Assembly: GCA_964508025.1 (NCBI GenBank)
Contig: CAZDSF010000004.1
Location: 1,625 to 57,967, forward strand
Length of the DNA: 56,343 nucleotides
Direction of reading: 5' to 3'
DNA from: an uncultured Anaerolineales bacterium
GTDB lineage: Bacteria > Chloroflexota > Anaerolineae > B4-G1 > SLSP01
Shown here: piece after piece, positions 1-56,343 of the stretch
How the letters are laid out: each line of letters opens with the position of its first letter
How positions within the stretch are numbered: position 1 is the first letter of the stretch
Notes under the pieces: generated by a model
Told to the model about the DNA's origin: nothing
The model's input: only the letters and a program-made list of their open reading frames with translations
The model's database searches: none
Translations under genes and position numbers: made by a program

Positions 1-70
1 GCACCCCCGGGTCCCGCGGGCGGGGGGGGGGGGGGGGGGGGGCTGCGGGGGAGCGGGGGAGAAAGGGAGT

Positions 71-194
71 TGGGGTGATGGGGTGATGGGGTGATGGGGT
101 GATGGAATACACAAGCACCTTTGGGACAAAATCACCCCGTCACCTTGTCACCTTGTCACCCTGTCTCCCTGTCACCTTGTCATCCCGTCACTTC
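71..194. repeat. Inverted octamer-array hairpin element A: (GGGGTGAT)x4, ~27-nt loop, (GTCACCTT-like)x8
   Basis: GGGGTGAT units at 72, 80, 88, 96; ATCACCCC/GTCACCTT-type units every 8 nt from 131 to 194. Confidence 0.9.
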
Positions 195-205
195 CGTCGT
201 ATAAT
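177..205 (+). promoter_or_regulatory. Sigma70-type promoter of the TA operon (TTGTCA-17-TATAAT)
   Basis: TTGTCA 177-182, 17-nt spacer, perfect TATAAT 200-205, 45 nt upstream of the ATG at 251. Confidence 0.7.
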
Positions 206-250
206 ATCAGTAAATCAGTCAATGCAGAAAAACAGAAAGCGAGGCTTACG

Positions 251-532
251 ATGCCCCTCACCACTACAGTTCAAGTGCGGCAACGCGGCACACTTACCCT
301 GCCCGCCGATGTCCGCGACCGGTATAACATCCAGCCCGGCGACAGTTTTCGCCTGGTAGACCTCGATGGCATCCTGGTGTTCACCCCCCTCGCGCCGTTA
401 GTGCCCGAACTGGCCCGCGAAATCGAGCGCGCCCGCGTCGAGGCCGGGCTGAGCGTCGAGCAAATGCTGGCAGACCTCCGCGCCCAACGCGAACGCTACA
501 CGGCTGAAAAGTACAGCGCCGCCAATGAGTAA
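251..532 (+). CDS. AbrB/MazE/SpoVT-family DNA-binding antitoxin
   Basis: 93 aa; VRQRGTLTLPADVRDRYNIQPGD swapped-hairpin signature; overlaps the downstream PIN gene. Confidence 0.85.
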   Translation: MPLTTTVQVRQRGTLTLPADVRDRYNIQPGDSFRLVDLDGILVFTPLAPLVPELAREIERARVEAGLSVEQMLADLRAQRERYTAEKYSAANE

Positions 533-959
533 GCTCCGCGTCTTTGTGGACGCCGACGTCATCTTCGCCGGCGCAGCCTCACCGAGCACCCAGGGCGCGA
601 GCCATATCCTCCTGGTGATGAGCGAGCTCACGCTTATCGAGGGCATCACGTCTGAGCAAGCCGTAACCGAAGTCGCGCGCAACCTGGAAGCCAAGTTGCC
701 CACCAAACTGCCGGAATTTCGCCTGCTGGTCAGCCGCGCCCTGCACGTTGTCCCCGATCCCACACTGGCAGAGCTGCGCGCCTGCGCCGGACAAGCCGAC
801 CCCAAAGACCTGCCGTTGCTTGCAGCGGCCCTGCGCGAAGGCTGTCCGTACTTCGTCACCTTCAATATCCGCCACTACTTCCCCACCGGCGCGGCGATTG
901 CGGTTCTCCGTCCAGGGGATTTGATCCTGACGATTCGCCACACACTTGCGGGATTGTGA
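525..959 (+). CDS. PIN-domain (VapC-like) toxin
   Basis: 144 aa; VFVDADV, DPKDLPLL and FVTFNIRHY acidic PIN motifs; 8-nt overlap with the antitoxin. Confidence 0.85.
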   Translation: MSKLRVFVDADVIFAGAASPSTQGASHILLVMSELTLIEGITSEQAVTEVARNLEAKLPTKLPEFRLLVSRALHVVPDPTLAELRACAGQADPKDLPLLAAALREGCPYFVTFNIRHYFPTGAAIAVLRPGDLILTIRHTLAGL

Positions 960-1026
960 CTGGGTGACGGGGTGACAAGGTGACAAAATCACCCCGTCAC
1001 CCCGTCACCTTGTCACCCCTTCACCT
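956..1026. repeat. Inverted octamer-array hairpin element B
   Basis: GTGAC at 956, 964, 972, 980; (A/G/T)TCAC at 988, 996, 1004, 1012, 1020; lies between convergent genes and may act as a bidirectional terminator. Confidence 0.92.
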
Positions 1027-1401
1027 AAGCACCCACGTCTCAGGATGCGTAATCATTCCCACAATCGTGCCCAACATCTCATCATAGGCTTTGTACAACG
1101 GCGCGGCGGTATCGCGGTGCAAATACCCGCACTTCACCGCAAATTCCAGCCACACTTGCGTTTCCGCCGCTTCCGCTTCACAATCTGAGAGCTTGCTGAT
1201 GAAAGCGCGCTCGTAACGCCGCTTACGCCACGCCTCAGCCAGATTCGCGCACACCGAGCGCGACGAGCGGCGGATCTGATCCGTCAGCGAATACGTTTCC
1301 TCCTTCGGGAACCGCTTCGACAGCTCAAAAATCTCCATCGCCGCCGCGAACGCCTTCTGATAGACTTCCAACTCCGTATGCACACTGATTTTCTTGCCCA
1401 T
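1021..1401 (-). CDS. Four-helix-bundle protein (23S rRNA IVP / TIGR02436-like family)
   Basis: 126 aa from MGKKISV; ELEVYQKA..FPKEETYSLTDQIRRSSRSVCANLAEAW..EAAETQVWL; purine-rich RBS before 1401. The ORF-track extension to 1461 is translated repeat. Confidence 0.88.
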   Translation of the reverse strand: MGKKISVHTELEVYQKAFAAAMEIFELSKRFPKEETYSLTDQIRRSSRSVCANLAEAWRKRRYERAFISKLSDCEAEAAETQVWLEFAVKCGYLHRDTAAPLYKAYDEMLGTIVGMITHPETWVLR

Positions 1402-1417
1402 GCTTTCCCCCTTTTCC

Positions 1418-1505
1418 TGACTTGGTGACCTGGTGACTGGGTGACTGGGTGATATTGTCACCTTGTCACCTTGTCACCTGTCACCCAGTCACCCTCGTCA
1501 CCCCA
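1418..1505. repeat. Inverted octamer-array hairpin element C
   Basis: (G)TGAC/GTGAT at 1418, 1425, 1433, 1441, 1449; GTCAC at 1457, 1465, 1473, 1480, 1488, 1497. Confidence 0.92.
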
Positions 1506-4386
1506 CTGGCAGCAACACATACACCCCCAGCACATCCGGCGGGAGATGCGGACGTACATCCACGCGCACGCCCTTGAGCCGGGCCGCCGTCCGCACCCGC
1601 TGATGCGCTTCGAGCAGCGCCGCCCCGCGCGCCTCAGCGACCGCGTCCAGGTGCGGGCGCAGGGCGTCGAAAGCGTCGAGCACGCGCTGCAAGAACTGCG
1701 TCGCTTGTTGCGCGGCGATGTTGGCGGCGGGTTCGGCGCTCAACAGGCTCTCTACCTCGTCCGGCGTCAACCACTGCGCGGCCTCCGGCGCACCAGTGAA
1801 GCCCACCGTTTGGCAATCCTCGGCCAGCAATTCCACCGTTTGCCCATCGCGCTGCGTTACCAGGTGATAGCGCAGGCGCAGGAGCAACAGCGTCGTGCGC
1901 GTGGCAACCGCCCGCGTGCGCATCACGCCGCTGCGCCGGGCCACGCCGTCCAACAGCGGATCGAGCGCGGCATCCAGCGTATAGGCCGCCAGTCCTTCCA
2001 CCGCCGGATGCGTGCGCGTGAGATAGCGCGTCCCCGCCGGCGCGGGCAACTCGAAGCAGGCCGTAAAGCGCTCACTGTTGCCGACCGCTTCCCGCAGCGC
2101 TGCGTGATTGGGCAAGGTGATTTCAACGTGGCGCGGTTTGTGCGCTACCGTCCCACCGTGCAGGCGCACTACCGTCTCCACAAAACGCTGCACATCCACC
2201 CCCGCGCCGATGGCCGCCCGCACCGCGTCCCACTCGCGGGCCACCTCTTCCACCCGGAGCGTCCGCTGCGCAAAGAGCGTGCGCGATTGCTTCTCCCGCG
2301 CCGTCACATTGTCCCATTGCGCGTGCAGATTCTTGTAAACGTCATCGCTCACATCGAAGAGCGAGAGCTGCCGCCCATCCACCGCCGCCTGCCCGCCGCG
2401 CAGCAAGAGCGCGTGCATCAACGCTTGTACCACTTCACCGGTATTGGCCGGGATCGGCACCGAAATCCCCAGCGAACTGCGGATGGTCTTGTGCTTGCGC
2501 AGCAACACATCCAGCACCAGGCCGTCAATCTGGTTATCTATGCCGTAATAGGTCACCGTGCGCACGGTGGGGCTGGCCTGCCCGTAGCGATCCACGCGGC
2601 CCTCGCGCTGCTCGTGGCGAGTGGGATTCCAGGAGAGATCGTAGTGGATCACGGCGTTGAAATGCTCCTGCAAGTTGATGCCCTCGCTCAGGCAATCGGT
2701 GGCGACCAGCACCCGCTGCGGGAACGCGCCCAGTTGCGCCACCCGCTGCTCGCGCTCGGCGGGTGGCAGCAAGCCCGTCACCGCCGCGACTTCGACGCTC
2801 TTGGGCAGCGCCGCGCGCAGCTCCTCCGCCACATACTCGGCGGTGGGGATGAAGCGGCAGAAAAGGATCGGCTGGTAGCCATCCTTGAGCAAGCCTTTCA
2901 CCAGCGCTATCGCCTGGCGGAGTTTCGCGTCGTGCGTCGGGCCTTTCAGCGCTTCGGCTTGACGTGCCATGCGTAAGAGCCTTTGCCGTTGCCCTCCCGT
3001 CATCCCTTCGACTGCGCTCAGGGCAGGCCCGTCACCCTGCCACCCCGTCACCTTGTCACCCTCTCCCCCCGTCACCCCCTCGTACCACGCTCCCGGCGCC
3101 ACATCCACGCTCTCGCCTTCCACGTCATCCAGATCCAGCACGGCGCGCTCCCCGATGAGATCGGCTTCGGCAGCATCCTCGGTTTCCACCGTCGCTGAGC
3201 GCGTGCGCAGCGTTGCCGCGGCAGCCGCCGGGCTGCTCGCCAGACTGCGCAGCAGCGCCAACGCCGACCACCACCGCACCCGCTGATGGTATTGCGTGCC
3301 GCTGGTATCCTGCACCCGCTCGCGGGCGTAGGCCAACACAGTGGCGAACAACTTCTTGGTCTCGTTGCCCAGCGTGTACGTTGCCTCGGCTTCCTCGCGC
3401 GCCGGGAAGATCGTGTCGGCATCCATGTAGGCGCGCACATCGGCCCGGCGGCGTTGCACCAGATGCAGCGCCACCTCGCGCCGGACGGTTTCCTGCGCTT
3501 TGCCGGTGAGGTCATCGGGCAGCCGGGCAAAGTCCGGGCGGAGCAGCGCCAGCAGCGAGCGGAACGCCCCCTCGTCGCCGCTGTGTGGGGTCGCCGTCAC
3601 CAGCAGCAGATGCCGCGCCGGATTCTGCGCCAGCGCCTGGAGCAGTTGATGCCGCAGATGCCGCCCGCCGCGCTGCTCGGCAGAGAAGGCGCAAGTGTGC
3701 GCCTCATCCACAATGACCAGTTCCGGGCAGGTGCGCACAAACTCTTCGCGCCGCCGGGTGGATTTGATGTACTCCGTAGAGACGATGACGAAGGGGTGCA
3801 ACTCAAAGAGCGATTGGCCCACTGCCGTGCCCCGCTCCAGCCGGGCGGCGGTGCTCGCCAGCACCAGTTCCGCCTCGATGTGGAACTTCTCGGCCAGCTC
3901 GCTCTGCCACTGCTCGGCTAGATGCGGCGGGCAGAGCACGGCCAGCCGTTGCACCTCGCCGCGATCCAGCAGCTCGCGGGCGATCAGCCCCGCCTCGATG
4001 GTCTTGCCGATCCCCACATCGTCGGCGATGAGCAGCCGCACGGGGTCGAGGCGCAGCGCCATGAGCAAGGGCACCAGTTGATAGGGCCGGGGTTCGACCG
4101 CCAGCCGCGCAAACGAGCGGAACGGCCCCGCGCTAGAGCGGAAGCCCAGCCGCACCGCATCGCGCAGCAATTGGCACGAGTGGAAATCGCCGGGGCGGGT
4201 GGGGTCGGGCAGATCGAAAGTTGCGGGCTGCACGGCATCGCCTTCCAACGGCAGATACAGCCCCGCGATTTCCCGATCCGTGCCGCCCAGCGGGCGCAGC
4301 ACCAGCCATTCGGCGGAGGATTCGGGTAAGACTACCCATTCGCGTCCCCGCGCGCGGACGAGAGAGCCGACGGTGTAACCGGCCAT
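1498..4386 (-). CDS. SNF2/SWI2-family helicase (DrmD-like, defence-associated)
   Basis: 962 aa; LIADDVGIGKT Walker A, DEAH, LLVTATPH, SEGINLQ, EQREGRVDRYGQ. Confidence 0.88.
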   Translation of the reverse strand: MAGYTVGSLVRARGREWVVLPESSAEWLVLRPLGGTDREIAGLYLPLEGDAVQPATFDLPDPTRPGDFHSCQLLRDAVRLGFRSSAGPFRSFARLAVEPRPYQLVPLLMALRLDPVRLLIADDVGIGKTIEAGLIARELLDRGEVQRLAVLCPPHLAEQWQSELAEKFHIEAELVLASTAARLERGTAVGQSLFELHPFVIVSTEYIKSTRRREEFVRTCPELVIVDEAHTCAFSAEQRGGRHLRHQLLQALAQNPARHLLLVTATPHSGDEGAFRSLLALLRPDFARLPDDLTGKAQETVRREVALHLVQRRRADVRAYMDADTIFPAREEAEATYTLGNETKKLFATVLAYARERVQDTSGTQYHQRVRWWSALALLRSLASSPAAAAATLRTRSATVETEDAAEADLIGERAVLDLDDVEGESVDVAPGAWYEGVTGGEGDKVTGWQGDGPALSAVEGMTGGQRQRLLRMARQAEALKGPTHDAKLRQAIALVKGLLKDGYQPILFCRFIPTAEYVAEELRAALPKSVEVAAVTGLLPPAEREQRVAQLGAFPQRVLVATDCLSEGINLQEHFNAVIHYDLSWNPTRHEQREGRVDRYGQASPTVRTVTYYGIDNQIDGLVLDVLLRKHKTIRSSLGISVPIPANTGEVVQALMHALLLRGGQAAVDGRQLSLFDVSDDVYKNLHAQWDNVTAREKQSRTLFAQRTLRVEEVAREWDAVRAAIGAGVDVQRFVETVVRLHGGTVAHKPRHVEITLPNHAALREAVGNSERFTACFELPAPAGTRYLTRTHPAVEGLAAYTLDAALDPLLDGVARRSGVMRTRAVATRTTLLLLRLRYHLVTQRDGQTVELLAEDCQTVGFTGAPEAAQWLTPDEVESLLSAEPAANIAAQQATQFLQRVLDAFDALRPHLDAVAEARGAALLEAHQRVRTAARLKGVRVDVRPHLPPDVLGVYVLLPVG
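2996..3078. repeat. In-frame octamer array with a nested REP-like unit inside the SNF2 gene
   Basis: Minus strand GGGGTGAC GGGGGGAG AGGGTGAC AAGGTGAC GGGGTGGC AGGGTGAC GGG[CCTGCCCTGAGCGCAGTCGAAG]GGATGAC; encodes GVTGGEGDKVTGWQGDGPALSAVEGMTGG. Confidence 0.85.
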
Positions 4387-5786
4387 CAGCCGACCACCTC
4401 CTGCGGCCCGAAGAGCAATACATCTGGATCATCGGCTGCGCGCGCCTGCAACGCAGCGGTGAACCCGCTCCGGCTGAACAATGGATAATAGAGCCGCCAG
4501 CCGGTAACGTCGCCTTGCCACGCGCGCGCCCGGCGTTGCAGCGCTTCCAGTTCGGGCAGGCCCATAGGTTCATTGCGCCACTTAGCCTCGCCCAGCCAGG
4601 CGATGCGCTGTTGGTAGCTTACCGCTGCCAGATCAATCTGATGGTGCGCATCCCACCAGGAGCCAACCGCTTCGGGCCAGAAGCCGGGCGTGGCTTGCCT
4701 TGCCAGGGTATAGACCGCCGCCCGCGCCAAATCCTCCCAGGTGTAAGCTACAAATTGCTCCCAGGTGGGGCGCAAGACCTGCTCGACCAACCCCGCGCCC
4801 TGCCCCTTCTCGATGGCGCCTGTGTAGGGCAGAATGTACCGTCCCCAAAAACGGATATAGGGGTCGGCGATGTGCCATGTCCCGCGCCGGCGCTGCGTCG
4901 CCGGCGCAATCCCAATGGGCGCGCGATGTGCCACATACCCCGCCCCCTGCAATGTCGAAAGGTAGGTGGGGAGGCTGCTGCGCTCCACCCCGGCTTCCTG
5001 GGCCATCGCGGAGAGGGTGTGATAGCCGTTGGCAATTGCCCGCAGCACGGCGGCGTAATGCCGGGGGTCGCGCAGCTCATCGCGCAACAGCGTCAAGCCA
5101 TCGTGGTACAGGATGTGGGCCGGGTCGAACGCGGTATGGCTCAGGTTCGTCCACAGAGAACGCTCCGGGCGCAACTCGGCCAGATACGCGGGCATCCCGC
5201 CGGTCAGCGCGTAGGCTTCGATCAACTCCACCGGGCTGCGCTCCGGCAAGAAGCCGCGCATCTGCCCCGGCGTCAAGGGACGCAGCGTCAACTGCGCGGT
5301 GCGGCGTCCATAGAGCGGCGCATCGCGGTTGAGCACATCGCGATCCATGACGGACATATAGGAGCCGCACAACACCAGAAACACCTGGGAGTGTTGCAAC
5401 GTTTCATCCCAGAGCTTCTGGATGACAGAAGCCAGCCGCTCGCCGGCGTCGGCCAGATAGGGGTATTCGTCAAGGATTAGCACAAAGCGGCGGTCGGTCG
5501 CCAGCCGCCCCACCGCCTGGAACAATCCCAACCACGAACCATAAGAGCCGGGCGCGGCGCCTGGGCCGTGCTCCGCCTCCCACAGCGCCGCGGAGAGATT
5601 GCGCAACAACGTCTCGGCAGAATCCAGATACGCCAGGAAGTACACGCCGGGCTTATCGGCGGCAAACTCGGTCAACAGCGCGGTCTTGCCCACGCGCCGG
5701 CGCCCGGTCAGCACGATAAACTCGGCTTTGCCTGAAGCGTAGCGTTCCTTGAGCCAGGTCAGTTCTTGTTCGCGGTTGATAAACAT
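4386..5786 (-). CDS. AAA+ ATPase (archaeal-type ATPase_2) with HTH and C-terminal DUF234-like PD-(D/E)xK domain
   Basis: 466 aa; FINREQEL, GRRRVGKT Walker A, LILDEYP Walker B, QIDLAA..LGEAKW; TGATG 1-nt overlap with the SNF2 start. Confidence 0.85.
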   Translation of the reverse strand: MFINREQELTWLKERYASGKAEFIVLTGRRRVGKTALLTEFAADKPGVYFLAYLDSAETLLRNLSAALWEAEHGPGAAPGSYGSWLGLFQAVGRLATDRRFVLILDEYPYLADAGERLASVIQKLWDETLQHSQVFLVLCGSYMSVMDRDVLNRDAPLYGRRTAQLTLRPLTPGQMRGFLPERSPVELIEAYALTGGMPAYLAELRPERSLWTNLSHTAFDPAHILYHDGLTLLRDELRDPRHYAAVLRAIANGYHTLSAMAQEAGVERSSLPTYLSTLQGAGYVAHRAPIGIAPATQRRRGTWHIADPYIRFWGRYILPYTGAIEKGQGAGLVEQVLRPTWEQFVAYTWEDLARAAVYTLARQATPGFWPEAVGSWWDAHHQIDLAAVSYQQRIAWLGEAKWRNEPMGLPELEALQRRARAWQGDVTGWRLYYPLFSRSGFTAALQARAADDPDVLLFGPQEVVG

Positions 5787-5803
5787 GGGCAGCCTCCTGA
5801 TAT

Positions 5804-5847
5804 TTAATGCTTACGATTATGATAATCGTAAGCATTAAGATTGTCAA
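5804..5847 (-). promoter_or_regulatory. TTGACA-17-TATCAT promoter overlapped by a perfect 35-bp palindrome
   Basis: TTAATGCTTACGATTAT-G-ATAATCGTAAGCATTAA at 5804-5838; minus-strand -35 at 5847-5842 and -10 at 5824-5819; GGAGG RBS before the ATG at 5786. Confidence 0.8.
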
Positions 5848-5900
5848 GACACGGCTCACACCTATCGCCGCGCCAAGTGCAGAGTTTCATCCAAGTCACG

Positions 5901-7967
5901 TTACTTTGCAGAGGACGTGCCCTCCCATTCTCCCCCGCACGCGGACGAGAGAGCCGATGGTGCAGGGCACCGGTATTGACCTACTGGGTGGGCGAGAAAA
6001 GCTGGTTTACCATGCTCAAGACCTGTCAAGGTTGGCGTAGAACCAGCGGCAGGAAGACCTGGGACAACCACAGCAATAGCCCATCCATCCTCATCTCGGC
6101 TGTCGCCTAGATAAGTGGCGTATGCCAGAGCATCACCGCCTAAGCTCACCTTGACCACAAACGCATCACTCGAACCGAGCAGTGCGCTCCCGATAACTCC
6201 TGGTGTGACAGGGAAATCAAACGATGTCGTCATTCCAGTAACATAGGCTGCCCCGTTGCCATCTGTCGCAATATCCTGGGGTTCGTCATGTCCTGCGCCC
6301 CCCAGGAAAGCTGAATAATCCAGCGCGCTACCAGCTGGAACCAGCTTGGCTACAAATCCATCGCCATAACCGCCATTCAGGGTGGTATCAAAGGCACCGT
6401 CTGTGACAGGAAAGGCTGCGGATTGCGTGAAGCCGGTGACGTAAGCTGCCCCAAGCGCGTCCACAGCAATACCGGTACCAAAATCCTGGCTACTCCCCCC
6501 CCCCAGAAAGGTCGCATAAGTCAAAGCGGCCCCATTCGCAGCTAGTTTTACCACAAAGGCATCACGATCACCATTATGCACAACATCAAAGGCTCCCATT
6601 GTGGTGGGAAAATCGGTGGAATAGGTTTGCCCCGTGATAAAGACCGCGTTGTCGCTACTCACTGCGATGCTAGTGCCCTGATCAGAGCCCGTCCCGCCCA
6701 CGAACGTAGCATAAACCAGAGCGTTTCCATTGGGAGACAATTTGGCGCCAAAAGCATCCTTTCCACCGTTGTGGGTGGTATCAAACGCTCCTGGCGTAAC
6801 GGGAAAGTTAGTGGATTCAGTGAGGCCAGTGACATAAGCCGCTCCCGTCGAATCTATCGCGATTGCTCAACCCTCATCCAGAGTATTCCCGCCGAGGTAA
6901 GTTGCGTAGGCTAGCGCGTTGCCGTCCGGCGTAACCTTGACCACAAAACCATCATAGTAGCCGTTAGCCACAATATCGAAAGCCCCTGGCGTAGTGGGGA
7001 AGTTGGAGGAATTGGTGTAACCCGTCACATAGGCTGCCCCACTTTCATCCACCGCAATGTCAACACCCACGTCCCAGCTGCTTCCGCCTAGGAAGGTGCT
7101 ATAAGGCAATTGGGATGGATTGCTTTGACCTTGAGGAGCAAATGCAGGGGTGATTTGAGTGGACGAGGCGACAATAGGACACGTAATGTCAAATTTCGCA
7201 ACATCCACGGCTGAAATCGCAGGCCAGATCTTCGGCATAGCGTCCGCAACTACTGGCAGTGGTAGGATGTAGTCGCCGATCACTGTGCTAAGACGTACCT
7301 CCCCGGCTCCAGTGAATTCCGCAGCCTCCGCGCCTTCGATGTGCAATTGCACCTGGCCTAAATCCGCGCCAGGGTGGATATGCACGCGCTGCACCCATTG
7401 CCCATTCTCGCTAGTCACTTCCAGGTCAATGCCAGGGTACAAATCCACATAGCGCACGCCGCTCCACACCGGCACATCGGGTCGCCACCCGTCGGGGTCG
7501 TTGCCGAGGAAGTAGGAGACGGTGGTTTCCAACGGGGCAAAGGGTTCCAGGCGGGCGTGGGGATTGGCGTTGGGGAAACTCAGGCGCAGGTTGATGCCCT
7601 GGCGATTTTCGCTTGCGGATGGCGCTTCCGGGTCGAAGGGGAATTCCAGTCGCCGCCCGCGCGTTCTGCTCTCTGGCGCGGGCGGCTCCATCAGCGTGAT
7701 CCAGAGCGCGTCCTCGGCGAGCCAAATTGTCCCATTGCCGCCGCGCACCTGAAAGCGCGCACCATCAGCGAATTGCCCGACATTCTTGATGAACATCACC
7801 GGAGAATTGCGCAGAGTTGCATTCACGTCCACGTTTGCGGTAACCGGCGCAGCAGAGAGCGCTGTTATATCCTCTTCAGGTAGTGCGGCCGCCAGCGGGC
7901 GTCCCACTCCTGGCATAAGCAGGGCCAACAACAACATCACATTGAGCCATAGTGTGCGAGCTTTCAT
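5901..7967 (-). pseudogene. Secreted SBBP-repeat (beta-propeller) protein with an in-frame nonsense codon and a truncated C-terminus
   Basis: Signal peptide MKARTLWLNVMLLLALL; repeated YSTFLGGS..D.G..IAVD..GAAYVTG.T.S.NFPTTPGAFD units. ORFs 6867-7967 and 5901-6740 are in the same frame, separated by TGA 6869-6867 (DEG*AIAID vs EDGWAIAV in a later repeat). Confidence 0.8.
5924..5964 (-). repeat. Degenerate duplicate of the SNF2 gene 5' end
   Basis: Aligns to 4335-4377 with a 2-nt gap and ~5 mismatches; 17-nt identical core GCGGACGAGAGAGCCGA. Confidence 0.8.
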
Positions 7968-7986
7968 CCTGTAGTCCTTCTACTAG

Positions 7987-10900
7987 CTAAAGTTGATTGT
8001 TACCAAACACATACTTATGTTGCTCACAAATCCCCGCCCAGGTCTCTTTTCGATACCCAAAGCGCAGCACCGTGTACCCCGCATCCATCAGGCAGTCCGT
8101 GATCTGCACGTCCTTCGCCTGCACGTCTGGTTGGTCATGGTCGGGGCCGTCAATATACACGGCCACCCGCGTCGCGGTGTAGAGGAAGTCCGGGCGGGTG
8201 TGACAGGCCGCCACTACCACTTGCGCCTCATCCGGCAAGCGCAGGTTGCGCTCCTCCAGGAACGCCAACCAGGCACGCTCCAGGCTGCTTTCGCAGAGCG
8301 CCTGAAGACGGCGCAGGTGCCCGGCGCGGCTTTCCCCCGTGGGGCTGGCCTGTACTACGCTGTATTTCAAGATCAGCAATAGATCACGGATGGCCTGCCG
8401 GTCGAGCCGACTATGATCCGGCTGATTGGCGTAGCTCATCAGGCAGTCGTAGCACGCCGCCTCGCAATCCTCCTGCGCCCCTGGCGCGTGGTGCAAATCG
8501 GCCCCGGTCTCCGGGTCGAAGTGGCATAAGGCCAATGCCTCGCGCGCCACGGCGGGCCAGGCTGCCGGGTCTTCCACCAACTGCCGCAGCACGCCCGCGC
8601 CGCCCTCAGCAGCTTCGTAGAACAGTAACATATGCCGATGCTCGGCATCGGGCAGCGGCTCAGCGGCGAGTTCGTTATCCTCCAATTGGTAGCGCACCTG
8701 GATGGCGTTCTTGAGTGCCGGTTGCAACGAGGCCATCACTTCCAGGGAGAGCGCCTCGGTCGGTTCGAGCAAGAGACAGTTGCGGCGATCCTCCACAAAG
8801 GGAATCACCCGTTCGGTCCGCGGGCTGAGTGGGTCTTCGGGGTCGCTTTCCACCGCGTCTTGATTAGCGGCCCAGTAGCCATTCTCCACATCCAGAATGA
8901 AACCGTATTCCTCTTTGTTCTTGCGCCGCCGCCAGCCCAGATTGATACGCCACAGCGTTGCAGCATCGCCGTAAGTAAGCCGGAAGGTGACATGGTGACT
9001 TGGTGATGGGGTGGGGGGGGGCGGGGGGGCCGGGGCCCCGCCCCGACAAGGTGAAGAGGTGAATCTGTCACCTTGTCACCAGCGCCACCTTGTCCCCGTA
9101 TCACCCCGTCACCTTGCCACCTTGTCACCCCATCACCTATCACTACTTCCGCTGTTATACACCCGGACCGATCCCCGCGTTGGGCAAAGCGCACGCCCGT
9201 CTTGAGATCATACCCCATCCGCGTCCGCTCTTCCTCATCGCTGTTGATGCGGTCACGGCGCTTGGTAACGACATTCTGCATCCTAAAGAGCCCCGTCAAT
9301 GGCAGGCCCAGGGCGCGTTCACAATAGACACAGCACTCTGGCCCTGGATCGTCGCCATCTAGCGGATGTAAGTGGCCGCAATGCGGACAGAACTTAGCCC
9401 GGGTGGTGAGCACCTCCTCGCTATCTACAGGCAGGATCACCTTGTTGATCAGGTAGCGCGAGCCTTCGTGATAGACAATGCTGCGCGGCCCGAACTCCGC
9501 AATCGCCAGGAAGCGCGGGCGCGAGAGAAACTCGTCGCGTTCTTTGCGCCGTTTGCGCCCCGGAATGTAGGCGGAAAGCGGCAGACGCGGGAAATTGTAA
9601 CCCGGCAGGAAACCCTCGCTGGCAAAGTAGCGATAGCTGTAGAAATCGGATTGCGTCGCTCGTTGGAGGTCCTCGCCGGTGAGCAATTCCATCTGCGCCT
9701 CAGCTTCGGCGCGCAACCGCTTGGCGAGCTGCTTGTCTTGCGGGCTGCGCGAAATATCCTGGATGATGCCATGCTGTACCGCGCGTTGCTGCCAGGCGGC
9801 GCGATACAGGGCGCGCCAGCGCTCGCAAGCCTGGTCGAAGTCTTGCGCTACCTGGTCGAGCGTCTGCTGCAGCCAGTTGTCATGATACCAGGCTGCCTGC
9901 TGCAAGTCCTCCGCCAATGTGACAAAGATGCGGCCCAGGCGGCGCGCAGCCCGCTGCCGGGCATGTGGATCCTGAAGGTCGTGTTGCACTGAGGGCAGTA
10001 GCGTCAACGGCGGCGTTCCCTCTGTCAGCGTCAGGTCGAGCAGGTCTTTCAGCGAATGCCCCAAGGATAACCCAGCCTCTGCCAACCACACGGCATGGAC
10101 GTGCGCGCGCACCAGGTCTTCGTTCGCCAACTCCAGGCGCGGCGGCGTCACTGCTCCGGCCACCATGCGCTCTGGCCGTTTGAAGAAATACTGGTCGTGC
10201 GGACTGCCGGTGGTGCAATAGGTGAACACCAGCGCCGGTTGTCCGCTCCGCCCAGCGCGTCCACTGCGCTGCGCGTAGTTCGCCGGCGTGGGCGGCACGT
10301 TGCGCAGGTTCACGGCATTGAGCTGCGAGATGTCCACGCCCAGTTCCATGGTGGGAGAGCAGTACAGCACCGGCAAATCGGCGTTGCGGAAACGCTCCTC
10401 GCGCTCCAAACGCTCTTCGTAGGGTACCTGGGCCGTGTGCTCGCGCGCCTCAATGCCCTGAAGTTCAGCGGCCACATCCCGGTAGAAGGTGGTAAAGAAG
10501 GCATTGCTCCGCCCGCCCTGGCTGGATTGGCGCGGCGAGCGGATAGGGTCATAGAAAGGCGTGCCGTCGCCCGCGCACCAGAGCAACGCCGAAGCCGGCA
10601 CTTGATAGCCCGTCGCGTGGGGATCAAGTTTGCTTTCCACTACCTGCTGGGTCAGACTGGCGACTTCCAGCACACGCAACAGGTCGGAGATGACCTGCCC
10701 GGCATCGGCCTGGCTGAGTTTTTCGGCCAGCGCCGGAAAGGCGCCCTGGCGGCGCAGATACATCCCGAAGCCGCCGCGCGGCGAGAGATACAAGTTGCCG
10801 CCGTAATCGCCGCGTTGCGCCGCGCGCGGGAACACGATTTTGGCATGTTCCAATACCTCGTTTTCGTCAATCGCCCACGGCTCGATCAGGTACTGGCTGC

Positions 10901-13316
10901 TCTGCTGCTGGATGCGTTCTTGATGCGCCGGATCGAGATAATCCACTTTGAGCGCCAGTTCCCGGCGCAGATAGTCCAGCAGCGTCTTGGCAATGTGGAA
11001 CCGCTGCTCGGGCGTGGCCGTCGCCAGCGCCGGGTGCAGGGCCGACCATTCTGCTTCCGCCGCGCACAGGGCGTCTAGTGATTGATACCGAATACTCAGC
11101 AGTCCACACTGCTCCAGGTTCGGCGCCGTGACACGCCAGCCGCGTCGCAGATCCCGGTAGAGGCGATAAGCCAGCACTTCCCGCAGCGCCCGCTCGGTGT
11201 CATCGCGGGCTTTGAATTTGACCTCCGGGTTCACGGCGTAATACGCCAGGGGCAACCCCAAGGCTACAAACACACGCCCGGCCAGCCGGTCATGGGTTAA
11301 CCCCTCCGGGCCGGCCGCTATCACCGCGCGATGCAGAGCCGCGCGCAGCAAGCCCACTTCCACAAAGTCATTGAAGTGCCCGGCTTGCAACGAGGCATCC
11401 TGGCGGTTGTCGGTGAAACTGAGCAGTTTCCGCGCCTTACGCTCCAACGCCTCGTCGCGACGCAGCGCTCGCAGCGCGGAGAGACTCAGAATTGTGGTGG
11501 CCGTGCTCCGCCCCTCAGAGGAAAGTTCCGCCAGTTTGCCGAAGTCCGAACGCTCCCGCCCGCCGTAGGCTACACCGCAATGCAGGCAAAAGCGGAACGG
11601 CGCCTGGAGGAAGTGACATTCCAACCCCGTCGCCACGCTCTCACCCGCTGGGTTGACCGTGACCGGCGTCGGCAAGCGGCGTTTGAGGTGGCTCTTGACC
11701 TTGAGCGTCCCATCGGGACGGATATCCAACCAGTCTTCGGGGAGCCGCGCCAGCACCGCCTCCGGATCCTCCGGCCAGGGGGCCGCTGGGTTGAGATATA
11801 GAAAGCCGCTTTCACTATCCTCCTCACCACTCTGATCACCCAGGTCGCGGGGGATGTAACCGGTCGCACCGCTGTCGGGAGCGGGTTGCTGACGCACCAC
11901 ATAGTAAGGTTGGCCGCATTCCCGGCAGAAAGCCAGCGGCAATAGCACCCGCGTCCGGTCGCCCGGTACATACTGCTGGCCGCGCGTGGTGATGTAGCGG
12001 TTATCGGGCGATTCCAAGGAGGCGTAGACTGTGTCCCCACGGCTGATGAACTGGTGCAAACGGAAGGCAAAGGCCGGGAAGCCCGTTTCGGGGTTTTCGG
12101 CGGCATACCCGCCTAACAACGTGGCAGCGATCGCTGCGGCACACCGTGCTTCGGGTTGCCGGGTAAGCGCCGCCAATTCCTGCGCCGCGCCTGTCTCGCC
12201 GGTGATGCTGCGGGGTTGCGCCCGCCGCAGGCGTCCGCTCTCCGGCTCGGTGGTCAGGCCAAAGACGGATTCGATCCAACTTGCCAATGGTTGCTGCACG
12301 AAATCCGCAAAGTTCTTCGAGGGCTGAGCAGCGGAATCTGCAACTTGGGCGGTCAGCGCCGCTCGATAAGTCGGATCTTGGAAGTCGCGCTCCGGCGTGA
12401 CCCGGCGTAACGTCTCGCCGATCACCCGTTCCGGTTTGACCACTGCCCCAAACAGGCGGCTGGCGACCTCGGCGATAGTCTGCTGCTGTTCACTGAAGGT
12501 CCCGCCCGCTGCCAGCGTTGCCGAGGTGCCGATACACTGCAAAGCTGCATTCTCACTCACGTCCCGCACCCGCCGTACCAGAAGCGCCACGTCCGCGCCT
12601 TGACGCCCCCGATAGGTGTGTAATTCGTCCAATACCACATAACTCAGCCCCCGCAACCCGGCCACTATGTTCTGCTCGTGCGGGCGGGTGAGGAGTAATT
12701 CCAGCATCACATAGTTAGTCAACAGGATGTCCGGCGGGTTGACGATGATGTCTTGCTTTTCGGCATCGGATTCCTGCCCGGTATAGCGCCGAAACGTCAC
12801 CGGCGGCTGACCCTGGGGGAAGCCCTGCCCGAGGAATTTCTCCAGCTCGTTCAACTGACTGTTCGCCAGTGCATTCATCGGATAGACAATCACGGCGCGG
12901 ATGCCCTTGCCGCTGCCACGGCGTAGCACGGCATCCACAATGGGGATAATGTAAGCCAGGCTCTTGCCCGAACCCGTGCCAGTGGTGAGCACATAGTTGT
13001 CGCCGGTTTGCGCGGCCTGGATGGCTTCAAGTTGGTGCCGGTGGAGGTGCAAGGGGCGGGCTATTTGGCCCGGCGTCTTCAGTTGAAAGATCTCCCGACA
13101 CAGTGGGTGTAGTGTTCCATCCTGCACGAGCGCTGCTATCCCTGCGCCTGGTGCGAAGGCCGGGTTGAGTTGAATCAGGGGTTCGGGCCACAACAACCCG
13201 GCTTCCAATTCCGTGGTAACAGCAGTGGCAATCCGGGGATCGCTAATGTGGATGAAACTCTGAATGTAAGCGGCGTAATCCTCAACCAGGCGTTGCCGTA
13301 GCGCAAAGACATCCAT
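7987..13316 (-). CDS. Large YprA/DrmAB-like DEAD/DEAH-box helicase with DUF1998 and a C-terminal DUF559/Vsr-like nuclease; frameshift near 9005-9070
   Basis: TGTGSGKS, DELH, SAT, EHTAQV, CSPTMELGVDI..NYAQRSGRAGR and CxxC pairs in 8805-13316. The frame of ORF 7987-8889 is open upstream (..VTFRLTYGDAATLWRINLGWRRRKNKEEYGFILDVENGYW..) and carries CEAACYDCLMSY and RPDF..AVYIDGPDH..LRF. Confidence 0.85.
8984..9140. repeat. Inverted octamer-array hairpin inserted inside the DEAD-box helicase gene
   Basis: Minus strand AGGTGATG GGGTGACA AGGTGGCA AGGTGACG GGGTGATA CGGGGACA..AGGTGACA, then TTCACC..[C-rich garble]..CATCACC AAGTCACC ATGTCACC. Confidence 0.85.
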
Positions 13317-13363
13317 GTGTGACTCCTTGGCTCAGGTTATACAACAAAACCCCACCGATGCAT

Positions 13364-13392
13364 TTGACACCGGCGGGGTTTGCTGCTACACT
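13364..13392 (+). promoter_or_regulatory. Sigma70-type promoter TTGACA-17-TACACT
   Basis: TTGACA 13364-13369, 17-nt spacer, TACACT 13387-13392; the -35 is enclosed by an AAACCCC/GGGGTTT inverted repeat. Confidence 0.7.
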
Positions 13393-13397
13393 ATTCC

Positions 13398-13483
13398 CCA
13401 TCAGGGCGGTGTCGCGCCTTGAAACCCTTTCCTCACAAAGGAAAGATAGCCCCGCGATCTGATCCGTTGCGGGGCTTTTTGTT
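13398..13483 (+). ncRNA. Candidate ~85-nt structured small RNA
   Basis: Follows a consensus promoter; hairpins GGCG-GTGTCG-CGCC and CTTTCCT-CACAA-AGGAAAG; ends in AGCCCCGC..GCGGGGCT-TTTT terminator; no convincing ORF. Confidence 0.5.
13448..13483 (+). terminator. Intrinsic terminator
   Basis: AGCCCCGC (13448-55) / GCGGGGCT (13469-76) followed by TTTTGTT. Confidence 0.7.
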
Positions 13484-13901
13484 GCCTCTCGAACGCTCTC
13501 AGTTTAGCATGATTTGCGGAATCGGGCAACTTAGGATCGGGCAGGGCATTCATACAGGCTGCCATCCCCTGGCAGATCAGCGATTTCAGCGTGGAGCAGT
13601 ATCGGACGTCGTTGCCGGTCTTGCACGTGCAGATTCAGACCTACGCTCGTATGATATGATACGACAATGCCACTAGATCTTGTTGCCCTTTTCGCCTCGT
13701 GCTTGCGCGAACAGCCGGGACATTGACCAACAGGCGTCCAGGGTATAGGCGCGCGTTTCTTCAGAAAGGCTATTCAAGTAGATAGCCAGGGCTTCGATTT
13801 CTGGATCCACTTCCGTTGAGAAAATCATAGTAGTTACGCGGTTGACTTAAAACCGGCACAGCTGGGTTACAATAGCGATATCTTTACAACTCAAGGAGAT
13901 C

Positions 13902-14204
13902 TTGATGCTGACTCGCTTGTATCCCAGTACACGCCCATTGTACCAGCGCGTGATGCAAGTCTTGGCCCGTTTGAACGTGGATACAGTCTGCACGCCCACG
14001 CAACTGGCATTAATCGGATTGTACCTCGCCGGGTTGATCTTGCTGGATGTCAATCAAACTAACACTCGGATCACACAATATCTGCCGGCGCGGTGTTATG
14101 ATGCGCTCAATTGGCTGTTACGGGTGATGCCGTTTTCCAGTCGCGTCCTGCTGGCTTGCTGCGCCCAGTGGGTGCAGCGGCGCGGGCTTCTGCGCTCCCT
14201 GTGA
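13902..14204 (+). mobile_element. Transposase N-terminal remnant (IS701/IS4-like)
   Basis: LYLAGLILLD..T.TRI..YLPARCYDALNWLLRVMP resembles DDE-transposase N-termini recalled from Chloroflexota; truncated at ~100 aa. Confidence 0.5.
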
Positions 14205-14614
14205 AGCTCGTGGTGCAAAGCGCTTGCTTCGTCAACGGGGTGACCGCGCCAACCCCGGACGAAATCCTTGTTTGCGCTTCAGAGGTGCTGTGCGAGGCGT
14301 AGCGTGATCTCGGTCAGTGACTTGCTACGAAAGCCAGTGCTTGTGTCAAAGCGCCGCCATGGGCAGTAGCATTGATCCTCAATCGCAATCGTATTGTTGC
14401 CACACGCCGCACGAGCATTGGCAGAACGAGCCCCACCTGCTAGATCCGAGATGACGAGATGACTGGCGGCTTGTCAATAATCGAAAATGTGGTATAAGAA
14501 AGAAGTTAAAAGCTTAGGGACCAGTTGCGAGACAGCTGCCCCAAAACTCCGCGAAATAGGGGTAAATGGGTTTTGTTGTGTGCTTGCTCCTAACTGGGCA
14601 CTTAATCTTTTCCT

Positions 14615-14687
14615 GGCCCGCTAGCTCAACTGGCAGAGCAGTTGACTCTTAATCAATTGGTTACAGGTTCGAGTCCTGTGCGGGTCA
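14615..14687 (+). tRNA. tRNA-Lys(CTT)
   Basis: GGCCCGC/GCGGGTC acceptor stem, D arm GCTCAACTGGCAGAGC, anticodon arm GTTGA-CTCTTAA-TCAAT, T loop GGTTCGAGTCC; 73 nt, CCA not encoded. Confidence 0.95.
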
Positions 14688-14703
14688 TACGTGGTTAAGC
14701 CAG

Positions 14704-14736
14704 GCGCCCCATCTTGTAGGATGGGGCGCTTTTTGT
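14704..14736 (+). terminator. Intrinsic terminator downstream of the tRNA
   Basis: GCGCCCCATC / GATGGGGCGC 10-bp stem followed by TTTTTGTT. Confidence 0.75.
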
Positions 14737-14749
14737 TGGGTAATTCTGA

Positions 14750-15055
14750 CCAGAAACTGCCAGTGCATTACCGATAGTGATAAGCAATACTGATTTTTGA
14801 CGATTTTATAGATTGCTATACTGAATGGGTTCAGCCTGGTCAAGCGGCTTTTGGGCTTTGGGCCTCGCCTTATGATTGGCGTCTTGAAGAGTATACCGCA
14901 AACTGCAGCAGGTAAACCGGGGCAATGGGCGTCAGCGGAAAGACCAGACAATAAGCCAGGTCGCAACCGCTGGCAAGCAGGCCGAGGATGGCCGTCCCAC
15001 GATGGGAGGGCAGCAGCATAAGCGAAAAAAAAGCAGTCCTGCCAGGGCAACCGCT
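14750..15055 (-). mobile_element. Possible degenerate transposase C-terminal remnant (IS4-like)
   Basis: LPWQ..and a basic RRGPKPKSR..YKIVK tail reminiscent of IS4-type C-termini; weak. Confidence 0.3.
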
Positions 15056-15161
15056 AGAGTGTATTCCAGGATTCAGTCTGTTTTATGAGTACATCGTAAA
15101 TCGTTCAAGAAATGGATGGGGGTTACGCTGCGCGAGTACCGTCAGGATTCGGCCCATCTGT

Positions 15162-15932
15162 CTATGGGCTAGTTTTTGCGCCGATGTCCAGCACACCGAG
15201 CAAAATCGGTAATAGCCCCACCCCATTGCTGATGAAGTGCATGACCAGCCCGGCGGAACTGTTGTTCAGGTACAGGACGGCGAAGGTCAGGCCGAGCGAG
15301 AGCGGCAGCAGGTTGAGCAAATCCCAATACTTGAAGCCGTGAAAGAGCGTCCACAGCAGGGCGTGGATGAGCAATGTCCCGCCGGCAAAGGCCAGTTGCT
15401 GGCGGGGCAGAATCAGTCCGCGCCACCAGAATTCCTCTCCCACCACGTTTATCACCAGAAGAAGCACCGAAAAGCAGAACAGGAACCAGTTGCCGCGCAA
15501 CCCGCCGGTGGCAGCGTTGATGGTCTCTTGCGTCCAGACCGTTTGCGGGTTAACGAAGGCGGGTAGGTTGGCGGGCAACGTGATGATTCCCTGCCCAATC
15601 AGCCAACCAGTGAGCCGCGTCATCAGCAGGTAGAGCGCCATCTCGACGGCGAAAATCCCGGCCACAATCAGCAGGTCACGCAGTGAGAGTGGACGATAGT
15701 TGAAGCGCGCCATCAACGCCGACCAGGTGAACGGGTGGCCCTCCAGCCGGTAAGCCACAATCGCAGCGATCAGCATCGCCAGCAAGGGCAGGCCCAGGCC
15801 GAGCGCGTAGGCGTAGTAGGGCAATATGCCACGCTGGATGAGAGCGGGCATCAGCAGGTAAAAGCCCGCCGCCAGCGCCAGCGCTGGGATGCCAAAATAG
15901 AGCAAGGAAAGCTTGAAGCTGATAGGTTTCAT
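15162..15932 (-). CDS. CPBP (Abi/CAAX) intramembrane glutamic endopeptidase
   Basis: GEEFWWRG, LFHGF, VMHFISN motifs; hydrophobic. Confidence 0.85.
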   Translation of the reverse strand: MKPISFKLSLLYFGIPALALAAGFYLLMPALIQRGILPYYAYALGLGLPLLAMLIAAIVAYRLEGHPFTWSALMARFNYRPLSLRDLLIVAGIFAVEMALYLLMTRLTGWLIGQGIITLPANLPAFVNPQTVWTQETINAATGGLRGNWFLFCFSVLLLVINVVGEEFWWRGLILPRQQLAFAGGTLLIHALLWTLFHGFKYWDLLNLLPLSLGLTFAVLYLNNSSAGLVMHFISNGVGLLPILLGVLDIGAKTSP

Positions 15933-15947
15933 TGATCGCTGCCCGCC

Positions 15948-16796
15948 TCAAACAAGGTACAGCGTGGGTAACAACACTGCCACCGCCAGCAGCAGGCTCA
16001 TTCCAGCAACCGCTATCCAAGCCGGAGTCAGGGTTCTGGGCAGGGCAACCGGGTTAGGCAAAGGCTTGTGGACATCCAGCCAGTAGGCGGCCAGGAAGAA
16101 TCCCCAAAAGAAGCCGACATAGCCAAACCAGTATTGGAATGCTACAGTAAATGTTCCCTGACCGCCGAGCGGATGCCAGATTGCCAGGGTGGTAAATAAA
16201 ATATTGATGGCGAGATAGGGGAGGAGCAGCAGGGGCAAGGCAATCCGCGCGCGTTCGGCTTTATCGCTGGCATCAACAGCAAAGCGCAAAGCAGAGCGCG
16301 CCAGCCAGAAAAAGCCCCACAAGATTCCGGCTACACCGACCAGCAGGATGGGAATACGCACCGCCCATGAGCCGCCCAACATCTGGATGACTTTTTGCCA
16401 GTCCCCGACCTGCTCGCTGCCGGGCTGGTAGAACAGCGGGTCCACGAACAGATAGCCAAAGCCCATAAACAGGTTGTAGGCTGCGAAATACATCCAGAAC
16501 TGGGCTGGCATGGCGCGCTGCTGGCGGGCAGTTCGACCGAAGAGGAAGACTCCCAGAAAACCAAGCAGGATATTCAACAGCGCGGGAACAGCCTCCACCA
16601 GCACTGTGCCGGTTTCATTCGGCGCGCCGGGCCAGTCCCACAGCACGGCAAACAGGTTGAATGCCTGCCACTCCGCGCCGACCAGCACGGCGGTAATGCC
16701 ATGAAAGGCTTCGTGCAATATCTGCGCCCCAAGCGCGCCCAACAGGGCGGCGGTCAAGGCATTAATCAAGATGGGGGAATGTAACTTTGTATTCAT
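15948..16796 (-). CDS. Membrane protein with HExxH (M50-like metallopeptidase)
   Basis: ILHEAFHG in the first TM segment; multiple TM helices. Confidence 0.6.
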   Translation of the reverse strand: MNTKLHSPILINALTAALLGALGAQILHEAFHGITAVLVGAEWQAFNLFAVLWDWPGAPNETGTVLVEAVPALLNILLGFLGVFLFGRTARQQRAMPAQFWMYFAAYNLFMGFGYLFVDPLFYQPGSEQVGDWQKVIQMLGGSWAVRIPILLVGVAGILWGFFWLARSALRFAVDASDKAERARIALPLLLLPYLAINILFTTLAIWHPLGGQGTFTVAFQYWFGYVGFFWGFFLAAYWLDVHKPLPNPVALPRTLTPAWIAVAGMSLLLAVAVLLPTLYLV

Positions 16797-16825
16797 GTTT
16801 CCTCCTGCTAAAACTATTATAGTGA

Positions 16826-17701
16826 TTATGATTGCGCCAGCCAGGTTGAAACCTGCCGGTGATAGTCCGCCGGCCGTTCAAGGAAGGGCAGATGTCCCGC
16901 GCCAGGGAGCAAGACCAGGCTGGCTTGCGGGATGTGTTTGGCAATCAGGGGGGATTGGGTGGGCGGGACGATGGGGTCATGGTCGCCGGCAATGAGCAGG
17001 CTCGGGGCCTGGATGGCGTTCAGTTGCGGGGTGATGTCAATCCCTGGCATGTGACGGAAATAGGGCAGGATGGCGTCAAGGTCGAGTCGGCGGTAGGGCG
17101 GGAAATTACGCTGGACGGCTTCGGGCAGGTCGGGATGGGCATACAGCGCATGCGCGTCGGCGGCGTAAAAGCGCATTGCCCAGCGATAAAGGGAGGCGTG
17201 CGGCATGAGCGAGCGAAACATGACCTTGAAGTATGTCTCACCAACCCAGCCCAGGCGGACGGCGCGCTGGTAGAGTCCCAACATGCCACTCCAACACCCA
17301 TGCGCAAAACCGGAGACGCTGATTAGACGGCGAACCCGCTCCGGGTAACGGGCGGCAAGGGCCAGGGCGCAGAATCCGCCTGTCGAATGACCGACCAGGC
17401 TGACGGGGCGTTCGCCGACCAGTTGGCGGATTCCGGCTTCGAGCAGGCTGACCAGCCGTTCAGCGGTCAATCTCCCGGATTTGAATTCATCCGGCGCAAG
17501 AGCCGGGAAATGCCCAGGCAGGCTGAGGGCGTAACACGGGCCAAACTCGAGCAGATAGGGGGCCGGGTTAACCTGCCAGAAAGAAATCGAACTGGTGATG
17601 CCATGCAACAGGATAATCGGCTCGCCGGGCGCGCCGGGGTTCAGGCAAATCGCGGCCAGTTGGTGGCCGTCAACGGAGATGCAGACAGGTTGGCTTGACA
17701 T
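16826..17701 (-). CDS. Alpha/beta hydrolase
   Basis: LLHGIT, GHSTGG nucleophile elbow, GDHDPIV, GAGHLP. Confidence 0.88.
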   Translation of the reverse strand: MSSQPVCISVDGHQLAAICLNPGAPGEPIILLHGITSSISFWQVNPAPYLLEFGPCYALSLPGHFPALAPDEFKSGRLTAERLVSLLEAGIRQLVGERPVSLVGHSTGGFCALALAARYPERVRRLISVSGFAHGCWSGMLGLYQRAVRLGWVGETYFKVMFRSLMPHASLYRWAMRFYAADAHALYAHPDLPEAVQRNFPPYRRLDLDAILPYFRHMPGIDITPQLNAIQAPSLLIAGDHDPIVPPTQSPLIAKHIPQASLVLLPGAGHLPFLERPADYHRQVSTWLAQS

Positions 17702-17709
17702 TGGTGCCC

Positions 17710-19039
17710 TTACTTCGGGGTGCGCTTCAAAATCTCGCGCACGATGTACCAGGCGGTAATCATGGCGGTTGACGCGCCGCCGGGGTTGAAGACGTAATGA
17801 TCAACGGTGTAAAAATTCTTGAGCGGCAGGTCTTTGGAAAAATTGAAGCGCGGCGCGAGCGCGGGATTCCAGTTCCAGCCAGTGATGGCACCCTGCCAGT
17901 TGGCGGTGTAGCGTTCGTAGGTCAGCGGCGATGCGGAATCTTGCGCTTTGATATGGGCGCGCAAGCCGGATAGGAATTCCTCGGCGCGGGTGATGAGTTC
18001 ATCGGCGACGGCGGCTTTGCGGGTCTGGTAGGCGACGTCATCGCCTTTGAGCGGCTCCCAATTCTGGTAATCATCCAACCAACCGACGAACAGGCTGTGT
18101 TTGCCAGCCGGGGCAATCGAGGGAGCATCCTTGTCCAGCCAGACAACCTGGATGGTTTTCCCATGGGCGCAAGTGAAGATGACGTGCGGCTCATGGAAAC
18201 GTTGAAAGGCGCGCTCCAGTTCTGGGCTGGCGCGCAAGCCCAGGAAAACGGCAAAGACCGGCTCGGAAGGGCGCGCCGCTTCCAATTTGGCAACCAGGCC
18301 GGGGGTGAGATGCTCACGCCCGAGCAACTCGAAGCAGGTGTGACGCAAATCGGCAACGGAGATTACCCAGTCCGAGTCGCGCGTCGTCCCATCCCCTCGC
18401 GTGATACCGGTTGCCCGGCTATTTTCCATCCGAATGCGCTGCACCGGCCTTCCCAGGTGAACTTCGCCGCCGTGTTCGCGGATAAGTCGGACGAAGGTGT
18501 TGGCGAAGGCTTGCATGTCGTCAGCCGGGGCCCAGGTATCGTTGAAGTACGAAATCCACATGCCGAGGCTGTTTTGGGCGGGTATGACCGGGTAAGCCAG
18601 TTCGTCGAGCATTTGGCGCAAGGCCGGATCGCTGAAGTGGCGGGCGTGCAGGCTGACATTGGTCTGTCCGCGCGCGACCCACGAGGCCCAGGGCATGAGC
18701 GGATGTTTGATGAGCAGGTTCAGCCAACTCATCCCGCACCTGCAACGCGCTGCGCAGGGCAACGTCGTGTTCGCCCCAACTCATCTGGTGGCCAACATGC
18801 AAGAACTTGCGTTTGCCTTCCAGCCCCAGCTTCCGCAGAATCGGGAAGACGATGCCGTTCGAGGTGATGGAGGTTGGCCCGGCTGGAAAGGTGAAACCGT
18901 CTCGCACGAAGGATGAGATATAGCCGCCGGGGAGCATGTGCTGTTTGTATACGTCCACCTTCAGCCCGGCGCGGGCGAGATAAGCGGCGGCGGTCAGTCC
19001 CGGCCATACTGGCGCAATGATGGCCACGGTTTCAGGCAT
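17710..19039 (-). pseudogene. Phytoene-desaturase-like FAD oxidoreductase, disrupted
   Basis: N-terminal half (GLTAAAYLARAG..PGGYISSFVRDGFTF) and C-terminal half (SPLTYERYTAN.QGA..GW) are in different frames, joined near 18722; Rossmann motif scrambled. Confidence 0.75.
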
Positions 19040-19085
19040 CCATACATCCCTTGGTCATCGTTTACCCCCTGACGGTGAAATTATC

Positions 19086-19877
19086 TTACGCCTCGGTGTA
19101 CTTCTTCCGCTGAGAGAGGCTCTCTGCCCCGTAGCGCCGCCCGATAAAGATGACGGCCAGGATGACCGCCATGGTGACGATAGGCGCAACCAGTCCCTGC
19201 GCACCTGCGGTGGCGGCGTTGAAGGTGCCATGCCAGAGGAGCGTCGCCAGCACGCTGCCGCCAGTGCTGTTGTAGAGCCAGGTGAGCAACAGCGCGCCGG
19301 AGAGAATGCTGACCGTGAACGCCAGCACGCTGAAGGGCGAGAGTTCGTAGTTGTAGAAAAACGTGGGCGCGTGCCAGCCGGCCCACCAGAGACCCAAGAT
19401 GAGCGTTGCCGTGCGCGCGCTGTAACGCCGCTGCAAACGCGGCAGGGCAAAGCCGCGCCAGCCGGTCTCCTCGCCCAGCCCAAAGGTGAGAATCCAGACC
19501 GCCCAACCCGCCAGCCCGGCCAGCCCGGGCAGTTCGTCCACCCGCCCAAACGCGCTCAGCCCCACCGGGCTGCCGAACAGATTGGAGAGCAGCGCCGCCG
19601 CGGCAAAAAGCAGCAGCGGACTGCCGAGCGCCACCAGCCACCAGCCCCAGCCAATGCGCCAGCGCGTCATCTGCGCAAGCAGGCGGCGCGCCCCGTCCAG
19701 GCCCTCGAAGGCCAGCGCGGTGATGAACGCCGCCAGCAGCGGTCCATAGGCGCCGAGCAGATGCAGCCAAACCGGCAGGCCGCTCCATACGCCCTGGGGA
19801 AGAAAGTGAGTAACGGTTTGTTCATTTTGAATGCTCAAGATATAGACTGTCAATGGCAAAGTTGGCAAAGAGTGCAT
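19086..19877 (-). CDS. CPBP (Abi/CAAX) intramembrane endopeptidase, possibly 5'-damaged
   Basis: GEETGWRGFALPRLQ, WAGWHAP, LWHGTFN; start uncertain (see findings). Confidence 0.7.
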   Translation of the reverse strand: MHSLPTLPLTVYILSIQNEQTVTHFLPQGVWSGLPVWLHLLGAYGPLLAAFITALAFEGLDGARRLLAQMTRWRIGWGWWLVALGSPLLLFAAAALLSNLFGSPVGLSAFGRVDELPGLAGLAGWAVWILTFGLGEETGWRGFALPRLQRRYSARTATLILGLWWAGWHAPTFFYNYELSPFSVLAFTVSILSGALLLTWLYNSTGGSVLATLLWHGTFNAATAGAQGLVAPIVTMAVILAVIFIGRRYGAESLSQRKKYTEA

Positions 19878-19928
19878 CTTTGGCGCAAACGTTCACACAT
19901 TCCAAACACATCAAGGTAGGACAAGATA

Positions 19929-20492
19929 TTATCTTGTCATCCCTCTGTTAATGAGCAAAATCGCCGCACTCGCCACCACCCAAACCCACCACAGGTCGGC
20001 CTTGAGCGCAGGCGGCGTGGGTTCATCGGTCGGCTCAAAGGTGACCAGGGTGAAGCGTTCGCGTTCGGCGAGAAACTGTTCGGCCGTCATCTCGAAGCCG
20101 GCCAGTTTCATCATCCGGCGCATGGTGGGGTTCGATTGCGCCCAATCGAAGGCGCGCCGCAATTCCTCGTCCGAGTTGATGCGCCGGGCGCGCACAGAAG
20201 CCGCCCCGCGCCAGGTCTGCACGGTGGCGAGCGGATTGGCCTGCAGGTTGCGATACCAGTCGGTGCGCTCGCCCCAGCCGCTCATCACGGTCGGCTTGCC
20301 TTCAAATTCGTGAAACTCGATGGCGGTGCGGCGCGGCTTGCCGCTCTTGCGCCCGGTGGTGGTCAGCACCATAAACAGGCGGCCAACCAAAACGCCCAAC
20401 CCCAGCCGGTAGAGCAGGATGGGCGTCTTGAACAGGAGTTTTAAGAGACCTTTGGGGTAGGGCAGGGTCTCGACCCAGGTTTTTTCAGACAT
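19929..20492 (-). CDS. Deazaflavin (F420H2)-dependent nitroreductase-family oxidoreductase (Ddn-like) with a C-terminal hydrophobic tail
   Basis: LTTTGRKSGKPRRT, DWYRNLQANP. Confidence 0.85.
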   Translation of the reverse strand: MSEKTWVETLPYPKGLLKLLFKTPILLYRLGLGVLVGRLFMVLTTTGRKSGKPRRTAIEFHEFEGKPTVMSGWGERTDWYRNLQANPLATVQTWRGAASVRARRINSDEELRRAFDWAQSNPTMRRMMKLAGFEMTAEQFLAERERFTLVTFEPTDEPTPPALKADLWWVWVVASAAILLINRGMTR

Positions 20493-21273
20493 AAGAAAAG
20501 GACCTTTGGCCCGTCAAACGCGGCAGAAGAAGCGCCAGCAGCCCCAAGATGAGCAGCGGCAGGTGCATCACGCCCATCACAACCGTGTCGGGGTTGGCCC
20601 AGTGCGAAAGGTTGAACAAGCCATACAGCAGGGCGTTGAAAGCCGTCACCCGCAAGGCAAAGCCATCCACCTGCGGCCAGGCCAGAATGATGAGGAAGAG
20701 CAGCACAGGCGTCATAAAGCAGTAGGCCAGGCCGTAATCGGGCGAGGTGAGCAGCAGGAGCGGGTTGAAGTTGAAGGTCACCCGGCTCCCCTCAAAAGCA
20801 ATCGGCGACCAGAAGACGAGCAAAGCCAGCGGCAGCAGCGCCCAGCGCCAGCGCGGAATCTCCTTCCACGAGAGGCGCAGCCGGTCTTTCCAGGCCACCC
20901 ACAGCCAGAGCAGGCCGAGCAGCACATCGGCCACCAGCGCGCCGGTATGCACGGCAAAACCATACGAGGCGGTTTGCGCGCTGGTTTGCAGGGCGGCAAC
21001 GACCAGATAATTCAGGCCAAAATACAGGGCGATGGCGCGCCCGCCCAGGGCAGGCTTCCACAAGGCCAGGCCAATGGCCGCCAGCGTGCCGAGGTGGAAG
21101 ACCCAGCCCCAGGCCGCGTAGGGCGGGGTGGCAACCCTCAAAATCTCATTGATGACCGGCTGCGGCTGACGCGGGTCATAGGGCTGCTCGGTGTAGAGCG
21201 GCAAAAAAGAGATGATGAGCAGTGCCAAATACACCAGCGGATAGAACCATTTGCGAGATGTGGTGTTTTTCAT
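20485..21273 (-). CDS. Hypothetical multi-pass membrane protein
   Basis: Long hydrophobic ORF, GAGG RBS before the ATG at 21273, overlaps the next gene. Confidence 0.7.
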   Translation of the reverse strand: MKNTTSRKWFYPLVYLALLIISFLPLYTEQPYDPRQPQPVINEILRVATPPYAAWGWVFHLGTLAAIGLALWKPALGGRAIALYFGLNYLVVAALQTSAQTASYGFAVHTGALVADVLLGLLWLWVAWKDRLRLSWKEIPRWRWALLPLALLVFWSPIAFEGSRVTFNFNPLLLLTSPDYGLAYCFMTPVLLFLIILAWPQVDGFALRVTAFNALLYGLFNLSHWANPDTVVMGVMHLPLLILGLLALLLPRLTGQRSFSYV

Positions 21274-21605
21274 AAAGCCTCTCAATTCATTGTTATGATG
21301 GTCGCGGATGCGCAGCGAAGAAATCCCACAACACTGTTGAAATGCACTCCAACTAATGAATCTTTATCTAAGAAGAATGCCCACAGGTTGTTATGCAAGG
21401 CGCAACCCCTATTCGCAGTCTTTGGACATCCTTTCCATGCTAAAGCATTATAGCATGCAGTGTTTAACAGCAGGTTAAGCGAAGGTTAACAAAGCAACAT
21501 CGGTGGAACAGGTCACTACCTTTGCACTTTAATACAGGATTAAGTAGCGGGCGAAACTAAACCGAAATAGAGGTGACCAAACACACTTATATCGGAGGTG
21601 AGACC

Positions 21606-21885
21606 GTGCCCAAGCCGATTATATGCCTATCCGAGTAGTTACGCCAATTCGCAGAATATTTCCGTCCCTGCTTCAGCCGTCGCCAATGGTGGTACTTCGT
21701 GATCGTACTCCTTGGCCTGATCGAATACGAGGAACGCAAAACGTTAACTGGCTTACTGCACGTGATCGGTGAATCGGTGAGCCTTTCGAGATTGTCCCGG
21801 TTTCTGAACCAGTGGCGCTGGTCCACGACCACCCTCGCGCGCCCCTGGTGGATTCGTCTCTGTGAGCGGATGAGCGACTCGAACC
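21606..21885 (+). mobile_element. IS701-family transposase N-terminal remnant with a nonsense codon
   Basis: GGAGG RBS, then GTG MPKPIICLSE*LRQFAEYFRPCFSRRQWWYFVIVLLGLIEYEERKTLTGLL..LSRFL. Confidence 0.65.
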
Positions 21886-22026
21886 GTCAAATTGCCTGTT
21901 TTCAAGGGTTGTGCTACACTAATCTCGTGAGCGGCTGTCATATCGCCTTGAAAGTGTCAACGGCGTTGCCAACTCGGAACTCTCAACTCACAACTTTCAA
22001 CTATTCTTGGAGGAGGTACCAACATA

Positions 22027-22695
22027 ATGCCAAACCCGCGTTATACCCTCGCTATTCTTGGCGGCACGGGCAATGAAGGCCCTGGACTGGCGCTGCACTG
22101 GGCCAAAGCCGGGCACAAAGTCATCATCGGATCGCGCCAGGCAGAGAAGGGCGAGCGCGTTGCCGCCGAGATCAACGCCCGCCTGGGCGCGGAACTGGTT
22201 GTCGGCATGGCGAACGAGGATGCCGCTCGCGCCTGCGAGGTCGCCGTGCTGACCGTGCCCTACGCCGCGCAGAATCCGCTGCTGGAGAGCCTCAAGGATG
22301 CGCTCCAGGGCAAGGTGCTCGTCAACGTCACCGTGGCGATGTTGCCGCCCAAAGTCGCCCGCGTCCACATCCCGCCCGAAGGCTCCGCATGCGAGCAATC
22401 CCAGGCGCTGCTCGGCCCTGGCGTGCAGGTCGTGGCGGCATTCCAGAATGTGGGCGCGCACAACCTGGAGGATCCCGAGCACCCGCTGGATTGCGATGTG
22501 CTCATCTGCGGCGACAGCAAAGAAGCCAAAGCCATTGCCATCGGCCTGGCGGAAGACCTCGGCACGCGCGGCATTGATGCCGGCCCTCTGATCAACGCCA
22601 AAGTCGTAGAGGGCCTCACCTCAGTGCTCATCGGGATCAACATCCGCTACAAGATCCCCGGCGCAGGCATTCGCATCACCGGGCTGCCGGCCTGA
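22027..22695 (+). CDS. npdG: NADPH-dependent F420 reductase
   Basis: ILGGTGNEG.GLA, IGSRQ, VVAAFQNV, GIRITG C-terminus. Confidence 0.9.
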   Translation: MPNPRYTLAILGGTGNEGPGLALHWAKAGHKVIIGSRQAEKGERVAAEINARLGAELVVGMANEDAARACEVAVLTVPYAAQNPLLESLKDALQGKVLVNVTVAMLPPKVARVHIPPEGSACEQSQALLGPGVQVVAAFQNVGAHNLEDPEHPLDCDVLICGDSKEAKAIAIGLAEDLGTRGIDAGPLINAKVVEGLTSVLIGINIRYKIPGAGIRITGLPA

Positions 22696-22716
22696 GTTGC
22701 ACAAACCGAGAATCGC

Positions 22717-23484
22717 ATGGCGTTACCGGAAATCCGCCTTATCGCGCTCCCCGGCATTCCCGATATCGCACCGGGAGACGACCTCAGCGCTGTGATTCTG
22801 GCCGCACTGGAGCGCGCCGCCCTGCAATTGGAAGACGGCGATGTGGTGGTCATCACCCAGAAAATCGTCTCCAAAGCCGAGGGGCGCGCCGTACCGCTGG
22901 CCCAAGTCACGCCCTCGGCTGAAGCCGTCGCCCTGGCGCAAGCTACGGACAAAGACCCCCGGCTGGTCGAAGTCGTCCTCCGCGAGTCACGCGGGGTGAT
23001 TCGCCAGCGCGGCGGCGCGCTCATCATGGAAACCCGCCACGGCTGGATTTGCGCCAACGCCGGCGTGGATCGTTCCAACGTTGGCGCTGCAATGGAGGAC
23101 ATCGCCCTGCTGTTGCCCAAAGATCCCGACGCCTCCGCGCAGCAGATCCGTGAGGCGCTGGTCGCCGCTACTGGCGCGGATGTCGCCGTGCTCATCACCG
23201 ATACGCATGGGCGGCCCTGGCGCGAGGGTACCGTCAACGTCGCCATCGGCCTCGCCGGGATGCTGCCCCTCGCCGACCTGCGCGGGCAGCCCGACCGTTA
23301 CGGCTACATCCTGCGGATCACTATCGTTGCTCGCGCTGACGAGCTCGCGGCAGCAGCGGGATTGCTCATGGGCCAGGCGGCGGAAGGTGTGCCCGTCGTC
23401 CTCATTCGCGGCGCCGCATACCCGCGCGGCGCCGGTCGCGCCGTGGAGATGCAGCGCGCGCCGGAACGGGATCTGTTTCGCTGA
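22717..23484 (+). CDS. cofE: Coenzyme F420-0:L-glutamate ligase
   Basis: TQKIVSKAEGR, ICANAGVDRSN, LPKDPDASA, DTHGRPWREG, ADELAAAA. Confidence 0.92.
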   Translation: MALPEIRLIALPGIPDIAPGDDLSAVILAALERAALQLEDGDVVVITQKIVSKAEGRAVPLAQVTPSAEAVALAQATDKDPRLVEVVLRESRGVIRQRGGALIMETRHGWICANAGVDRSNVGAAMEDIALLLPKDPDASAQQIREALVAATGADVAVLITDTHGRPWREGTVNVAIGLAGMLPLADLRGQPDRYGYILRITIVARADELAAAAGLLMGQAAEGVPVVLIRGAAYPRGAGRAVEMQRAPERDLFR

Positions 23485-23502
23485 AAGCGCGCAGAGGAGC
23501 AA

Positions 23503-23610
23503 GGGAGATGGGGTGATGGGGAAATGGGGTGATGGGGTGATGGGGACGCCTCCATCCATTCGATTCCTCGCCAACACACCAATACGCTCATACGCCAACA
23601 CGGTAACACA
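23503..23610. repeat. Intergenic octamer arrays (TGGGGTGA-type, then CCAATACG-type)
   Basis: ~5 units of GGGGTGAT-like sequence at 23503-23547; degenerate CCAACACA/CCAATACG/CTCATACG/CCAACACG at 23571-23610. Confidence 0.7.
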
Positions 23611-23646
23611 GTTGCATACCAATCACATATCGCAAAGGAGACAATC

Positions 23647-24654
23647 ATGCCACAGACCGAAATACCACGAGTTGCTATGTACCTGCAAGATGCGCACCCC
23701 ATCCGTGAGGGGATGGAATACGCGCGCTACGCCGAGGAGCGCGGCTTCGAGGCCGTCTGGCAGGCGGAAAGCCGCCTCGTCCGCGACGCGATTGTGCCGA
23801 TGGCCGCCTTCGCCGCTGTGACCGAGCACCTCAAAGTCGGCTCCGGCGTCATCAACAACTGGACGCGCAACATCGGCCTCCTCGCCGCCACCTTCCTCAC
23901 GCTGGATGACCTGGCGCCCGACCGCGTCATCTGCGGCATCGGCGCGTGGTGGGATCCGCTGGCGCGCAACGTCGGGATCGAACGGCGCAAACCGCTCACC
24001 GCCATGCGCGAGACCGTCGAAGTGCTGCGTCGCTTGCTCGCCATGGAGAACGTCACCTTTCACGGCGAATTTCATCATGTAGACGGCATTGAACTCGATG
24101 TGGTGCACGGACGCCGCGAGCCGCGCAATGTCCCCATCATGATCGGCGCTACCGGCGACAAGATGATGGAACTGACCGGCGAGATCTCCGACGGCGCCGT
24201 GCTCAACTACTGCGTGCCGCCGGAGTACAATGACAAAGCCATGGAATTGCTCGACATCGGTGCGCGGCGCGCCGGGCGCAGCGTCTACGATCTCGACCGC
24301 CCGCAGCTCATCGTCTGCTCCGTCCACGACGACCGCGACGAGGCCATTCGCGGCGCGAAGATGCTGTTGACGCAATATCTGGCGCAGCAGCCGCACATCG
24401 CCAAAGCCAGCGGCGTGACGCAGGATGTAGTGGACAAGATCCAGAGTATCCTCGGTTGGCCTGCCACCAAAGAGCAGATCCAGCAGGCGATGGTTTATGT
24501 GCCCGATGATCTGGTGCTGCGCATCACCGCCACCGGTACACCCGCCGAAGTCATCGCCAAGGTGCAGGAATACATCAAACGCGGCGCCACCTGCCCCATC
24601 CTCTACCCCCTGGGCGATGTGAAGCTGATGATTGACACGTTTGCTACCAAGTAG
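23647..24654 (+). CDS. LLM-class (luciferase-like) F420/flavin-dependent oxidoreductase, Mer-like
   Basis: [45 protein letters not shown]. Confidence 0.85.
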
Positions 24655-24734
24655 CAGTCAGTAAGGCAGGAGTTACAAGTCAGGCTCGTGTTGATTATGA
24701 CGCCTGACTTTCAACTTCTGATCAGGGTATTCCT

Positions 24735-25808
24735 ATGGCAAATCTGACGACGCATCTCAGTGGACTTACGCTTGCACATCCGATTATGCCTGGCGCAGGG
24801 CCGCCGGTGCGCGATGGCAAGGCGCTGCTTGCGTGCGCGGCTGGCGGCGCAGCGGCGCTGGTGACGAAAACGGTCTCCGTGAAAGCCGCTGATGTCCCCA
24901 GCCCCAACATGGCGGATCTCAAAACCTATTTCCTCAACACGGAACTCTGGTCGGAGCTGCCGCCGGAGCGATGGTTGGAAGTGGAATACGCCCTCACCCG
25001 GCAAGCGGGACTGCCCGTCATCATCAGCCTGGGCTACAGCGCGGAGGACATCGCCGCGCTCGCGCCGCTGGTCGCGCCCTTCGCTGAAGCCCTCGAACTG
25101 AGCACGCACTACATCGGCAACGATCCGCGCCCAATGCAGGATGCCATCCGCGCGGCTAAAGCTACAGGCTTGCCCGTCTGGGTGAAGATGAGTCCCTTCC
25201 GCGAACCGCAGGCGTTGGCGCAAGCGGCGCAAGAGGCAGGCGCAGATGGCATCGTGGCAGTCAACTCCTACGGGCCAGCCTTCGGCGTGGATATCGAACA
25301 TGGCGGACGCCCCTGGATGGGCGGCAAGGGCTACGGCTGGATTTCCGGCCCAGCGCTCAAACCCATCGCGCTGCGCATGATCTACGATATTGCCCGCGCA
25401 GTGGAAATCCCCATCATCGGCGTGGGCGGCATCAGCGCCGGCGCCGATGTGGTGGAATTCCTCATGGCCGGCGCGACCGCCGTCCAGGTCTGCACCGCCG
25501 CCATCACCAACGGGCCGCAGATCTACGGGAGAATCGCCGCACAGTTGGAGAAATGGCTCGATGAGCACGGCTACACGTCGGTGGAGGAGATTCGCGGATT
25601 AGCGCTGCGGCAGCCCATCCCGGTGATGACCACGCCGCCGCAACTGCGCGTCGAACGCTGCATCGGCTGCAATCGCTGCGTGACCAGCTGCATCTACGAG
25701 GCGCTCTATCTGGTGGAGAAGAAGATCCACATCCACGAGGGCCGCTGCGCCAAATGCGGCCTGTGCATCAGCCGCTGCCCCGTGGACGCGCTGCTCCCTG
25801 ATCGTTGA
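24735..25808 (+). CDS. Dihydroorotate/dihydropyrimidine dehydrogenase (PreA-like) FMN protein with two C-terminal 4Fe-4S motifs
   Basis: AALVTKT, GWISGPALKPIAL, IIGVGGI, VQVCTA; CIGCNRCVTSC and CAKCGLCISRCP. Confidence 0.8.
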   Translation: MANLTTHLSGLTLAHPIMPGAGPPVRDGKALLACAAGGAAALVTKTVSVKAADVPSPNMADLKTYFLNTELWSELPPERWLEVEYALTRQAGLPVIISLGYSAEDIAALAPLVAPFAEALELSTHYIGNDPRPMQDAIRAAKATGLPVWVKMSPFREPQALAQAAQEAGADGIVAVNSYGPAFGVDIEHGGRPWMGGKGYGWISGPALKPIALRMIYDIARAVEIPIIGVGGISAGADVVEFLMAGATAVQVCTAAITNGPQIYGRIAAQLEKWLDEHGYTSVEEIRGLALRQPIPVMTTPPQLRVERCIGCNRCVTSCIYEALYLVEKKIHIHEGRCAKCGLCISRCPVDALLPDR

Positions 25809-25876
25809 CTGGGGACAGGAAACCGGAGCCCCAAGCCGCGCAGAAGCAAAACCGCACCCAGCAAGCAATCAGAAAC

Positions 25877-25914
25877 ACAAAGCCGAGTGTCGCAGCGACG
25901 ACACTCGGCTTTGT
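25877..25914. terminator. Perfect 16-bp stem-loop, likely terminator of the F420 operon
   Basis: ACAAAGCCGAGTGTCG-CAGCGA-CGACACTCGGCTTTGT. Confidence 0.75.
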
Positions 25915-25996
25915 ATAGATAGGTTTTGTTACTCAAGTAGTCGCAGTCGCCTATCATCATGCTCATAACGCCGGCAGTAAAAACCCCCCCTGCTAT

Positions 25997-26185
25997 GTGA
26001 ATGGCTTTGTGTATATCGCGCTCCATGTACATTTTGGCCCCTTCGGGTTCACCTTTGATACGCGCTTGTACTTGCGGGAAACCACCGTGCAGAAGTTGAA
26101 TCGCCAGCAGGCTGCCGGGACGCGGTTACGCTATTGCAGTCAATATCAGTTAGCGCAGGAAATGGTAAAGAGTGTTACCGAACCT
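25997..26185 (+). mobile_element. IS701-family transposase internal fragment
   Basis: VYIALHVHFGPFGFTFDTRLYLRETTVQKLNRQQ..RLRY..YQLAQEMV matches the recalled RLYLRE.TV..LNR segment of this family. Confidence 0.55.
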
Positions 26186-26214
26186 GCGGTACAGCCCCGT
26201 CAATGAAAACAAGC

Positions 26215-26674
26215 TGCCGTCCGCCTGGAACAACTGGCGCGCGGCACACGCCCGCTCGCCCGCCGCAGGAGTACGTCCAGGGCGCGGGTTTCTTCTACCT
26301 GGGGCGCAGCTACCGGCTCAAGCTGGTCGCGCCGGAAGCACTTCATCGCCTGGTACACCCTCCATGCGCGCCCGCAGTTAGATAGCCTCCTGGCCGCCTA
26401 TGCGGAGCGCATCGGGCGCCGCCCAACCGCCGTTCACATCCAGGACTTGGGCTACCGGTGGGGATCGGCGAATCGCCGGGGGCAGGTGTACTTCCACTGG
26501 CGCGTGGCCCTGCTCCCGCCGGAGATGCTCGAATACGTCGTGGTACACGAGTTGGTACATCTGGTGGAGCGCTATCACAGCCCGGACTTCTGGGCGCGGC
26601 TGGAGCGCGTCCTGCCGGACTACGCCGCCCGCCGGGAGTGGCTGGCGCAGGAGGGCGCGGCGTATGATGTGTGA
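26215..26674 (+). pseudogene. M48/YgjP (SprT-like, DUF45) metallopeptidase remnant
   Basis: Frameshifted pieces GFFYLGRSYRLKL, AWY..ARPQL, DLGYRWGS..FHWRV..LEYVVVHELVHL..HSPDFW. Confidence 0.75.
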
Positions 26675-26686
26675 TCCTGGCGCATT

Positions 26687-27607
26687 CTACTTGAACTGAA
26701 ACAGCAGCGCCACGCCGCCCAGGGCGATGATGGCGCCGATGATGGCGCGCGGGCTGATGCGTTCGCTGCGCAGCGCTGCCAGCGGCAGGATGAAGAGCTG
26801 GCTGGTGGCAAGCAGGGTTTGCGCGGTACCCACTTGCGCAAACTGGATGGCGACTTGTTGCAGCCAGACGCCCAGGTAAGTCCCCATGAAGACGGCGAGG
26901 ATGACGATGCCCCACAGTTTACCATCGTTGCGTCCGGCGTTGCGCCAACCACCCAGCGGGCGGCGATCCAGCGCCAGCCATACGAGCATCGTCAGCACGC
27001 CCGCAGCCAGCCGCAGGAGGGCGCTCATCAGCGCGCCGACGGGGGTCTGCGTGAGGGCAATGCGCGAGAGGATCGCCCCTACAGATTGCGCCAGCGCCGC
27101 GGCGATGCCGAATCCGATGCCCATCCACAGCGCTTTCGCAGCGACCGGCGCGGCATCGTGCGTGTGCTCGTGCTCGCTGATGACCCAGGCGACGCCGAGC
27201 ACGGTCAGGGCGATGCCGATCCAGGCGCCAGGGGGCAGCGTCTCGCCCAGGGCGATCCAGGCAATGATGGCCGTGAGCGGCGGCGCGAGGATGCCGATGA
27301 GCAACGTGCGTCGCACTCCCAGAGCTTTGAGCGCCTCGAAGTAAGCGGTATCCCCAAAGCCGATTCCAATCACGCCGCTGATGCCCAGCAGCATCACCGC
27401 GCGGGCATTCCAGGGCGCGCGCGCCTCCCCGGTGATGAGCAACGTTGCGGAGAGCAACACGATGGCGAGCACGCCTTTGATGAGATTGAGCTCGCGCGCG
27501 GGGATGCGTTCGCGGGCGCGGCTGTAGAAGAGCGCCGCCGCAGCCCAGAGCGCCGCCGCGGTCAGGGCAGCGAGTTCTCCGCCGAAGCGGGCGAGTAGCG
27601 CGCTCAA
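26687..27607 (-). CDS. DMT/EamA-family transporter
   Basis: Two ~140-aa hydrophobic repeats; GIGFGDTAYFEAL, GERISPRAIIG-type motifs. Confidence 0.88.
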   Translation of the reverse strand: MSALLARFGGELAALTAAALWAAAALFYSRARERIPARELNLIKGVLAIVLLSATLLITGEARAPWNARAVMLLGISGVIGIGFGDTAYFEALKALGVRRTLLIGILAPPLTAIIAWIALGETLPPGAWIGIALTVLGVAWVISEHEHTHDAAPVAAKALWMGIGFGIAAALAQSVGAILSRIALTQTPVGALMSALLRLAAGVLTMLVWLALDRRPLGGWRNAGRNDGKLWGIVILAVFMGTYLGVWLQQVAIQFAQVGTAQTLLATSQLFILPLAALRSERISPRAIIGAIIALGGVALLFQFK

Positions 27608-28341
27608 GCCGCAGCGTCCTCGCTGGAAGCGTCCGCTGGAAGCGGCGCAATCCAGAGCGCTGTGCGCGTGCAGCGGCGCGGCGCTTCTGCCAGTCCCAGG
27701 GCGTTGAGCACCTCATCGGGGCGCCCGGTGGCGCCGGCTTGCGCCTTCAAGCGCATCTCCAAGGCCGCAGTCCACGGCGCGGACGCGGGTTCGGCGCTGA
27801 GCGTCTCGATAAGCGCGCGCAGATCGTACTGCTGGCGGTGACGGCGCCCACGTTTGGCGCGCAGCACGCTTTCCTCGGCCGTTAGCGCGGCGCAGGCCGC
27901 TTCGACCACAGCGAAATCCACATCGCGCAGCAAGACGCGGTATGTCACGGCTTCCAGCTGCTCCGAGAGCGCCGGTGCGTCTTCGGGAACGGTCTCGACC
28001 GCTGTGACGCGCAGGTCGGGCGGCAACTGTCCCTCCAGCGCGGCGCGGATGGCGCTGCCATCGAGCGGCTCCGTAAGCCAGATGTCGAGCCATTCGGCCT
28101 CGCCGCCGCAGCCCGTGGGCAACGGCGCGGCGAATTGCATCTTGGGCCGCGGATTGAAGCCCTGGCTATAGCGCAATGGAATCCCGGCGCGGCGCAGCGC
28201 ACGTTCCCATAGCCGTCCCAAATCGAGCACGGAGACATACGCCAGCGTTTTGTTGGTGGCGAAGGTTAGCCGCACGCGGGGAGATGGGCGGGGGGACAGG
28301 GGGGGCAGGGGAGCTGGGGAGCTGGTTTGTTGATCACTCAT
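27604..28341 (-). CDS. Radical-SAM-linked protein (TIGR03936/DUF2344 family)
   Basis: YVSVLDL.RLWERALRRAGIPLRYSQGFNPRPKMQFAAPLP.G. Confidence 0.85.
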   Translation of the reverse strand: MSDQQTSSPAPLPPLSPRPSPRVRLTFATNKTLAYVSVLDLGRLWERALRRAGIPLRYSQGFNPRPKMQFAAPLPTGCGGEAEWLDIWLTEPLDGSAIRAALEGQLPPDLRVTAVETVPEDAPALSEQLEAVTYRVLLRDVDFAVVEAACAALTAEESVLRAKRGRRHRQQYDLRALIETLSAEPASAPWTAALEMRLKAQAGATGRPDEVLNALGLAEAPRRCTRTALWIAPLPADASSEDAAA

Positions 28342-28361
28342 GATTTGTTACCTGTTACTCA

Positions 28362-30341
28362 TTACTCGTCACCCATTACCCGTTGCTCATTACCCGTGGC
28401 CGTTACCCGCTGCGGGCACTGCCATTCGGGGCTGCGGAGGGTGGGGTAGGCGCGCAGAATGCCGCAGGCGTGGCAGGTTTCGCGGCAGTCGCTCAGGAAT
28501 TCGCCGGCGCGGCTGCGACGGGCGTCTTGCAGCAGAAAGCGTTTTTCCACGCCGCTGAGCAGATGATCCCAGGGGAGGCGTTCGTCTTCGGGGCGTTCAC
28601 GGAACATGAATTGTGTCTCTAAAGCCGCCACCGAGCCGAAAAGCGCGGGCGCCAGCTCGGCGATGGCCTGTTCCCAGGCGTCGAGATGCCACCATTCATC
28701 CCAGGCGTCGAAGCGGGCGCCGAGCTGCCAGGCGCGTTCGATGAGCGCGTTGAGGCGACGGTCGCCGCGCGTGAGCAGCGCTTCGAGGCGCGTGCCGGGG
28801 TATTTGTTCCACGAGAGCTTGAATCCCCGCCCGCGAATGTGCCGGAAGAGCAGGCTTTGGCGCCGGGCAATGGTCTCCGCATCGGCAAAAGCCTCCCATT
28901 GGAAGGCGGTCTGTGGTTTGGGGACGAAGGTGCTGATGCTCACATGAACCTCGGTTTTGCGTCCGCCGGTGCGCACGCCGATGCGCCGCAACTCGTGCGC
29001 CAGGTCGGCGATGGCGAGCACGTCTTCATCCGTCTCGCCGGGCAAGCCGATCATGAAGTAGAGCTTCAGCGTGCGCCAGCCGCGTTGGAAGACTTCTTCG
29101 GCAAGGGCGAGCAAGTCCTCGGTGTGGATGTCCTTGTTGATGCGGCGGCGCAGCGCGTCGGTGGCGGCTTCGGGCGCGAAGGTGAAGCCGGATTTGCGGC
29201 TGCCGGTCAGCCCTTCGGCTAACGCCACGGAGAAAGCGTCAATGCGCAGGCTGGGCAGCGAGAAGCCAAGGTGCAGCCCCGCGCACTGTTGTTGGAGCGT
29301 CTGCAACAGGGCTTCGATTTCGGTGTGGTCGGCGGAGGAGAGCGAGAGGAAGCCGATCTCGTTGTAGCCGGTGGCGGCGGCGATGGCGAAGACATCGCTG
29401 GCGATTTCCGCAGCGGGGCGCTCGCGGACGGGCCGCGTGATGATACCCGCCTGGCAGAAGCGGCACCCGTGCGTGCAGCCGCGTTGAATCTCGATGACGC
29501 CCCGGTCATGGGTGGTCTCGATGTTGGGCACAATCTGCCGGATGGGGGTGGGGGGCAGCGTCCCCACGATGCGGCGCTGGATGGGCAACGGCGCTTCGGG
29601 GATCAGCGGCGCGACGCCGGTAAAAGCGCCTTCGGCAGTGAATTCCGCGCGGTAGAAGCGCGGCGCATACACCCCCTCGATGCCGAGCAGCGCGCGGAGC
29701 TGCGCCTCGCGCGGCAGCGCGCGCACGGTCTGGTACGCTTCCAGCAGCTCGAGGATAACGTCTTCGGCCTCGCCGATGATGAAGAGATCGAAGAAGTCGC
29801 TGATGGGTTCGGGATTGAAGGCCCCGTGTCCGCCGCCGATGACCAGGGGATGGCGCGCATCGCGGTCGGCGGCGCGGATGGGCAGCCCGGCGAGATCAAG
29901 GAGCTCCAGAGTGTTGGTGAAAAGCTGCTCGTAGGCTGTGCTGATGGCGAGGATATCGAACGCCGCGACGGGGCGATAGCTCTCCAGGGCATAGAGCGGC
30001 AGCCGGGCCTGGCGCAGCGCGGCGATCATATCCGGCGCGGGCAGGTATGCGCGTTCGGCGAGGGTGTCTGCGCGGCGATTGAGCAGCTCGTAGAGGATTT
30101 CCAGCGCGAAGTTGGACATCCCCAGCTCGTAGAGATCGGGGAAGGCGAGGCAGACGCGCGTGGCGACGGCGTCCCACGGCTTGTGAATGGCGTTGAATTC
30201 GCCGCCGACGTAACGGCCCGGTTTCTGGATTCGATGTAACAGCGCTTCGAGGTTTTCCCAGGGGATGGGCCGGGCGCTGGCAGCTGCTTCCTGGTGGCGG
30301 GGCGCCGGTTGGGGCTGTGTGGTGTGTTGTTGGTCTCTCAC
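28362..30341 (-). CDS. B12-binding radical SAM protein (TIGR03960 family)
   Basis: KPGRYVGGEFN, AFPDLYELGMS, EIQRGCTHGCRFCQAG, FVPKPQTAFQW. Confidence 0.88.
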   Translation of the reverse strand: MRDQQHTTQPQPAPRHQEAAASARPIPWENLEALLHRIQKPGRYVGGEFNAIHKPWDAVATRVCLAFPDLYELGMSNFALEILYELLNRRADTLAERAYLPAPDMIAALRQARLPLYALESYRPVAAFDILAISTAYEQLFTNTLELLDLAGLPIRAADRDARHPLVIGGGHGAFNPEPISDFFDLFIIGEAEDVILELLEAYQTVRALPREAQLRALLGIEGVYAPRFYRAEFTAEGAFTGVAPLIPEAPLPIQRRIVGTLPPTPIRQIVPNIETTHDRGVIEIQRGCTHGCRFCQAGIITRPVRERPAAEIASDVFAIAAATGYNEIGFLSLSSADHTEIEALLQTLQQQCAGLHLGFSLPSLRIDAFSVALAEGLTGSRKSGFTFAPEAATDALRRRINKDIHTEDLLALAEEVFQRGWRTLKLYFMIGLPGETDEDVLAIADLAHELRRIGVRTGGRKTEVHVSISTFVPKPQTAFQWEAFADAETIARRQSLLFRHIRGRGFKLSWNKYPGTRLEALLTRGDRRLNALIERAWQLGARFDAWDEWWHLDAWEQAIAELAPALFGSVAALETQFMFRERPEDERLPWDHLLSGVEKRFLLQDARRSRAGEFLSDCRETCHACGILRAYPTLRSPEWQCPQRVTATGNEQRVMGDE

Positions 30342-30394
30342 CGTTTACCTATCACAGTCCTGCGATTCACAATTCGCAATTTGCTATGCATTTG

Positions 30395-30799
30395 CTATTC
30401 ACCAGTGCGCATGACGCGGATCCAGATATGGCGGCGGCGGGGGCCATCAAATTCGGCGAAGAAGACGCCTTGCCACTGGCCCAGTTGCAACCGGTGTTGG
30501 GCGACGATGATGAAGTGGTCGCTGCCCAGCAACACGGATTTGACGTGCGCTGGCGAGTTGCCCTCGCTGTGGGTGTAGGGCAGGCCCTCGGGCACCATGC
30601 GCTCCAGTGCCATGGCGAGATCGCGTTCCACTGTGGGATCCCAATTCTCGTTGAGAACGATGCCGGCGGTGGTGTGCGGGCAGAAGAGGAAGCAGACGCC
30701 CTCCTCGATGGGCATTTCGGCAATGGCGTGTTCGATCTCGGCGGTAATATCCAGGAGATCCACTTTGGTGCGGGTCTGAATTTCGATCTGTTTGAACAT
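30395..30799 (-). CDS. YjbQ/UPF0047 secondary thiamine-phosphate synthase family protein
   Basis: PHTTAGIVLNEN.DP, HSEGNSPAHVKS, LGQWQGVFFAEFDGPR. Confidence 0.9.
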   Translation of the reverse strand: MFKQIEIQTRTKVDLLDITAEIEHAIAEMPIEEGVCFLFCPHTTAGIVLNENWDPTVERDLAMALERMVPEGLPYTHSEGNSPAHVKSVLLGSDHFIIVAQHRLQLGQWQGVFFAEFDGPRRRHIWIRVMRTGE

Positions 30800-30848
30800 A
30801 GGCTTCCTTAATAGCTATGGACTGAATGGCTATGGACTGTATCGCTGC

Positions 30849-32402
<1,554 letters not shown>

Positions 32403-32418
32403 AGACAGTATCTCCTCG

Positions 32419-34275
32419 TTAACGTTTCGGGGGCTTGGGCCACAACACACGTTGAATGCGTCCTAAAGTAACTGTGAGTTGGGTCATGGCGGCGGCGTAT
32501 TGCGCCCCCTTCGAATCTCCCGATGCCTGCGCCTCTAGCAGCAGCCCGCGCACTTCGGCGTTGCGCTGGCGTAGGCGGCGCTCGCGCAGCCAGAGGATGG
32601 TGCGCAGCAGATCGCGTTCCCATTCCTCATTGGAATTGCTAGGCGGTGAATCCTGCAACCATTTCGTTACCTTGGTTAATGTGTCTGGCGGTAATAAATC
32701 TGACCACTCGAGGTTTGGATTCATCATCATTTCTAGCAAAGCATTCCATATTAGACGAGCTTCTGGCCCAAAATCTTCATCATGTAGAGGATCAAGATCT
32801 AGTTTTACAAGCGCGACATCTATTTGCTCCATCAGTGCTGGATAGTGTAGAAACATCGTAAGAACGTGTGTCTCCAGATCTGCTTCTTGTGGAATTCGGC
32901 TTGGCTCAATGTTAGGTTGTAGTCGTAGTGCGGTCGCACGCTCCCGAATCTGCAAGCGATCCCGGATTAGACGCTCATCTAGTGCGAGCTGTTTTGCAAT
33001 TTCTTGTATGTAGATCTCACGTTCTACATTGTCAGGAACGTCTTGTAGTAATGGTAATATTCCATCAACAATGCGTGCTTTACCACCGGGTTCCCCAGCT
33101 TTTTCTTGTTTGAGCATCTCGTGAAAGTAAAAGCGAATGATGGGTTGTGCGGTAGCGATTTGGGATTCCCAAAGATGACGGTTTTGCAGAATAAGCTCAT
33201 CAGGATCAAGCCCGTCAGGTAAGGCTAGCACACGAATGTCAACATTTAACCGACTCTGATAGCTAGCCGCGCCGCGTGCGTTGAATACGTTATCACCTTT
33301 TCGCTCCAACGCTTGCCGCGCTGTTTCCAATCCCCGCAGGGTGGCGTTGATGCCGGCGGCATCGGGATCGAGCGCCATGATGAAGCGCCGTGTGAGCCGG
33401 TGCAGCTGCTTGAGGTGCGCCTCGGTGAGTGCGGTGCCCATGGGCGCGACGACGTTGCGGTAGCCCTCCTGATGCGGGATCATTACGTCCATGTAGCCTT
33501 CGACGATGATGGCGGCGTCGGCTTCACGGATGGCCTGGCTGGCGAGATCGAGGCCGAAGAGGACCTGGCTCTTGTCGAAGAGCGGCGACTGTGGCGAGTT
33601 CATGTACTTGGGTTCGTCTTCGGGATTGAGCACCCGTCCACCGAAGGCGATCACCCGCCCGCGCCGGTCGCGGATGGGGATCATCAGGCGGTCGCGGAAG
33701 CGGTCGTAGGTGCCGCCTTCATCTTTCTCCACCAACAGCCCGGCTGTGACCATGTCCTCGACGCTGAAGCCCTGGCCCAGCAGGTGGGTGCGGAGGGCGT
33801 CCCACGAGCGGAGGCTGTAGCCCAGCTGGAAGGTTTCGAGCGTGGCGGCTTTGAAGCCGCGCCGTTGCAGGTACTCGCGGGCGCGCGCCGCCTGGGGCGC
33901 GGAACCTAACAGCGTGTGGAAATATTCCGCTGCCGCCTGGTTGAGCGCCAGTAGGCGCTCGGCTTCGGCGCCGGCCTGCACCTGCGTGGGGGTGAGGGGG
34001 CGCACTTCGACGCCGGCTTGCCGCCCCAGCTCTTCCAACGCGGTGCGGAAATCCACCCCCTGCGTTTCCATGACGAACGTGAAGATGTCGCCGCCTTTGT
34101 TGCAGCCGAAACACTGCCAGCGTTGGCTGTCTGGGAAGACGTAGAACGATGGCGTTTTTTCGCTGTGGAAGGGGCAGAGGCCTTTGAGGTTGCGGCCCGC
34201 TCTCTGGAGCTGGACCGTGCGCCCTACAATCTCCGCCACATCCAGGCGGTCCTTGATGGTATCAATCACGCTCAT
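32419..34275 (-). CDS. dnaG: DNA primase
   Basis: [15 protein letters not shown] zinc finger, [34 protein letters not shown]. Confidence 0.95.
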
Positions 34276-34323
34276 GGCTGTCTATTGTACTTGGCAAGGT
34301 TTGAATGACAAGGCAGCCCGGTG

Positions 34324-34608
34324 CTAGCGCAATTCAACGTTCCAGTCGGTGATTTCGAGGAAGCGATATTCAGCCTCGATCCAGTGGACGGCGTTTTCCA
34401 GTACCGCATAGACATGCCCGGTCTCATTGGCTACGGCGACAATCGCGATGGCGGCGGATTGCCAGCGATCTTGATGCCCGACTTCGGCGACAGCGACATC
34501 GAAGCGGCGCCGCAGTTGGGTGAGCAGCGGCTTGAGCAACCCGCGCTTCTCCTTGAGTGAGGCCACGCCGGGCAGATAGAGTTGGATGGTGCAGGCGCCG
34601 ATGATCAT
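34324..34608 (-). CDS. DUF503 (YlxP-like) protein
   Basis: SLKEKR..LK.L..LRRRFDVAVAEV..QD.WQ. Confidence 0.85.
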   Translation of the reverse strand: MIIGACTIQLYLPGVASLKEKRGLLKPLLTQLRRRFDVAVAEVGHQDRWQSAAIAIVAVANETGHVYAVLENAVHWIEAEYRFLEITDWNVELR

Positions 34609-34614
34609 TGCGGC

Positions 34615-35157
34615 TCAACGGCTGGTGCGCAGATACCGGGCGTAAAGCCCCAGTGAACGCTCGATTTCTGCCAGGGCCATTTCACGCCCTTCCCATTTGA
34701 GGACTTTGACGCCGATGTGCTGCAAGTCTTTGTATACGGAAAAGAAGTGCGCGACCTCTTCCAGAAAGTGTGGGGGTATATCCTCGAGCTCTTGATAGCT
34801 GTCGAAGAGGGGGTCGGTGGCGGGCACGGCGAGGATCTTGTCATCGGCGAGACCGCGATCCAACATGCGGAAGATCCCCAGCGGGCGCGCTTCGATGACG
34901 CAGCCGGGGAAGGTCGGCTCGTTTGTCATCACCAGAATGTCCAGTGGGTCGCCATCATCGTAGTGGGTGCGCGGAATGAAGCCGTAATCTCCCGGATAAT
35001 GCAGGGATGAATAGAGCACACGATCAAGCTTGATAAAACCGCCGTCTTTGTCGTACTCGAATTTGTTGCGGGAGCGCTTGGGCACTTCCACAACGATGTA
35101 GACGACATCGAGCGTATCATGGGGACTGGGGGGTAGCTCATGCCACAGATTTGCCAT
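34615..35157 (-). CDS. ppa: Inorganic pyrophosphatase (family I)
   Basis: NKFEYDK, LDRVL, YPGDYGFIP.T..DDGDPLD, DDKILAV. Confidence 0.95.
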   Translation of the reverse strand: MANLWHELPPSPHDTLDVVYIVVEVPKRSRNKFEYDKDGGFIKLDRVLYSSLHYPGDYGFIPRTHYDDGDPLDILVMTNEPTFPGCVIEARPLGIFRMLDRGLADDKILAVPATDPLFDSYQELEDIPPHFLEEVAHFFSVYKDLQHIGVKVLKWEGREMALAEIERSLGLYARYLRTSR

Positions 35158-35292
35158 CTTCTCCTCCTTACAAAAATAGCGAATGGCGATGAAGGTCGCT
35201 TTCTTGCCGCGATTTTCGCCCGCGTTGGTGCGCTAAAGGCATACGGCGGCGCCGCTACTAGAGCCTAACGCCGCCAGGGACGTTTGAACGCT

Positions 35293-36690
35293 TTACAATT
35301 TGACCGTTTCGTTGCGCACGGGCGCTTCGACGCGGCGGTAGCCTAGCTCGCGTAATCCTGCCGCCAACGCCATTGCAGGCTGCTTATCTCCATGGACAAG
35401 GAAGGTCGCGCGGACGCCGGCGCTCTGCGGGCGCGCCCAGTCCAGCAAATCCTGCCGGTCCGCGTGGGCGCTGTAGCCATAGGCGACGCGCACCTGGGCT
35501 TCCAGTGGGAATTCCTCGCCGAAGATGCGCACGACCGGCTCCCGGTTGGCAATGCGTCGTCCGAGCGTGTTGGGCGCTTGCCAGCCGGTGATGAGCACCA
35601 TGTTGTTGGGGTCGGTGATGGCGTGTTTGAGATGGTGCTGCACGCGGCCCGCTTCTGCCATGCCAGAAGCGCTGATGATGATCATAGGGTTGGGCGCGGT
35701 ATTGAGCGCTTTCGACTCTTCGACGCTGTGAACGTACTTGAGTCGCCGGAATCCCAGCGGATCTGTGCTCTCGACGGCTTCCAACAGGGCGCGGCTCTCG
35801 CGATCATAGCATTCCGGGTGCTGGCGGAAGACTTCGGTGACGTTGACGGCAAGCGGGCTATCCACGTAGATGGGCACTTCGGGAATGCGGCCCTCGTGGT
35901 GCATTTCATGCAGGGTGTAGACGATCTCCTGAGTGCGGCCCACGGCGAACGCGGGGATGATGATGCGGCTCTCACGGCTGACGGCGTAGTTGACGGCGTC
36001 TGCCAGTTGCTCCCGCCCCTGTTCAATGGGAGGATGCTCGCGATCGCCATACGTGCTTTCGAGCATGAGATAATCAGCCGGCGGCATGGGGGTGGGATCG
36101 CGGACAATGGCGAGACCGGGTTGCCCCAAATCGCCGCTGAAGAGCAAGCGCACGGGCCGCCCGCGCTCTTGTGTCTCGATGAGCACCATCGCCGAGCCGA
36201 GAATATGCCCGGCGTCGAAGAAGGTGATGCGCACATCGCGGGCGATTTCCAGAGAGTGGTTGTAGCCCACGCCCACCAGGCGTTGCAGGGCAAAGAGCGC
36301 ATCCTCTTCGGTGTAGAGCGGCGCGACGGGGGGAAGCCCCTGGCGCGCGCGTTTCTTGTTGGCGTAAGCCACATCGGCTTCCTGGATGCGCCCCGAATCG
36401 GGGAGCATGGCCGCGCAGAGATCGCGGGTGGCATGGGTGGCATAGATCGGCGCGGCACAGCCTTGCGCCACCAGATTCGGCAGATTTCCGGCATGATCAA
36501 TATGTGCGTGTGAGAGCACCACGGCATCTATCTTGCGTGGGTCGAAGTCGAAGTGCTGGTTGCGTTCGTAGGATTCCTGGCGCTTCCCCTGAAACAGGCC
36601 ACATTCCAGCAGGATATTCGCGCGATTGGTGCGCACCAGATACATGGAACCGGTGACGGTTCCCACGCCGCCCAAAAAGGTGATTTTCAT
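35293..36690 (-). CDS. MBL-fold beta-CASP ribonuclease
   Basis: MKITFLGG..VTGS, SHAHIDH, AGHILGS, ESTYGDR, SAHAD, LVHGD. Confidence 0.9.
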   Translation of the reverse strand: MKITFLGGVGTVTGSMYLVRTNRANILLECGLFQGKRQESYERNQHFDFDPRKIDAVVLSHAHIDHAGNLPNLVAQGCAAPIYATHATRDLCAAMLPDSGRIQEADVAYANKKRARQGLPPVAPLYTEEDALFALQRLVGVGYNHSLEIARDVRITFFDAGHILGSAMVLIETQERGRPVRLLFSGDLGQPGLAIVRDPTPMPPADYLMLESTYGDREHPPIEQGREQLADAVNYAVSRESRIIIPAFAVGRTQEIVYTLHEMHHEGRIPEVPIYVDSPLAVNVTEVFRQHPECYDRESRALLEAVESTDPLGFRRLKYVHSVEESKALNTAPNPMIIISASGMAEAGRVQHHLKHAITDPNNMVLITGWQAPNTLGRRIANREPVVRIFGEEFPLEAQVRVAYGYSAHADRQDLLDWARPQSAGVRATFLVHGDKQPAMALAAGLRELGYRRVEAPVRNETVKL

Positions 36691-36796
36691 GGCGTCTCCT
36701 CTGAAAATGGTAATGGGTGAGTAGTGAGGGGTGAGCAGTTTGGTACGGCGAACTGCGTTTTGCTCATTCCAATACAAAAAACTGCTCAATCTAAAA

Positions 36797-37948
36797 TTAT
36801 CGCGCCGCCAACAGGCCGAGCAGGTCAGCGCCGTAAGTTTTCTGACGCCACGGGCCGATTCCTGGCACGCTCAAAAGATCATCCAAGTGCTGCGGTGGAT
36901 TCCAGGCTAAAGCCCACAGCGCAACATTGGGTAGAATCACATCGGAATCTACACCCCGACAGCTGGCAACTTCCTTGCGCCAGCTGCGGAGGATCTGATA
37001 GCGTTCCAAGACGGTGTCTGGCGGTCTTCCATCATCGCTGGGCGGTTTGGGCAACGTCTCGGCGCGCCCATTGATGACGGCTAACAGATCGCGTCCGAAA
37101 CGCCGCCGCTGCATCGGGCTGAGTCCGGCTGCCGCAAGCTCCTCGTGTGTGTGCGGCTGGATTCGCGCCAGATGCACCATCTGCGAGTCGCCGAGCACCT
37201 TTACCGGTGGGCGATCCATGCGTTCGGCGGTGTGTTCGCGCCAGAGATGCAGCTGGTATAGCCGTTTTTTCTCAGGGATGCTAAGATCGTGCATACCCTT
37301 GATGCGCCAGAATGTGGCTGTGAGATCATGTTCGGCGGGTATGGTAACGTGCTGGGCGAGGTAGGCGAAGATCTCCTGCGCTTCTTCCCACCGTTCCTTG
37401 CTGTGCAACTCGGCAGCCTGGAGATCGCGCAACGCCAACAGGTAGTGTGTATCCGTGCGCGCGTAGGCGATGGCTTCTGGCTCCAAAGGGCGCGCGCCCC
37501 AATTGTACCGTTGGTACTTTTTGTTGGGCGGCACATTGAAGTATTGCTCCATCAGCCGCCCCAGGCCCACTGCGGGCCAACCCAGAATCCTGCCGGCCCA
37601 CATGGTGTCGAATAGCCCTTCACAGTGGAAGTCAAAATCGCGGCGCAGCACGACCAGATCGTTCTCTGCCGCATGAAAGACTTTCTCGATGCTGGGTGCG
37701 GCAAAAAGCGGCTTTAGCGGACTGAGGTCCTTCAGCGCCCAAGGGTCTACCAGATAATCATCTTCGGGGATGGAGAACTGGATCAGGCACACGTGCTCGC
37801 GGTAGGCGAACAGGCTGTTCGATTCGGTATCCACGGCGATGCGCGGTTCCTGTTGCAACCGGGTCGCCAACTGCGTGAGCGCGGACGGCGATGTTATCAG
37901 GATCGGCGGCTTTTGGCTTTTGGACTGACATCGGTTCGGGCTTTGCAT
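36797..37948 (-). CDS. rnd: Ribonuclease D (DEDD exonuclease with HRDC domains)
   Basis: IAVDTESN, VCLIQ, FHAAEND, YARTDTHYL, C-terminal HRDC (LRSWR..A..RGV). Confidence 0.8.
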   Translation of the reverse strand: MQSPNRCQSKSQKPPILITSPSALTQLATRLQQEPRIAVDTESNSLFAYREHVCLIQFSIPEDDYLVDPWALKDLSPLKPLFAAPSIEKVFHAAENDLVVLRRDFDFHCEGLFDTMWAGRILGWPAVGLGRLMEQYFNVPPNKKYQRYNWGARPLEPEAIAYARTDTHYLLALRDLQAAELHSKERWEEAQEIFAYLAQHVTIPAEHDLTATFWRIKGMHDLSIPEKKRLYQLHLWREHTAERMDRPPVKVLGDSQMVHLARIQPHTHEELAAAGLSPMQRRRFGRDLLAVINGRAETLPKPPSDDGRPPDTVLERYQILRSWRKEVASCRGVDSDVILPNVALWALAWNPPQHLDDLLSVPGIGPWRQKTYGADLLGLLAAR

Positions 37949-38055
37949 AGTGTTGCCATTATCGTCTCACGGGGCAGATTGTCAAACTGCGCCTGGATTT
38001 GGGGTAAGGACTGTGCGCTGTTGCCGATTCATGGAATTGCTGCTACAATCCACTT

Positions 38056-39873
38056 ATGGAAACACGGCGCAACTGGTACAGAATGGTTTTCTGTGGGTGG
38101 TTGCTCTGCGCTCTGACGGCTTGCGCGGCCTGGCCCTCGCTCGCGCCTGTGATGTCGCCGTTTGCGCCAGAACCTTCTGCGACGCCCGCCTCGCTTCCGC
38201 CTACGAGCACCGTCACGCCGTTGCCCACAGCGACGGCGGCCGCGACGGCGGCCGTGACGGCTACCGCAACGGCCTCACCCACGCCTACCGCCACCGCGAC
38301 GCCGTTGCCCGGCCCGCGTCTTGATCCCGCGCTGGTGCGCGTCTACCCATTGCCCGCGGCCATTGGCGATGCGCTCTCTCTGGATATCGAGCCGGTGTTG
38401 TCTCAAGGGTATGATGCGCCCTTTACCGTGACGCTGGCCCTGCCCGATGGACGGCTGTTTTCCAGTCCGGTTGTTCCTGTCGGCTTTGATCGGCAGCCCC
38501 GCGCGCGTTTCATTTGGGTTTGGGATACGACGGGACTTTCGGGAGCGCAGCCGATTACGGTGACATTGCTCACGCCGCCGGACATTCCAGACGGCGCGCG
38601 CGAGGACAACGTGCTGATTTTTGCCGTGCCGTTGCTCGATGCAGCGATGCTGCCGCCGCCCGAACCGGGCGCGCGTTGGGCTACGCAGACCGTCGAGGGC
38701 GTGCGGCTCTTCTACATCACCGGCTCGGCGGCAGAGCGCGATCTATCCACACTGCTGGCTCTCTCGCAGAGCGCGTATGCGGATGTCGCGGCGCACTTCG
38801 ATATGACGACGACCGAGACGGTGGATGTCTATGTGATGGATCGCATTGTCGGGCAGGGCGGCTATGCCACGAGCGATTGGGTTGCCGTCTCGTATACTGA
38901 TCGCGCTTATGCGCCGGCTGAGATGACGTTGTTGCTGCGGCACGAGCTCACGCATCGCCTCGACAGCGCCTGGCGCTGTGACGGGATGCCTTCCATGCTG
39001 CGCGAGGGGTTGGCCGTGATGGTGGCTGGCGGGCATTACTGGCCGGAATCGTTGCCGCGCAAGGCCGCCGCACTGTTGCAGACTGATGCTTATATTCCGT
39101 TAGAGCAGCTGTTGAATGATTTCTATCGCCAGCAGCATGAGATCGGTTATCTGGAGGCGGGCGCGTTGGTAGCGTATATTGTCGAGGAGCGCGGCTGGCA
39201 AGGGATACGCACGCTTTGTGAGACTTTCGCGGCATCGCGGGCGAATGATGCTGTGCGTTTTGCGCGCGCGCTGGAGGCAGTAGCTCTGCCCGCATTGCCC
39301 CAGCTCGAGCAGGATTGGCTGCGTTGGTTGCGCGCGCTACACGTCACCGAAGCGGAAGTTCGTGTTCTTGAGGCTGAGTGGCTGTTGATGGATACTATGC
39401 GCGCCTATCAGCGCCGCTACGATCCCTCGGCGAATTTCCTTACGGGTATTCTGTTCGATCCGGCGATGGGTGCGCAGCGGGGCATCGCGGCGGATTTTGT
39501 GCGGCGTCCGCGCGACGCTCAAGCCGTGGCTCTGGAGCTTTTGTTGCAGATGGCGCAGACGGCGCTCCGCGCTGCGGACCCGGATCAAGCGGAAGCGCTT
39601 CTCGCTGTGGTGGGGGCGGCGCTTGCGGCGCCGGAGTTCGCGGCGGCGCCCGAGGCGGCCAAGATGGCGGCGCTGGTAGAGGCGGTGGTCGCCTGGGGCT
39701 ATGAGCCTTATCGTACAGTTTGCGTCGCAGACGGCGCCGAAGTCGGGCAGCGCGCGCCGGGATGCGTGGTCTACGCCCTCGATCTGGCTGAGTGGCCCCT
39801 ACAACGGCTGTTGTGGGCAACCCGAAGCGAGGCGACGGGTTCCTGGACGGTGGTAGGCCCCCAGACGCCTTGA
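38056..39873 (+). CDS. Lipoprotein with a gluzincin (peptidase MA-like) domain
   Basis: Lipobox LTAC, Pro/Thr-rich linker, LRHELTH..LREGLA. Confidence 0.65.
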   Translation: METRRNWYRMVFCGWLLCALTACAAWPSLAPVMSPFAPEPSATPASLPPTSTVTPLPTATAAATAAVTATATASPTPTATATPLPGPRLDPALVRVYPLPAAIGDALSLDIEPVLSQGYDAPFTVTLALPDGRLFSSPVVPVGFDRQPRARFIWVWDTTGLSGAQPITVTLLTPPDIPDGAREDNVLIFAVPLLDAAMLPPPEPGARWATQTVEGVRLFYITGSAAERDLSTLLALSQSAYADVAAHFDMTTTETVDVYVMDRIVGQGGYATSDWVAVSYTDRAYAPAEMTLLLRHELTHRLDSAWRCDGMPSMLREGLAVMVAGGHYWPESLPRKAAALLQTDAYIPLEQLLNDFYRQQHEIGYLEAGALVAYIVEERGWQGIRTLCETFAASRANDAVRFARALEAVALPALPQLEQDWLRWLRALHVTEAEVRVLEAEWLLMDTMRAYQRRYDPSANFLTGILFDPAMGAQRGIAADFVRRPRDAQAVALELLLQMAQTALRAADPDQAEALLAVVGAALAAPEFAAAPEAAKMAALVEAVVAWGYEPYRTVCVADGAEVGQRAPGCVVYALDLAEWPLQRLLWATRSEATGSWTVVGPQTP

Positions 39874-39906
39874 GCTGTCTTGAAGCGAGTGATTTTGGGT
39901 GATTGT

Positions 39907-40422
39907 ATGCGCAATCGATGGCTTGTTACGCTGGCGACGTTGCTCCTCGCTGTGACCGTGGTGTGGATCACCGATAGCGCGCTGTCCTTGACGCACGCTA
40001 TGCTCTGGTGCTTTGCCGGCGCGGTGCTGCTGTGGGCTGCGGGGCTGTTCCGCGCCTGGGCGCCGTGGCTGCTCGCGCCATGCTTGTTGCCCGGCATCTA
40101 TGCCCTGCTCGTGGGCTGGGTGGACTTGCGGGCGTTGTTCCCGGCGACGTTGTTGTTGGCGTTGACGTTTGCTTCCGCCCCAGATGGACAGCTTTTCGGG
40201 CGCAGCCGACGCCTGGCGGCGCTGCTGGTCTATCTCGTGCTGGGGGCGGGGGTGGCGTTGGGCGCCATGCCCGCTGCGACATGGCTCGCGGTGCTGGCGC
40301 TGCCGCTCGTGTGGCGCGCCGCGCGAACCGCGCAGCCCGGAGCCGATGGGCGCACGTTGGCTTATGCGAACACACTCCTGTTGTTATGGATAGGCTATCT
40401 CGTTCACGGCATCGTGCGTTGA
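39907..40422 (+). CDS. Hypothetical membrane protein
   Basis: Hydrophobic ORF in an operon-like position; start uncertain (39880 or 39907). Confidence 0.6.
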   Translation: MRNRWLVTLATLLLAVTVVWITDSALSLTHAMLWCFAGAVLLWAAGLFRAWAPWLLAPCLLPGIYALLVGWVDLRALFPATLLLALTFASAPDGQLFGRSRRLAALLVYLVLGAGVALGAMPAATWLAVLALPLVWRAARTAQPGADGRTLAYANTLLLLWIGYLVHGIVR

Positions 40423-40516
40423 TCTTGTGATTCACCGGGCCTTTGGCGCACCAATGAGAACGGCGCCCTTCAGTTCGCGGTACGCTTGCTGCGAGCAGGA
40501 TTCGCTATTTTAAGGG

Positions 40517-41815
40517 ATGATTATGGACGTTGCGAAGCTGGAACAGGATTTGCGCGCTTATCGCCCTAATGGCGCGACTGCGTTGCCCTCGAATTTCGTC
40601 TGGCCGCGCTACGATGGGCTATCCGTGGCAAATTTGGCGGCGACAGCGGCGCAGGCTCTCGGCGTTTCTTTGCCCGGCGCGTTGCCGCCGCTCCGTCGCG
40701 ATCTGTTAGGCGATTTGCTGGATGGCGTTGAGCGCGTGGTGTTGGTGGTGCTCGACGCGCTGGGCTGGGAGCAGCTGCAATGGGTATTGGCGCGCTATCC
40801 CGATACGGGCTTCTCGCGGTTGGCGCGGCAGGGAAGGCTATTGCCGATCACCACGACTTTCCTTTCCACTACCAACAGCGTGCTCAACACGATTTCGACA
40901 GGCCGCTCATCATTGGAGCACGGTTTGTTGGCGTATGAGCTCTATCTGCGCGAGTGGCTGATGGCGGTGGAGGCGATCTCATTTTCCACGGTCAATGCGC
41001 CTTTTGCGGGATTGTTGGCGGGATGGGGTTTTGAAGGGGAGAAATTCATTCCTGTGCCCACAGCTGCGCAGGCGCTCAAAGCGGCGGGTGTGTCCACCTA
41101 TGCGGTGACGGCGCGTCCGCTCATCGGTTCGCCGCTCTCACAGATGCAACATCGCGGCGTGGAGCAGATTCACGGCTACGGCTTCGCTTCTGAGTTCTGG
41201 TTGCTGTTGGGGCGCGTGCTGCACGAGCATCGCGGGCAGCGCTTTCTGTTGAGCGGCTATTGGAGCGGTGTGGATGGCCTGGCGCATCACTACGGGCCGC
41301 TGGATCAGACCGGCGAGTTGGAGATTCGCTCTATCGGGCAGTTGTTGGAAGCGGGCCTGTTGGAGGGGCTGGCGGCGGCGGAGCGTCGTGGGACGTTATT
41401 GTTGCTGACGGCGGATCACGGGCAGATCACGACGCCGCCGCGCGCCGCTGTGCTCTGGCAGAATCACTCCGAGCTGCACGAGGCGCTGTTCATGCCGCCG
41501 GTGGGTGAGAATCGGGTGCCGTTTTTCTATGTGCGACCGGGGCAGTACACCCGCGCGTGGAACTACTTGCATGAGCATCTGTCGCGGCAGTTCGTCTTCT
41601 TCTCGCGGCAGGCGCTCATCGAGAGCGGGCTGTTGGGGACAGGTGTACCGCATCCGGAATTGCCGCATCGTCTCGGCGACATCATCGGCATTGCGCGAGA
41701 GGATGCATACCTGGTGCGCGATCCGGCGCTGGTGCAAAAGCTGCGCGGTCGGCATGGCGGGCTGGATGCCAGCGAGATGCTTGTGCCGTTGTTGGCGGCG
41801 CGCTTGGATGCATGA
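40517..41815 (+). CDS. Alkaline-phosphatase-superfamily protein (nucleotide pyrophosphatase-like)
   Basis: VLDALG, STT nucleophile region, DGLAH, TADHG, HGG. Confidence 0.85.
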   Translation: MIMDVAKLEQDLRAYRPNGATALPSNFVWPRYDGLSVANLAATAAQALGVSLPGALPPLRRDLLGDLLDGVERVVLVVLDALGWEQLQWVLARYPDTGFSRLARQGRLLPITTTFLSTTNSVLNTISTGRSSLEHGLLAYELYLREWLMAVEAISFSTVNAPFAGLLAGWGFEGEKFIPVPTAAQALKAAGVSTYAVTARPLIGSPLSQMQHRGVEQIHGYGFASEFWLLLGRVLHEHRGQRFLLSGYWSGVDGLAHHYGPLDQTGELEIRSIGQLLEAGLLEGLAAAERRGTLLLLTADHGQITTPPRAAVLWQNHSELHEALFMPPVGENRVPFFYVRPGQYTRAWNYLHEHLSRQFVFFSRQALIESGLLGTGVPHPELPHRLGDIIGIAREDAYLVRDPALVQKLRGRHGGLDASEMLVPLLAARLDA

Positions 41816-41846
41816 TCGAAGCGATACTCTGAACAAGGAGCTGCAC

Positions 41847-42887
41847 ATGCGTGATATTCGTTTTGTGCTGGTTGGCCTCGGCAATTTGGGGCGGCGTTTT
41901 TGTGAACTGTTGGCGGAAAAAGATCCGCTGTTGCGCGCGCGTTATGGATTGGCTCTGCGCCTGGTCGGCGCCGCTGACAGCCGTGGCGCGGCCTACGCGG
42001 CTGAAGGGCTGGATCTGGCGCTGGCAGCGCAGCTCAAACGTGAGGGGCGCAGCATCGCCGACTATCCCGGCGTGGGCCATCCTGGCGAGACGGCGCTGGC
42101 GCTGGTCGCTGCCGCCGAAGCGGATTTGTTGTTGGAAGCCTCGCCGGTCAATCTGGCGCAGGGCGCAGAGCCGGGTCTGAGTTGCATTCGGACGGCGCTG
42201 CGCAAAGGAATGCACGTTTCCACGCCGAACAAAGGCCCGCTGGTTGTTGCCTTTCAGGAACTGCACGCGCTGGCGGCGCAGCACGGTGTGAAGTTGCGCT
42301 TCGATGGTACCGTCGCGGGCGGGCTGCCGGCGATCAACATCGGGCAACGTGAATTGCGCGGCGCGGCTATCACCCGCCTCGAGGCGGTGCCGAACCTGGT
42401 CACAGGGTATGTGATGGATTTGTTGACCGAAGGGGTGTCTTGGGAGGCGGCGCTCGCCCAGGCGCGCGCCGAAGGAGTCCTCGAAGCCGATGCGGCGTGG
42501 GATCTCGACGGCTGGGATGCTGCCGCCAAGCTCGTCATTTTGACCCAGGCCGTTCTCGGCTATCCGGCGCGGCTGGAGGACGTGCATCGCATTGGCGTAT
42601 CGGCGGTGGCGGTGACGGAGCTGCAAGCGGCGCGGAAGCGCGGCGCGCGTTATCGGCTCCTGGCTATCGCCGAGCGGCGTGATGGCGGCGACTGCCGCCT
42701 CTCCGTGACGCCGGTGCCGTTGCGTGCGGAGCATCCGTTGGGGAATCTGGGCCGCAAGCAGATGGGCGTGGTCTACCATACGGATATCTTCGGCAGCGTC
42801 ACTGCGATTATCGAAGAGTTGACGCCCGTGCCCTCGGCGGCCTCGATGTTGCGCGATATTCTCGATATCTATGCGCCCTCAAATTGA
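41847..42887 (+). CDS. hom: Homoserine dehydrogenase
   Basis: LVGLGNLG, TPNKGP, RFDGTVAGGLP, EGVLEAD..DLDGWDAAAK; AAGGAG RBS before 41847. Confidence 0.8.
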   Translation: MRDIRFVLVGLGNLGRRFCELLAEKDPLLRARYGLALRLVGAADSRGAAYAAEGLDLALAAQLKREGRSIADYPGVGHPGETALALVAAAEADLLLEASPVNLAQGAEPGLSCIRTALRKGMHVSTPNKGPLVVAFQELHALAAQHGVKLRFDGTVAGGLPAINIGQRELRGAAITRLEAVPNLVTGYVMDLLTEGVSWEAALAQARAEGVLEADAAWDLDGWDAAAKLVILTQAVLGYPARLEDVHRIGVSAVAVTELQAARKRGARYRLLAIAERRDGGDCRLSVTPVPLRAEHPLGNLGRKQMGVVYHTDIFGSVTAIIEELTPVPSAASMLRDILDIYAPSN

Positions 42888-42928
42888 TTTTCATCCAGGG
42901 GCTTAGGGCGGTATTGGGAGGCGTTTAC

Positions 42929-43477
42929 ATGCGGCCAGGGTGGCTGGTGGTGTGGTTATTGATTTTGGCGACGGCCTGTCGGTCCCCGGAGGTTGTCGCC
43001 CCTGTAGACGAACAGGAGGGAACCATGGGATTTACATTGACGAGTACGGCATTTGCACACGGCGAGGCGATTCCAAAGTTGTACACCTGTGATGGCAAGG
43101 ATCTCTCTCCGCCTCTGGCATGGAGCGGCGCGCCTGCCGGAACGCGCAGTTTTGTGCTCATTTGTGATGATCCCGACGCGCCGGTGGGCGTTTGGGATCA
43201 CTGGTTGCTGTTCAACATCCCGGCGACGGTGGATGGGTTGCCGGAAGGCGTGGCGGAACGCACTGATGGCAGCCTGTATGGCAAGAATAGCTGGCGGCGA
43301 CAGGATTACGGCGGGCCTTGTCCGCCTGGCGGCGTGCATCGCTACTTCTTCAAGCTCTATGCGCTGGATACGACGCTGAGTCTCCGCGCGGGCGCTTCCA
43401 AGCGGGATATCGAGCGCGCGATGGAGGGCCACATCCTGGCTCGCGCCGAGCTGGTGGGGACTTACACGCGCCGTTGA
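42929..43477 (+). CDS. YbhB/YbcL (PEBP, Raf-kinase-inhibitor-like) protein, probable lipoprotein
   Basis: DPDAP..WDHW, YGGPCPP..HRYFFKLYALD; LATAC lipobox; GGGAGG RBS. Confidence 0.88.
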   Translation: MRPGWLVVWLLILATACRSPEVVAPVDEQEGTMGFTLTSTAFAHGEAIPKLYTCDGKDLSPPLAWSGAPAGTRSFVLICDDPDAPVGVWDHWLLFNIPATVDGLPEGVAERTDGSLYGKNSWRRQDYGGPCPPGGVHRYFFKLYALDTTLSLRAGASKRDIERAMEGHILARAELVGTYTRR

Positions 43478-43565
43478 GCCGTCCATACTTTCCGAAGGCG
43501 TGTTGCGGTTTTCTTTTTCATCCTTCCGCCTTCATCCTTCATAATTTTCAGAGGAGGCTAAGACA

Positions 43566-44522
43566 ATGAAGTATCGTAATTTGGGACGTTCGAGTTTGAA
43601 AGTGAGCGCTATCTCCTTGGGGGCGTGGCTCACCTTTGGCGGCACCGAGGATATCGAAATGACCCGCGCCTGCGTCAAAACCGCTGTCGAGCAGGGGGTC
43701 AATTTTCTCGATTTGGCGGATGTGTATGCAGGCGGTGAAGCCGAGCGTGTTGTCGGGAAGGCCATTCACGACTTGGGATTGCCCCGGCATCACCTGGTCA
43801 TCAGCAGCAAGGCTTTCTGGCCCATGAGCGGCGATGTCAACGACCGGGGACTCAGCCGCAAGCATCTCATGGAATCGGTCGAAGGCTCGCTGCGGCGCCT
43901 TGGCACCGATTACCTGGATCTCTACTTCTGCCATCGCTTCGATCCAGAGACGCCGCTCGATGAAGTTGTGCGCGCGATGGATGATCTGGTACACCAGGGC
44001 AAGATTCTGTACTGGGGTACCAGTGTGTGGACTGCGGCGCAGATCGAGGCGGCGGTGGGGACGGCGTTCCGCTTCAATGCGTATTTACCGCAGGTGGAGC
44101 AGCCGCGTTACAATATGCTTGATCGCCATATCGAGCCGGAGATTCTGCCCACGGCGGTGAAGAATGGCATGGGGGTGGTGGTCTTCAGCCCGCTGGCGCA
44201 GGGGTTGCTTACCGGCAAGTACAATGAGGGCATTCCGGCAGGCACGCGCGGGGCCGATAGTCGCTGGCTTGAGGGCGATCTGACAGAGAGCAATCTCAGC
44301 AAGGTGCGCCAGCTTAGCGCGTTGGCGGAGCAGCTGGGAATCACCATGGCGCAACTCGCGTTGGCGTGGGTGCTGCGCCGCCCCGAAATCAGTTCTGCGA
44401 TTACCGGCGCGACCAAACCCCAGCACGTGCTGAGCAACGTTGCCGCTGCCGGCATCACATTGGCTTCTGATGTGCTGACAGAGATCGAGTTGATTCTGGA
44501 AAACGATCCTCTACGCCGCTAA
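43566..44522 (+). CDS. Aldo/keto reductase (Kv-beta-like)
   Basis: DLADVY, SSKAFWP, SLRRLGTDYLDLYFCHRFD, SPLAQGLLTGKY. Confidence 0.92.
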   Translation: MKYRNLGRSSLKVSAISLGAWLTFGGTEDIEMTRACVKTAVEQGVNFLDLADVYAGGEAERVVGKAIHDLGLPRHHLVISSKAFWPMSGDVNDRGLSRKHLMESVEGSLRRLGTDYLDLYFCHRFDPETPLDEVVRAMDDLVHQGKILYWGTSVWTAAQIEAAVGTAFRFNAYLPQVEQPRYNMLDRHIEPEILPTAVKNGMGVVVFSPLAQGLLTGKYNEGIPAGTRGADSRWLEGDLTESNLSKVRQLSALAEQLGITMAQLALAWVLRRPEISSAITGATKPQHVLSNVAAAGITLASDVLTEIELILENDPLRR

Positions 44523-44588
44523 CGCGATGCTTTGAGGGCGCGCCCTGTCCGCTGGACGCGGCGCGCTCTCGGCGTATAATGGGCGTGG

Positions 44589-45725
44589 ATGAAAAAGCCG
44601 GCATATCGTCATGGGTTTCGGTTGGGCATCGCGCTGCTGCTGGTCGGCGGCGCGTTGTTGCTGTTAGGCGCTTACTTCGAGGCGTTGGAGCGCGGCTCTG
44701 CGGAGATGACGCTCGGCGCGCCGCCGCTCGGCGCTGGGATGGCGGTCGCTAACAGCGCGCCGTCGCCGTCGCCCACCTTGGACCTGGCTGCGACACCGGT
44801 TGTTGACGCGCCGATTCCTGTGGAGATCACCACTCCGACTGCGACGCTTGTAGACGCCCTTGAAGACGCGGCGCCGCCGCCATCCGAGGACATCTCCTGC
44901 TATCCTTCGCCCACTATGGCGCGGCGACTGTGCGCGGGCGGCTGGCCCGTGGAACGCTTTTCACCGCTCGATGGCCGCCTGCTTGTGGGGTTGTATGGCA
45001 CGCCGATGGGGCGTGGACTGGGCATTCTGGGCACGGTCTCGCCGACGAAGACTGTGGCTTTGGCTCTTGAGCAGGCGGCAGCGTACCAGACCTTGCTTAC
45101 CGATACGCGCGTCGTGCCTTTCTTCCACATGGTCACGACCATTGCCGATCCTTATCCTGGCGAGGATGGCGATTACAATCACCGTGTGGTGACGCCGACC
45201 ATACAGCTATGGATTGATGTGGCGCGAGCGCATGGGTTGCTATCGGTGCTGGATATTCAGCCTGCCCACAGCCCTTTGCCTGTAGAGTTGGCGTATCTGG
45301 AACCGTTTTTGCATCAGCGCGGGGTGCATCTTGCTGTGGATCCAGAGTTCATGATGTTGCCGGGCGCGATTCCAGGGCAGCGCATCGGCGTGATGGATGG
45401 CGATAGCGTCAATCTGGTGCAGGCGTGGCTCTCGGAGCGCGCCTGGGAAGCAGGCGAACGCAAGTTGCTCATCATTCATCAGTTCGATGATCGTATGTTC
45501 GTCGGGAAAGATCGCATTCAATCTTTTCCTTTCGTAGAGCTGATCTGGGACGCCGATGGTTTTGGCGGGCCTTGGGCTAAGGTGGCTGATTATCTTCAGT
45601 ACGCGCAGGAGCCGGGCTTTGAGCATGGCGGTTTCAAATTGTTTTACGATTACGACACGCCGCTGATGACGCCGGCTGAAGTGCTGCGCTTACGTCCGCG
45701 ACCGGTCTTTGTCGTGTACCAATAG
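44589..45725 (+). CDS. Hypothetical exported protein
   Basis: N-terminal TM/signal, Pro/Thr-rich linker, globular domain with LDIQP..HLAVDPEF..DGFG. Confidence 0.65.
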   Translation: MKKPAYRHGFRLGIALLLVGGALLLLGAYFEALERGSAEMTLGAPPLGAGMAVANSAPSPSPTLDLAATPVVDAPIPVEITTPTATLVDALEDAAPPPSEDISCYPSPTMARRLCAGGWPVERFSPLDGRLLVGLYGTPMGRGLGILGTVSPTKTVALALEQAAAYQTLLTDTRVVPFFHMVTTIADPYPGEDGDYNHRVVTPTIQLWIDVARAHGLLSVLDIQPAHSPLPVELAYLEPFLHQRGVHLAVDPEFMMLPGAIPGQRIGVMDGDSVNLVQAWLSERAWEAGERKLLIIHQFDDRMFVGKDRIQSFPFVELIWDADGFGGPWAKVADYLQYAQEPGFEHGGFKLFYDYDTPLMTPAEVLRLRPRPVFVVYQ

Positions 45726-45743
45726 GGCGGAAGGGGTAGCTGC

Positions 45744-46046
45744 ATGAACAAGCAATTTGAAGCCGTTTACGCGGCAGTGCGGCAGATTCCGGCAGGCAAA
45801 GTGGCGACCTACGGCCAGATCGCTCGCTGGTTGGGGTGGGAGCGCGGCGCGCGCACGGTGGGCTGGGCTTTGCGTTCTGCGCCGCCTGGCGTGCCGTGGC
45901 ATCGTGTGGTCAATGGCCGCGGCGCGATCAGTATCCTGGAAGGCGCGGAGCAGCGTTTGCGTCTGGAAGCCGAGGGCGTGCATTTCGACGCTCTGGAACG
46001 CATTGATCTGCGCGTGTACGGCTTTTCGGGGCCGGTTGTGTTATGA
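45744..46046 (+). CDS. Alkyltransferase-like (ATL/YbaZ, MGMT-family) protein
   Basis: IPAGKVATYGQIA..PWHRVVN (W in place of the catalytic C). Confidence 0.9.
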   Translation: MNKQFEAVYAAVRQIPAGKVATYGQIARWLGWERGARTVGWALRSAPPGVPWHRVVNGRGAISILEGAEQRLRLEAEGVHFDALERIDLRVYGFSGPVVL

Positions 46047-46100
46047 ATGATTGCGCCTTTTTCGTTCGCGTAGTCAGAAAACCCACTTGAGGTAAATGGT

Positions 46101-46946
46101 ATGGAGTTACTTGATATCGTCAATCGTGTTGCCGTGCCCGATGCCTGGGCCGAAGGGGATAATATCCCGTGGCATGAGCCTGGGTTCAGTGAGCGGATGC
46201 TGCTCGAACATCTTTCCCAGGATCATGATGGGGCAAGCCGGCGTTATGCCATTATTGACGAGCACATCTTGTGGCTGCACCGCGCCGTGCTCGGCGCTCA
46301 GCCGACGAAAATCCTGGACCTGGGCTGCGGCCCGGGGTTCTATTCGATGCGGCTGGCGCGTTTGGGACATACCTGCGTGGGGATTGATTATTCTCCGGCT
46401 TCGGTTGCCTATGCGCGTGAACTCGCCGCCTCGGAAGGGCTTGCCTGCACGTTTGTCGAATCCGACATTCGCGCTGCGGATTATGGGGATGGCTACGGCT
46501 TGATTATGCTGATTTTCGGTGAATTCAACATCTTCAAACCGGCGGATGCGCGTCTGATTCTCAACAAAGCGCGCGCAGCATTGGCCCCGGATGGGATTCT
46601 GGTGCTCGAGCCGCATACTTTTGCTGCGGTGGAAGGATTCCAGAATGAGCGCCGGTTCTGGTACAGTTCGCATGGAGAGTTGTTTTCTGCCGCGCCGCAT
46701 CTGGTGCTCACGGAGAGCTTCTGGGATCCAGGCGAGCGCACCGCAACGCGCCGTTTCTTTGTGGTGGATGCGGCTTCTGGAGCAGTGGAGCGCTATGCAC
46801 AAAGTTTCCAGGCGTACACCGAGGAGGAGTATCGCGCGGTGTTGGCGGAATGCGGCTTTACCCAGAGCGCCTTTTTCCCGTCGCTTGGCGGCAAGCCTAT
46901 CGCCGGACAGGAGGATTACTGCGCTATCATCGCGCGCCCAGGTTAG
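46101..46946 (+). CDS. Class I SAM-dependent methyltransferase
   Basis: ILDLGCGPG, GIDYS motifs. Confidence 0.9.
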   Translation: MELLDIVNRVAVPDAWAEGDNIPWHEPGFSERMLLEHLSQDHDGASRRYAIIDEHILWLHRAVLGAQPTKILDLGCGPGFYSMRLARLGHTCVGIDYSPASVAYARELAASEGLACTFVESDIRAADYGDGYGLIMLIFGEFNIFKPADARLILNKARAALAPDGILVLEPHTFAAVEGFQNERRFWYSSHGELFSAAPHLVLTESFWDPGERTATRRFFVVDAASGAVERYAQSFQAYTEEEYRAVLAECGFTQSAFFPSLGGKPIAGQEDYCAIIARPG

Positions 46947-47025
46947 GCTCGCTATTTCTGGGGCACTTCTTCTGAAAGTGTGATAAAATAGATTACAATA
47001 TGTTTAATGCGACTACAGAAGAAAG

Positions 47026-48375
47026 GTGACAGCGATGCGAGGTTTCAAATTGGGTGTACTGGGCTTGGGGTTCTTGTTGTTCCTGGCGGCATGTAGCGAC
47101 CTCAATGCTCCCACGCTGACGCCAGCGTCGGTGTTACCGCCGACGGCGACGGCAACGCCGATGCAGCCTACGGTCACGACCGGCGCTGAGACCACTGCCG
47201 GCGTGGTGCTGATGGGGTTCACCGACGAGGGTCATGCGTTTCACGGCGCGCTGGATGCGCCGGTGGTGATCGAAGAGTTTTCCAGCTATCAGTGCCCTTT
47301 CTGTGCGCGCTATATTGCGCAGACGTATCCTTCCCTTGTGAGCCGCTATGTGCTCACCGGCAAAGTGCGTTATGTTTTCCGCGATTTCCCGCTTGCCGGG
47401 CAACTGCAATCGCAGCCGGCTGCTGAGGCTGTGAATTGCGCCGGTCAGGTTGGGGGCGCTGCCGCGTTTTGGGGGATGCATGATGTGATCTTCCGCGAGC
47501 AACAGACGTGGGCGCGGGCCAGCGACGCTAGTGCGCTTTTCCGTGTCTATGCGGAAGAACTCGATCTTGACCCCCAAGCTTTTGCCTCCTGTGTCGCTTC
47601 TCGTGAGACGCGCGCGAAGGTAGAGGCCGATGCGGCGGAGGGCGCCCGGCGCGGCGTCAGCGGAACGCCGACTTTCTTCATCAATGGGCAACGTCTTGTT
47701 GGCGCGCAGCCGCTCGAAGCCTTCACCGAGGCGATTGAGCAGGCGCTCAGCGGCACTGTTATGGCGCAGCCGACGCCTCAGACTTTCCCCACGCCTACAC
47801 CGGCGCGTATTGCGCCAGCAGAAGCAGCGTTGGCGCTTGGCTCGCCGGAGGCTCCGGTTGTGTTGGTGGAGTTCAGCGATTACCAATGTCCCTTCTGCGC
47901 GCGGCATTTCGCGCAGACGTGGCCCCAAATCAAGGCGAATTTTGTGGATACAGGCCGTGTGCGGTACATGTTCAAGGATTTCCCGTTGAGCAACATTCAT
48001 CCGCAAGCGCAAAAAGCGCATGAAGCAGCCCGTTGCGCGGGTGAGCAGGACGCTTACTGGGAGATGCACGCGCTGTTGTTCGCGGAGCAAGCGGCGTGGA
48101 GTGGGCAAAGCGATGCGGTGCAACGCTTCAAAGCTTTTGCTGCCCAGTTGGGACTCGATACCCGCGCCTTCGACGCCTGTCTGGATGAAGGTCGTTGGGC
48201 TGCGGCGGTCGCTGCGGATGTGAACGAGGGCGCGCGTTTGGGGATGAGTGGCACGCCGGCTTTTTTCATCAACGGCTATCCGGTGATTGGCGCACAACCG
48301 TATGAGCTCTTCGTCTATGCGATAGAGCTGGCGGAGCAGGGTAAGCTGGGAGACGCCTACCGTCCGCGCGAGTGA
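47026..48375 (+). CDS. Tandem DsbA/thioredoxin-domain lipoprotein
   Basis: Lipobox LAAC; two EFS.YQCPFC..FP..GTP.FFING domains. Confidence 0.88.
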   Translation: MTAMRGFKLGVLGLGFLLFLAACSDLNAPTLTPASVLPPTATATPMQPTVTTGAETTAGVVLMGFTDEGHAFHGALDAPVVIEEFSSYQCPFCARYIAQTYPSLVSRYVLTGKVRYVFRDFPLAGQLQSQPAAEAVNCAGQVGGAAAFWGMHDVIFREQQTWARASDASALFRVYAEELDLDPQAFASCVASRETRAKVEADAAEGARRGVSGTPTFFINGQRLVGAQPLEAFTEAIEQALSGTVMAQPTPQTFPTPTPARIAPAEAALALGSPEAPVVLVEFSDYQCPFCARHFAQTWPQIKANFVDTGRVRYMFKDFPLSNIHPQAQKAHEAARCAGEQDAYWEMHALLFAEQAAWSGQSDAVQRFKAFAAQLGLDTRAFDACLDEGRWAAAVAADVNEGARLGMSGTPAFFINGYPVIGAQPYELFVYAIELAEQGKLGDAYRPRE

Positions 48376-48427
48376 TTCCGTCCGGCGTCAGCATTACACT
48401 GCACTTCCAGGCGCAAGGAGGCGCCCC

Positions 48428-49093
48428 ATGGCAGAGAAGATCTCGGTGCTCTTGGTGGATGATCATGTGTTGGTGCGGCAGGGCATTCGCCGGTTCCTCG
48501 AAGGCGCTGGGGATATTCAAGTGCTGGCTGAGGCCGGCGATGGTCAGGAAGCTTTGCGGATGTTGGCGCAGTTCCAACCGGATGTCGTGTTGTTAGACAT
48601 TCACATGCCGGTTATGAATGGCCTGGAGGCGGCGCGCCGAATTCGCGCCGATTATCCTCAAGTGCGCATTCTCATTCTGACGGCTGATGATGACGACCCG
48701 CAGGTGTTTTCATCATTGGAAGCCGGCGTGGATGGGTATGTGCTGAAGACTTCTCACGTCGAGGAATTGATTCGCGCTGTGTATGCGGTTGGCGCCGGCA
48801 ATGTGGCTCTCAGCCCCCAGATTGCGACTAAGGTTGTGCGGCGTATGATGTCTGAGTCGCTAACGCCGGATGCCGGCTCGGTGGCTCCCGTTGAGAGGCT
48901 CAGCGCCCGCGAGTTGGAAGTGTTGCGCCTGGCTGCGCGGGGCATGACCAACCGCGAAATTGGACAGGCGCTTTCAATCAGTCATCGCACTGTCCAGGGA
49001 CATCTGGCAAATCTCTATGGTAAACTGGGAGTCAGTTCCCGCACCGAAGCGGTCGCAGAGGCGCTGCGGCTGGGTTGGATCAACTTTGCGTAG
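48428..49093 (+). CDS. NarL/LuxR-family response regulator
   Basis: VDDH..LLDIHMP receiver; LSARELEVL..TNREIG..ISHRTV HTH. Confidence 0.93.
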   Translation: MAEKISVLLVDDHVLVRQGIRRFLEGAGDIQVLAEAGDGQEALRMLAQFQPDVVLLDIHMPVMNGLEAARRIRADYPQVRILILTADDDDPQVFSSLEAGVDGYVLKTSHVEELIRAVYAVGAGNVALSPQIATKVVRRMMSESLTPDAGSVAPVERLSARELEVLRLAARGMTNREIGQALSISHRTVQGHLANLYGKLGVSSRTEAVAEALRLGWINFA

Positions 49094-49120
49094 ATGAATG
49101 GCGTGCATCGGTTATCAGCA

Positions 49121-49154
49121 AGCCCGCACCCCGCCATTTGGCGGGGTGCGGGCT
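49121..49154. terminator. Perfect 15-bp stem-loop between convergent genes
   Basis: AGCCCGCACCCCGCC-ATTT-GGCGGGGTGCGGGCT. Confidence 0.7.
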
Positions 49155-49363
49155 GCGCTATTTGGCGCTTACAACAGCATTGAATTTTGGCTATACTTTC
49201 GATAAGTGGGATGGAAGAGCGCGATCGCACGTATATTGTGGGTCAAAGATACTGTTGGATGACAGAGCGCGTTCTTCAGAAGGCGCCGTTGCTGATCTGG
49301 ATACTGGATACTGGGGAACAGCAATGGCGCCTTTTCGTTTGTCACGATTCGAGTGCAACGGGT

Positions 49364-50767
49364 CTAGTCCTGTACAGCTTTCAGGGTTTCTCGAATGCGC
49401 GTTGCGAGCGCCTGCGCCCGCAACGGCGCATCGCCGACGTATTCAGCCGCTTGCAAGGCCGTGCTGATGGCTTCTGCGGAGAGGTATTGTCGCAGCGCCG
49501 GATGCGTCGGCAGGTGTTGCAGCAGTGGATTCTCCTCTCCCGCTTCGACTTTCTCCCAGGCTTGTAATGCGGCTTCGCGCAGTACGCTGTGCATCACCTG
49601 CCGGTCGGCCCCCGCCTGCACCAGGCGCATCAACAGGGGTTCGATTCCCGCAAACGGCCCATACTGGGCTAACGCGCGGGTGATGGCTGTGGCGTTGACC
49701 CGCAACCCGTGCACCAGTCGTTCGAGGCCGCACAGCAATTCATCGGCGGTAAGGAAGGCTTCGGGCAGTAGAATTCGACGATTCGCCGAGTCGTCGAGGG
49801 TGCGCTCCAGGAGCGACTGCGCGGCGTTGTCCCAAGCCACACGGGGCAACTGCGCTAGATAGCGCGCCAGGCTATCCAGCTTTTCGGCCTCGATGGGATT
49901 GCGCTTGAAGGGCATGGCTGAGGACCCAATCTGTTTGGCGCCGAAAGGCTCAGCCCATTCACCCAGGGCTGGATGTTGCAGCACGCGCAGATCCATCGCA
50001 AAACGGTAGACGGTGCTGCTTAATCCTGCCAAGCCGTTGAGGATGGCCCAATCTTGCCGACGCGGGTAGGTCTGGTTGGCGAGCGCCCACGCGGGCAGAG
50101 CCAGTTCTGTCATCACCTCGGCTTCGAAATCGGCGGGTGTTGTGCGACCTTCCAACAGCAGCGCATACGAGGCTGACGTGCCCACCGCCCCTTTGAAGCC
50201 CTTGCCGCGCCATGCGCCTCGCAGCCGTAGCAGCTCGTCGTAATCTTCCAACAAATCTTGGGCGTAGAGCGCAAGGCGATACCCCAGGGTGGTTGGCTCG
50301 GCGGGTTGAAGGTGGGTATAGCCCATGCAAACTGTAGCCGCCCACTGCTCGATTTGTCCGGCAAAGGCTGTGAGTACGGCTTGCAGCCGCGCGAGGATGA
50401 GATCGAGCGCTTGCCGTACTTGCAAGGCGGAGGCGTTGTCTTTCACATCCATCGAGGTGGCGCCAAAGTGAATGATGCCGCCGCCGACGGGACACTGGCT
50501 GGCGTAGACGTGGACCTCCGCCATCACATCGTGGCGCACCTCCGCTTCGATGGCGCGTGAGCGGTCAAGGTCTACGTCTTCGGCGTGCGCTTCCAGGTCG
50601 CGGAGCTGCTCCGGCGTCACCAATCCATAGCGGCTTTGGACGCGCGCCAACGCTACCCAGATTTGTCGCCATAGGCGCCGGGTGGTTTGCTCGCTCCAGA
50701 TGCTACGCATCTCTGGGGAGCCATAACGCCAGGTGAAAGGACTCAGATAAGGATCGGGTGTGGTCAT
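49364..50767 (-). CDS. purB: Adenylosuccinate lyase
   Basis: SPFTWRYGS, HFGATSMD, GYTHLQPAEPTT, GSSAMPFKRNP; AGGAG RBS before 50767. Confidence 0.92.
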   Translation of the reverse strand: MTTPDPYLSPFTWRYGSPEMRSIWSEQTTRRLWRQIWVALARVQSRYGLVTPEQLRDLEAHAEDVDLDRSRAIEAEVRHDVMAEVHVYASQCPVGGGIIHFGATSMDVKDNASALQVRQALDLILARLQAVLTAFAGQIEQWAATVCMGYTHLQPAEPTTLGYRLALYAQDLLEDYDELLRLRGAWRGKGFKGAVGTSASYALLLEGRTTPADFEAEVMTELALPAWALANQTYPRRQDWAILNGLAGLSSTVYRFAMDLRVLQHPALGEWAEPFGAKQIGSSAMPFKRNPIEAEKLDSLARYLAQLPRVAWDNAAQSLLERTLDDSANRRILLPEAFLTADELLCGLERLVHGLRVNATAITRALAQYGPFAGIEPLLMRLVQAGADRQVMHSVLREAALQAWEKVEAGEENPLLQHLPTHPALRQYLSAEAISTALQAAEYVGDAPLRAQALATRIRETLKAVQD

Positions 50768-50988
50768 AGCACTCCTACTACGAACTATTTTCATCACCAG
50801 GGCTGTGTCGCAGGTTCGGTCACGCTCCCCTTATGCCGAGTGTAGCACAAGCTGCGCTGAAGCGCAATGCAAAGTCCGGCGCGCTTTACAATGCCCTTTG
50901 CTAACTTGATTGAAAAGCATTTTTACCTGGACTGCATTTTCTTTGGAATGCATTTTGACTCACGTAAAAAACGGGTTATAATCTGAGT

Positions 50989-53748
50989 ATGGTTACGAAG
51001 ATCTCCGAGAAGCAGCACCCAGATTATGCGTGGAATGGCGCGGATTCCGCCGCCTTTCTGGAGGGCCTGAGCGCCAGCGAGCACATCATCGCTTTGGGCG
51101 AATCTGAGATGCTGTGTGCAGCGCAGGCTGCCTTTGTGAAATCCGGTTTGCGCCGCACTGGCAAGACGCGGGTGCTCGCGTTGGTGTCTGATGGCGCAGC
51201 GGAGTTGGCGCGGCTCTTGGAAGCGGAGGATGTGTCGGTGGTGGCGCACACGGCTGCTGGCAACTGGCTGGTGCTGACCCCGGCTTCGTTCCGCGATGTG
51301 ACGGGTTTGCCGGATTACAATGCCTTGGAGGCGGCGCTTTTCGATGCACAGGCAACGCTGATGGCGCCGGATGACCGGCTTTATGTGGTGCTGGATGTGG
51401 CTGGCTTGCTGCCGCATTGTGCTCGCCCTACGGAGTTGGTGGATCTGGAATTTCGCATTGCGGCCTGGGTACAGACATTGCCGGCGGTCTTTTTGTGCTG
51501 CTACGATCAACGGTTGTTTACGGCGCAGGAGTTGCTTTCCATTTTCGATCAACATCGGGTGGCGGCGACTGCGGCGGGATGGCGCTTGAATCCCCAATAC
51601 GTGCCGTCTGAGCCGCAACAGAGCGCCCACTTGCTTGAACGCCGCCTTCAGGCGTTATTGCCAGGCGCTTACGGTATTGCCATGCGCGCCGGCTCGCTGT
51701 TGACGGGAGAAGCGACAGCGCGCGCGCTTCATGCGATGGTCTGTGTATGTTCTCCTGACCATCGCGTGGAATATGCTAATCCGCAGTTCCGCTCGTATCT
51801 GGGTTACGATCCTGTTGGGCAATCCTGTTTCCAGGCTTTGCGCGATTTGGGCTATCCCTGTCCTGGAAGCATTCCGCGCCAGATTGTAGATACAGAAGCG
51901 GTGCATTGGGAAGTTTTCAGTGTCAAGGCGCAGCGGTGGTATTATGTTGTTTCCGTGCCTCTGCACCGCGAGGCTGGGCGCGTGGCGCGGCAACTGCTGC
52001 TGCAAGATATCACCGATCGGCGCGCTGCTGATGTGGATCACGAGCGCCTCCTCAGTACCCTGCATCGCCGCAATCTGCAATTGCAGACTGCGGCGCGTGT
52101 TTCGCGTTCGGTGACGCGCATTCTCGATCCACAGCAGCTGATGCATCGCACGGTGGAGTTGATCCGCGATAGTTTTGATTTCTACTATGTGGGCGTCTTT
52201 TTGGTAGATGTGCATGGCGAGTATGCTGTTTTGCAAGCGGGTACGGGCGAGGAAGGTCAGCGCATGTTGCGCAGCGGATACCGCCTGCCCTTACGCGGCT
52301 CCTCCATGGTCAGTTGGGCGATTGCTCAGGGCGCTGCGCGAATCGCCTGGGATGTGGGCGAGGATGAGGTGCACTTCGACAATCCCTATCTGCCCAAGAC
52401 GCGCTCGGAGATGGCTTTGCCGCTGATCAGCCGGGGGCGCTGTATCGGCGCGCTGACGATTCAGGGAACCGCGGCGGATGCGTTCACAGAGGAAGATCTG
52501 CCGGTGTTACAGACCATCGCCGATCATCTCTCCGGCGCTATCGAGAATGCCCGCCTCTTCGAAGCGGCGCAGAACGAGATCGCGGCGCGCGCGGAGATGG
52601 AGACCGCCTTGCTGCGGCGTAATCGCGAGCTGGCGCTGCTCAACCGCGCCGGACGTGCGTTGATCTCACACCTCGACCTGGATCAATTTCTGGCAACCGT
52701 CCTTGCCGAAGTGCAGCATCTATTGGAAGTACAATCCTCTTCAGTCTGGTTGCTTGATGCGGATACCCGGCAGTTGGTGTGTCGGCAGGCGAGCGGCCCG
52801 CGCAGCGATACTGTGCGCGGTTGGCGCCTGGCGGAAGGGCAGGGATTGGTGTGGTGGGCCGTGAGTCGTGGGCGGAGTCTGGTGGTGGCAGATGTGTTGC
52901 AGGATTCCCGCTTCTTCCCGGCGGTCAGTGAGCAAGCAGGGCTTGATGTGCGTTCTGTTATCAGTGTCCCGTTGTGGGTCAAGCAGAAGGTTATCGGCGC
53001 TTTGCAGGTAGTGGCTGAAACGGTGGGACCTTTCGATGCGGCGGAGGTCAATTTGCTAGAATCCATCGCTGCAACGATCACCATCGTGATCGAAAATGCC
53101 ACGTTGTATGAACAGGCCCGGCGCGATGCGGAGACGAAATCCATCTTGCTCAGTGAAGTCAATCATCGCGTGAAGAATAATCTGATGGCGATTATCGGCT
53201 TGTTGTACGCCGAACGCCGCCATGCGGAGATCTCCGAGCAACCGATGTACCAGCAGATCATTGATGAGATGATTGTGCGTTTGCAGGGCTTGACCACAGT
53301 TCACACCATGCTTTCGGATATGGAATGGATGCCCCTGCAGCTCACCCAACTGGTGGAGCAGGTGATTCGCTCTACATTAGACACTTTGCCGCACGGCGCG
53401 CAGGTATTAGCGACGGTTTCTGCTGCCGAAGCGCAAGTCACGCCGACGCAGGCGCATAATCTGGCGTTGATTATCAATGAGCTGGTGACGAACGTGCTGC
53501 GTCATGCGTTGCACAAAGCTGAGGGCGTCCATTTACGGGTAGCGGTGACGGCTGAGGATAGCATGTTGCGGTTGGAATTTGCTGATGATGGGCCAGGCTT
53601 CCCTGAGGACGTGTTGCGCTGGCAACGGTACAATGTGGGTATGGGCCTGATTCGCAATCTGGTGCAACGGACGTTGGGGGGGCAGGTGCTCTTGGCTAAT
53701 CGTGATGGTGCTGTGGTCACGCTGGTTTTTCGCAATGAAGTGTTGTGA
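50989..53748 (+). CDS. Sensor histidine kinase: MEDS-like, PAS, two GAF domains, HisKA_2 and HATPase
   Basis: LCCYDQRLF..HR..NPQYVP (MEDS-like), RSEMALPL..IGAL (GAF), EVNHRVKNNL, NELVTN..DDGPG..GMGL. Confidence 0.85.
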   Translation: MVTKISEKQHPDYAWNGADSAAFLEGLSASEHIIALGESEMLCAAQAAFVKSGLRRTGKTRVLALVSDGAAELARLLEAEDVSVVAHTAAGNWLVLTPASFRDVTGLPDYNALEAALFDAQATLMAPDDRLYVVLDVAGLLPHCARPTELVDLEFRIAAWVQTLPAVFLCCYDQRLFTAQELLSIFDQHRVAATAAGWRLNPQYVPSEPQQSAHLLERRLQALLPGAYGIAMRAGSLLTGEATARALHAMVCVCSPDHRVEYANPQFRSYLGYDPVGQSCFQALRDLGYPCPGSIPRQIVDTEAVHWEVFSVKAQRWYYVVSVPLHREAGRVARQLLLQDITDRRAADVDHERLLSTLHRRNLQLQTAARVSRSVTRILDPQQLMHRTVELIRDSFDFYYVGVFLVDVHGEYAVLQAGTGEEGQRMLRSGYRLPLRGSSMVSWAIAQGAARIAWDVGEDEVHFDNPYLPKTRSEMALPLISRGRCIGALTIQGTAADAFTEEDLPVLQTIADHLSGAIENARLFEAAQNEIAARAEMETALLRRNRELALLNRAGRALISHLDLDQFLATVLAEVQHLLEVQSSSVWLLDADTRQLVCRQASGPRSDTVRGWRLAEGQGLVWWAVSRGRSLVVADVLQDSRFFPAVSEQAGLDVRSVISVPLWVKQKVIGALQVVAETVGPFDAAEVNLLESIAATITIVIENATLYEQARRDAETKSILLSEVNHRVKNNLMAIIGLLYAERRHAEISEQPMYQQIIDEMIVRLQGLTTVHTMLSDMEWMPLQLTQLVEQVIRSTLDTLPHGAQVLATVSAAEAQVTPTQAHNLALIINELVTNVLRHALHKAEGVHLRVAVTAEDSMLRLEFADDGPGFPEDVLRWQRYNVGMGLIRNLVQRTLGGQVLLANRDGAVVTLVFRNEVL

Positions 53749-53767
53749 GGATCGGGGGAGGGGAGTG

Positions 53768-54943
53768 ATGCAGCAAACGCCGGTGCGTGTTCTGATCGCC
53801 GAGGATGATTATCTGGTTGGCGAGATGATCCGCGGGATGCTGGAAGGGCTGGGATATGCTGTCGTTGGCGACGCCATCAACGGTCAGGAGGCTGTAACGC
53901 TGACGCAAGAACTGCGCCCTGACGTGGTGTTGATGGATTGGAGTATGCCGGATATGGACGGCATTGCTGCTACGAAGCAGATCTTCGAGCTGTGTCCCAC
54001 GCCCGTAGTAATACTTTCGGCGCATAGCACGCGGGATTTGCTCGCGCAAGCCGGTGATGTCGGCGCGGGGGCGTATCTGGTGAAGCCGCCCAGTCGCGCG
54101 GAATTGGATCGCGCCATCACCATCGCGCGAGCGCGCTTCGATGACATGATCGAATTGCGCCGCCTCAATGCCGATTTGGAGATTCGTAACGCCGATCTGG
54201 ATGCTTTTGCTCGCATTGTGGCTCACGACCTGAATGATCCGCTGGCGCTTTTGATTGGCTATGCGGGCACCATCGAAATGTTTGCCATGGATTTGTCCGA
54301 TGCCGAGATTGCGGATCTGCTGAATCGTATCGTTCTGTACTCACAGCACATGGCTACCATCGTGGACGAGCTGTTGTTGTTGGTGCATCTTCGCAAATCT
54401 GATGTGATATTGGGGCCGGTCCAAATGCAAGATGTGGTGCAGGATGTGCTGGCTCGAATGCAGGACTCGATCCGGAAAACCAGGGGCGAGGTGCTTTTGC
54501 CCGCGACCTGGCCCGCTGTGTTGGGTTACGCTCCTTGGATTGCGCAAGTATGGGTGAATTATCTGAGCAACGCGCTCAAGTATGGGGGACGCTCAGAAGC
54601 GGGACTGCCTCCGAAGATGGAATTAGGATGGGCGCCGGTCGGCGCAGGTGGTGTAGACCGATTGTCGGAAGGGGGGCCCCGCGATAGTACGGTGGTCGCT
54701 TCATCCGCGCCTTTCATCCGTTTCTGGCTGCGTGATAACGGCATGGGGCTGACGCCGGAAGAGCAGGCGCGGCTTTTTCAGCCTTTCTCGCGGCTCGATT
54801 CGGTGCGGATCAAGGGGCATGGTTTGGGACTTTCCATCGTCCGTTTCATTGTCGAAAAACTTGGCGGGACGGTGGCGGTCGAGAGTGTCAAAGGGCAGGG
54901 GAGCACGTTCAGCTTCACACTGCCGGCAATGGTTGAGGCTTAA
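53768..54943 (+). CDS. Receiver-histidine kinase hybrid
   Basis: IAEDD..LMDWSMP..KP receiver; AHDLNDPL H-box; NYLSNALKY, DNGMG, GLGLSIV. Confidence 0.88.
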   Translation: MQQTPVRVLIAEDDYLVGEMIRGMLEGLGYAVVGDAINGQEAVTLTQELRPDVVLMDWSMPDMDGIAATKQIFELCPTPVVILSAHSTRDLLAQAGDVGAGAYLVKPPSRAELDRAITIARARFDDMIELRRLNADLEIRNADLDAFARIVAHDLNDPLALLIGYAGTIEMFAMDLSDAEIADLLNRIVLYSQHMATIVDELLLLVHLRKSDVILGPVQMQDVVQDVLARMQDSIRKTRGEVLLPATWPAVLGYAPWIAQVWVNYLSNALKYGGRSEAGLPPKMELGWAPVGAGGVDRLSEGGPRDSTVVASSAPFIRFWLRDNGMGLTPEEQARLFQPFSRLDSVRIKGHGLGLSIVRFIVEKLGGTVAVESVKGQGSTFSFTLPAMVEA

Positions 54944-54945
54944 GC

Positions 54946-54982
54946 CGTCACGAGCCAGAAATCAGTGACTTCTGACTCGTGA
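54946..54982. terminator. Imperfect inverted repeat between convergent genes
   Basis: GTCACGAGCCAGAA ... TTCTGACTCGTGAC (13/14 complementary). Confidence 0.55.
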
Positions 54983-54999
54983 CAACCGTTGATGCCCGG

Positions 55000-56235
55000 T
55001 TATTCGTAGCGCAGCGCGTCAATGGGATTGAGCGCCGCGGCGCGTTGCGCCGGATAGATGCCAAAGAACAATCCCACGGCGGCAGAGAAGAGCGTCGCCA
55101 GCAGCACGGAGCCTAAAGTAATCACGGCGCTGAAACCCTGCTCGCGCATCAAAGCGGAGATCGCTGTGGCCCCTGCCGCTCCGAAAGCGATTCCCAATGC
55201 GCCGCCTACGGTGGACAGCAGAATGGCTTCGATCAGGAATTGCCACAGAATATCGCGGCGGCGCGCTCCCACTGCTTTGCGCAACCCAATCTCCCGTGTG
55301 CGCTCGGTGACGGATACCAGCATGATATTCATGATGCCGATGCCGCCGACTAGCAGGCTGATGCCGGCGATGGCGCCGAGGAATACCGTCAGGACGCTGG
55401 TGATCTGTTGGAAGGTGCCGATGAGATCGGACTGGCTGATGATGGAGAAATCATCGGGATCGCCCGGCAGAATGTTGTGACGTTGGCGCAAAATCGCGGA
55501 GACCTCGGTGATGGCGGCATCCATACGGTCGCCGCTGAGGGCTTGCACGTAAATCATCGAGAGTCGCGGCTCGCCTTGGGGCGTGCGCCGCGAGAACAGC
55601 CGCGACACCGCGGTGCTCAGCGGCACGAAGACCACGTCGTCTTCACTGCCGAATTGTCCTCCGCCACGCTCTGCCATCACGCCAATGACGCGAAAAGGAA
55701 TGCTGTTGATGCGTACCAGTTCGCCGGTAGGATCCGGGGTATCAGGAAACAGCACATCTGCGACGATTTTTCCCAATACGACGACCCGCGCCTGGGTTTG
55801 TTCTTCTAAAGAGTTGATGAAACTCCCCGTTGCCGGGAACCACTCGCGCACCTCGGCATATTCCGCTGTCACGCCTTGCACCGTTGTGAATTTGTCGCGC
55901 CCCGGAATGGTGAGCCGACCATCCCCGCGCACCATCGGAGCGACGCGCAATACATCTGGCGCCAGGAGCGGATCGCGCAGGGCCTCCGCGTCTCTCAATG
56001 TGAGGTAGGCGGGGCGGTTGAGCTGCTCGCGGATCGAACCGGGAGTGACGAAGAAGATGTTGGTGCCAATGGATTGGAATTGCGCGGTGATATAGGCTTG
56101 CACGCCTTCACCCACCGAGAGCAGGGTGATCACCGCGCCGACGCCGATGATGATGCCGAGCATTGTCAGCACGGCGCGCAATTTGTTTGCCGCTAACGCC
56201 CGTAATGCCAGCCGGAGGCTTTCCATGAGTTTCAC
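55000..56235 (-). CDS. ABC transporter permease (MacB/FtsX family)
   Basis: LTMLGIIIGVGAVI, VGGIGIMNIMLVSVTERTREIGLRKAVGA, AAALNPIDALRYE. Confidence 0.93.
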   Translation of the reverse strand: MKLMESLRLALRALAANKLRAVLTMLGIIIGVGAVITLLSVGEGVQAYITAQFQSIGTNIFFVTPGSIREQLNRPAYLTLRDAEALRDPLLAPDVLRVAPMVRGDGRLTIPGRDKFTTVQGVTAEYAEVREWFPATGSFINSLEEQTQARVVVLGKIVADVLFPDTPDPTGELVRINSIPFRVIGVMAERGGGQFGSEDDVVFVPLSTAVSRLFSRRTPQGEPRLSMIYVQALSGDRMDAAITEVSAILRQRHNILPGDPDDFSIISQSDLIGTFQQITSVLTVFLGAIAGISLLVGGIGIMNIMLVSVTERTREIGLRKAVGARRRDILWQFLIEAILLSTVGGALGIAFGAAGATAISALMREQGFSAVITLGSVLLATLFSAAVGLFFGIYPAQRAAALNPIDALRYE

Positions 56236-56343
56236 TGGGCTGCCTCCTCAGGGGGCTGCGGCGCGCCGAAATTCGACGCGGCGGCATCAATAGGATGTGC
56301 AACCAGCTCTTCGTTCGAGATGACGCCGTCGAAGATGTGGATG
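56232..56343 (-). CDS. ABC transporter ATP-binding protein, C-terminal fragment at the window edge
   Basis: IHIFDGVISNEE..AQ*; GTGA overlap with the permease start. Confidence 0.6.
   Translation of the reverse strand, partial: IHIFDGVISNEELVAHPIDAAASNFGAPQPPEEAAQ

What the first reader, a model, noticed from the sequence alone, without database searches (positions are those of the whole stretch)
71..1505. Inverted octamer-array hairpins bracket single-function cassettes, like an integron-free cassette array
Three copies of one element, a (GGTGACnn)n arm followed by an inverted (nnGTCACC)n arm with 8-nt periodicity, lie at 71-194, 956-1026 and 1418-1505. They delimit two cargo units exactly: the AbrB/PIN TA pair and the four-helix-bundle gene. 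The same element recurs inside both helicases and, as one arm, at 23503. Seen: the arrays and their positions. Inferred: the hairpins are recombination or insertion sites, or a non-autonomous mobile repeat, that load small accessory genes into defence loci. This resembles attC-bounded cassettes, but no integrase is visible in the window.
Basis: partly seen in the sequence, partly recalled or inferred. Interest (0 to 1): 0.8.

Follow-up and report, generated by a model that had tools for sequence, protein, structure and literature searches.

The report
Octamer-array hairpins carrying a four-helix-bundle gene
The repeats are real, but they are not integron-like cassette borders: they belong to a hairpin repeat family found in many bacterial phyla, which sits at the ends of ordinary genes and whose full-length form carries a small four-helix-bundle gene in its loop.

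Summary
Arrays of GGTGAYnn followed by inverted nnRTCACC lie at 71-194, 956-1026 and 1418-1505, with further copies at 3028-3078, 8986-9138 and 23503-23545. They fold at -51 to -67 kcal/mol.

The attC-like reading fails. The 56 kb window holds no integrase, transposase or reverse transcriptase. No attC core motifs are present. There it abuts the 3' ends of ordinary housekeeping genes, and the array's own TGA is often the stop codon.

One cargo link is real. Across 80 metagenome loci with close homologues of the window's four-helix-bundle gene (PF05635), 8-nt arrays are 58-fold enriched beside the gene. In at least 32 loci the gene sits inside the hairpin: purine-rich arm, gene, complementary arm. 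One orthologous pair shows an empty hairpin against a gene-filled one. Cyanobacterial plasmids keep this layout with host-specific units. The layout matches 23S rRNA intervening sequences, outside rRNA.

I infer transcript-end or RNA-processing stem-loops that behave as selfish DNA. The toxin-antitoxin pair is a neighbour, not a cargo.

The parts
71..194 (.). Hairpin 1. F arm (TGGGGTGA)n at 71-105, about 25-nt loop, R arm (nnGTCACC)n at 131-194. A G-rich or poly-G stretch and the end of the window lie to its left.
   Evidence: Predicted fold -67.2 kcal/mol, z -4.9.
177..205 (+). Sigma-70-like promoter of the toxin-antitoxin operon. The -35 hexamer TTGTCA is the last R-arm unit. A 17-nt spacer and TATAAT follow.
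   Evidence: 11 of 12 matches. The same arrangement is kept in L221, L222 and L216.
251..532 (+). AbrB/MazE-type antitoxin gene
   Evidence: PF04014; TIGR01439.
525..959 (+). PIN_3 toxin gene. Its stop, TGA at 957-959, is the first unit of hairpin 2.
   Evidence: PF13470.
956..1026 (.). Hairpin 2. F arm 956-985, R arm 988-1026. It is the entire spacer between the convergent PIN and four-helix-bundle genes and supplies both stop codons.
   Evidence: Predicted fold -50.8 kcal/mol, z -7.5.
1021..1401 (-). Four-helix-bundle gene (PF05635 / TIGR02436, 23S-rRNA-IVS protein family, Avd-like), 126 aa
   Evidence: Close homologues are array-flanked in 61 of 80 loci.
1418..1505 (.). Hairpin 3. F arm 1418-1453, R arm 1457-1502. 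It lies 17 nt upstream of the four-helix-bundle start codon. Its outermost unit is the SNF2 stop (1498-1500, minus strand).
   Evidence: Predicted fold -51.6 (+ strand) and -50.6 (- strand) kcal/mol. The orthologous hairpin occurs in L127.
1498..4386 (-). SNF2 helicase of a defence island (best PADLOC model DpdE, next DrmD)
3028..3078 (-). One-arm array read in frame (GVTGGEGDKVTGWQGDG) in a hypervariable linker of the SNF2 helicase. The unit whose TGA would fall in frame reads TGG (Trp).
   Evidence: Relatives carry different unit numbers, a different repeat, or none.
8986..9138 (.). Full hairpin inside the DruE-like helicase (7987-13316, minus strand), with a G/C-rich centre. The reading frame shifts by one base within 9008-9045.
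   Evidence: The same site in L001 holds an in-frame hairpin. L004 has only 2-3 units there.
23503..23545 (+). One-arm (F) array between two co-directional housekeeping genes, F420 ligase and a luciferase-like monooxygenase. It does not fold.

Best explanation
The three hairpins are copies of a dispersed stem-loop repeat family. Each has a purine-rich array of 8-nt units (GGTGAYnn, consensus GGTGACAA) followed by the complementary pyrimidine-rich array.

Shown:
- The family occurs in at least five phyla.
- It sits at gene 3' ends.
- It is always oriented purine arm first. That arm presents a TGA in all three frames within 24 nt, so any gene running in from either side is closed.
- The arms of one element match each other better than they match the arms of other elements.
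- The full-length form carries the PF05635 four-helix-bundle gene in its loop, and an empty-versus-filled orthologous pair exists. This is the architecture of 23S rRNA intervening sequences that encode the same protein family, but here it lies between protein-coding genes.

Inferred:
- On RNA, the arms pair into a long duplex that ends or insulates transcripts. It could act as a U-tract-free terminator, a 3' stabiliser or an RNase III site.
- One-arm copies act as stop-plus-Shine-Dalgarno-like linkers inside operons.
- The outermost TTGTCA unit can serve as a -35 box.
- Unit number changes by slippage.
- Gene-less hairpins are internally deleted derivatives, or else insertion targets, of the gene-bearing element. 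The element spreads as selfish DNA by an enzyme not yet identified.

In this window the hairpins mark out genes because they occupy gene ends. Only the four-helix-bundle gene is their cargo.
For: Distribution. The genome scan hit its 120-locus limit. Hits came from Gemmataceae and other Planctomycetota, Phycisphaerales, Anaerolineae, Caldilineaceae, Chloroflexia, Saprospiraceae, Victivallales, Lentisphaerales, an Akkermansia MAG, Acidobacteriota and Alcaligenaceae.

Placement. Flanking genes were convergent in 31 cases and divergent in 5. Of 138 gene 3' ends facing a hairpin, 114 lie within -60 to +40 nt of the element's first TGA. Fifty-five use an array TGA as the stop codon, and 32 of those use the very first one. 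In the window the PIN, four-helix-bundle and SNF2 genes all do this.

Orientation. Purine arm first occurred 84 times and the reverse 0 times. In loci not selected by the scan pattern the counts were 6 against 0, or 39 against 3 when a gene in the loop is allowed.

Four-helix-bundle link. Arrays run at 3.35 per kb within 250 nt of the gene against 0.058 per kb elsewhere. At least 32 of 80 loci show arm, gene, complementary arm, and 61 of 80 have at least one array. The same layout occurs on plasmids of cultured Oscillatoria, Nostoc and Leptolyngbya. In one 5.2 Mb contig the gene sits inside a housekeeping oxidoreductase operon.

Empty versus filled. L045 and L207 share the same flanking genes. 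L045 has the bare hairpin and L207 has the gene in the loop.

Arm matching. Arms of the same element agree at 7.4 of 8 positions, against 6.1 of 8 between elements. None of 5000 permutations reached this.

Turnover. Relative L001 has six arrays where L004 has none, in genes that are 86-90% identical. A Gemmataceae genome carries at least 9 copies with identical flanks.

Precedent. The Coxiella intervening sequence is a stem-loop element with a 28-bp terminal stem. It holds an S23p reading frame, is cut by RNase III and is regarded as selfish (PMC4990558).
Against: - Nothing on transcription, RNA ends or RNase III cleavage was or could be measured. The function is inferred from position and fold alone.
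- The hairpins are not followed by a U-tract.
- No mobilising enzyme and no target-site duplication were found.
- Several four-helix-bundle loci are stably inherited across 80-99% identical flanks. Mobility, if real, is therefore slow.
- In the window itself the gene lies between two complete hairpins, not inside one.
- Gene calls in the 120 loci came from a crude method based on GC content at third codon positions, not from a trained gene finder.
- The 120 loci were chosen by a pattern that already required the purine-first orientation.
- Full hairpins also persist in frame inside long genes, where a terminator would be harmful unless translation melts it.
Confidence: 0.6

Rival explanations
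1. Integron-like cassette system. The hairpins are attC-analogous recombination sites, and a site-specific recombinase encoded elsewhere uses them to load small accessory genes into defence loci.
For: - The hairpins bracket the toxin-antitoxin pair and the four-helix-bundle gene exactly.
- The array-flanked four-helix-bundle unit occurs at different junctions of the related defence loci L127, L128 and L130.
- The content of the island varies between relatives.
Against: - The 56 kb window has no integrase.
- No attC core motifs occur in 125 hairpins.
- The stems are nearly perfect, with no conserved bulged bases.
- The two cassettes face opposite ways.
- Gene-less hairpins flank housekeeping genes with no enrichment for accessory genes.
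- The cargo lies within one hairpin's loop.
- Arrays also occur in frame inside genes.
- Relatives without the cassettes have no hairpin at the junction.
Confidence: 0.04
2. Protein-binding arrays. The octamer repeats are iterated binding sites on DNA or RNA for a sequence-specific protein. That protein could be the four-helix-bundle protein itself or a nucleoid or global regulator. The hairpin potential would then be secondary.
For: - The strict 8-nt period and conserved GGTGA core hold across phyla.
- The gene for an Avd-like protein is physically tied to the arrays. That Avd binds nucleic acid is my own knowledge.
- Paired tandem octa- and heptanucleotide sites on opposite strands in Geobacter metallireducens were interpreted as regulator or IHF/HU sites (PMC2700814).
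Against: - The unit sequence is not tied to the protein lineage. Mean protein identity is 0.73 within a unit type and 0.70 between types.
- Proteins that are 58-68% identical sit between quite different units: GGTGACAA, GCAGGGGA and GGGAGAGT.
- An 8-nt spacing does not match the helical repeat of DNA.
- A binding-site model does not predict the observed arm complementarity or the exclusive purine-first orientation.
Confidence: 0.15
3. Neutral by-product. The arrays arise and turn over through replication slippage and template switching at permissive sites such as intergenic spacers and protein linkers. They have no function and no mobility. Their position at gene ends only reflects where they are tolerated.
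For: - Unit number differs between orthologous loci.
- Orthologous positions carry different unit families. L130 has CCGACnnn where the window has GGTGAC, and L216 has other octamers.
- L004 has a 2-3-unit 'seed' at the site where L001 and the window have a full hairpin.
- In-frame copies show only stop-codon purging.
Against: - The same unit occurs in five phyla.
- Arrays are 58-fold enriched beside one particular horizontally spread gene, which is 79-80% identical between Chloroflexota, Planctomycetota and Verrucomicrobiota.
- Multi-copy identical elements with identical flanks occur in one genome.
- Orientation is exclusive.
- There is an excess of stop codons at the very first unit, 32 against 10 and 13.
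Confidence: 0.2

Closest known systems
23S rRNA intervening sequences (IVS) that encode an S23p/PF05635 protein (Coxiella, Leptospira, Brucella, Xanthomonas) and their gene-less counterparts (Salmonella, Yersinia, Campylobacter)
   Same: - It is a stem-loop element bordered by complementary termini.
- The same four-helix-bundle protein family is encoded in the loop.
- Both gene-bearing and gene-less versions exist.
- Distribution is sporadic and suggests horizontal spread (PMC4990558).
   Different: - It lies between or at the 3' ends of protein-coding genes, not in helices 9, 25 or 45 of 23S rRNA.
- The stems are built from tandem 7-8-nt units, and the unit sequence differs by host.
- RNase III processing has not been tested here.
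REP/BIME elements and REPINs of Enterobacteria and Pseudomonas
   Same: - They are dispersed extragenic palindromes concentrated at gene 3' ends and between convergent genes.
- They are hairpin-forming and lineage-specific, with many copies per genome.
   Different: - REPs are single 20-40-nt palindromes with a conserved GTAG head, mobilised by RAYT transposases (my own knowledge).
- Here the arms are tandem octamer arrays. No RAYT was seen in the window, and the associated gene is a four-helix-bundle protein rather than a transposase.
Cyanobacterial STRR (short tandemly repeated repetitive) heptamer arrays
   Same: - They are short tandem units in intergenic regions of large environmental genomes, with unknown function.
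- Cyanobacterial plasmids show 7-8-nt purine-rich arrays flanking the four-helix-bundle gene.
   Different: - The classical STRR units (CCCCAGT, TTGGTCA, CAACAGT; my own knowledge) are different sequences.
- An inverted-arm arrangement and a link to PF05635 genes were not found in the searchable literature.
Paired tandem octa- and heptanucleotide sites of Geobacter metallireducens (GTTGCTYN, TCTCCGTS, MTYCTGA classes)
   Same: They are tandem 7-9-nt repeats occurring as pairs on opposite strands. They lie between and within genes, in tens of copies per genome, with unknown function (PMC2700814).
   Different: - The units are different.
- The authors interpreted them as regulator or IHF/HU binding sites.
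- No link to a four-helix-bundle gene was reported.
Integron attC sites and gene cassettes
   Same: They are imperfect inverted repeats next to small, often toxin-antitoxin, genes.
   Different: - There is no integrase and no R/L core boxes.
- The genes are not co-oriented.
- The cargo lies inside the hairpin loop.
- The hairpins mostly flank housekeeping genes.

Membership tests
Integron / attC cassette array | IntI tyrosine recombinase with attI and Pc next to the array (or, for clusters of attC sites lacking an integrase, several bona fide attC sites) | tested here: not met
   Pfam scans of all 48 called reading frames of the window found no integrase, transposase or recombinase.
Integron / attC cassette array | attC core sites RYYYAAC ... 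GTTRRRY at the ends of the imperfect palindrome | tested here: not met
   Absent from all 4 window hairpins and from all 121 genome hairpins.
Integron / attC cassette array | Cassettes co-oriented, each gene followed by its attC | tested here: not met
   The toxin-antitoxin pair is on the + strand and the four-helix-bundle gene on the - strand. In other loci the gene lies inside the hairpin loop.
Integron / attC cassette array | Conserved extrahelical bases in the folded bottom strand | tested here: inconclusive
   The predicted stems are near-perfect with no recurrent bulge. No attC covariance model was available.
23S rRNA IVS-type stem-loop element with S23p gene | Element bordered by complementary termini that form a long stem | tested here: met
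   The arms are complementary. Folds are -51 to -91 kcal/mol. Arm matching is 7.4 of 8 against 6.1 of 8.
23S rRNA IVS-type stem-loop element with S23p gene | PF05635 (S23p) reading frame in the loop | tested here: met
   At least 32 of 80 loci show arm, gene, complementary arm, as does L207 against L045. In the window itself the gene lies between two complete hairpins.
23S rRNA IVS-type stem-loop element with S23p gene | Inserted in a 23S rRNA helix (9, 25 or 45) | tested here: not met
   All copies seen lie between or inside protein-coding genes. No rRNA family was found in 1-9400.
23S rRNA IVS-type stem-loop element with S23p gene | Excised from the transcript by RNase III | not testable with these tools
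   This needs RNA end mapping in wild type and an rnc mutant.
REP/BIME-REPIN with RAYT | Extragenic palindromes concentrated at gene 3' ends | tested here: met
   Convergent 31 against divergent 5, and 114 of 138 facing 3' ends lie within -60 to +40 nt. Gene calls were crude.
REP/BIME-REPIN with RAYT | Single 20-40-nt palindrome with a conserved GTAG head, and a cognate RAYT (Y1 transposase) gene flanked by REPs | tested here: not met
   The arms are tandem octamer arrays. No Y1 transposase occurs in the window. Whole genomes could not be scanned.
MITE (miniature inverted-repeat transposable element) | Terminal inverted repeats, target-site duplication, and derivation from an autonomous element with a transposase | tested here: inconclusive
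   Inverted arms are present, and one gene-bearing form with its gene-less derivative exists. No target-site duplication was seen in the flanks. The only gene is a four-helix-bundle protein, not a transposase.
Intrinsic (Rho-independent) terminator | G+C-rich stem-loop followed by a U-tract | tested here: not met
   A strong stem is present, but the consensus scan found no T-run after any of the three hairpins.

The most novel reading that the evidence does not exclude
The PF05635 four-helix-bundle gene plus its inverted short-tandem-repeat arms is a previously unrecognised class of mobile stem-loop element, related to the rRNA intervening sequences. It moves between phyla and rebuilds its arms in each host. 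It seeds large numbers of gene-less hairpins and one-arm arrays, STRR-like arrays of cyanobacteria included. These then serve as stop codon, terminator, ribosome-binding site or -35 modules. The Avd-like protein would act as cofactor for an enzyme, for example a reverse transcriptase, that writes the 8-nt units onto both 3' ends of a break. That mechanism would explain the invariant purine-arm-first orientation.
Probability: 0.15. Interest if true: 0.9.

Novelty: new variant of a known kind. Interest (0 to 1): 0.68.

Why it matters
- PF05635/TIGR02436 is a very large family with no known function. It has been known only from rRNA intervening sequences and as a relative of the retroelement protein Avd. 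Finding it nested in inverted tandem-repeat arms between ordinary genes gives a concrete, testable context for it.
- The result links three poorly understood observations: rRNA intervening sequences, STRR-like tandem repeats, and the paired octamer sites of Geobacter.
- These taxa largely lack canonical terminators (my own knowledge). The hairpins may explain how their genes are closed and insulated.
- There is a practical consequence. The arrays break short-read assemblies, create spurious 'SPCHLVT'/'GDKVTG' peptides and may cause frameshift calls in metagenome-assembled genomes.

Tried and rejected
- Exact look-up of the SNF2 protein found no contig.
- A local jackhmmer search found a four-helix-bundle gene next to only 1 of 120 gene-less hairpin loci. 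I first took this to mean there was no association. The reverse test, starting from the gene, showed a strong association.
- From eye inspection I suspected that hairpins lie just upstream of start codons. Counting showed that 3' ends dominate.
- Literature searches for the repeat sequence itself returned nothing. Searches for octamer or palindromic repeats in Anaerolineae or Gemmata returned nothing relevant.
- Rfam returned only sub-threshold matches to eukaryotic microRNA hairpins.
- Scans of viral contigs found no hairpin in either orientation. The element is therefore not phage-borne, and those scans could not test orientation.
- I tested whether the unit type tracks the protein lineage. 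It does not.
- I looked for the toxin-antitoxin pair as a general cargo. Only close relatives (90% identity or more) share the arrays.
- The count of one-arm arrays by orientation is suggestive but is contaminated by half-detected hairpins. Between co-directional genes, the purine arm lay on the sense strand 14 times against 4. Inside coding regions, the pyrimidine arm lay on the sense strand 13 times against 3.
- I did not predict the structure of the protein, because sequence matches to PDB 2RLD and 2GSC were enough.
Full report
**1.

The window has three elements. Each is a run of GGTGAYnn units followed by the inverted run nnRTCACC, at exact 8-nt spacing. They lie at 71-194, 956-1026 and 1418-1505. 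I call the purine-rich run the F arm and the pyrimidine-rich run the R arm.

Further copies are a one-arm array at 3028-3078, a full hairpin at 8986-9138 and a one-arm array at 23503-23545. The core hexamers occur 68 and 70 times against about 30 expected per strand.

As single strands the three elements fold at -67.2, -50.8 and -51.6 kcal/mol, with z-scores of -4.9, -7.5 and -7.0. The one-arm copy does not fold. Three independent assemblies of the same organism reproduce hairpins 2 and 3.

The stop codons of the PIN, four-helix-bundle and SNF2 genes are each the TGA of an outermost array unit. 'Delimit exactly' is therefore literally true.

**2. Setting**

By its homologues the organism is an Anaerolineae bacterium of the phylum Chloroflexota. 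Positions 1-13.3 kb are a defence island with these genes:
- an AbrB/PIN toxin-antitoxin pair;
- a PF05635 four-helix-bundle gene;
- an SNF2 helicase, whose best PADLOC model is DpdE, followed by DrmD;
- an ATPase_2/DUF234 protein (PADLOC candidate PDC-S27);
- two beta-propeller (SBBP) proteins;
- a DruE-like DEAD+MZB+DUF559 helicase.

Related loci add an MmeI/Eco57I-type methyltransferase and a PLD protein. The remaining 43 kb is housekeeping: F420 metabolism, RpoD, DnaG, pyrophosphatase and two-component systems. It has no integrase, transposase or reverse transcriptase.

**3. The hairpin is a widespread family that sits at gene ends**

I scanned one genome per species for three F units, a gap of 2-32 nt and three R units. 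The hits came from:
- Gemmataceae and other Planctomycetota, and Phycisphaerales;
- Anaerolineae, Caldilineaceae and Chloroflexia;
- Saprospiraceae;
- Victivallales, Lentisphaerales and an Akkermansia MAG;
- Acidobacteriota and Alcaligenaceae.

The consensus unit is GGTGACAA/TTGTCACC, and the element ends read TGACAA...TTGTCA.

I called genes crudely, using GC content at third codon positions. The results were:
- Flanking genes are convergent in 31 cases and divergent in 5 (binomial p about 1e-5, my arithmetic), and tandem in 54.
- Of 138 gene 3' ends that face a hairpin, 114 lie within -60 to +40 nt of the element's first TGA.
- Fifty-five use an array TGA as the stop codon. Thirty-two use the first TGA, 10 the second and 13 the third.

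The sequence explains this directly. (GGTGACAA)n places a TGA in every frame within 24 nt, whereas (TTGTCACC)n is open in all frames. Because the purine arm always comes first on both strands, a gene entering from either side is closed at once.

The orientation is exclusive. There were 84 purine-first pairs and none reversed. In loci not chosen by the scan pattern the counts were 6 against 0, or 39 against 3 when a gene in the loop is allowed.

The 140 reading frames next to these hairpins hit 226 Pfam families. None occurred more than three times, and they were ordinary: sigma-54 activators, epimerases, PLP enzymes and ABC transporters. There is no enrichment for toxin-antitoxin, restriction or four-helix-bundle genes. 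Viral contigs hold none of these hairpins.

**4. Arrays inside genes**

The SNF2 array lies in a hypervariable linker. Close relatives have other unit numbers, a different repeat, or none.

At the site of the 8986-9138 hairpin, relative L001 has a complete in-frame hairpin. Relative L004 has only two or three units.

The methyltransferase of L001 carries four array inserts in loops that L004 lacks.

Units whose TGA would fall in frame read TGG or GGA instead. Selection therefore keeps these genes open.

In the window, the large helicase changes frame by one base inside the G/C-rich centre of the hairpin (9008-9045). A poly-G run also lies at the window start. These may be sequencing artefacts, so I do not treat the helicase as a proven pseudogene.

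**5. The four-helix-bundle gene is a genuine cargo, but in the loop**

In relatives of this locus the gene recurs at different junctions, array-flanked each time:
- L127: SNF2, about 25 F units and 4 R units, the gene, then an F arm.
- L128: DUF6036, 10 F units, the gene, then 8 F units.
- L130: SNF2, an inverted array of a different octamer (CCGACnnn), the gene, an array, then the methyltransferase.

Relatives L001-L006 and L132 lack the gene and have no hairpin at that junction.

A metagenome scan with the protein returned 80 loci at 66-83% identity, and at least 520 exist. In these loci:
- 8-nt-periodic arrays occur at 3.35 per kb within 250 nt of the gene, against 0.058 per kb elsewhere in the same loci.
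- 61 of 80 loci have at least one array.
- The dominant layout, in at least 32 loci, is F array, 0-50 nt with a ribosome-binding site, the gene, 3-40 nt, then R array.

The two arms of one element share their unit variant (GGTGACAA, GGAGACAA, GATGACAA, GGGGTGAA, GGGTGAAT and others). They match at 7.4 of 8 positions, against 6.1 of 8 between elements, and 0 of 5000 permutations reached this.

One orthologous pair is decisive for the architecture. Between the same two genes, L045 (Phycisphaerales) has F arm, 18-nt loop, R arm. L207 has F arm, the four-helix-bundle gene, R arm.

In a 5.2 Mb contig the gene, with its arrays, sits between the beta and gamma subunit genes of a 2-oxoacid:ferredoxin oxidoreductase operon.

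Complete plasmids of cultured cyanobacteria carry 58-68% identical proteins. These are Oscillatoria nigro-viridis PCC 7112, Nostoc sp. MS1, N. punctiforme PCC 73102 and Leptolyngbya BL0902. Each gene lies between a purine-rich 7-8-nt array and, downstream, its complement. In Oscillatoria a second purine-rich array lies between the gene and that complement. The units are host-specific: GGGAGAGT, GCAGGGGA and GGAGAnnn.

The family is huge and is 79-80% identical between Chloroflexota, Planctomycetota and Verrucomicrobiota. That implies horizontal spread. The unit type does not follow the protein lineage, with mean identity 0.73 within a type and 0.70 between types.

**6. The toxin-antitoxin pair is a neighbour, not a cargo**

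A 90% identical relative (L221) has the same block of toxin-antitoxin pair plus four-helix-bundle gene, with arrays.

An 81% relative (L216) has no GGTGAC array. It keeps only the last unit, TTGTCA, 17 nt upstream of TATAAT. A 76% relative (L223) has no array at all.

In the window that last R unit is the -35 hexamer of a near-consensus promoter at 177-205, matching 11 of 12 positions. This explains why that one unit is conserved.

**7. How it most likely works**

The shown facts are the fold, the gene-end position, the stop-codon supply, the orientation, the arm matching, the gene in the loop, the empty-versus-filled pair and the cross-phylum spread.

The rest is inferred:
- On RNA the arms form a long duplex that ends or insulates transcripts, or that RNase III cuts.
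- One-arm copies between co-directional genes (23503 here; 9028 in L226) provide a stop plus motifs resembling a Shine-Dalgarno site (AAGGTGA, AAGGAGA).
- Gene-less hairpins are deletion derivatives of the gene-bearing element, or targets for it.
- Unit numbers drift by slippage.

The closest precedent is the 23S rRNA intervening sequence. It is a stem-loop with a 28-bp terminal stem, and in Coxiella, Leptospira and Brucella it holds an S23p (PF05635) reading frame. RNase III cuts it, it is regarded as selfish and horizontally acquired, and gene-less versions exist in other genera (PMC4990558).

No experiment bears on function here. No U-tract follows the stems, and no mobilising enzyme was found.

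**8. Comparison and novelty**

- The hairpins are not attC sites. There is no integrase, there are no core boxes, and the genes are not co-oriented.
- They resemble REP/BIME elements in placement but not in build.
- They resemble cyanobacterial STRRs and the paired octamer sites of Geobacter (PMC2700814) in build. Neither has been linked to PF05635.
- Rfam has no matching family.
- The searchable literature holds neither the repeat sequence nor the association.

I file the finding as a new variant of a known kind: an IVS-like stem-loop element that lies outside rRNA and has tandem-repeat arms.

**9. Verdict**

The cassette-array interpretation is only partly supported. Its function and its mode of spread are still inferences.

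Noticed in passing
window 18-42 and 9008-9045; L183 56-87: Poly-G or G/C-rich runs sit directly beside the arrays, at the window start and in the centre of the 8986-9138 hairpin. The one-base frameshift of the DruE-like helicase falls exactly in the second run. A metagenome contig (L183) shows the same poly-G next to an array at its end. These may be two-colour sequencing artefacts or assembly joins rather than biology.
   Followed up: partly
window 177-205: The last R-arm unit TTGTCA, a 17-nt spacer and TATAAT form a near-consensus sigma-70 promoter for the AbrB/PIN operon. That single unit is conserved in relatives that have lost the rest of the array (L216).
   Followed up: yes
L130 11745-11880 and 12300-12370; L216 2400-2560: Other octamer families occupy orthologous positions. 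L130 has inverted (CCGACnnn)/(nnnGTCGG) arrays around its four-helix-bundle gene and in the SNF2 linker. L216 has (CACGTGCC)n and (CTTTTCGC)n upstream of the toxin-antitoxin orthologue. The 8-nt period recurs with unrelated unit sequences.
   Followed up: partly
window 1-13316 versus 13317-56343; L001 4010-18780: Five of the six arrays in the window, and all six in L001, lie in the defence-island genes. Several are in frame inside the helicases and the methyltransferase. The flanking housekeeping DNA has almost none.
   Followed up: partly
window 4386-7967 and the same position in L001, L004, L128, L130: The slot between the two helicases holds a different insert in each relative: ATPase_2/DUF234 plus SBBP beta-propeller proteins here; CcbP, a peptidase M23/PKD protein, an LRR protein, or AbiEi plus ATPase elsewhere.
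   Followed up: no
L226 9028-10470: A four-helix-bundle gene with its arrays is inserted between the beta and gamma subunit genes of a 2-oxoacid:ferredoxin oxidoreductase operon. A one-arm array also links the alpha and beta genes.
   Followed up: partly
L027, L037, L039, L042, L044, L052, L057, L058, L094 (Gemmataceae SMAG_U11579): At least nine contig ends of one genome carry the same hairpin with the same 30-nt flanks, which are themselves inverted repeats. This looks like a larger multi-copy MITE-like element that breaks the assembly.
   Followed up: no
window 28286-28413: Other short tandem repeats (GGGCAGGG/GGGGAGCT, and TTACCCGTTGCTCA with period 14) lie at the junction of the DUF2344 and radical SAM genes.
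   Followed up: no
contig-length columns: Most contigs carrying close homologues of the PIN and four-helix-bundle genes are only about 1-2 kb long. This fits flanking arrays that routinely break short-read assemblies.
   Followed up: no

Follow-up and report, generated by a model that had tools for sequence, protein, structure and literature searches.

How can a repeat with a unit of eight nucleotides come to lie within an intact gene when its canonical form would place a stop codon in frame at intervals? In the window, by which is meant the whole 56,343 nucleotide stretch of uncultured Anaerolineales DNA that was analysed, six units of GGTGACNN occur in frame at 3029..3076 of the minus strand, the coding strand reading from 3076 down to 3029, within the gene for a 962 amino acid SNF2-family helicase (1498..4386, minus strand). 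On the coding strand the units, 1 to 6, are GGTGACGG GGGGAGAG GGTGACAA GGTGACGG GGTGGCAG GGTGACGG. The T of TGA has the phases 1,0,2,1,0,2 in these, so an in-frame TGA is possible only at units 2 and 5. At just these two the sequence is GGA (plus-strand 3064-3066, Gly441) and TGG (plus-strand 3040-3042, Trp449) respectively, and GTGAC is kept in the other four (units 1, 3, 4 and 6), exactly as a preliminary description of this DNA had recorded. The span that it gave for the insertion, 2996-3078, needs dividing. Tandem Repeats Finder reports 3028-3078 as the array (period 8, 6.4 copies, 72% matches, and also a 24-nt superperiod), whereas 2996..3028 on the same strand is the remainder of the lineage-specific linker, GPALSAVEGMTGGQ, with one degenerate unit, GGGATGAC, and no clean octamer array. 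In our reading the GP.LSAVEG piece of that remainder may resemble the 'SAV[DG]G' peptides derived from heptamer arrays in the relatives L011 and L012. The array itself encodes 17 residues, GVTGGEGDKVTGWQGDG, which are amino acids 437-453 (nucleotides 3028-3078). The predicted peptides that would mark translation through it are the tryptic VTGWQGDGPALSAVEGMTGGQR and ...APGAWYEGVTGGEGDK.

What kind of protein tolerates this? Pfam places SNF2-rel_dom at residues 116-287 (4.8e-10) and Helicase_C at 496-602 (1e-17), which makes it an SNF2-family (SF2) helicase. The PADLOC model for DpdE, PDLC02853, matches residues 3-961 against its 985-position profile (1.5e-249), and that for DrmD, PDLC02621, also matches (4.8e-86). 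Judged from these profiles, assignment as a DISARM DrmD or Dpd DpdE-type defence helicase holds; the host had earlier been taken for a defence protein, and the full-length DpdE match, the DrmD match and a DISARM-like context in relatives all point the same way. One such relative, L001, has a DEAD helicase together with a methylase of Eco57I type and a faint match to PLDc_2; the neighbours in the window include a large, split, DEAD/Helicase_C plus MZB gene, with no methylase or PLD gene within the window. Outside the linker dN/dS is 0.08-0.11, at dS of 0.22-0.80, which shows purifying selection on the helicase. The linker, amino acids 419-463 (2998..3132, minus strand), separates the SNF2 lobe from Helicase_C, and in the AlphaFold2 model it is coil with no secondary structure and pLDDT below 50, flanked by helices at 405-417 and 463-479. 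The loop between the helicase domains in which the array had been supposed to lie is, so modelled, a disordered coil between the ATPase lobes. By sequence the closest solved SNF2 relative is E. coli RapA; the alignment covers both ATPase lobes (query 112-285 and 557-607) and shows no counterpart of the array-bearing inter-lobe linker. RapA is, unlike the defence helicase here, an RNA-polymerase recycling factor.

The octamer family is also present in non-coding DNA of the window. An intergenic hairpin array of the form (GGTGACNN)n(NNGTCACC)n at 1416..1502 abuts the helicase stop codon, and the stop itself, TGA at 1498-1500, falls within one of its GGGGTGAC units. Another intergenic hairpin array of the GGTGACNN octamer is at 954..1039 (RNA fold -50.8 kcal/mol, z -7.1), and these two stand on opposite sides of a 23S_rRNA_IVP gene. 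At 56..192 there is an intergenic inverted pair, (TGGGGTGA)4 ... (GTCACCNN)8, with an RNA fold z of -6.6; about 25 consecutive G stand before it. The one array of GGTGA type beyond the first 9.2 kb of the window is a one-armed intergenic one, GGGTGATG x5.4, reported by Tandem Repeats Finder at 23503..23545. The copy in the SNF2 gene is also one-armed and, in contrast to the intergenic hairpin copies, has neither an inverted arm nor hairpin potential (fold z +0.69). Neither the ends of an element nor a target-site duplication nor a transposase could be identified. Rfam gave no family matching the arrays, its sole match in the window being a tRNA. Assembly artefact was ruled out as a source of the arrays, which recur in independent JGI, ENA, NCBI and Logan assemblies.

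Is the helicase gene alone in being so occupied? A second in-gene array, of palindromic octamers (fold z -5.0) with a centre of G/C runs, is at 8986..9139 on the minus strand, inside a large DrmA/B-like helicase (7987..13316, minus strand). There too the in-frame units read TGG and GGA. In the sequence as assembled the frame shifts within the G/C runs of this second array, and the gene is split into open reading frames at 8805..13316 (DEAD, Helicase_C) and 7987..8889 (MZB, DUF559). The site is probably a conserved turn, with no gap in the majority of about 60 distant orthologues, and empty sites are found in most of these and in L004 and L018. In L004 the empty site reads GGTGATAAGGTGATA, which looks like a seed and on the tree could equally be a footprint after loss. 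The methylase of L001 has in-frame arrays at four sites, its orthologues being array-free, and further afield in-frame arrays are found in two planctomycete proteins, a Phycisphaerales MnmG and a Gemmataceae protein kinase; from the alignments we read the former as probably located at a turn and the latter as probably between the catalytic loop and DFG. Peptides of GDKVT/GDGVT type, for which scanning the proteome had been suggested, are seen in the large helicase of the window and the methylase of relatives as well. A synthetic translated-array peptide gave one short match in a collection of 5.8 billion proteins, so that search is uninformative.

How systematic is the loss of stops? Units were counted in seven loci of the clade, with sense-oriented in-gene arrays set against out-of-frame, intergenic and antisense units. 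None of the 17 in-frame units, many of which are shared by descent and so are not independent events, keeps TGA (GGA in 12, TGG in 4 and CGA in 1), as against 41 of 44 out-of-frame units of clade arrays and 134 of 159 intergenic plus antisense units. Every replacement codon is one mutation away from TGA, and in all the sense-oriented in-gene arrays examined each third unit has GGA, TGG or CGA, the rest being canonical. For an intact gene loss of the in-frame TGA is of course logically necessary, as it is for any open reading frame, and thus purging alone is no proof that the repeat came from outside. What is not trivial is that the repeat is present at all, that its out-of-frame units are canonical and that the replacements are a single step from TGA.

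Comparison of homologues bears on whether the peptide is just what the protein always had there. Between APG.QE and RERLL, about 110 of the 120 best homologues have a short acidic linker in place of the array peptide, which is the lineage-specific gap that the preliminary description anticipated. Peptides of GD.VTGG type are in the query, P0001, P0002, P0003 and P0009 only, and P0004, P0007 and P0008 have a single degenerate unit, GEGVAGGE. At the DNA level, GGTGAC/GTCACC arrays were found only in loci of the close clade, at 85% identity and above; about 70 loci lying further off had none. Conservation of the peptide in homologues from array-free genomes, named in the preliminary description as the refuting observation, does not occur among these loci. 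On this evidence the array-type GVTGGQGD linker is restricted to a narrow Anaerolineae clade whose loci also bear arrays. Within that clade the tree shows the array-type linker both in P0009, which is basal, and across several of the sub-clades, and the insert is inherited, at dS of up to 0.8, and no recent event in this genome. The sister lineage, L004 and L013, with the GEGVAGGE linker, has one degenerate 24-nt unit and no arrays detected in its loci; this unit may be a relic left by decay, or else a seed of ancestral age.

Might a Gly/Asp-rich spacer then have evolved in place, its likeness to the octamers being coincidence or shared composition bias? Acidic Gly-rich linkers such as QEGEEQP are ancestral at the site and codons of the type GAG GGT GA could encode them, and the short GEGVAGGE linker does occur in loci without detected arrays. 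However, there is an exact GGTGAC core at strict 8-nt spacing, and when the codons of the same gene were shuffled 20,000 times, counting GTGAC that share one 8-nt register across six units, no shuffle had three or more; the maximum, two, was reached by 477 shuffles, and four are observed. Moreover the in-frame deviations are all one step from TGA, the peptide and the arrays co-occur only in the same loci, and identical translated-array peptides are present in unrelated proteins and phyla. A native spacer that merely happens to resemble the octamers is hardly credible.

A period of eight has another implication, as gain or loss of one unit shifts frame, and the tract could be a slippage-prone on/off switch for the defence helicase. 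Phase variation is classically known from defence and restriction genes, and the large helicase in the same window does change frame inside an internal array with G/C runs. Yet the SNF2 tract is degenerate, having at that 72% of matches at most two identical neighbouring units, and the stop-free third unit of its 24-nt superperiod favours in-frame changes. The clade alleles read as DNA are all in frame and differ in length by multiples of three, and no frameshifted SNF2 allele was found among the contigs fetched. The uninterrupted identical units and single-unit frame-switching alleles by which simple sequence contingency loci of restriction-modification and defence genes are recognized are not seen in the SNF2 tract, so while it shares with them a short tandem repeat whose unit is not a multiple of three, theirs being perfect and frame-switching, such a function for it is very unlikely.

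The variability that does exist is in frame. In the DNA of relatives there is a 24-nt coding period, array copy number differing by multiples of three, and proteins that are 97% identical elsewhere have unrelated linkers, that of P0002 being of octamer type and that of P0006 combining a 36-nt repeat with the heptamer type. In L011 and L012 the SNF2 linker hosts a second family of repeats, namely heptamers whose period is 21 nt. With several genes affected in one defence island, could the repeat be retained as a selected generator of diversity, for instance for tuning the spacing of the lobes or for escape from phage inhibitors that bind the linker? The high mutability of repeats accounts for such variability with no need of selection, disorder is predicted for the segment, and the same arrays are in a housekeeping gene, that for MnmG, and in a protein kinase. 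Selected diversification is, in our estimation, improbable.

Very probably, then, 3029-3076 is a one-armed copy of the lineage's dispersed GGTGACNN repeat that lies in a functional DISARM/Dpd-type SNF2 gene and, on translation, supplies a Gly/Asp/Val/Thr-rich part of a disordered linker between the two ATPase lobes. The array would have been gained before the clade diverged. Once a stop-free three-unit block of 24 nt, or eight codons, had arisen as GGTGACNN GGTGACNG GGGGACAA, encoding G-D-x-V-T-G-G-Q, the array could have lengthened and shortened through in-frame slippage or unequal recombination, with selection on the helicase removing alleles that have an in-frame TGA or a length not divisible by three. 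Continued turnover of this sort would explain why out-of-frame units are canonical despite dS of up to 0.8. The peptide would be a tolerated passenger, a flexible spacer and not a functional module. The preliminary description had proposed that a non-coding repeat invaded the gene while selection kept the frame open. The comparisons support this, in that a clade-specific in-gene repeat with its frame kept is what is found, and for its entry both copying or insertion from another array and nucleation on a chance GGTGA-like string of codons, in effect growth from a seed in place, are candidates.

Are there precedents? Searches of the literature on GGTGAC or octamer arrays, short tandemly repeated repetitive (STRR) sequences, IVP-flanking repeats and small dispersed repeats gave nothing specific, one analogy alone being documented. 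Rickettsia palindromic elements (RPEs) are repeats that have entered protein-coding sequences with the frame kept (Ogata et al. 2000, summarised in PMC10969869), and by analogy these seem the closest counterpart of the in-gene octamer arrays. As that summary has it, they too are dispersed, normally intergenic, repeats found inside open reading frames with frame preserved, adding peptide where the fold tolerates it, in several unrelated genes and with presence or absence varying among close relatives. The arrays share with them empty sites, a frame preserved under purifying selection and a disordered insertion site. However, RPEs are described there as individual elements, about 150 bp long and with an open frame already in them, whereas here there are tandem 8-nt units in arrays whose length probably varies by slippage; the SNF2 copy is non-palindromic, with no ends or mobilizing enzyme found, though the large-helicase copy is palindromic. 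As the canonical octamer has a stop in one frame per 24 nt, every third unit must be edited, unlike the situation in RPEs.

Other likenesses concern the intergenic copies. The heptamer STRR arrays of cyanobacteria, reportedly described by Mazel et al. in 1990, are also intergenic arrays of 7-8 nt units, often in inverted pairs with potential for long hairpins, differing in unit sequence, period and host phylum; we know of no description of their translation with frame-specific purging of stops. On a Dolichospermum contig heptamer arrays flank a 23S_rRNA_IVP gene in a layout that resembles the octamers around the IVP gene of the window. REP/BIME/REPIN palindromes are similarly abundant, hairpin-forming and possibly selfish, but no tandem octamer substructure is described for them, they are not typically translated, and no RAYT-type transposase was seen within the window. 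In every case seen IVP genes are flanked by inverted arrays. That the arrays are collapsed IVP cassettes was considered and not adopted, since in the 8 kb taken from each of 120 array-bearing genome loci an IVP gene was present at only 3, and an inverted partner lies within 1.5 kb of only 37 of 259 arrays. A more general proposal, which we put forward tentatively and think less likely to be right than wrong, is that short tandem arrays like GGTGACNN are cross-phylum, self-propagating and concertedly evolving repeats that routinely colonize gene loops in frame with systematic purging of stops, perhaps related to the inverted arrays flanking 23S_rRNA_IVP four-helix-bundle gene cassettes, and thereby give rise to novel linkers and loops in a general way that is as yet undescribed, defence islands being a hotspot.

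For annotation, such arrays can break genes, as with the split large helicase of the window, and in their stop-free orientation they can yield spurious long open reading frames. Signature peptides, GDKVTGGQ in one orientation and HPVTPSPS in the other, are available for proteome mining. In one defence island at least three genes are affected, at at least seven sites. The locus is a concrete route from junk-like repeat DNA to protein sequence: a tandem repeat whose unit length is not divisible by three can remain within a gene provided that each third unit loses its stop, and expansion by 24-nt blocks then lengthens the linker.

The SNF2 gene of the window (1498..4386, minus strand) encodes 962 amino acids, with the Pfam domains SNF2-rel_dom at residues 116-287 and Helicase_C at 496-602; among PADLOC models it matches DpdE over its full length (1.5e-249) and DrmD (4.8e-86), and of the proteins with a solved structure RapA is nearest to it by sequence, the alignment being limited to the two ATPase lobes. 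Its coding strand carries, from 3076 to 3029, the six octamer units GGTGACGG GGGGAGAG GGTGACAA GGTGACGG GGTGGCAG GGTGACGG, which translate to GVTGGEGDKVTGWQGDG (amino acids 437-453). As the codon phase of the T in the TGA core runs 1, 0, 2, 1, 0, 2, it is only at units 2 and 5 that TGA could stand in frame, and those two read GGA (plus strand 3064-3066, Gly441) and TGG (3040-3042, Trp449), with GTGAC retained in units 1, 3, 4 and 6. GTGAC is thus present four times in one 8-nt register, where shuffling the gene's codons 20,000 times gave at most two, never matching the periodicity, and the edited six-unit array of the preliminary description is confirmed as written. The span then assigned to it, 2996-3078, holds in part: Tandem Repeats Finder gives 3028-3078 a period of 8 (6.4 copies, 72% matches) with a 24-nt superperiod, but 2996-3027 is further linker (GPALSAVEGMTGGQ) with no clean array.

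Where in the protein does the insert sit, and which relatives have it? In an AlphaFold2 model from a 60-sequence alignment (mean pLDDT 76, pTM 0.74), residues 419-463 have pLDDT <50 and lack secondary structure, with helices 405-417 and 463-479 on either side; the suspected loop placement agrees with this prediction, by which the insert is mid-way in a disordered inter-lobe linker. Of the 120 top-ranking homologues, which are all Anaerolineae-type, about 110 have instead a short acidic linker between APG.QE and RERLL, i.e., the insert is the lineage-specific gap that had been proposed. The GD.VTGG motif is restricted to the query and the homologues P0001, P0002, P0003 and P0009, and P0004, P0007 and P0008 have a single degenerate copy, GEGVAGGE. 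Across 93 related loci with DNA, GGTGAC/GTCACC arrays are confined to the clade at at least 85% identity, with none in about 70 more distant loci, and the peptide was not found conserved where arrays are absent. Since P0009, with its octamer-type linker, is basal to the clade in a neighbour-joining tree made with the linker left out, the array is probably ancestral to the clade. The relatives' DNA has a 24-nt coding period, GGT GAC NNG GTG ACA GGG GGA CAA (G-D-x-V-T-G-G-Q), and copy-number differences among them are multiples of three bases: the linker is tolerant, and its length changes stay in frame. At this position P0005 and P0006 carry repeats of another family, made of heptamer arms, (CCGACNN)n and (NNGTCGG)n, and read with a 21-nt period, and P0002 and P0006, 97% identical elsewhere, have unrelated linkers. 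Such heptamer-type linkers and related arrays are at 10110-10221 and 11755-11869 of locus L011 and 2360-2451 of L012, the linkers of these two clade members comprising heptamer arms and a 36-nt triplicate. Short arrays have repeatedly landed in this linker.

Outside the linker dN/dS against five relatives is 0.08-0.11, with dS of 0.22 to 0.80; by these values the gene is functional, and its array has survived substantial divergence. In a tally of all sense-oriented in-gene arrays (seven non-redundant loci), TGA is kept in 41/44 out-of-frame units and in 0/17 in-frame units, many of the 17 being common by descent; there the replacements GGA (12), TGG (4) and CGA (1) are all single-step neighbours of TGA; intergenic and antisense units keep it in 134/159. 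An open frame demands the in-frame loss; what is informative is to find three things together: replacements that are all one-step, adjacent units left intact, and protein conserved in frame to either side of the array. Together with the dN/dS these counts support the earlier proposal that selection kept the frame open; the array, in a functional gene under selection, is translated or at minimum stays open. A ‘classical’ contingency tract it is not, because it is degenerate and every allele seen is in frame.

In-frame octamer arrays in other genes answer the expectation of similar peptides elsewhere. The large DrmA/B-like helicase (7987..13316, minus strand) has a palindromic array at 8986-9139, with G/C runs at its centre. 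It falls at a turn (AEV..G..LA.LTYG) where most of about 60 distant orthologues align without a gap; L004 and L018 have nothing inserted there, and the proteins of L001, L010, L011 and the window are longer by 25-35 residues at this site. A frame shift within the window's array gives ORF 8805..13316 (the DEAD/Helicase_C part) and ORF 7987..8889 (MZB and DUF559), and could be a sequencing error, the mark of a pseudogene or a phase-variable switch. An Eco57I-type methylase (L001 13933-18780) has in-frame arrays at 14284-14339, 14995-15042, 15528-15664 and 17875-17914, each inserted by comparison with the orthologues in L004, L010 and L013, and one methylase site has three different palindromes in three orthologues. 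One of these, at site 2 in L004, is a 34-nt hairpin with two perfect 15-nt arms, and site 1 in L010 holds another octamer family, GCGAATCA. In-frame palindromic GGTGAC arrays are also present in a Phycisphaerales MnmG/GidA (L155 3899-5878, minus strand; Pfam GIDA 3e-158), with TGG at the in-frame unit, and in a Gemmataceae Ser/Thr kinase (L186 4801-7428), between the HRDIKPGN catalytic loop and DFG, with AGA-type units along the whole sense arm. The phenomenon therefore extends past Chloroflexota and defence genes.

The SNF2 array belongs to a dispersed family. Intergenic arrays of its octamer are at 56-192, 954-1039, 1416-1502 and 23503-23545, usually as (GGTGACNN)n then (NNGTCACC)n, and as RNA fold into long hairpins (z -6.6 to -7.1); the SNF2 copy, one-armed like the majority of the arrays examined, is without hairpin potential (z +0.69). 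A scan for four perfect units, one genome per species, has among the matches listed Chloroflexota, Planctomycetota, Bacteroidota, Cyanobacteriota, Verrucomicrobiota, Acidobacteriota and others, and 34 stretches on viral contigs match. No Rfam family matched the arrays and no published description of them was found in the literature searched. At 1498-1502 the SNF2 stop codon, TGA, is inside a GGGGTGAC unit, so the downstream array starts exactly at the gene end. At 18-42, 71-105 and 9008-9035 the arrays have beside them long G runs (the one where the window begins is of about 25 G) and (GGGGTGAT)4 tracts, which by their sequence are G-quadruplex-type motifs resembling ciliate telomere octamers. 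Further short tandem families, at 21970-22002 and 28286-28413, are the heptamers CAACTCT and TTACTCA, a 14-mer TTACCCGTTGCTCA and an octamer GGGCAGGG. The arrays at 954-1039 and 1416-1502 bracket a 23S_rRNA_IVP gene (1021-1461, minus strand; four-helix-bundle, bAvd-like). Other such genes are at L007 4474-4893, L008 7746-8150, L098 423-854, L096 3550-3966, L107 4102-4464 and L011 11898-12302, the last, immediately downstream of the SNF2 gene, being flanked by the linker's own heptamers. Inverted short tandem arrays flank the gene in every instance seen, with GGTGACNN, GGTAATG, GAGACTAG or CCGACAA as the unit, and the window's protein shares 70% identity with one encoded by a Pleurocapsa (cyanobacterial) MAG contig, which suggests a hairpin-flanked cassette moving between phyla.

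In relatives the SNF2 gene is in a DISARM-like island, where its neighbours encode a DEAD/Helicase_C/MZB helicase (1,750 aa), an Eco57I-type methyltransferase (1,400-1,600 aa), whose gene here would lie past window position 1, and a product that matches PLD faintly. Genomic islands typically integrate at tRNA genes; in the window tRNA-Lys(CTT) (14614-14688) adjoins the island. The interval that separates the SNF2 gene from the large helicase (4386-7967) is a variable slot, as compared with L001, L004, L008, L011, L012 and L013: its cargo differs in each relative, with SBBP beta-propeller genes and an ATPase_2/DUF234 protein in the window and CcbP, PKD/M23 peptidase, LRR or AbiEi/AbiEii elsewhere.

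How did the arrays enter genes? Growth in place from a seed is what the empty large-helicase site of L004, reading GGTGATAAGGTGATA, may reflect, though judged by the tree this could instead be a footprint after loss. A seed alone is spoken against by the filled methylase site 4, where flanking codons are replaced and the empty alleles are without a seed. Once present, a stop-free three-unit block could expand and contract in 24-nt steps by slippage or unequal recombination, and continuing turnover would keep out-of-frame units canonical. The peptide would be a passenger, presumably no more than tolerated spacer sequence. Among described phenomena the nearest is that of the Rickettsia palindromic elements, which insert into ORFs with the frame preserved (PMC10969869); the SNF2 insert differs from them in consisting of tandem 8-nt units with the stop edited out of every third, in a length that would evolve by slippage and in not being palindromic. 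The lineage gap, the disordered linker, the selection and the dispersed family support repeat-driven peptide insertion into a defence protein, as initially interpreted, and the SNF2 gene is a clean case, recurring across genes and phyla, of a route from repeat DNA to protein linkers.
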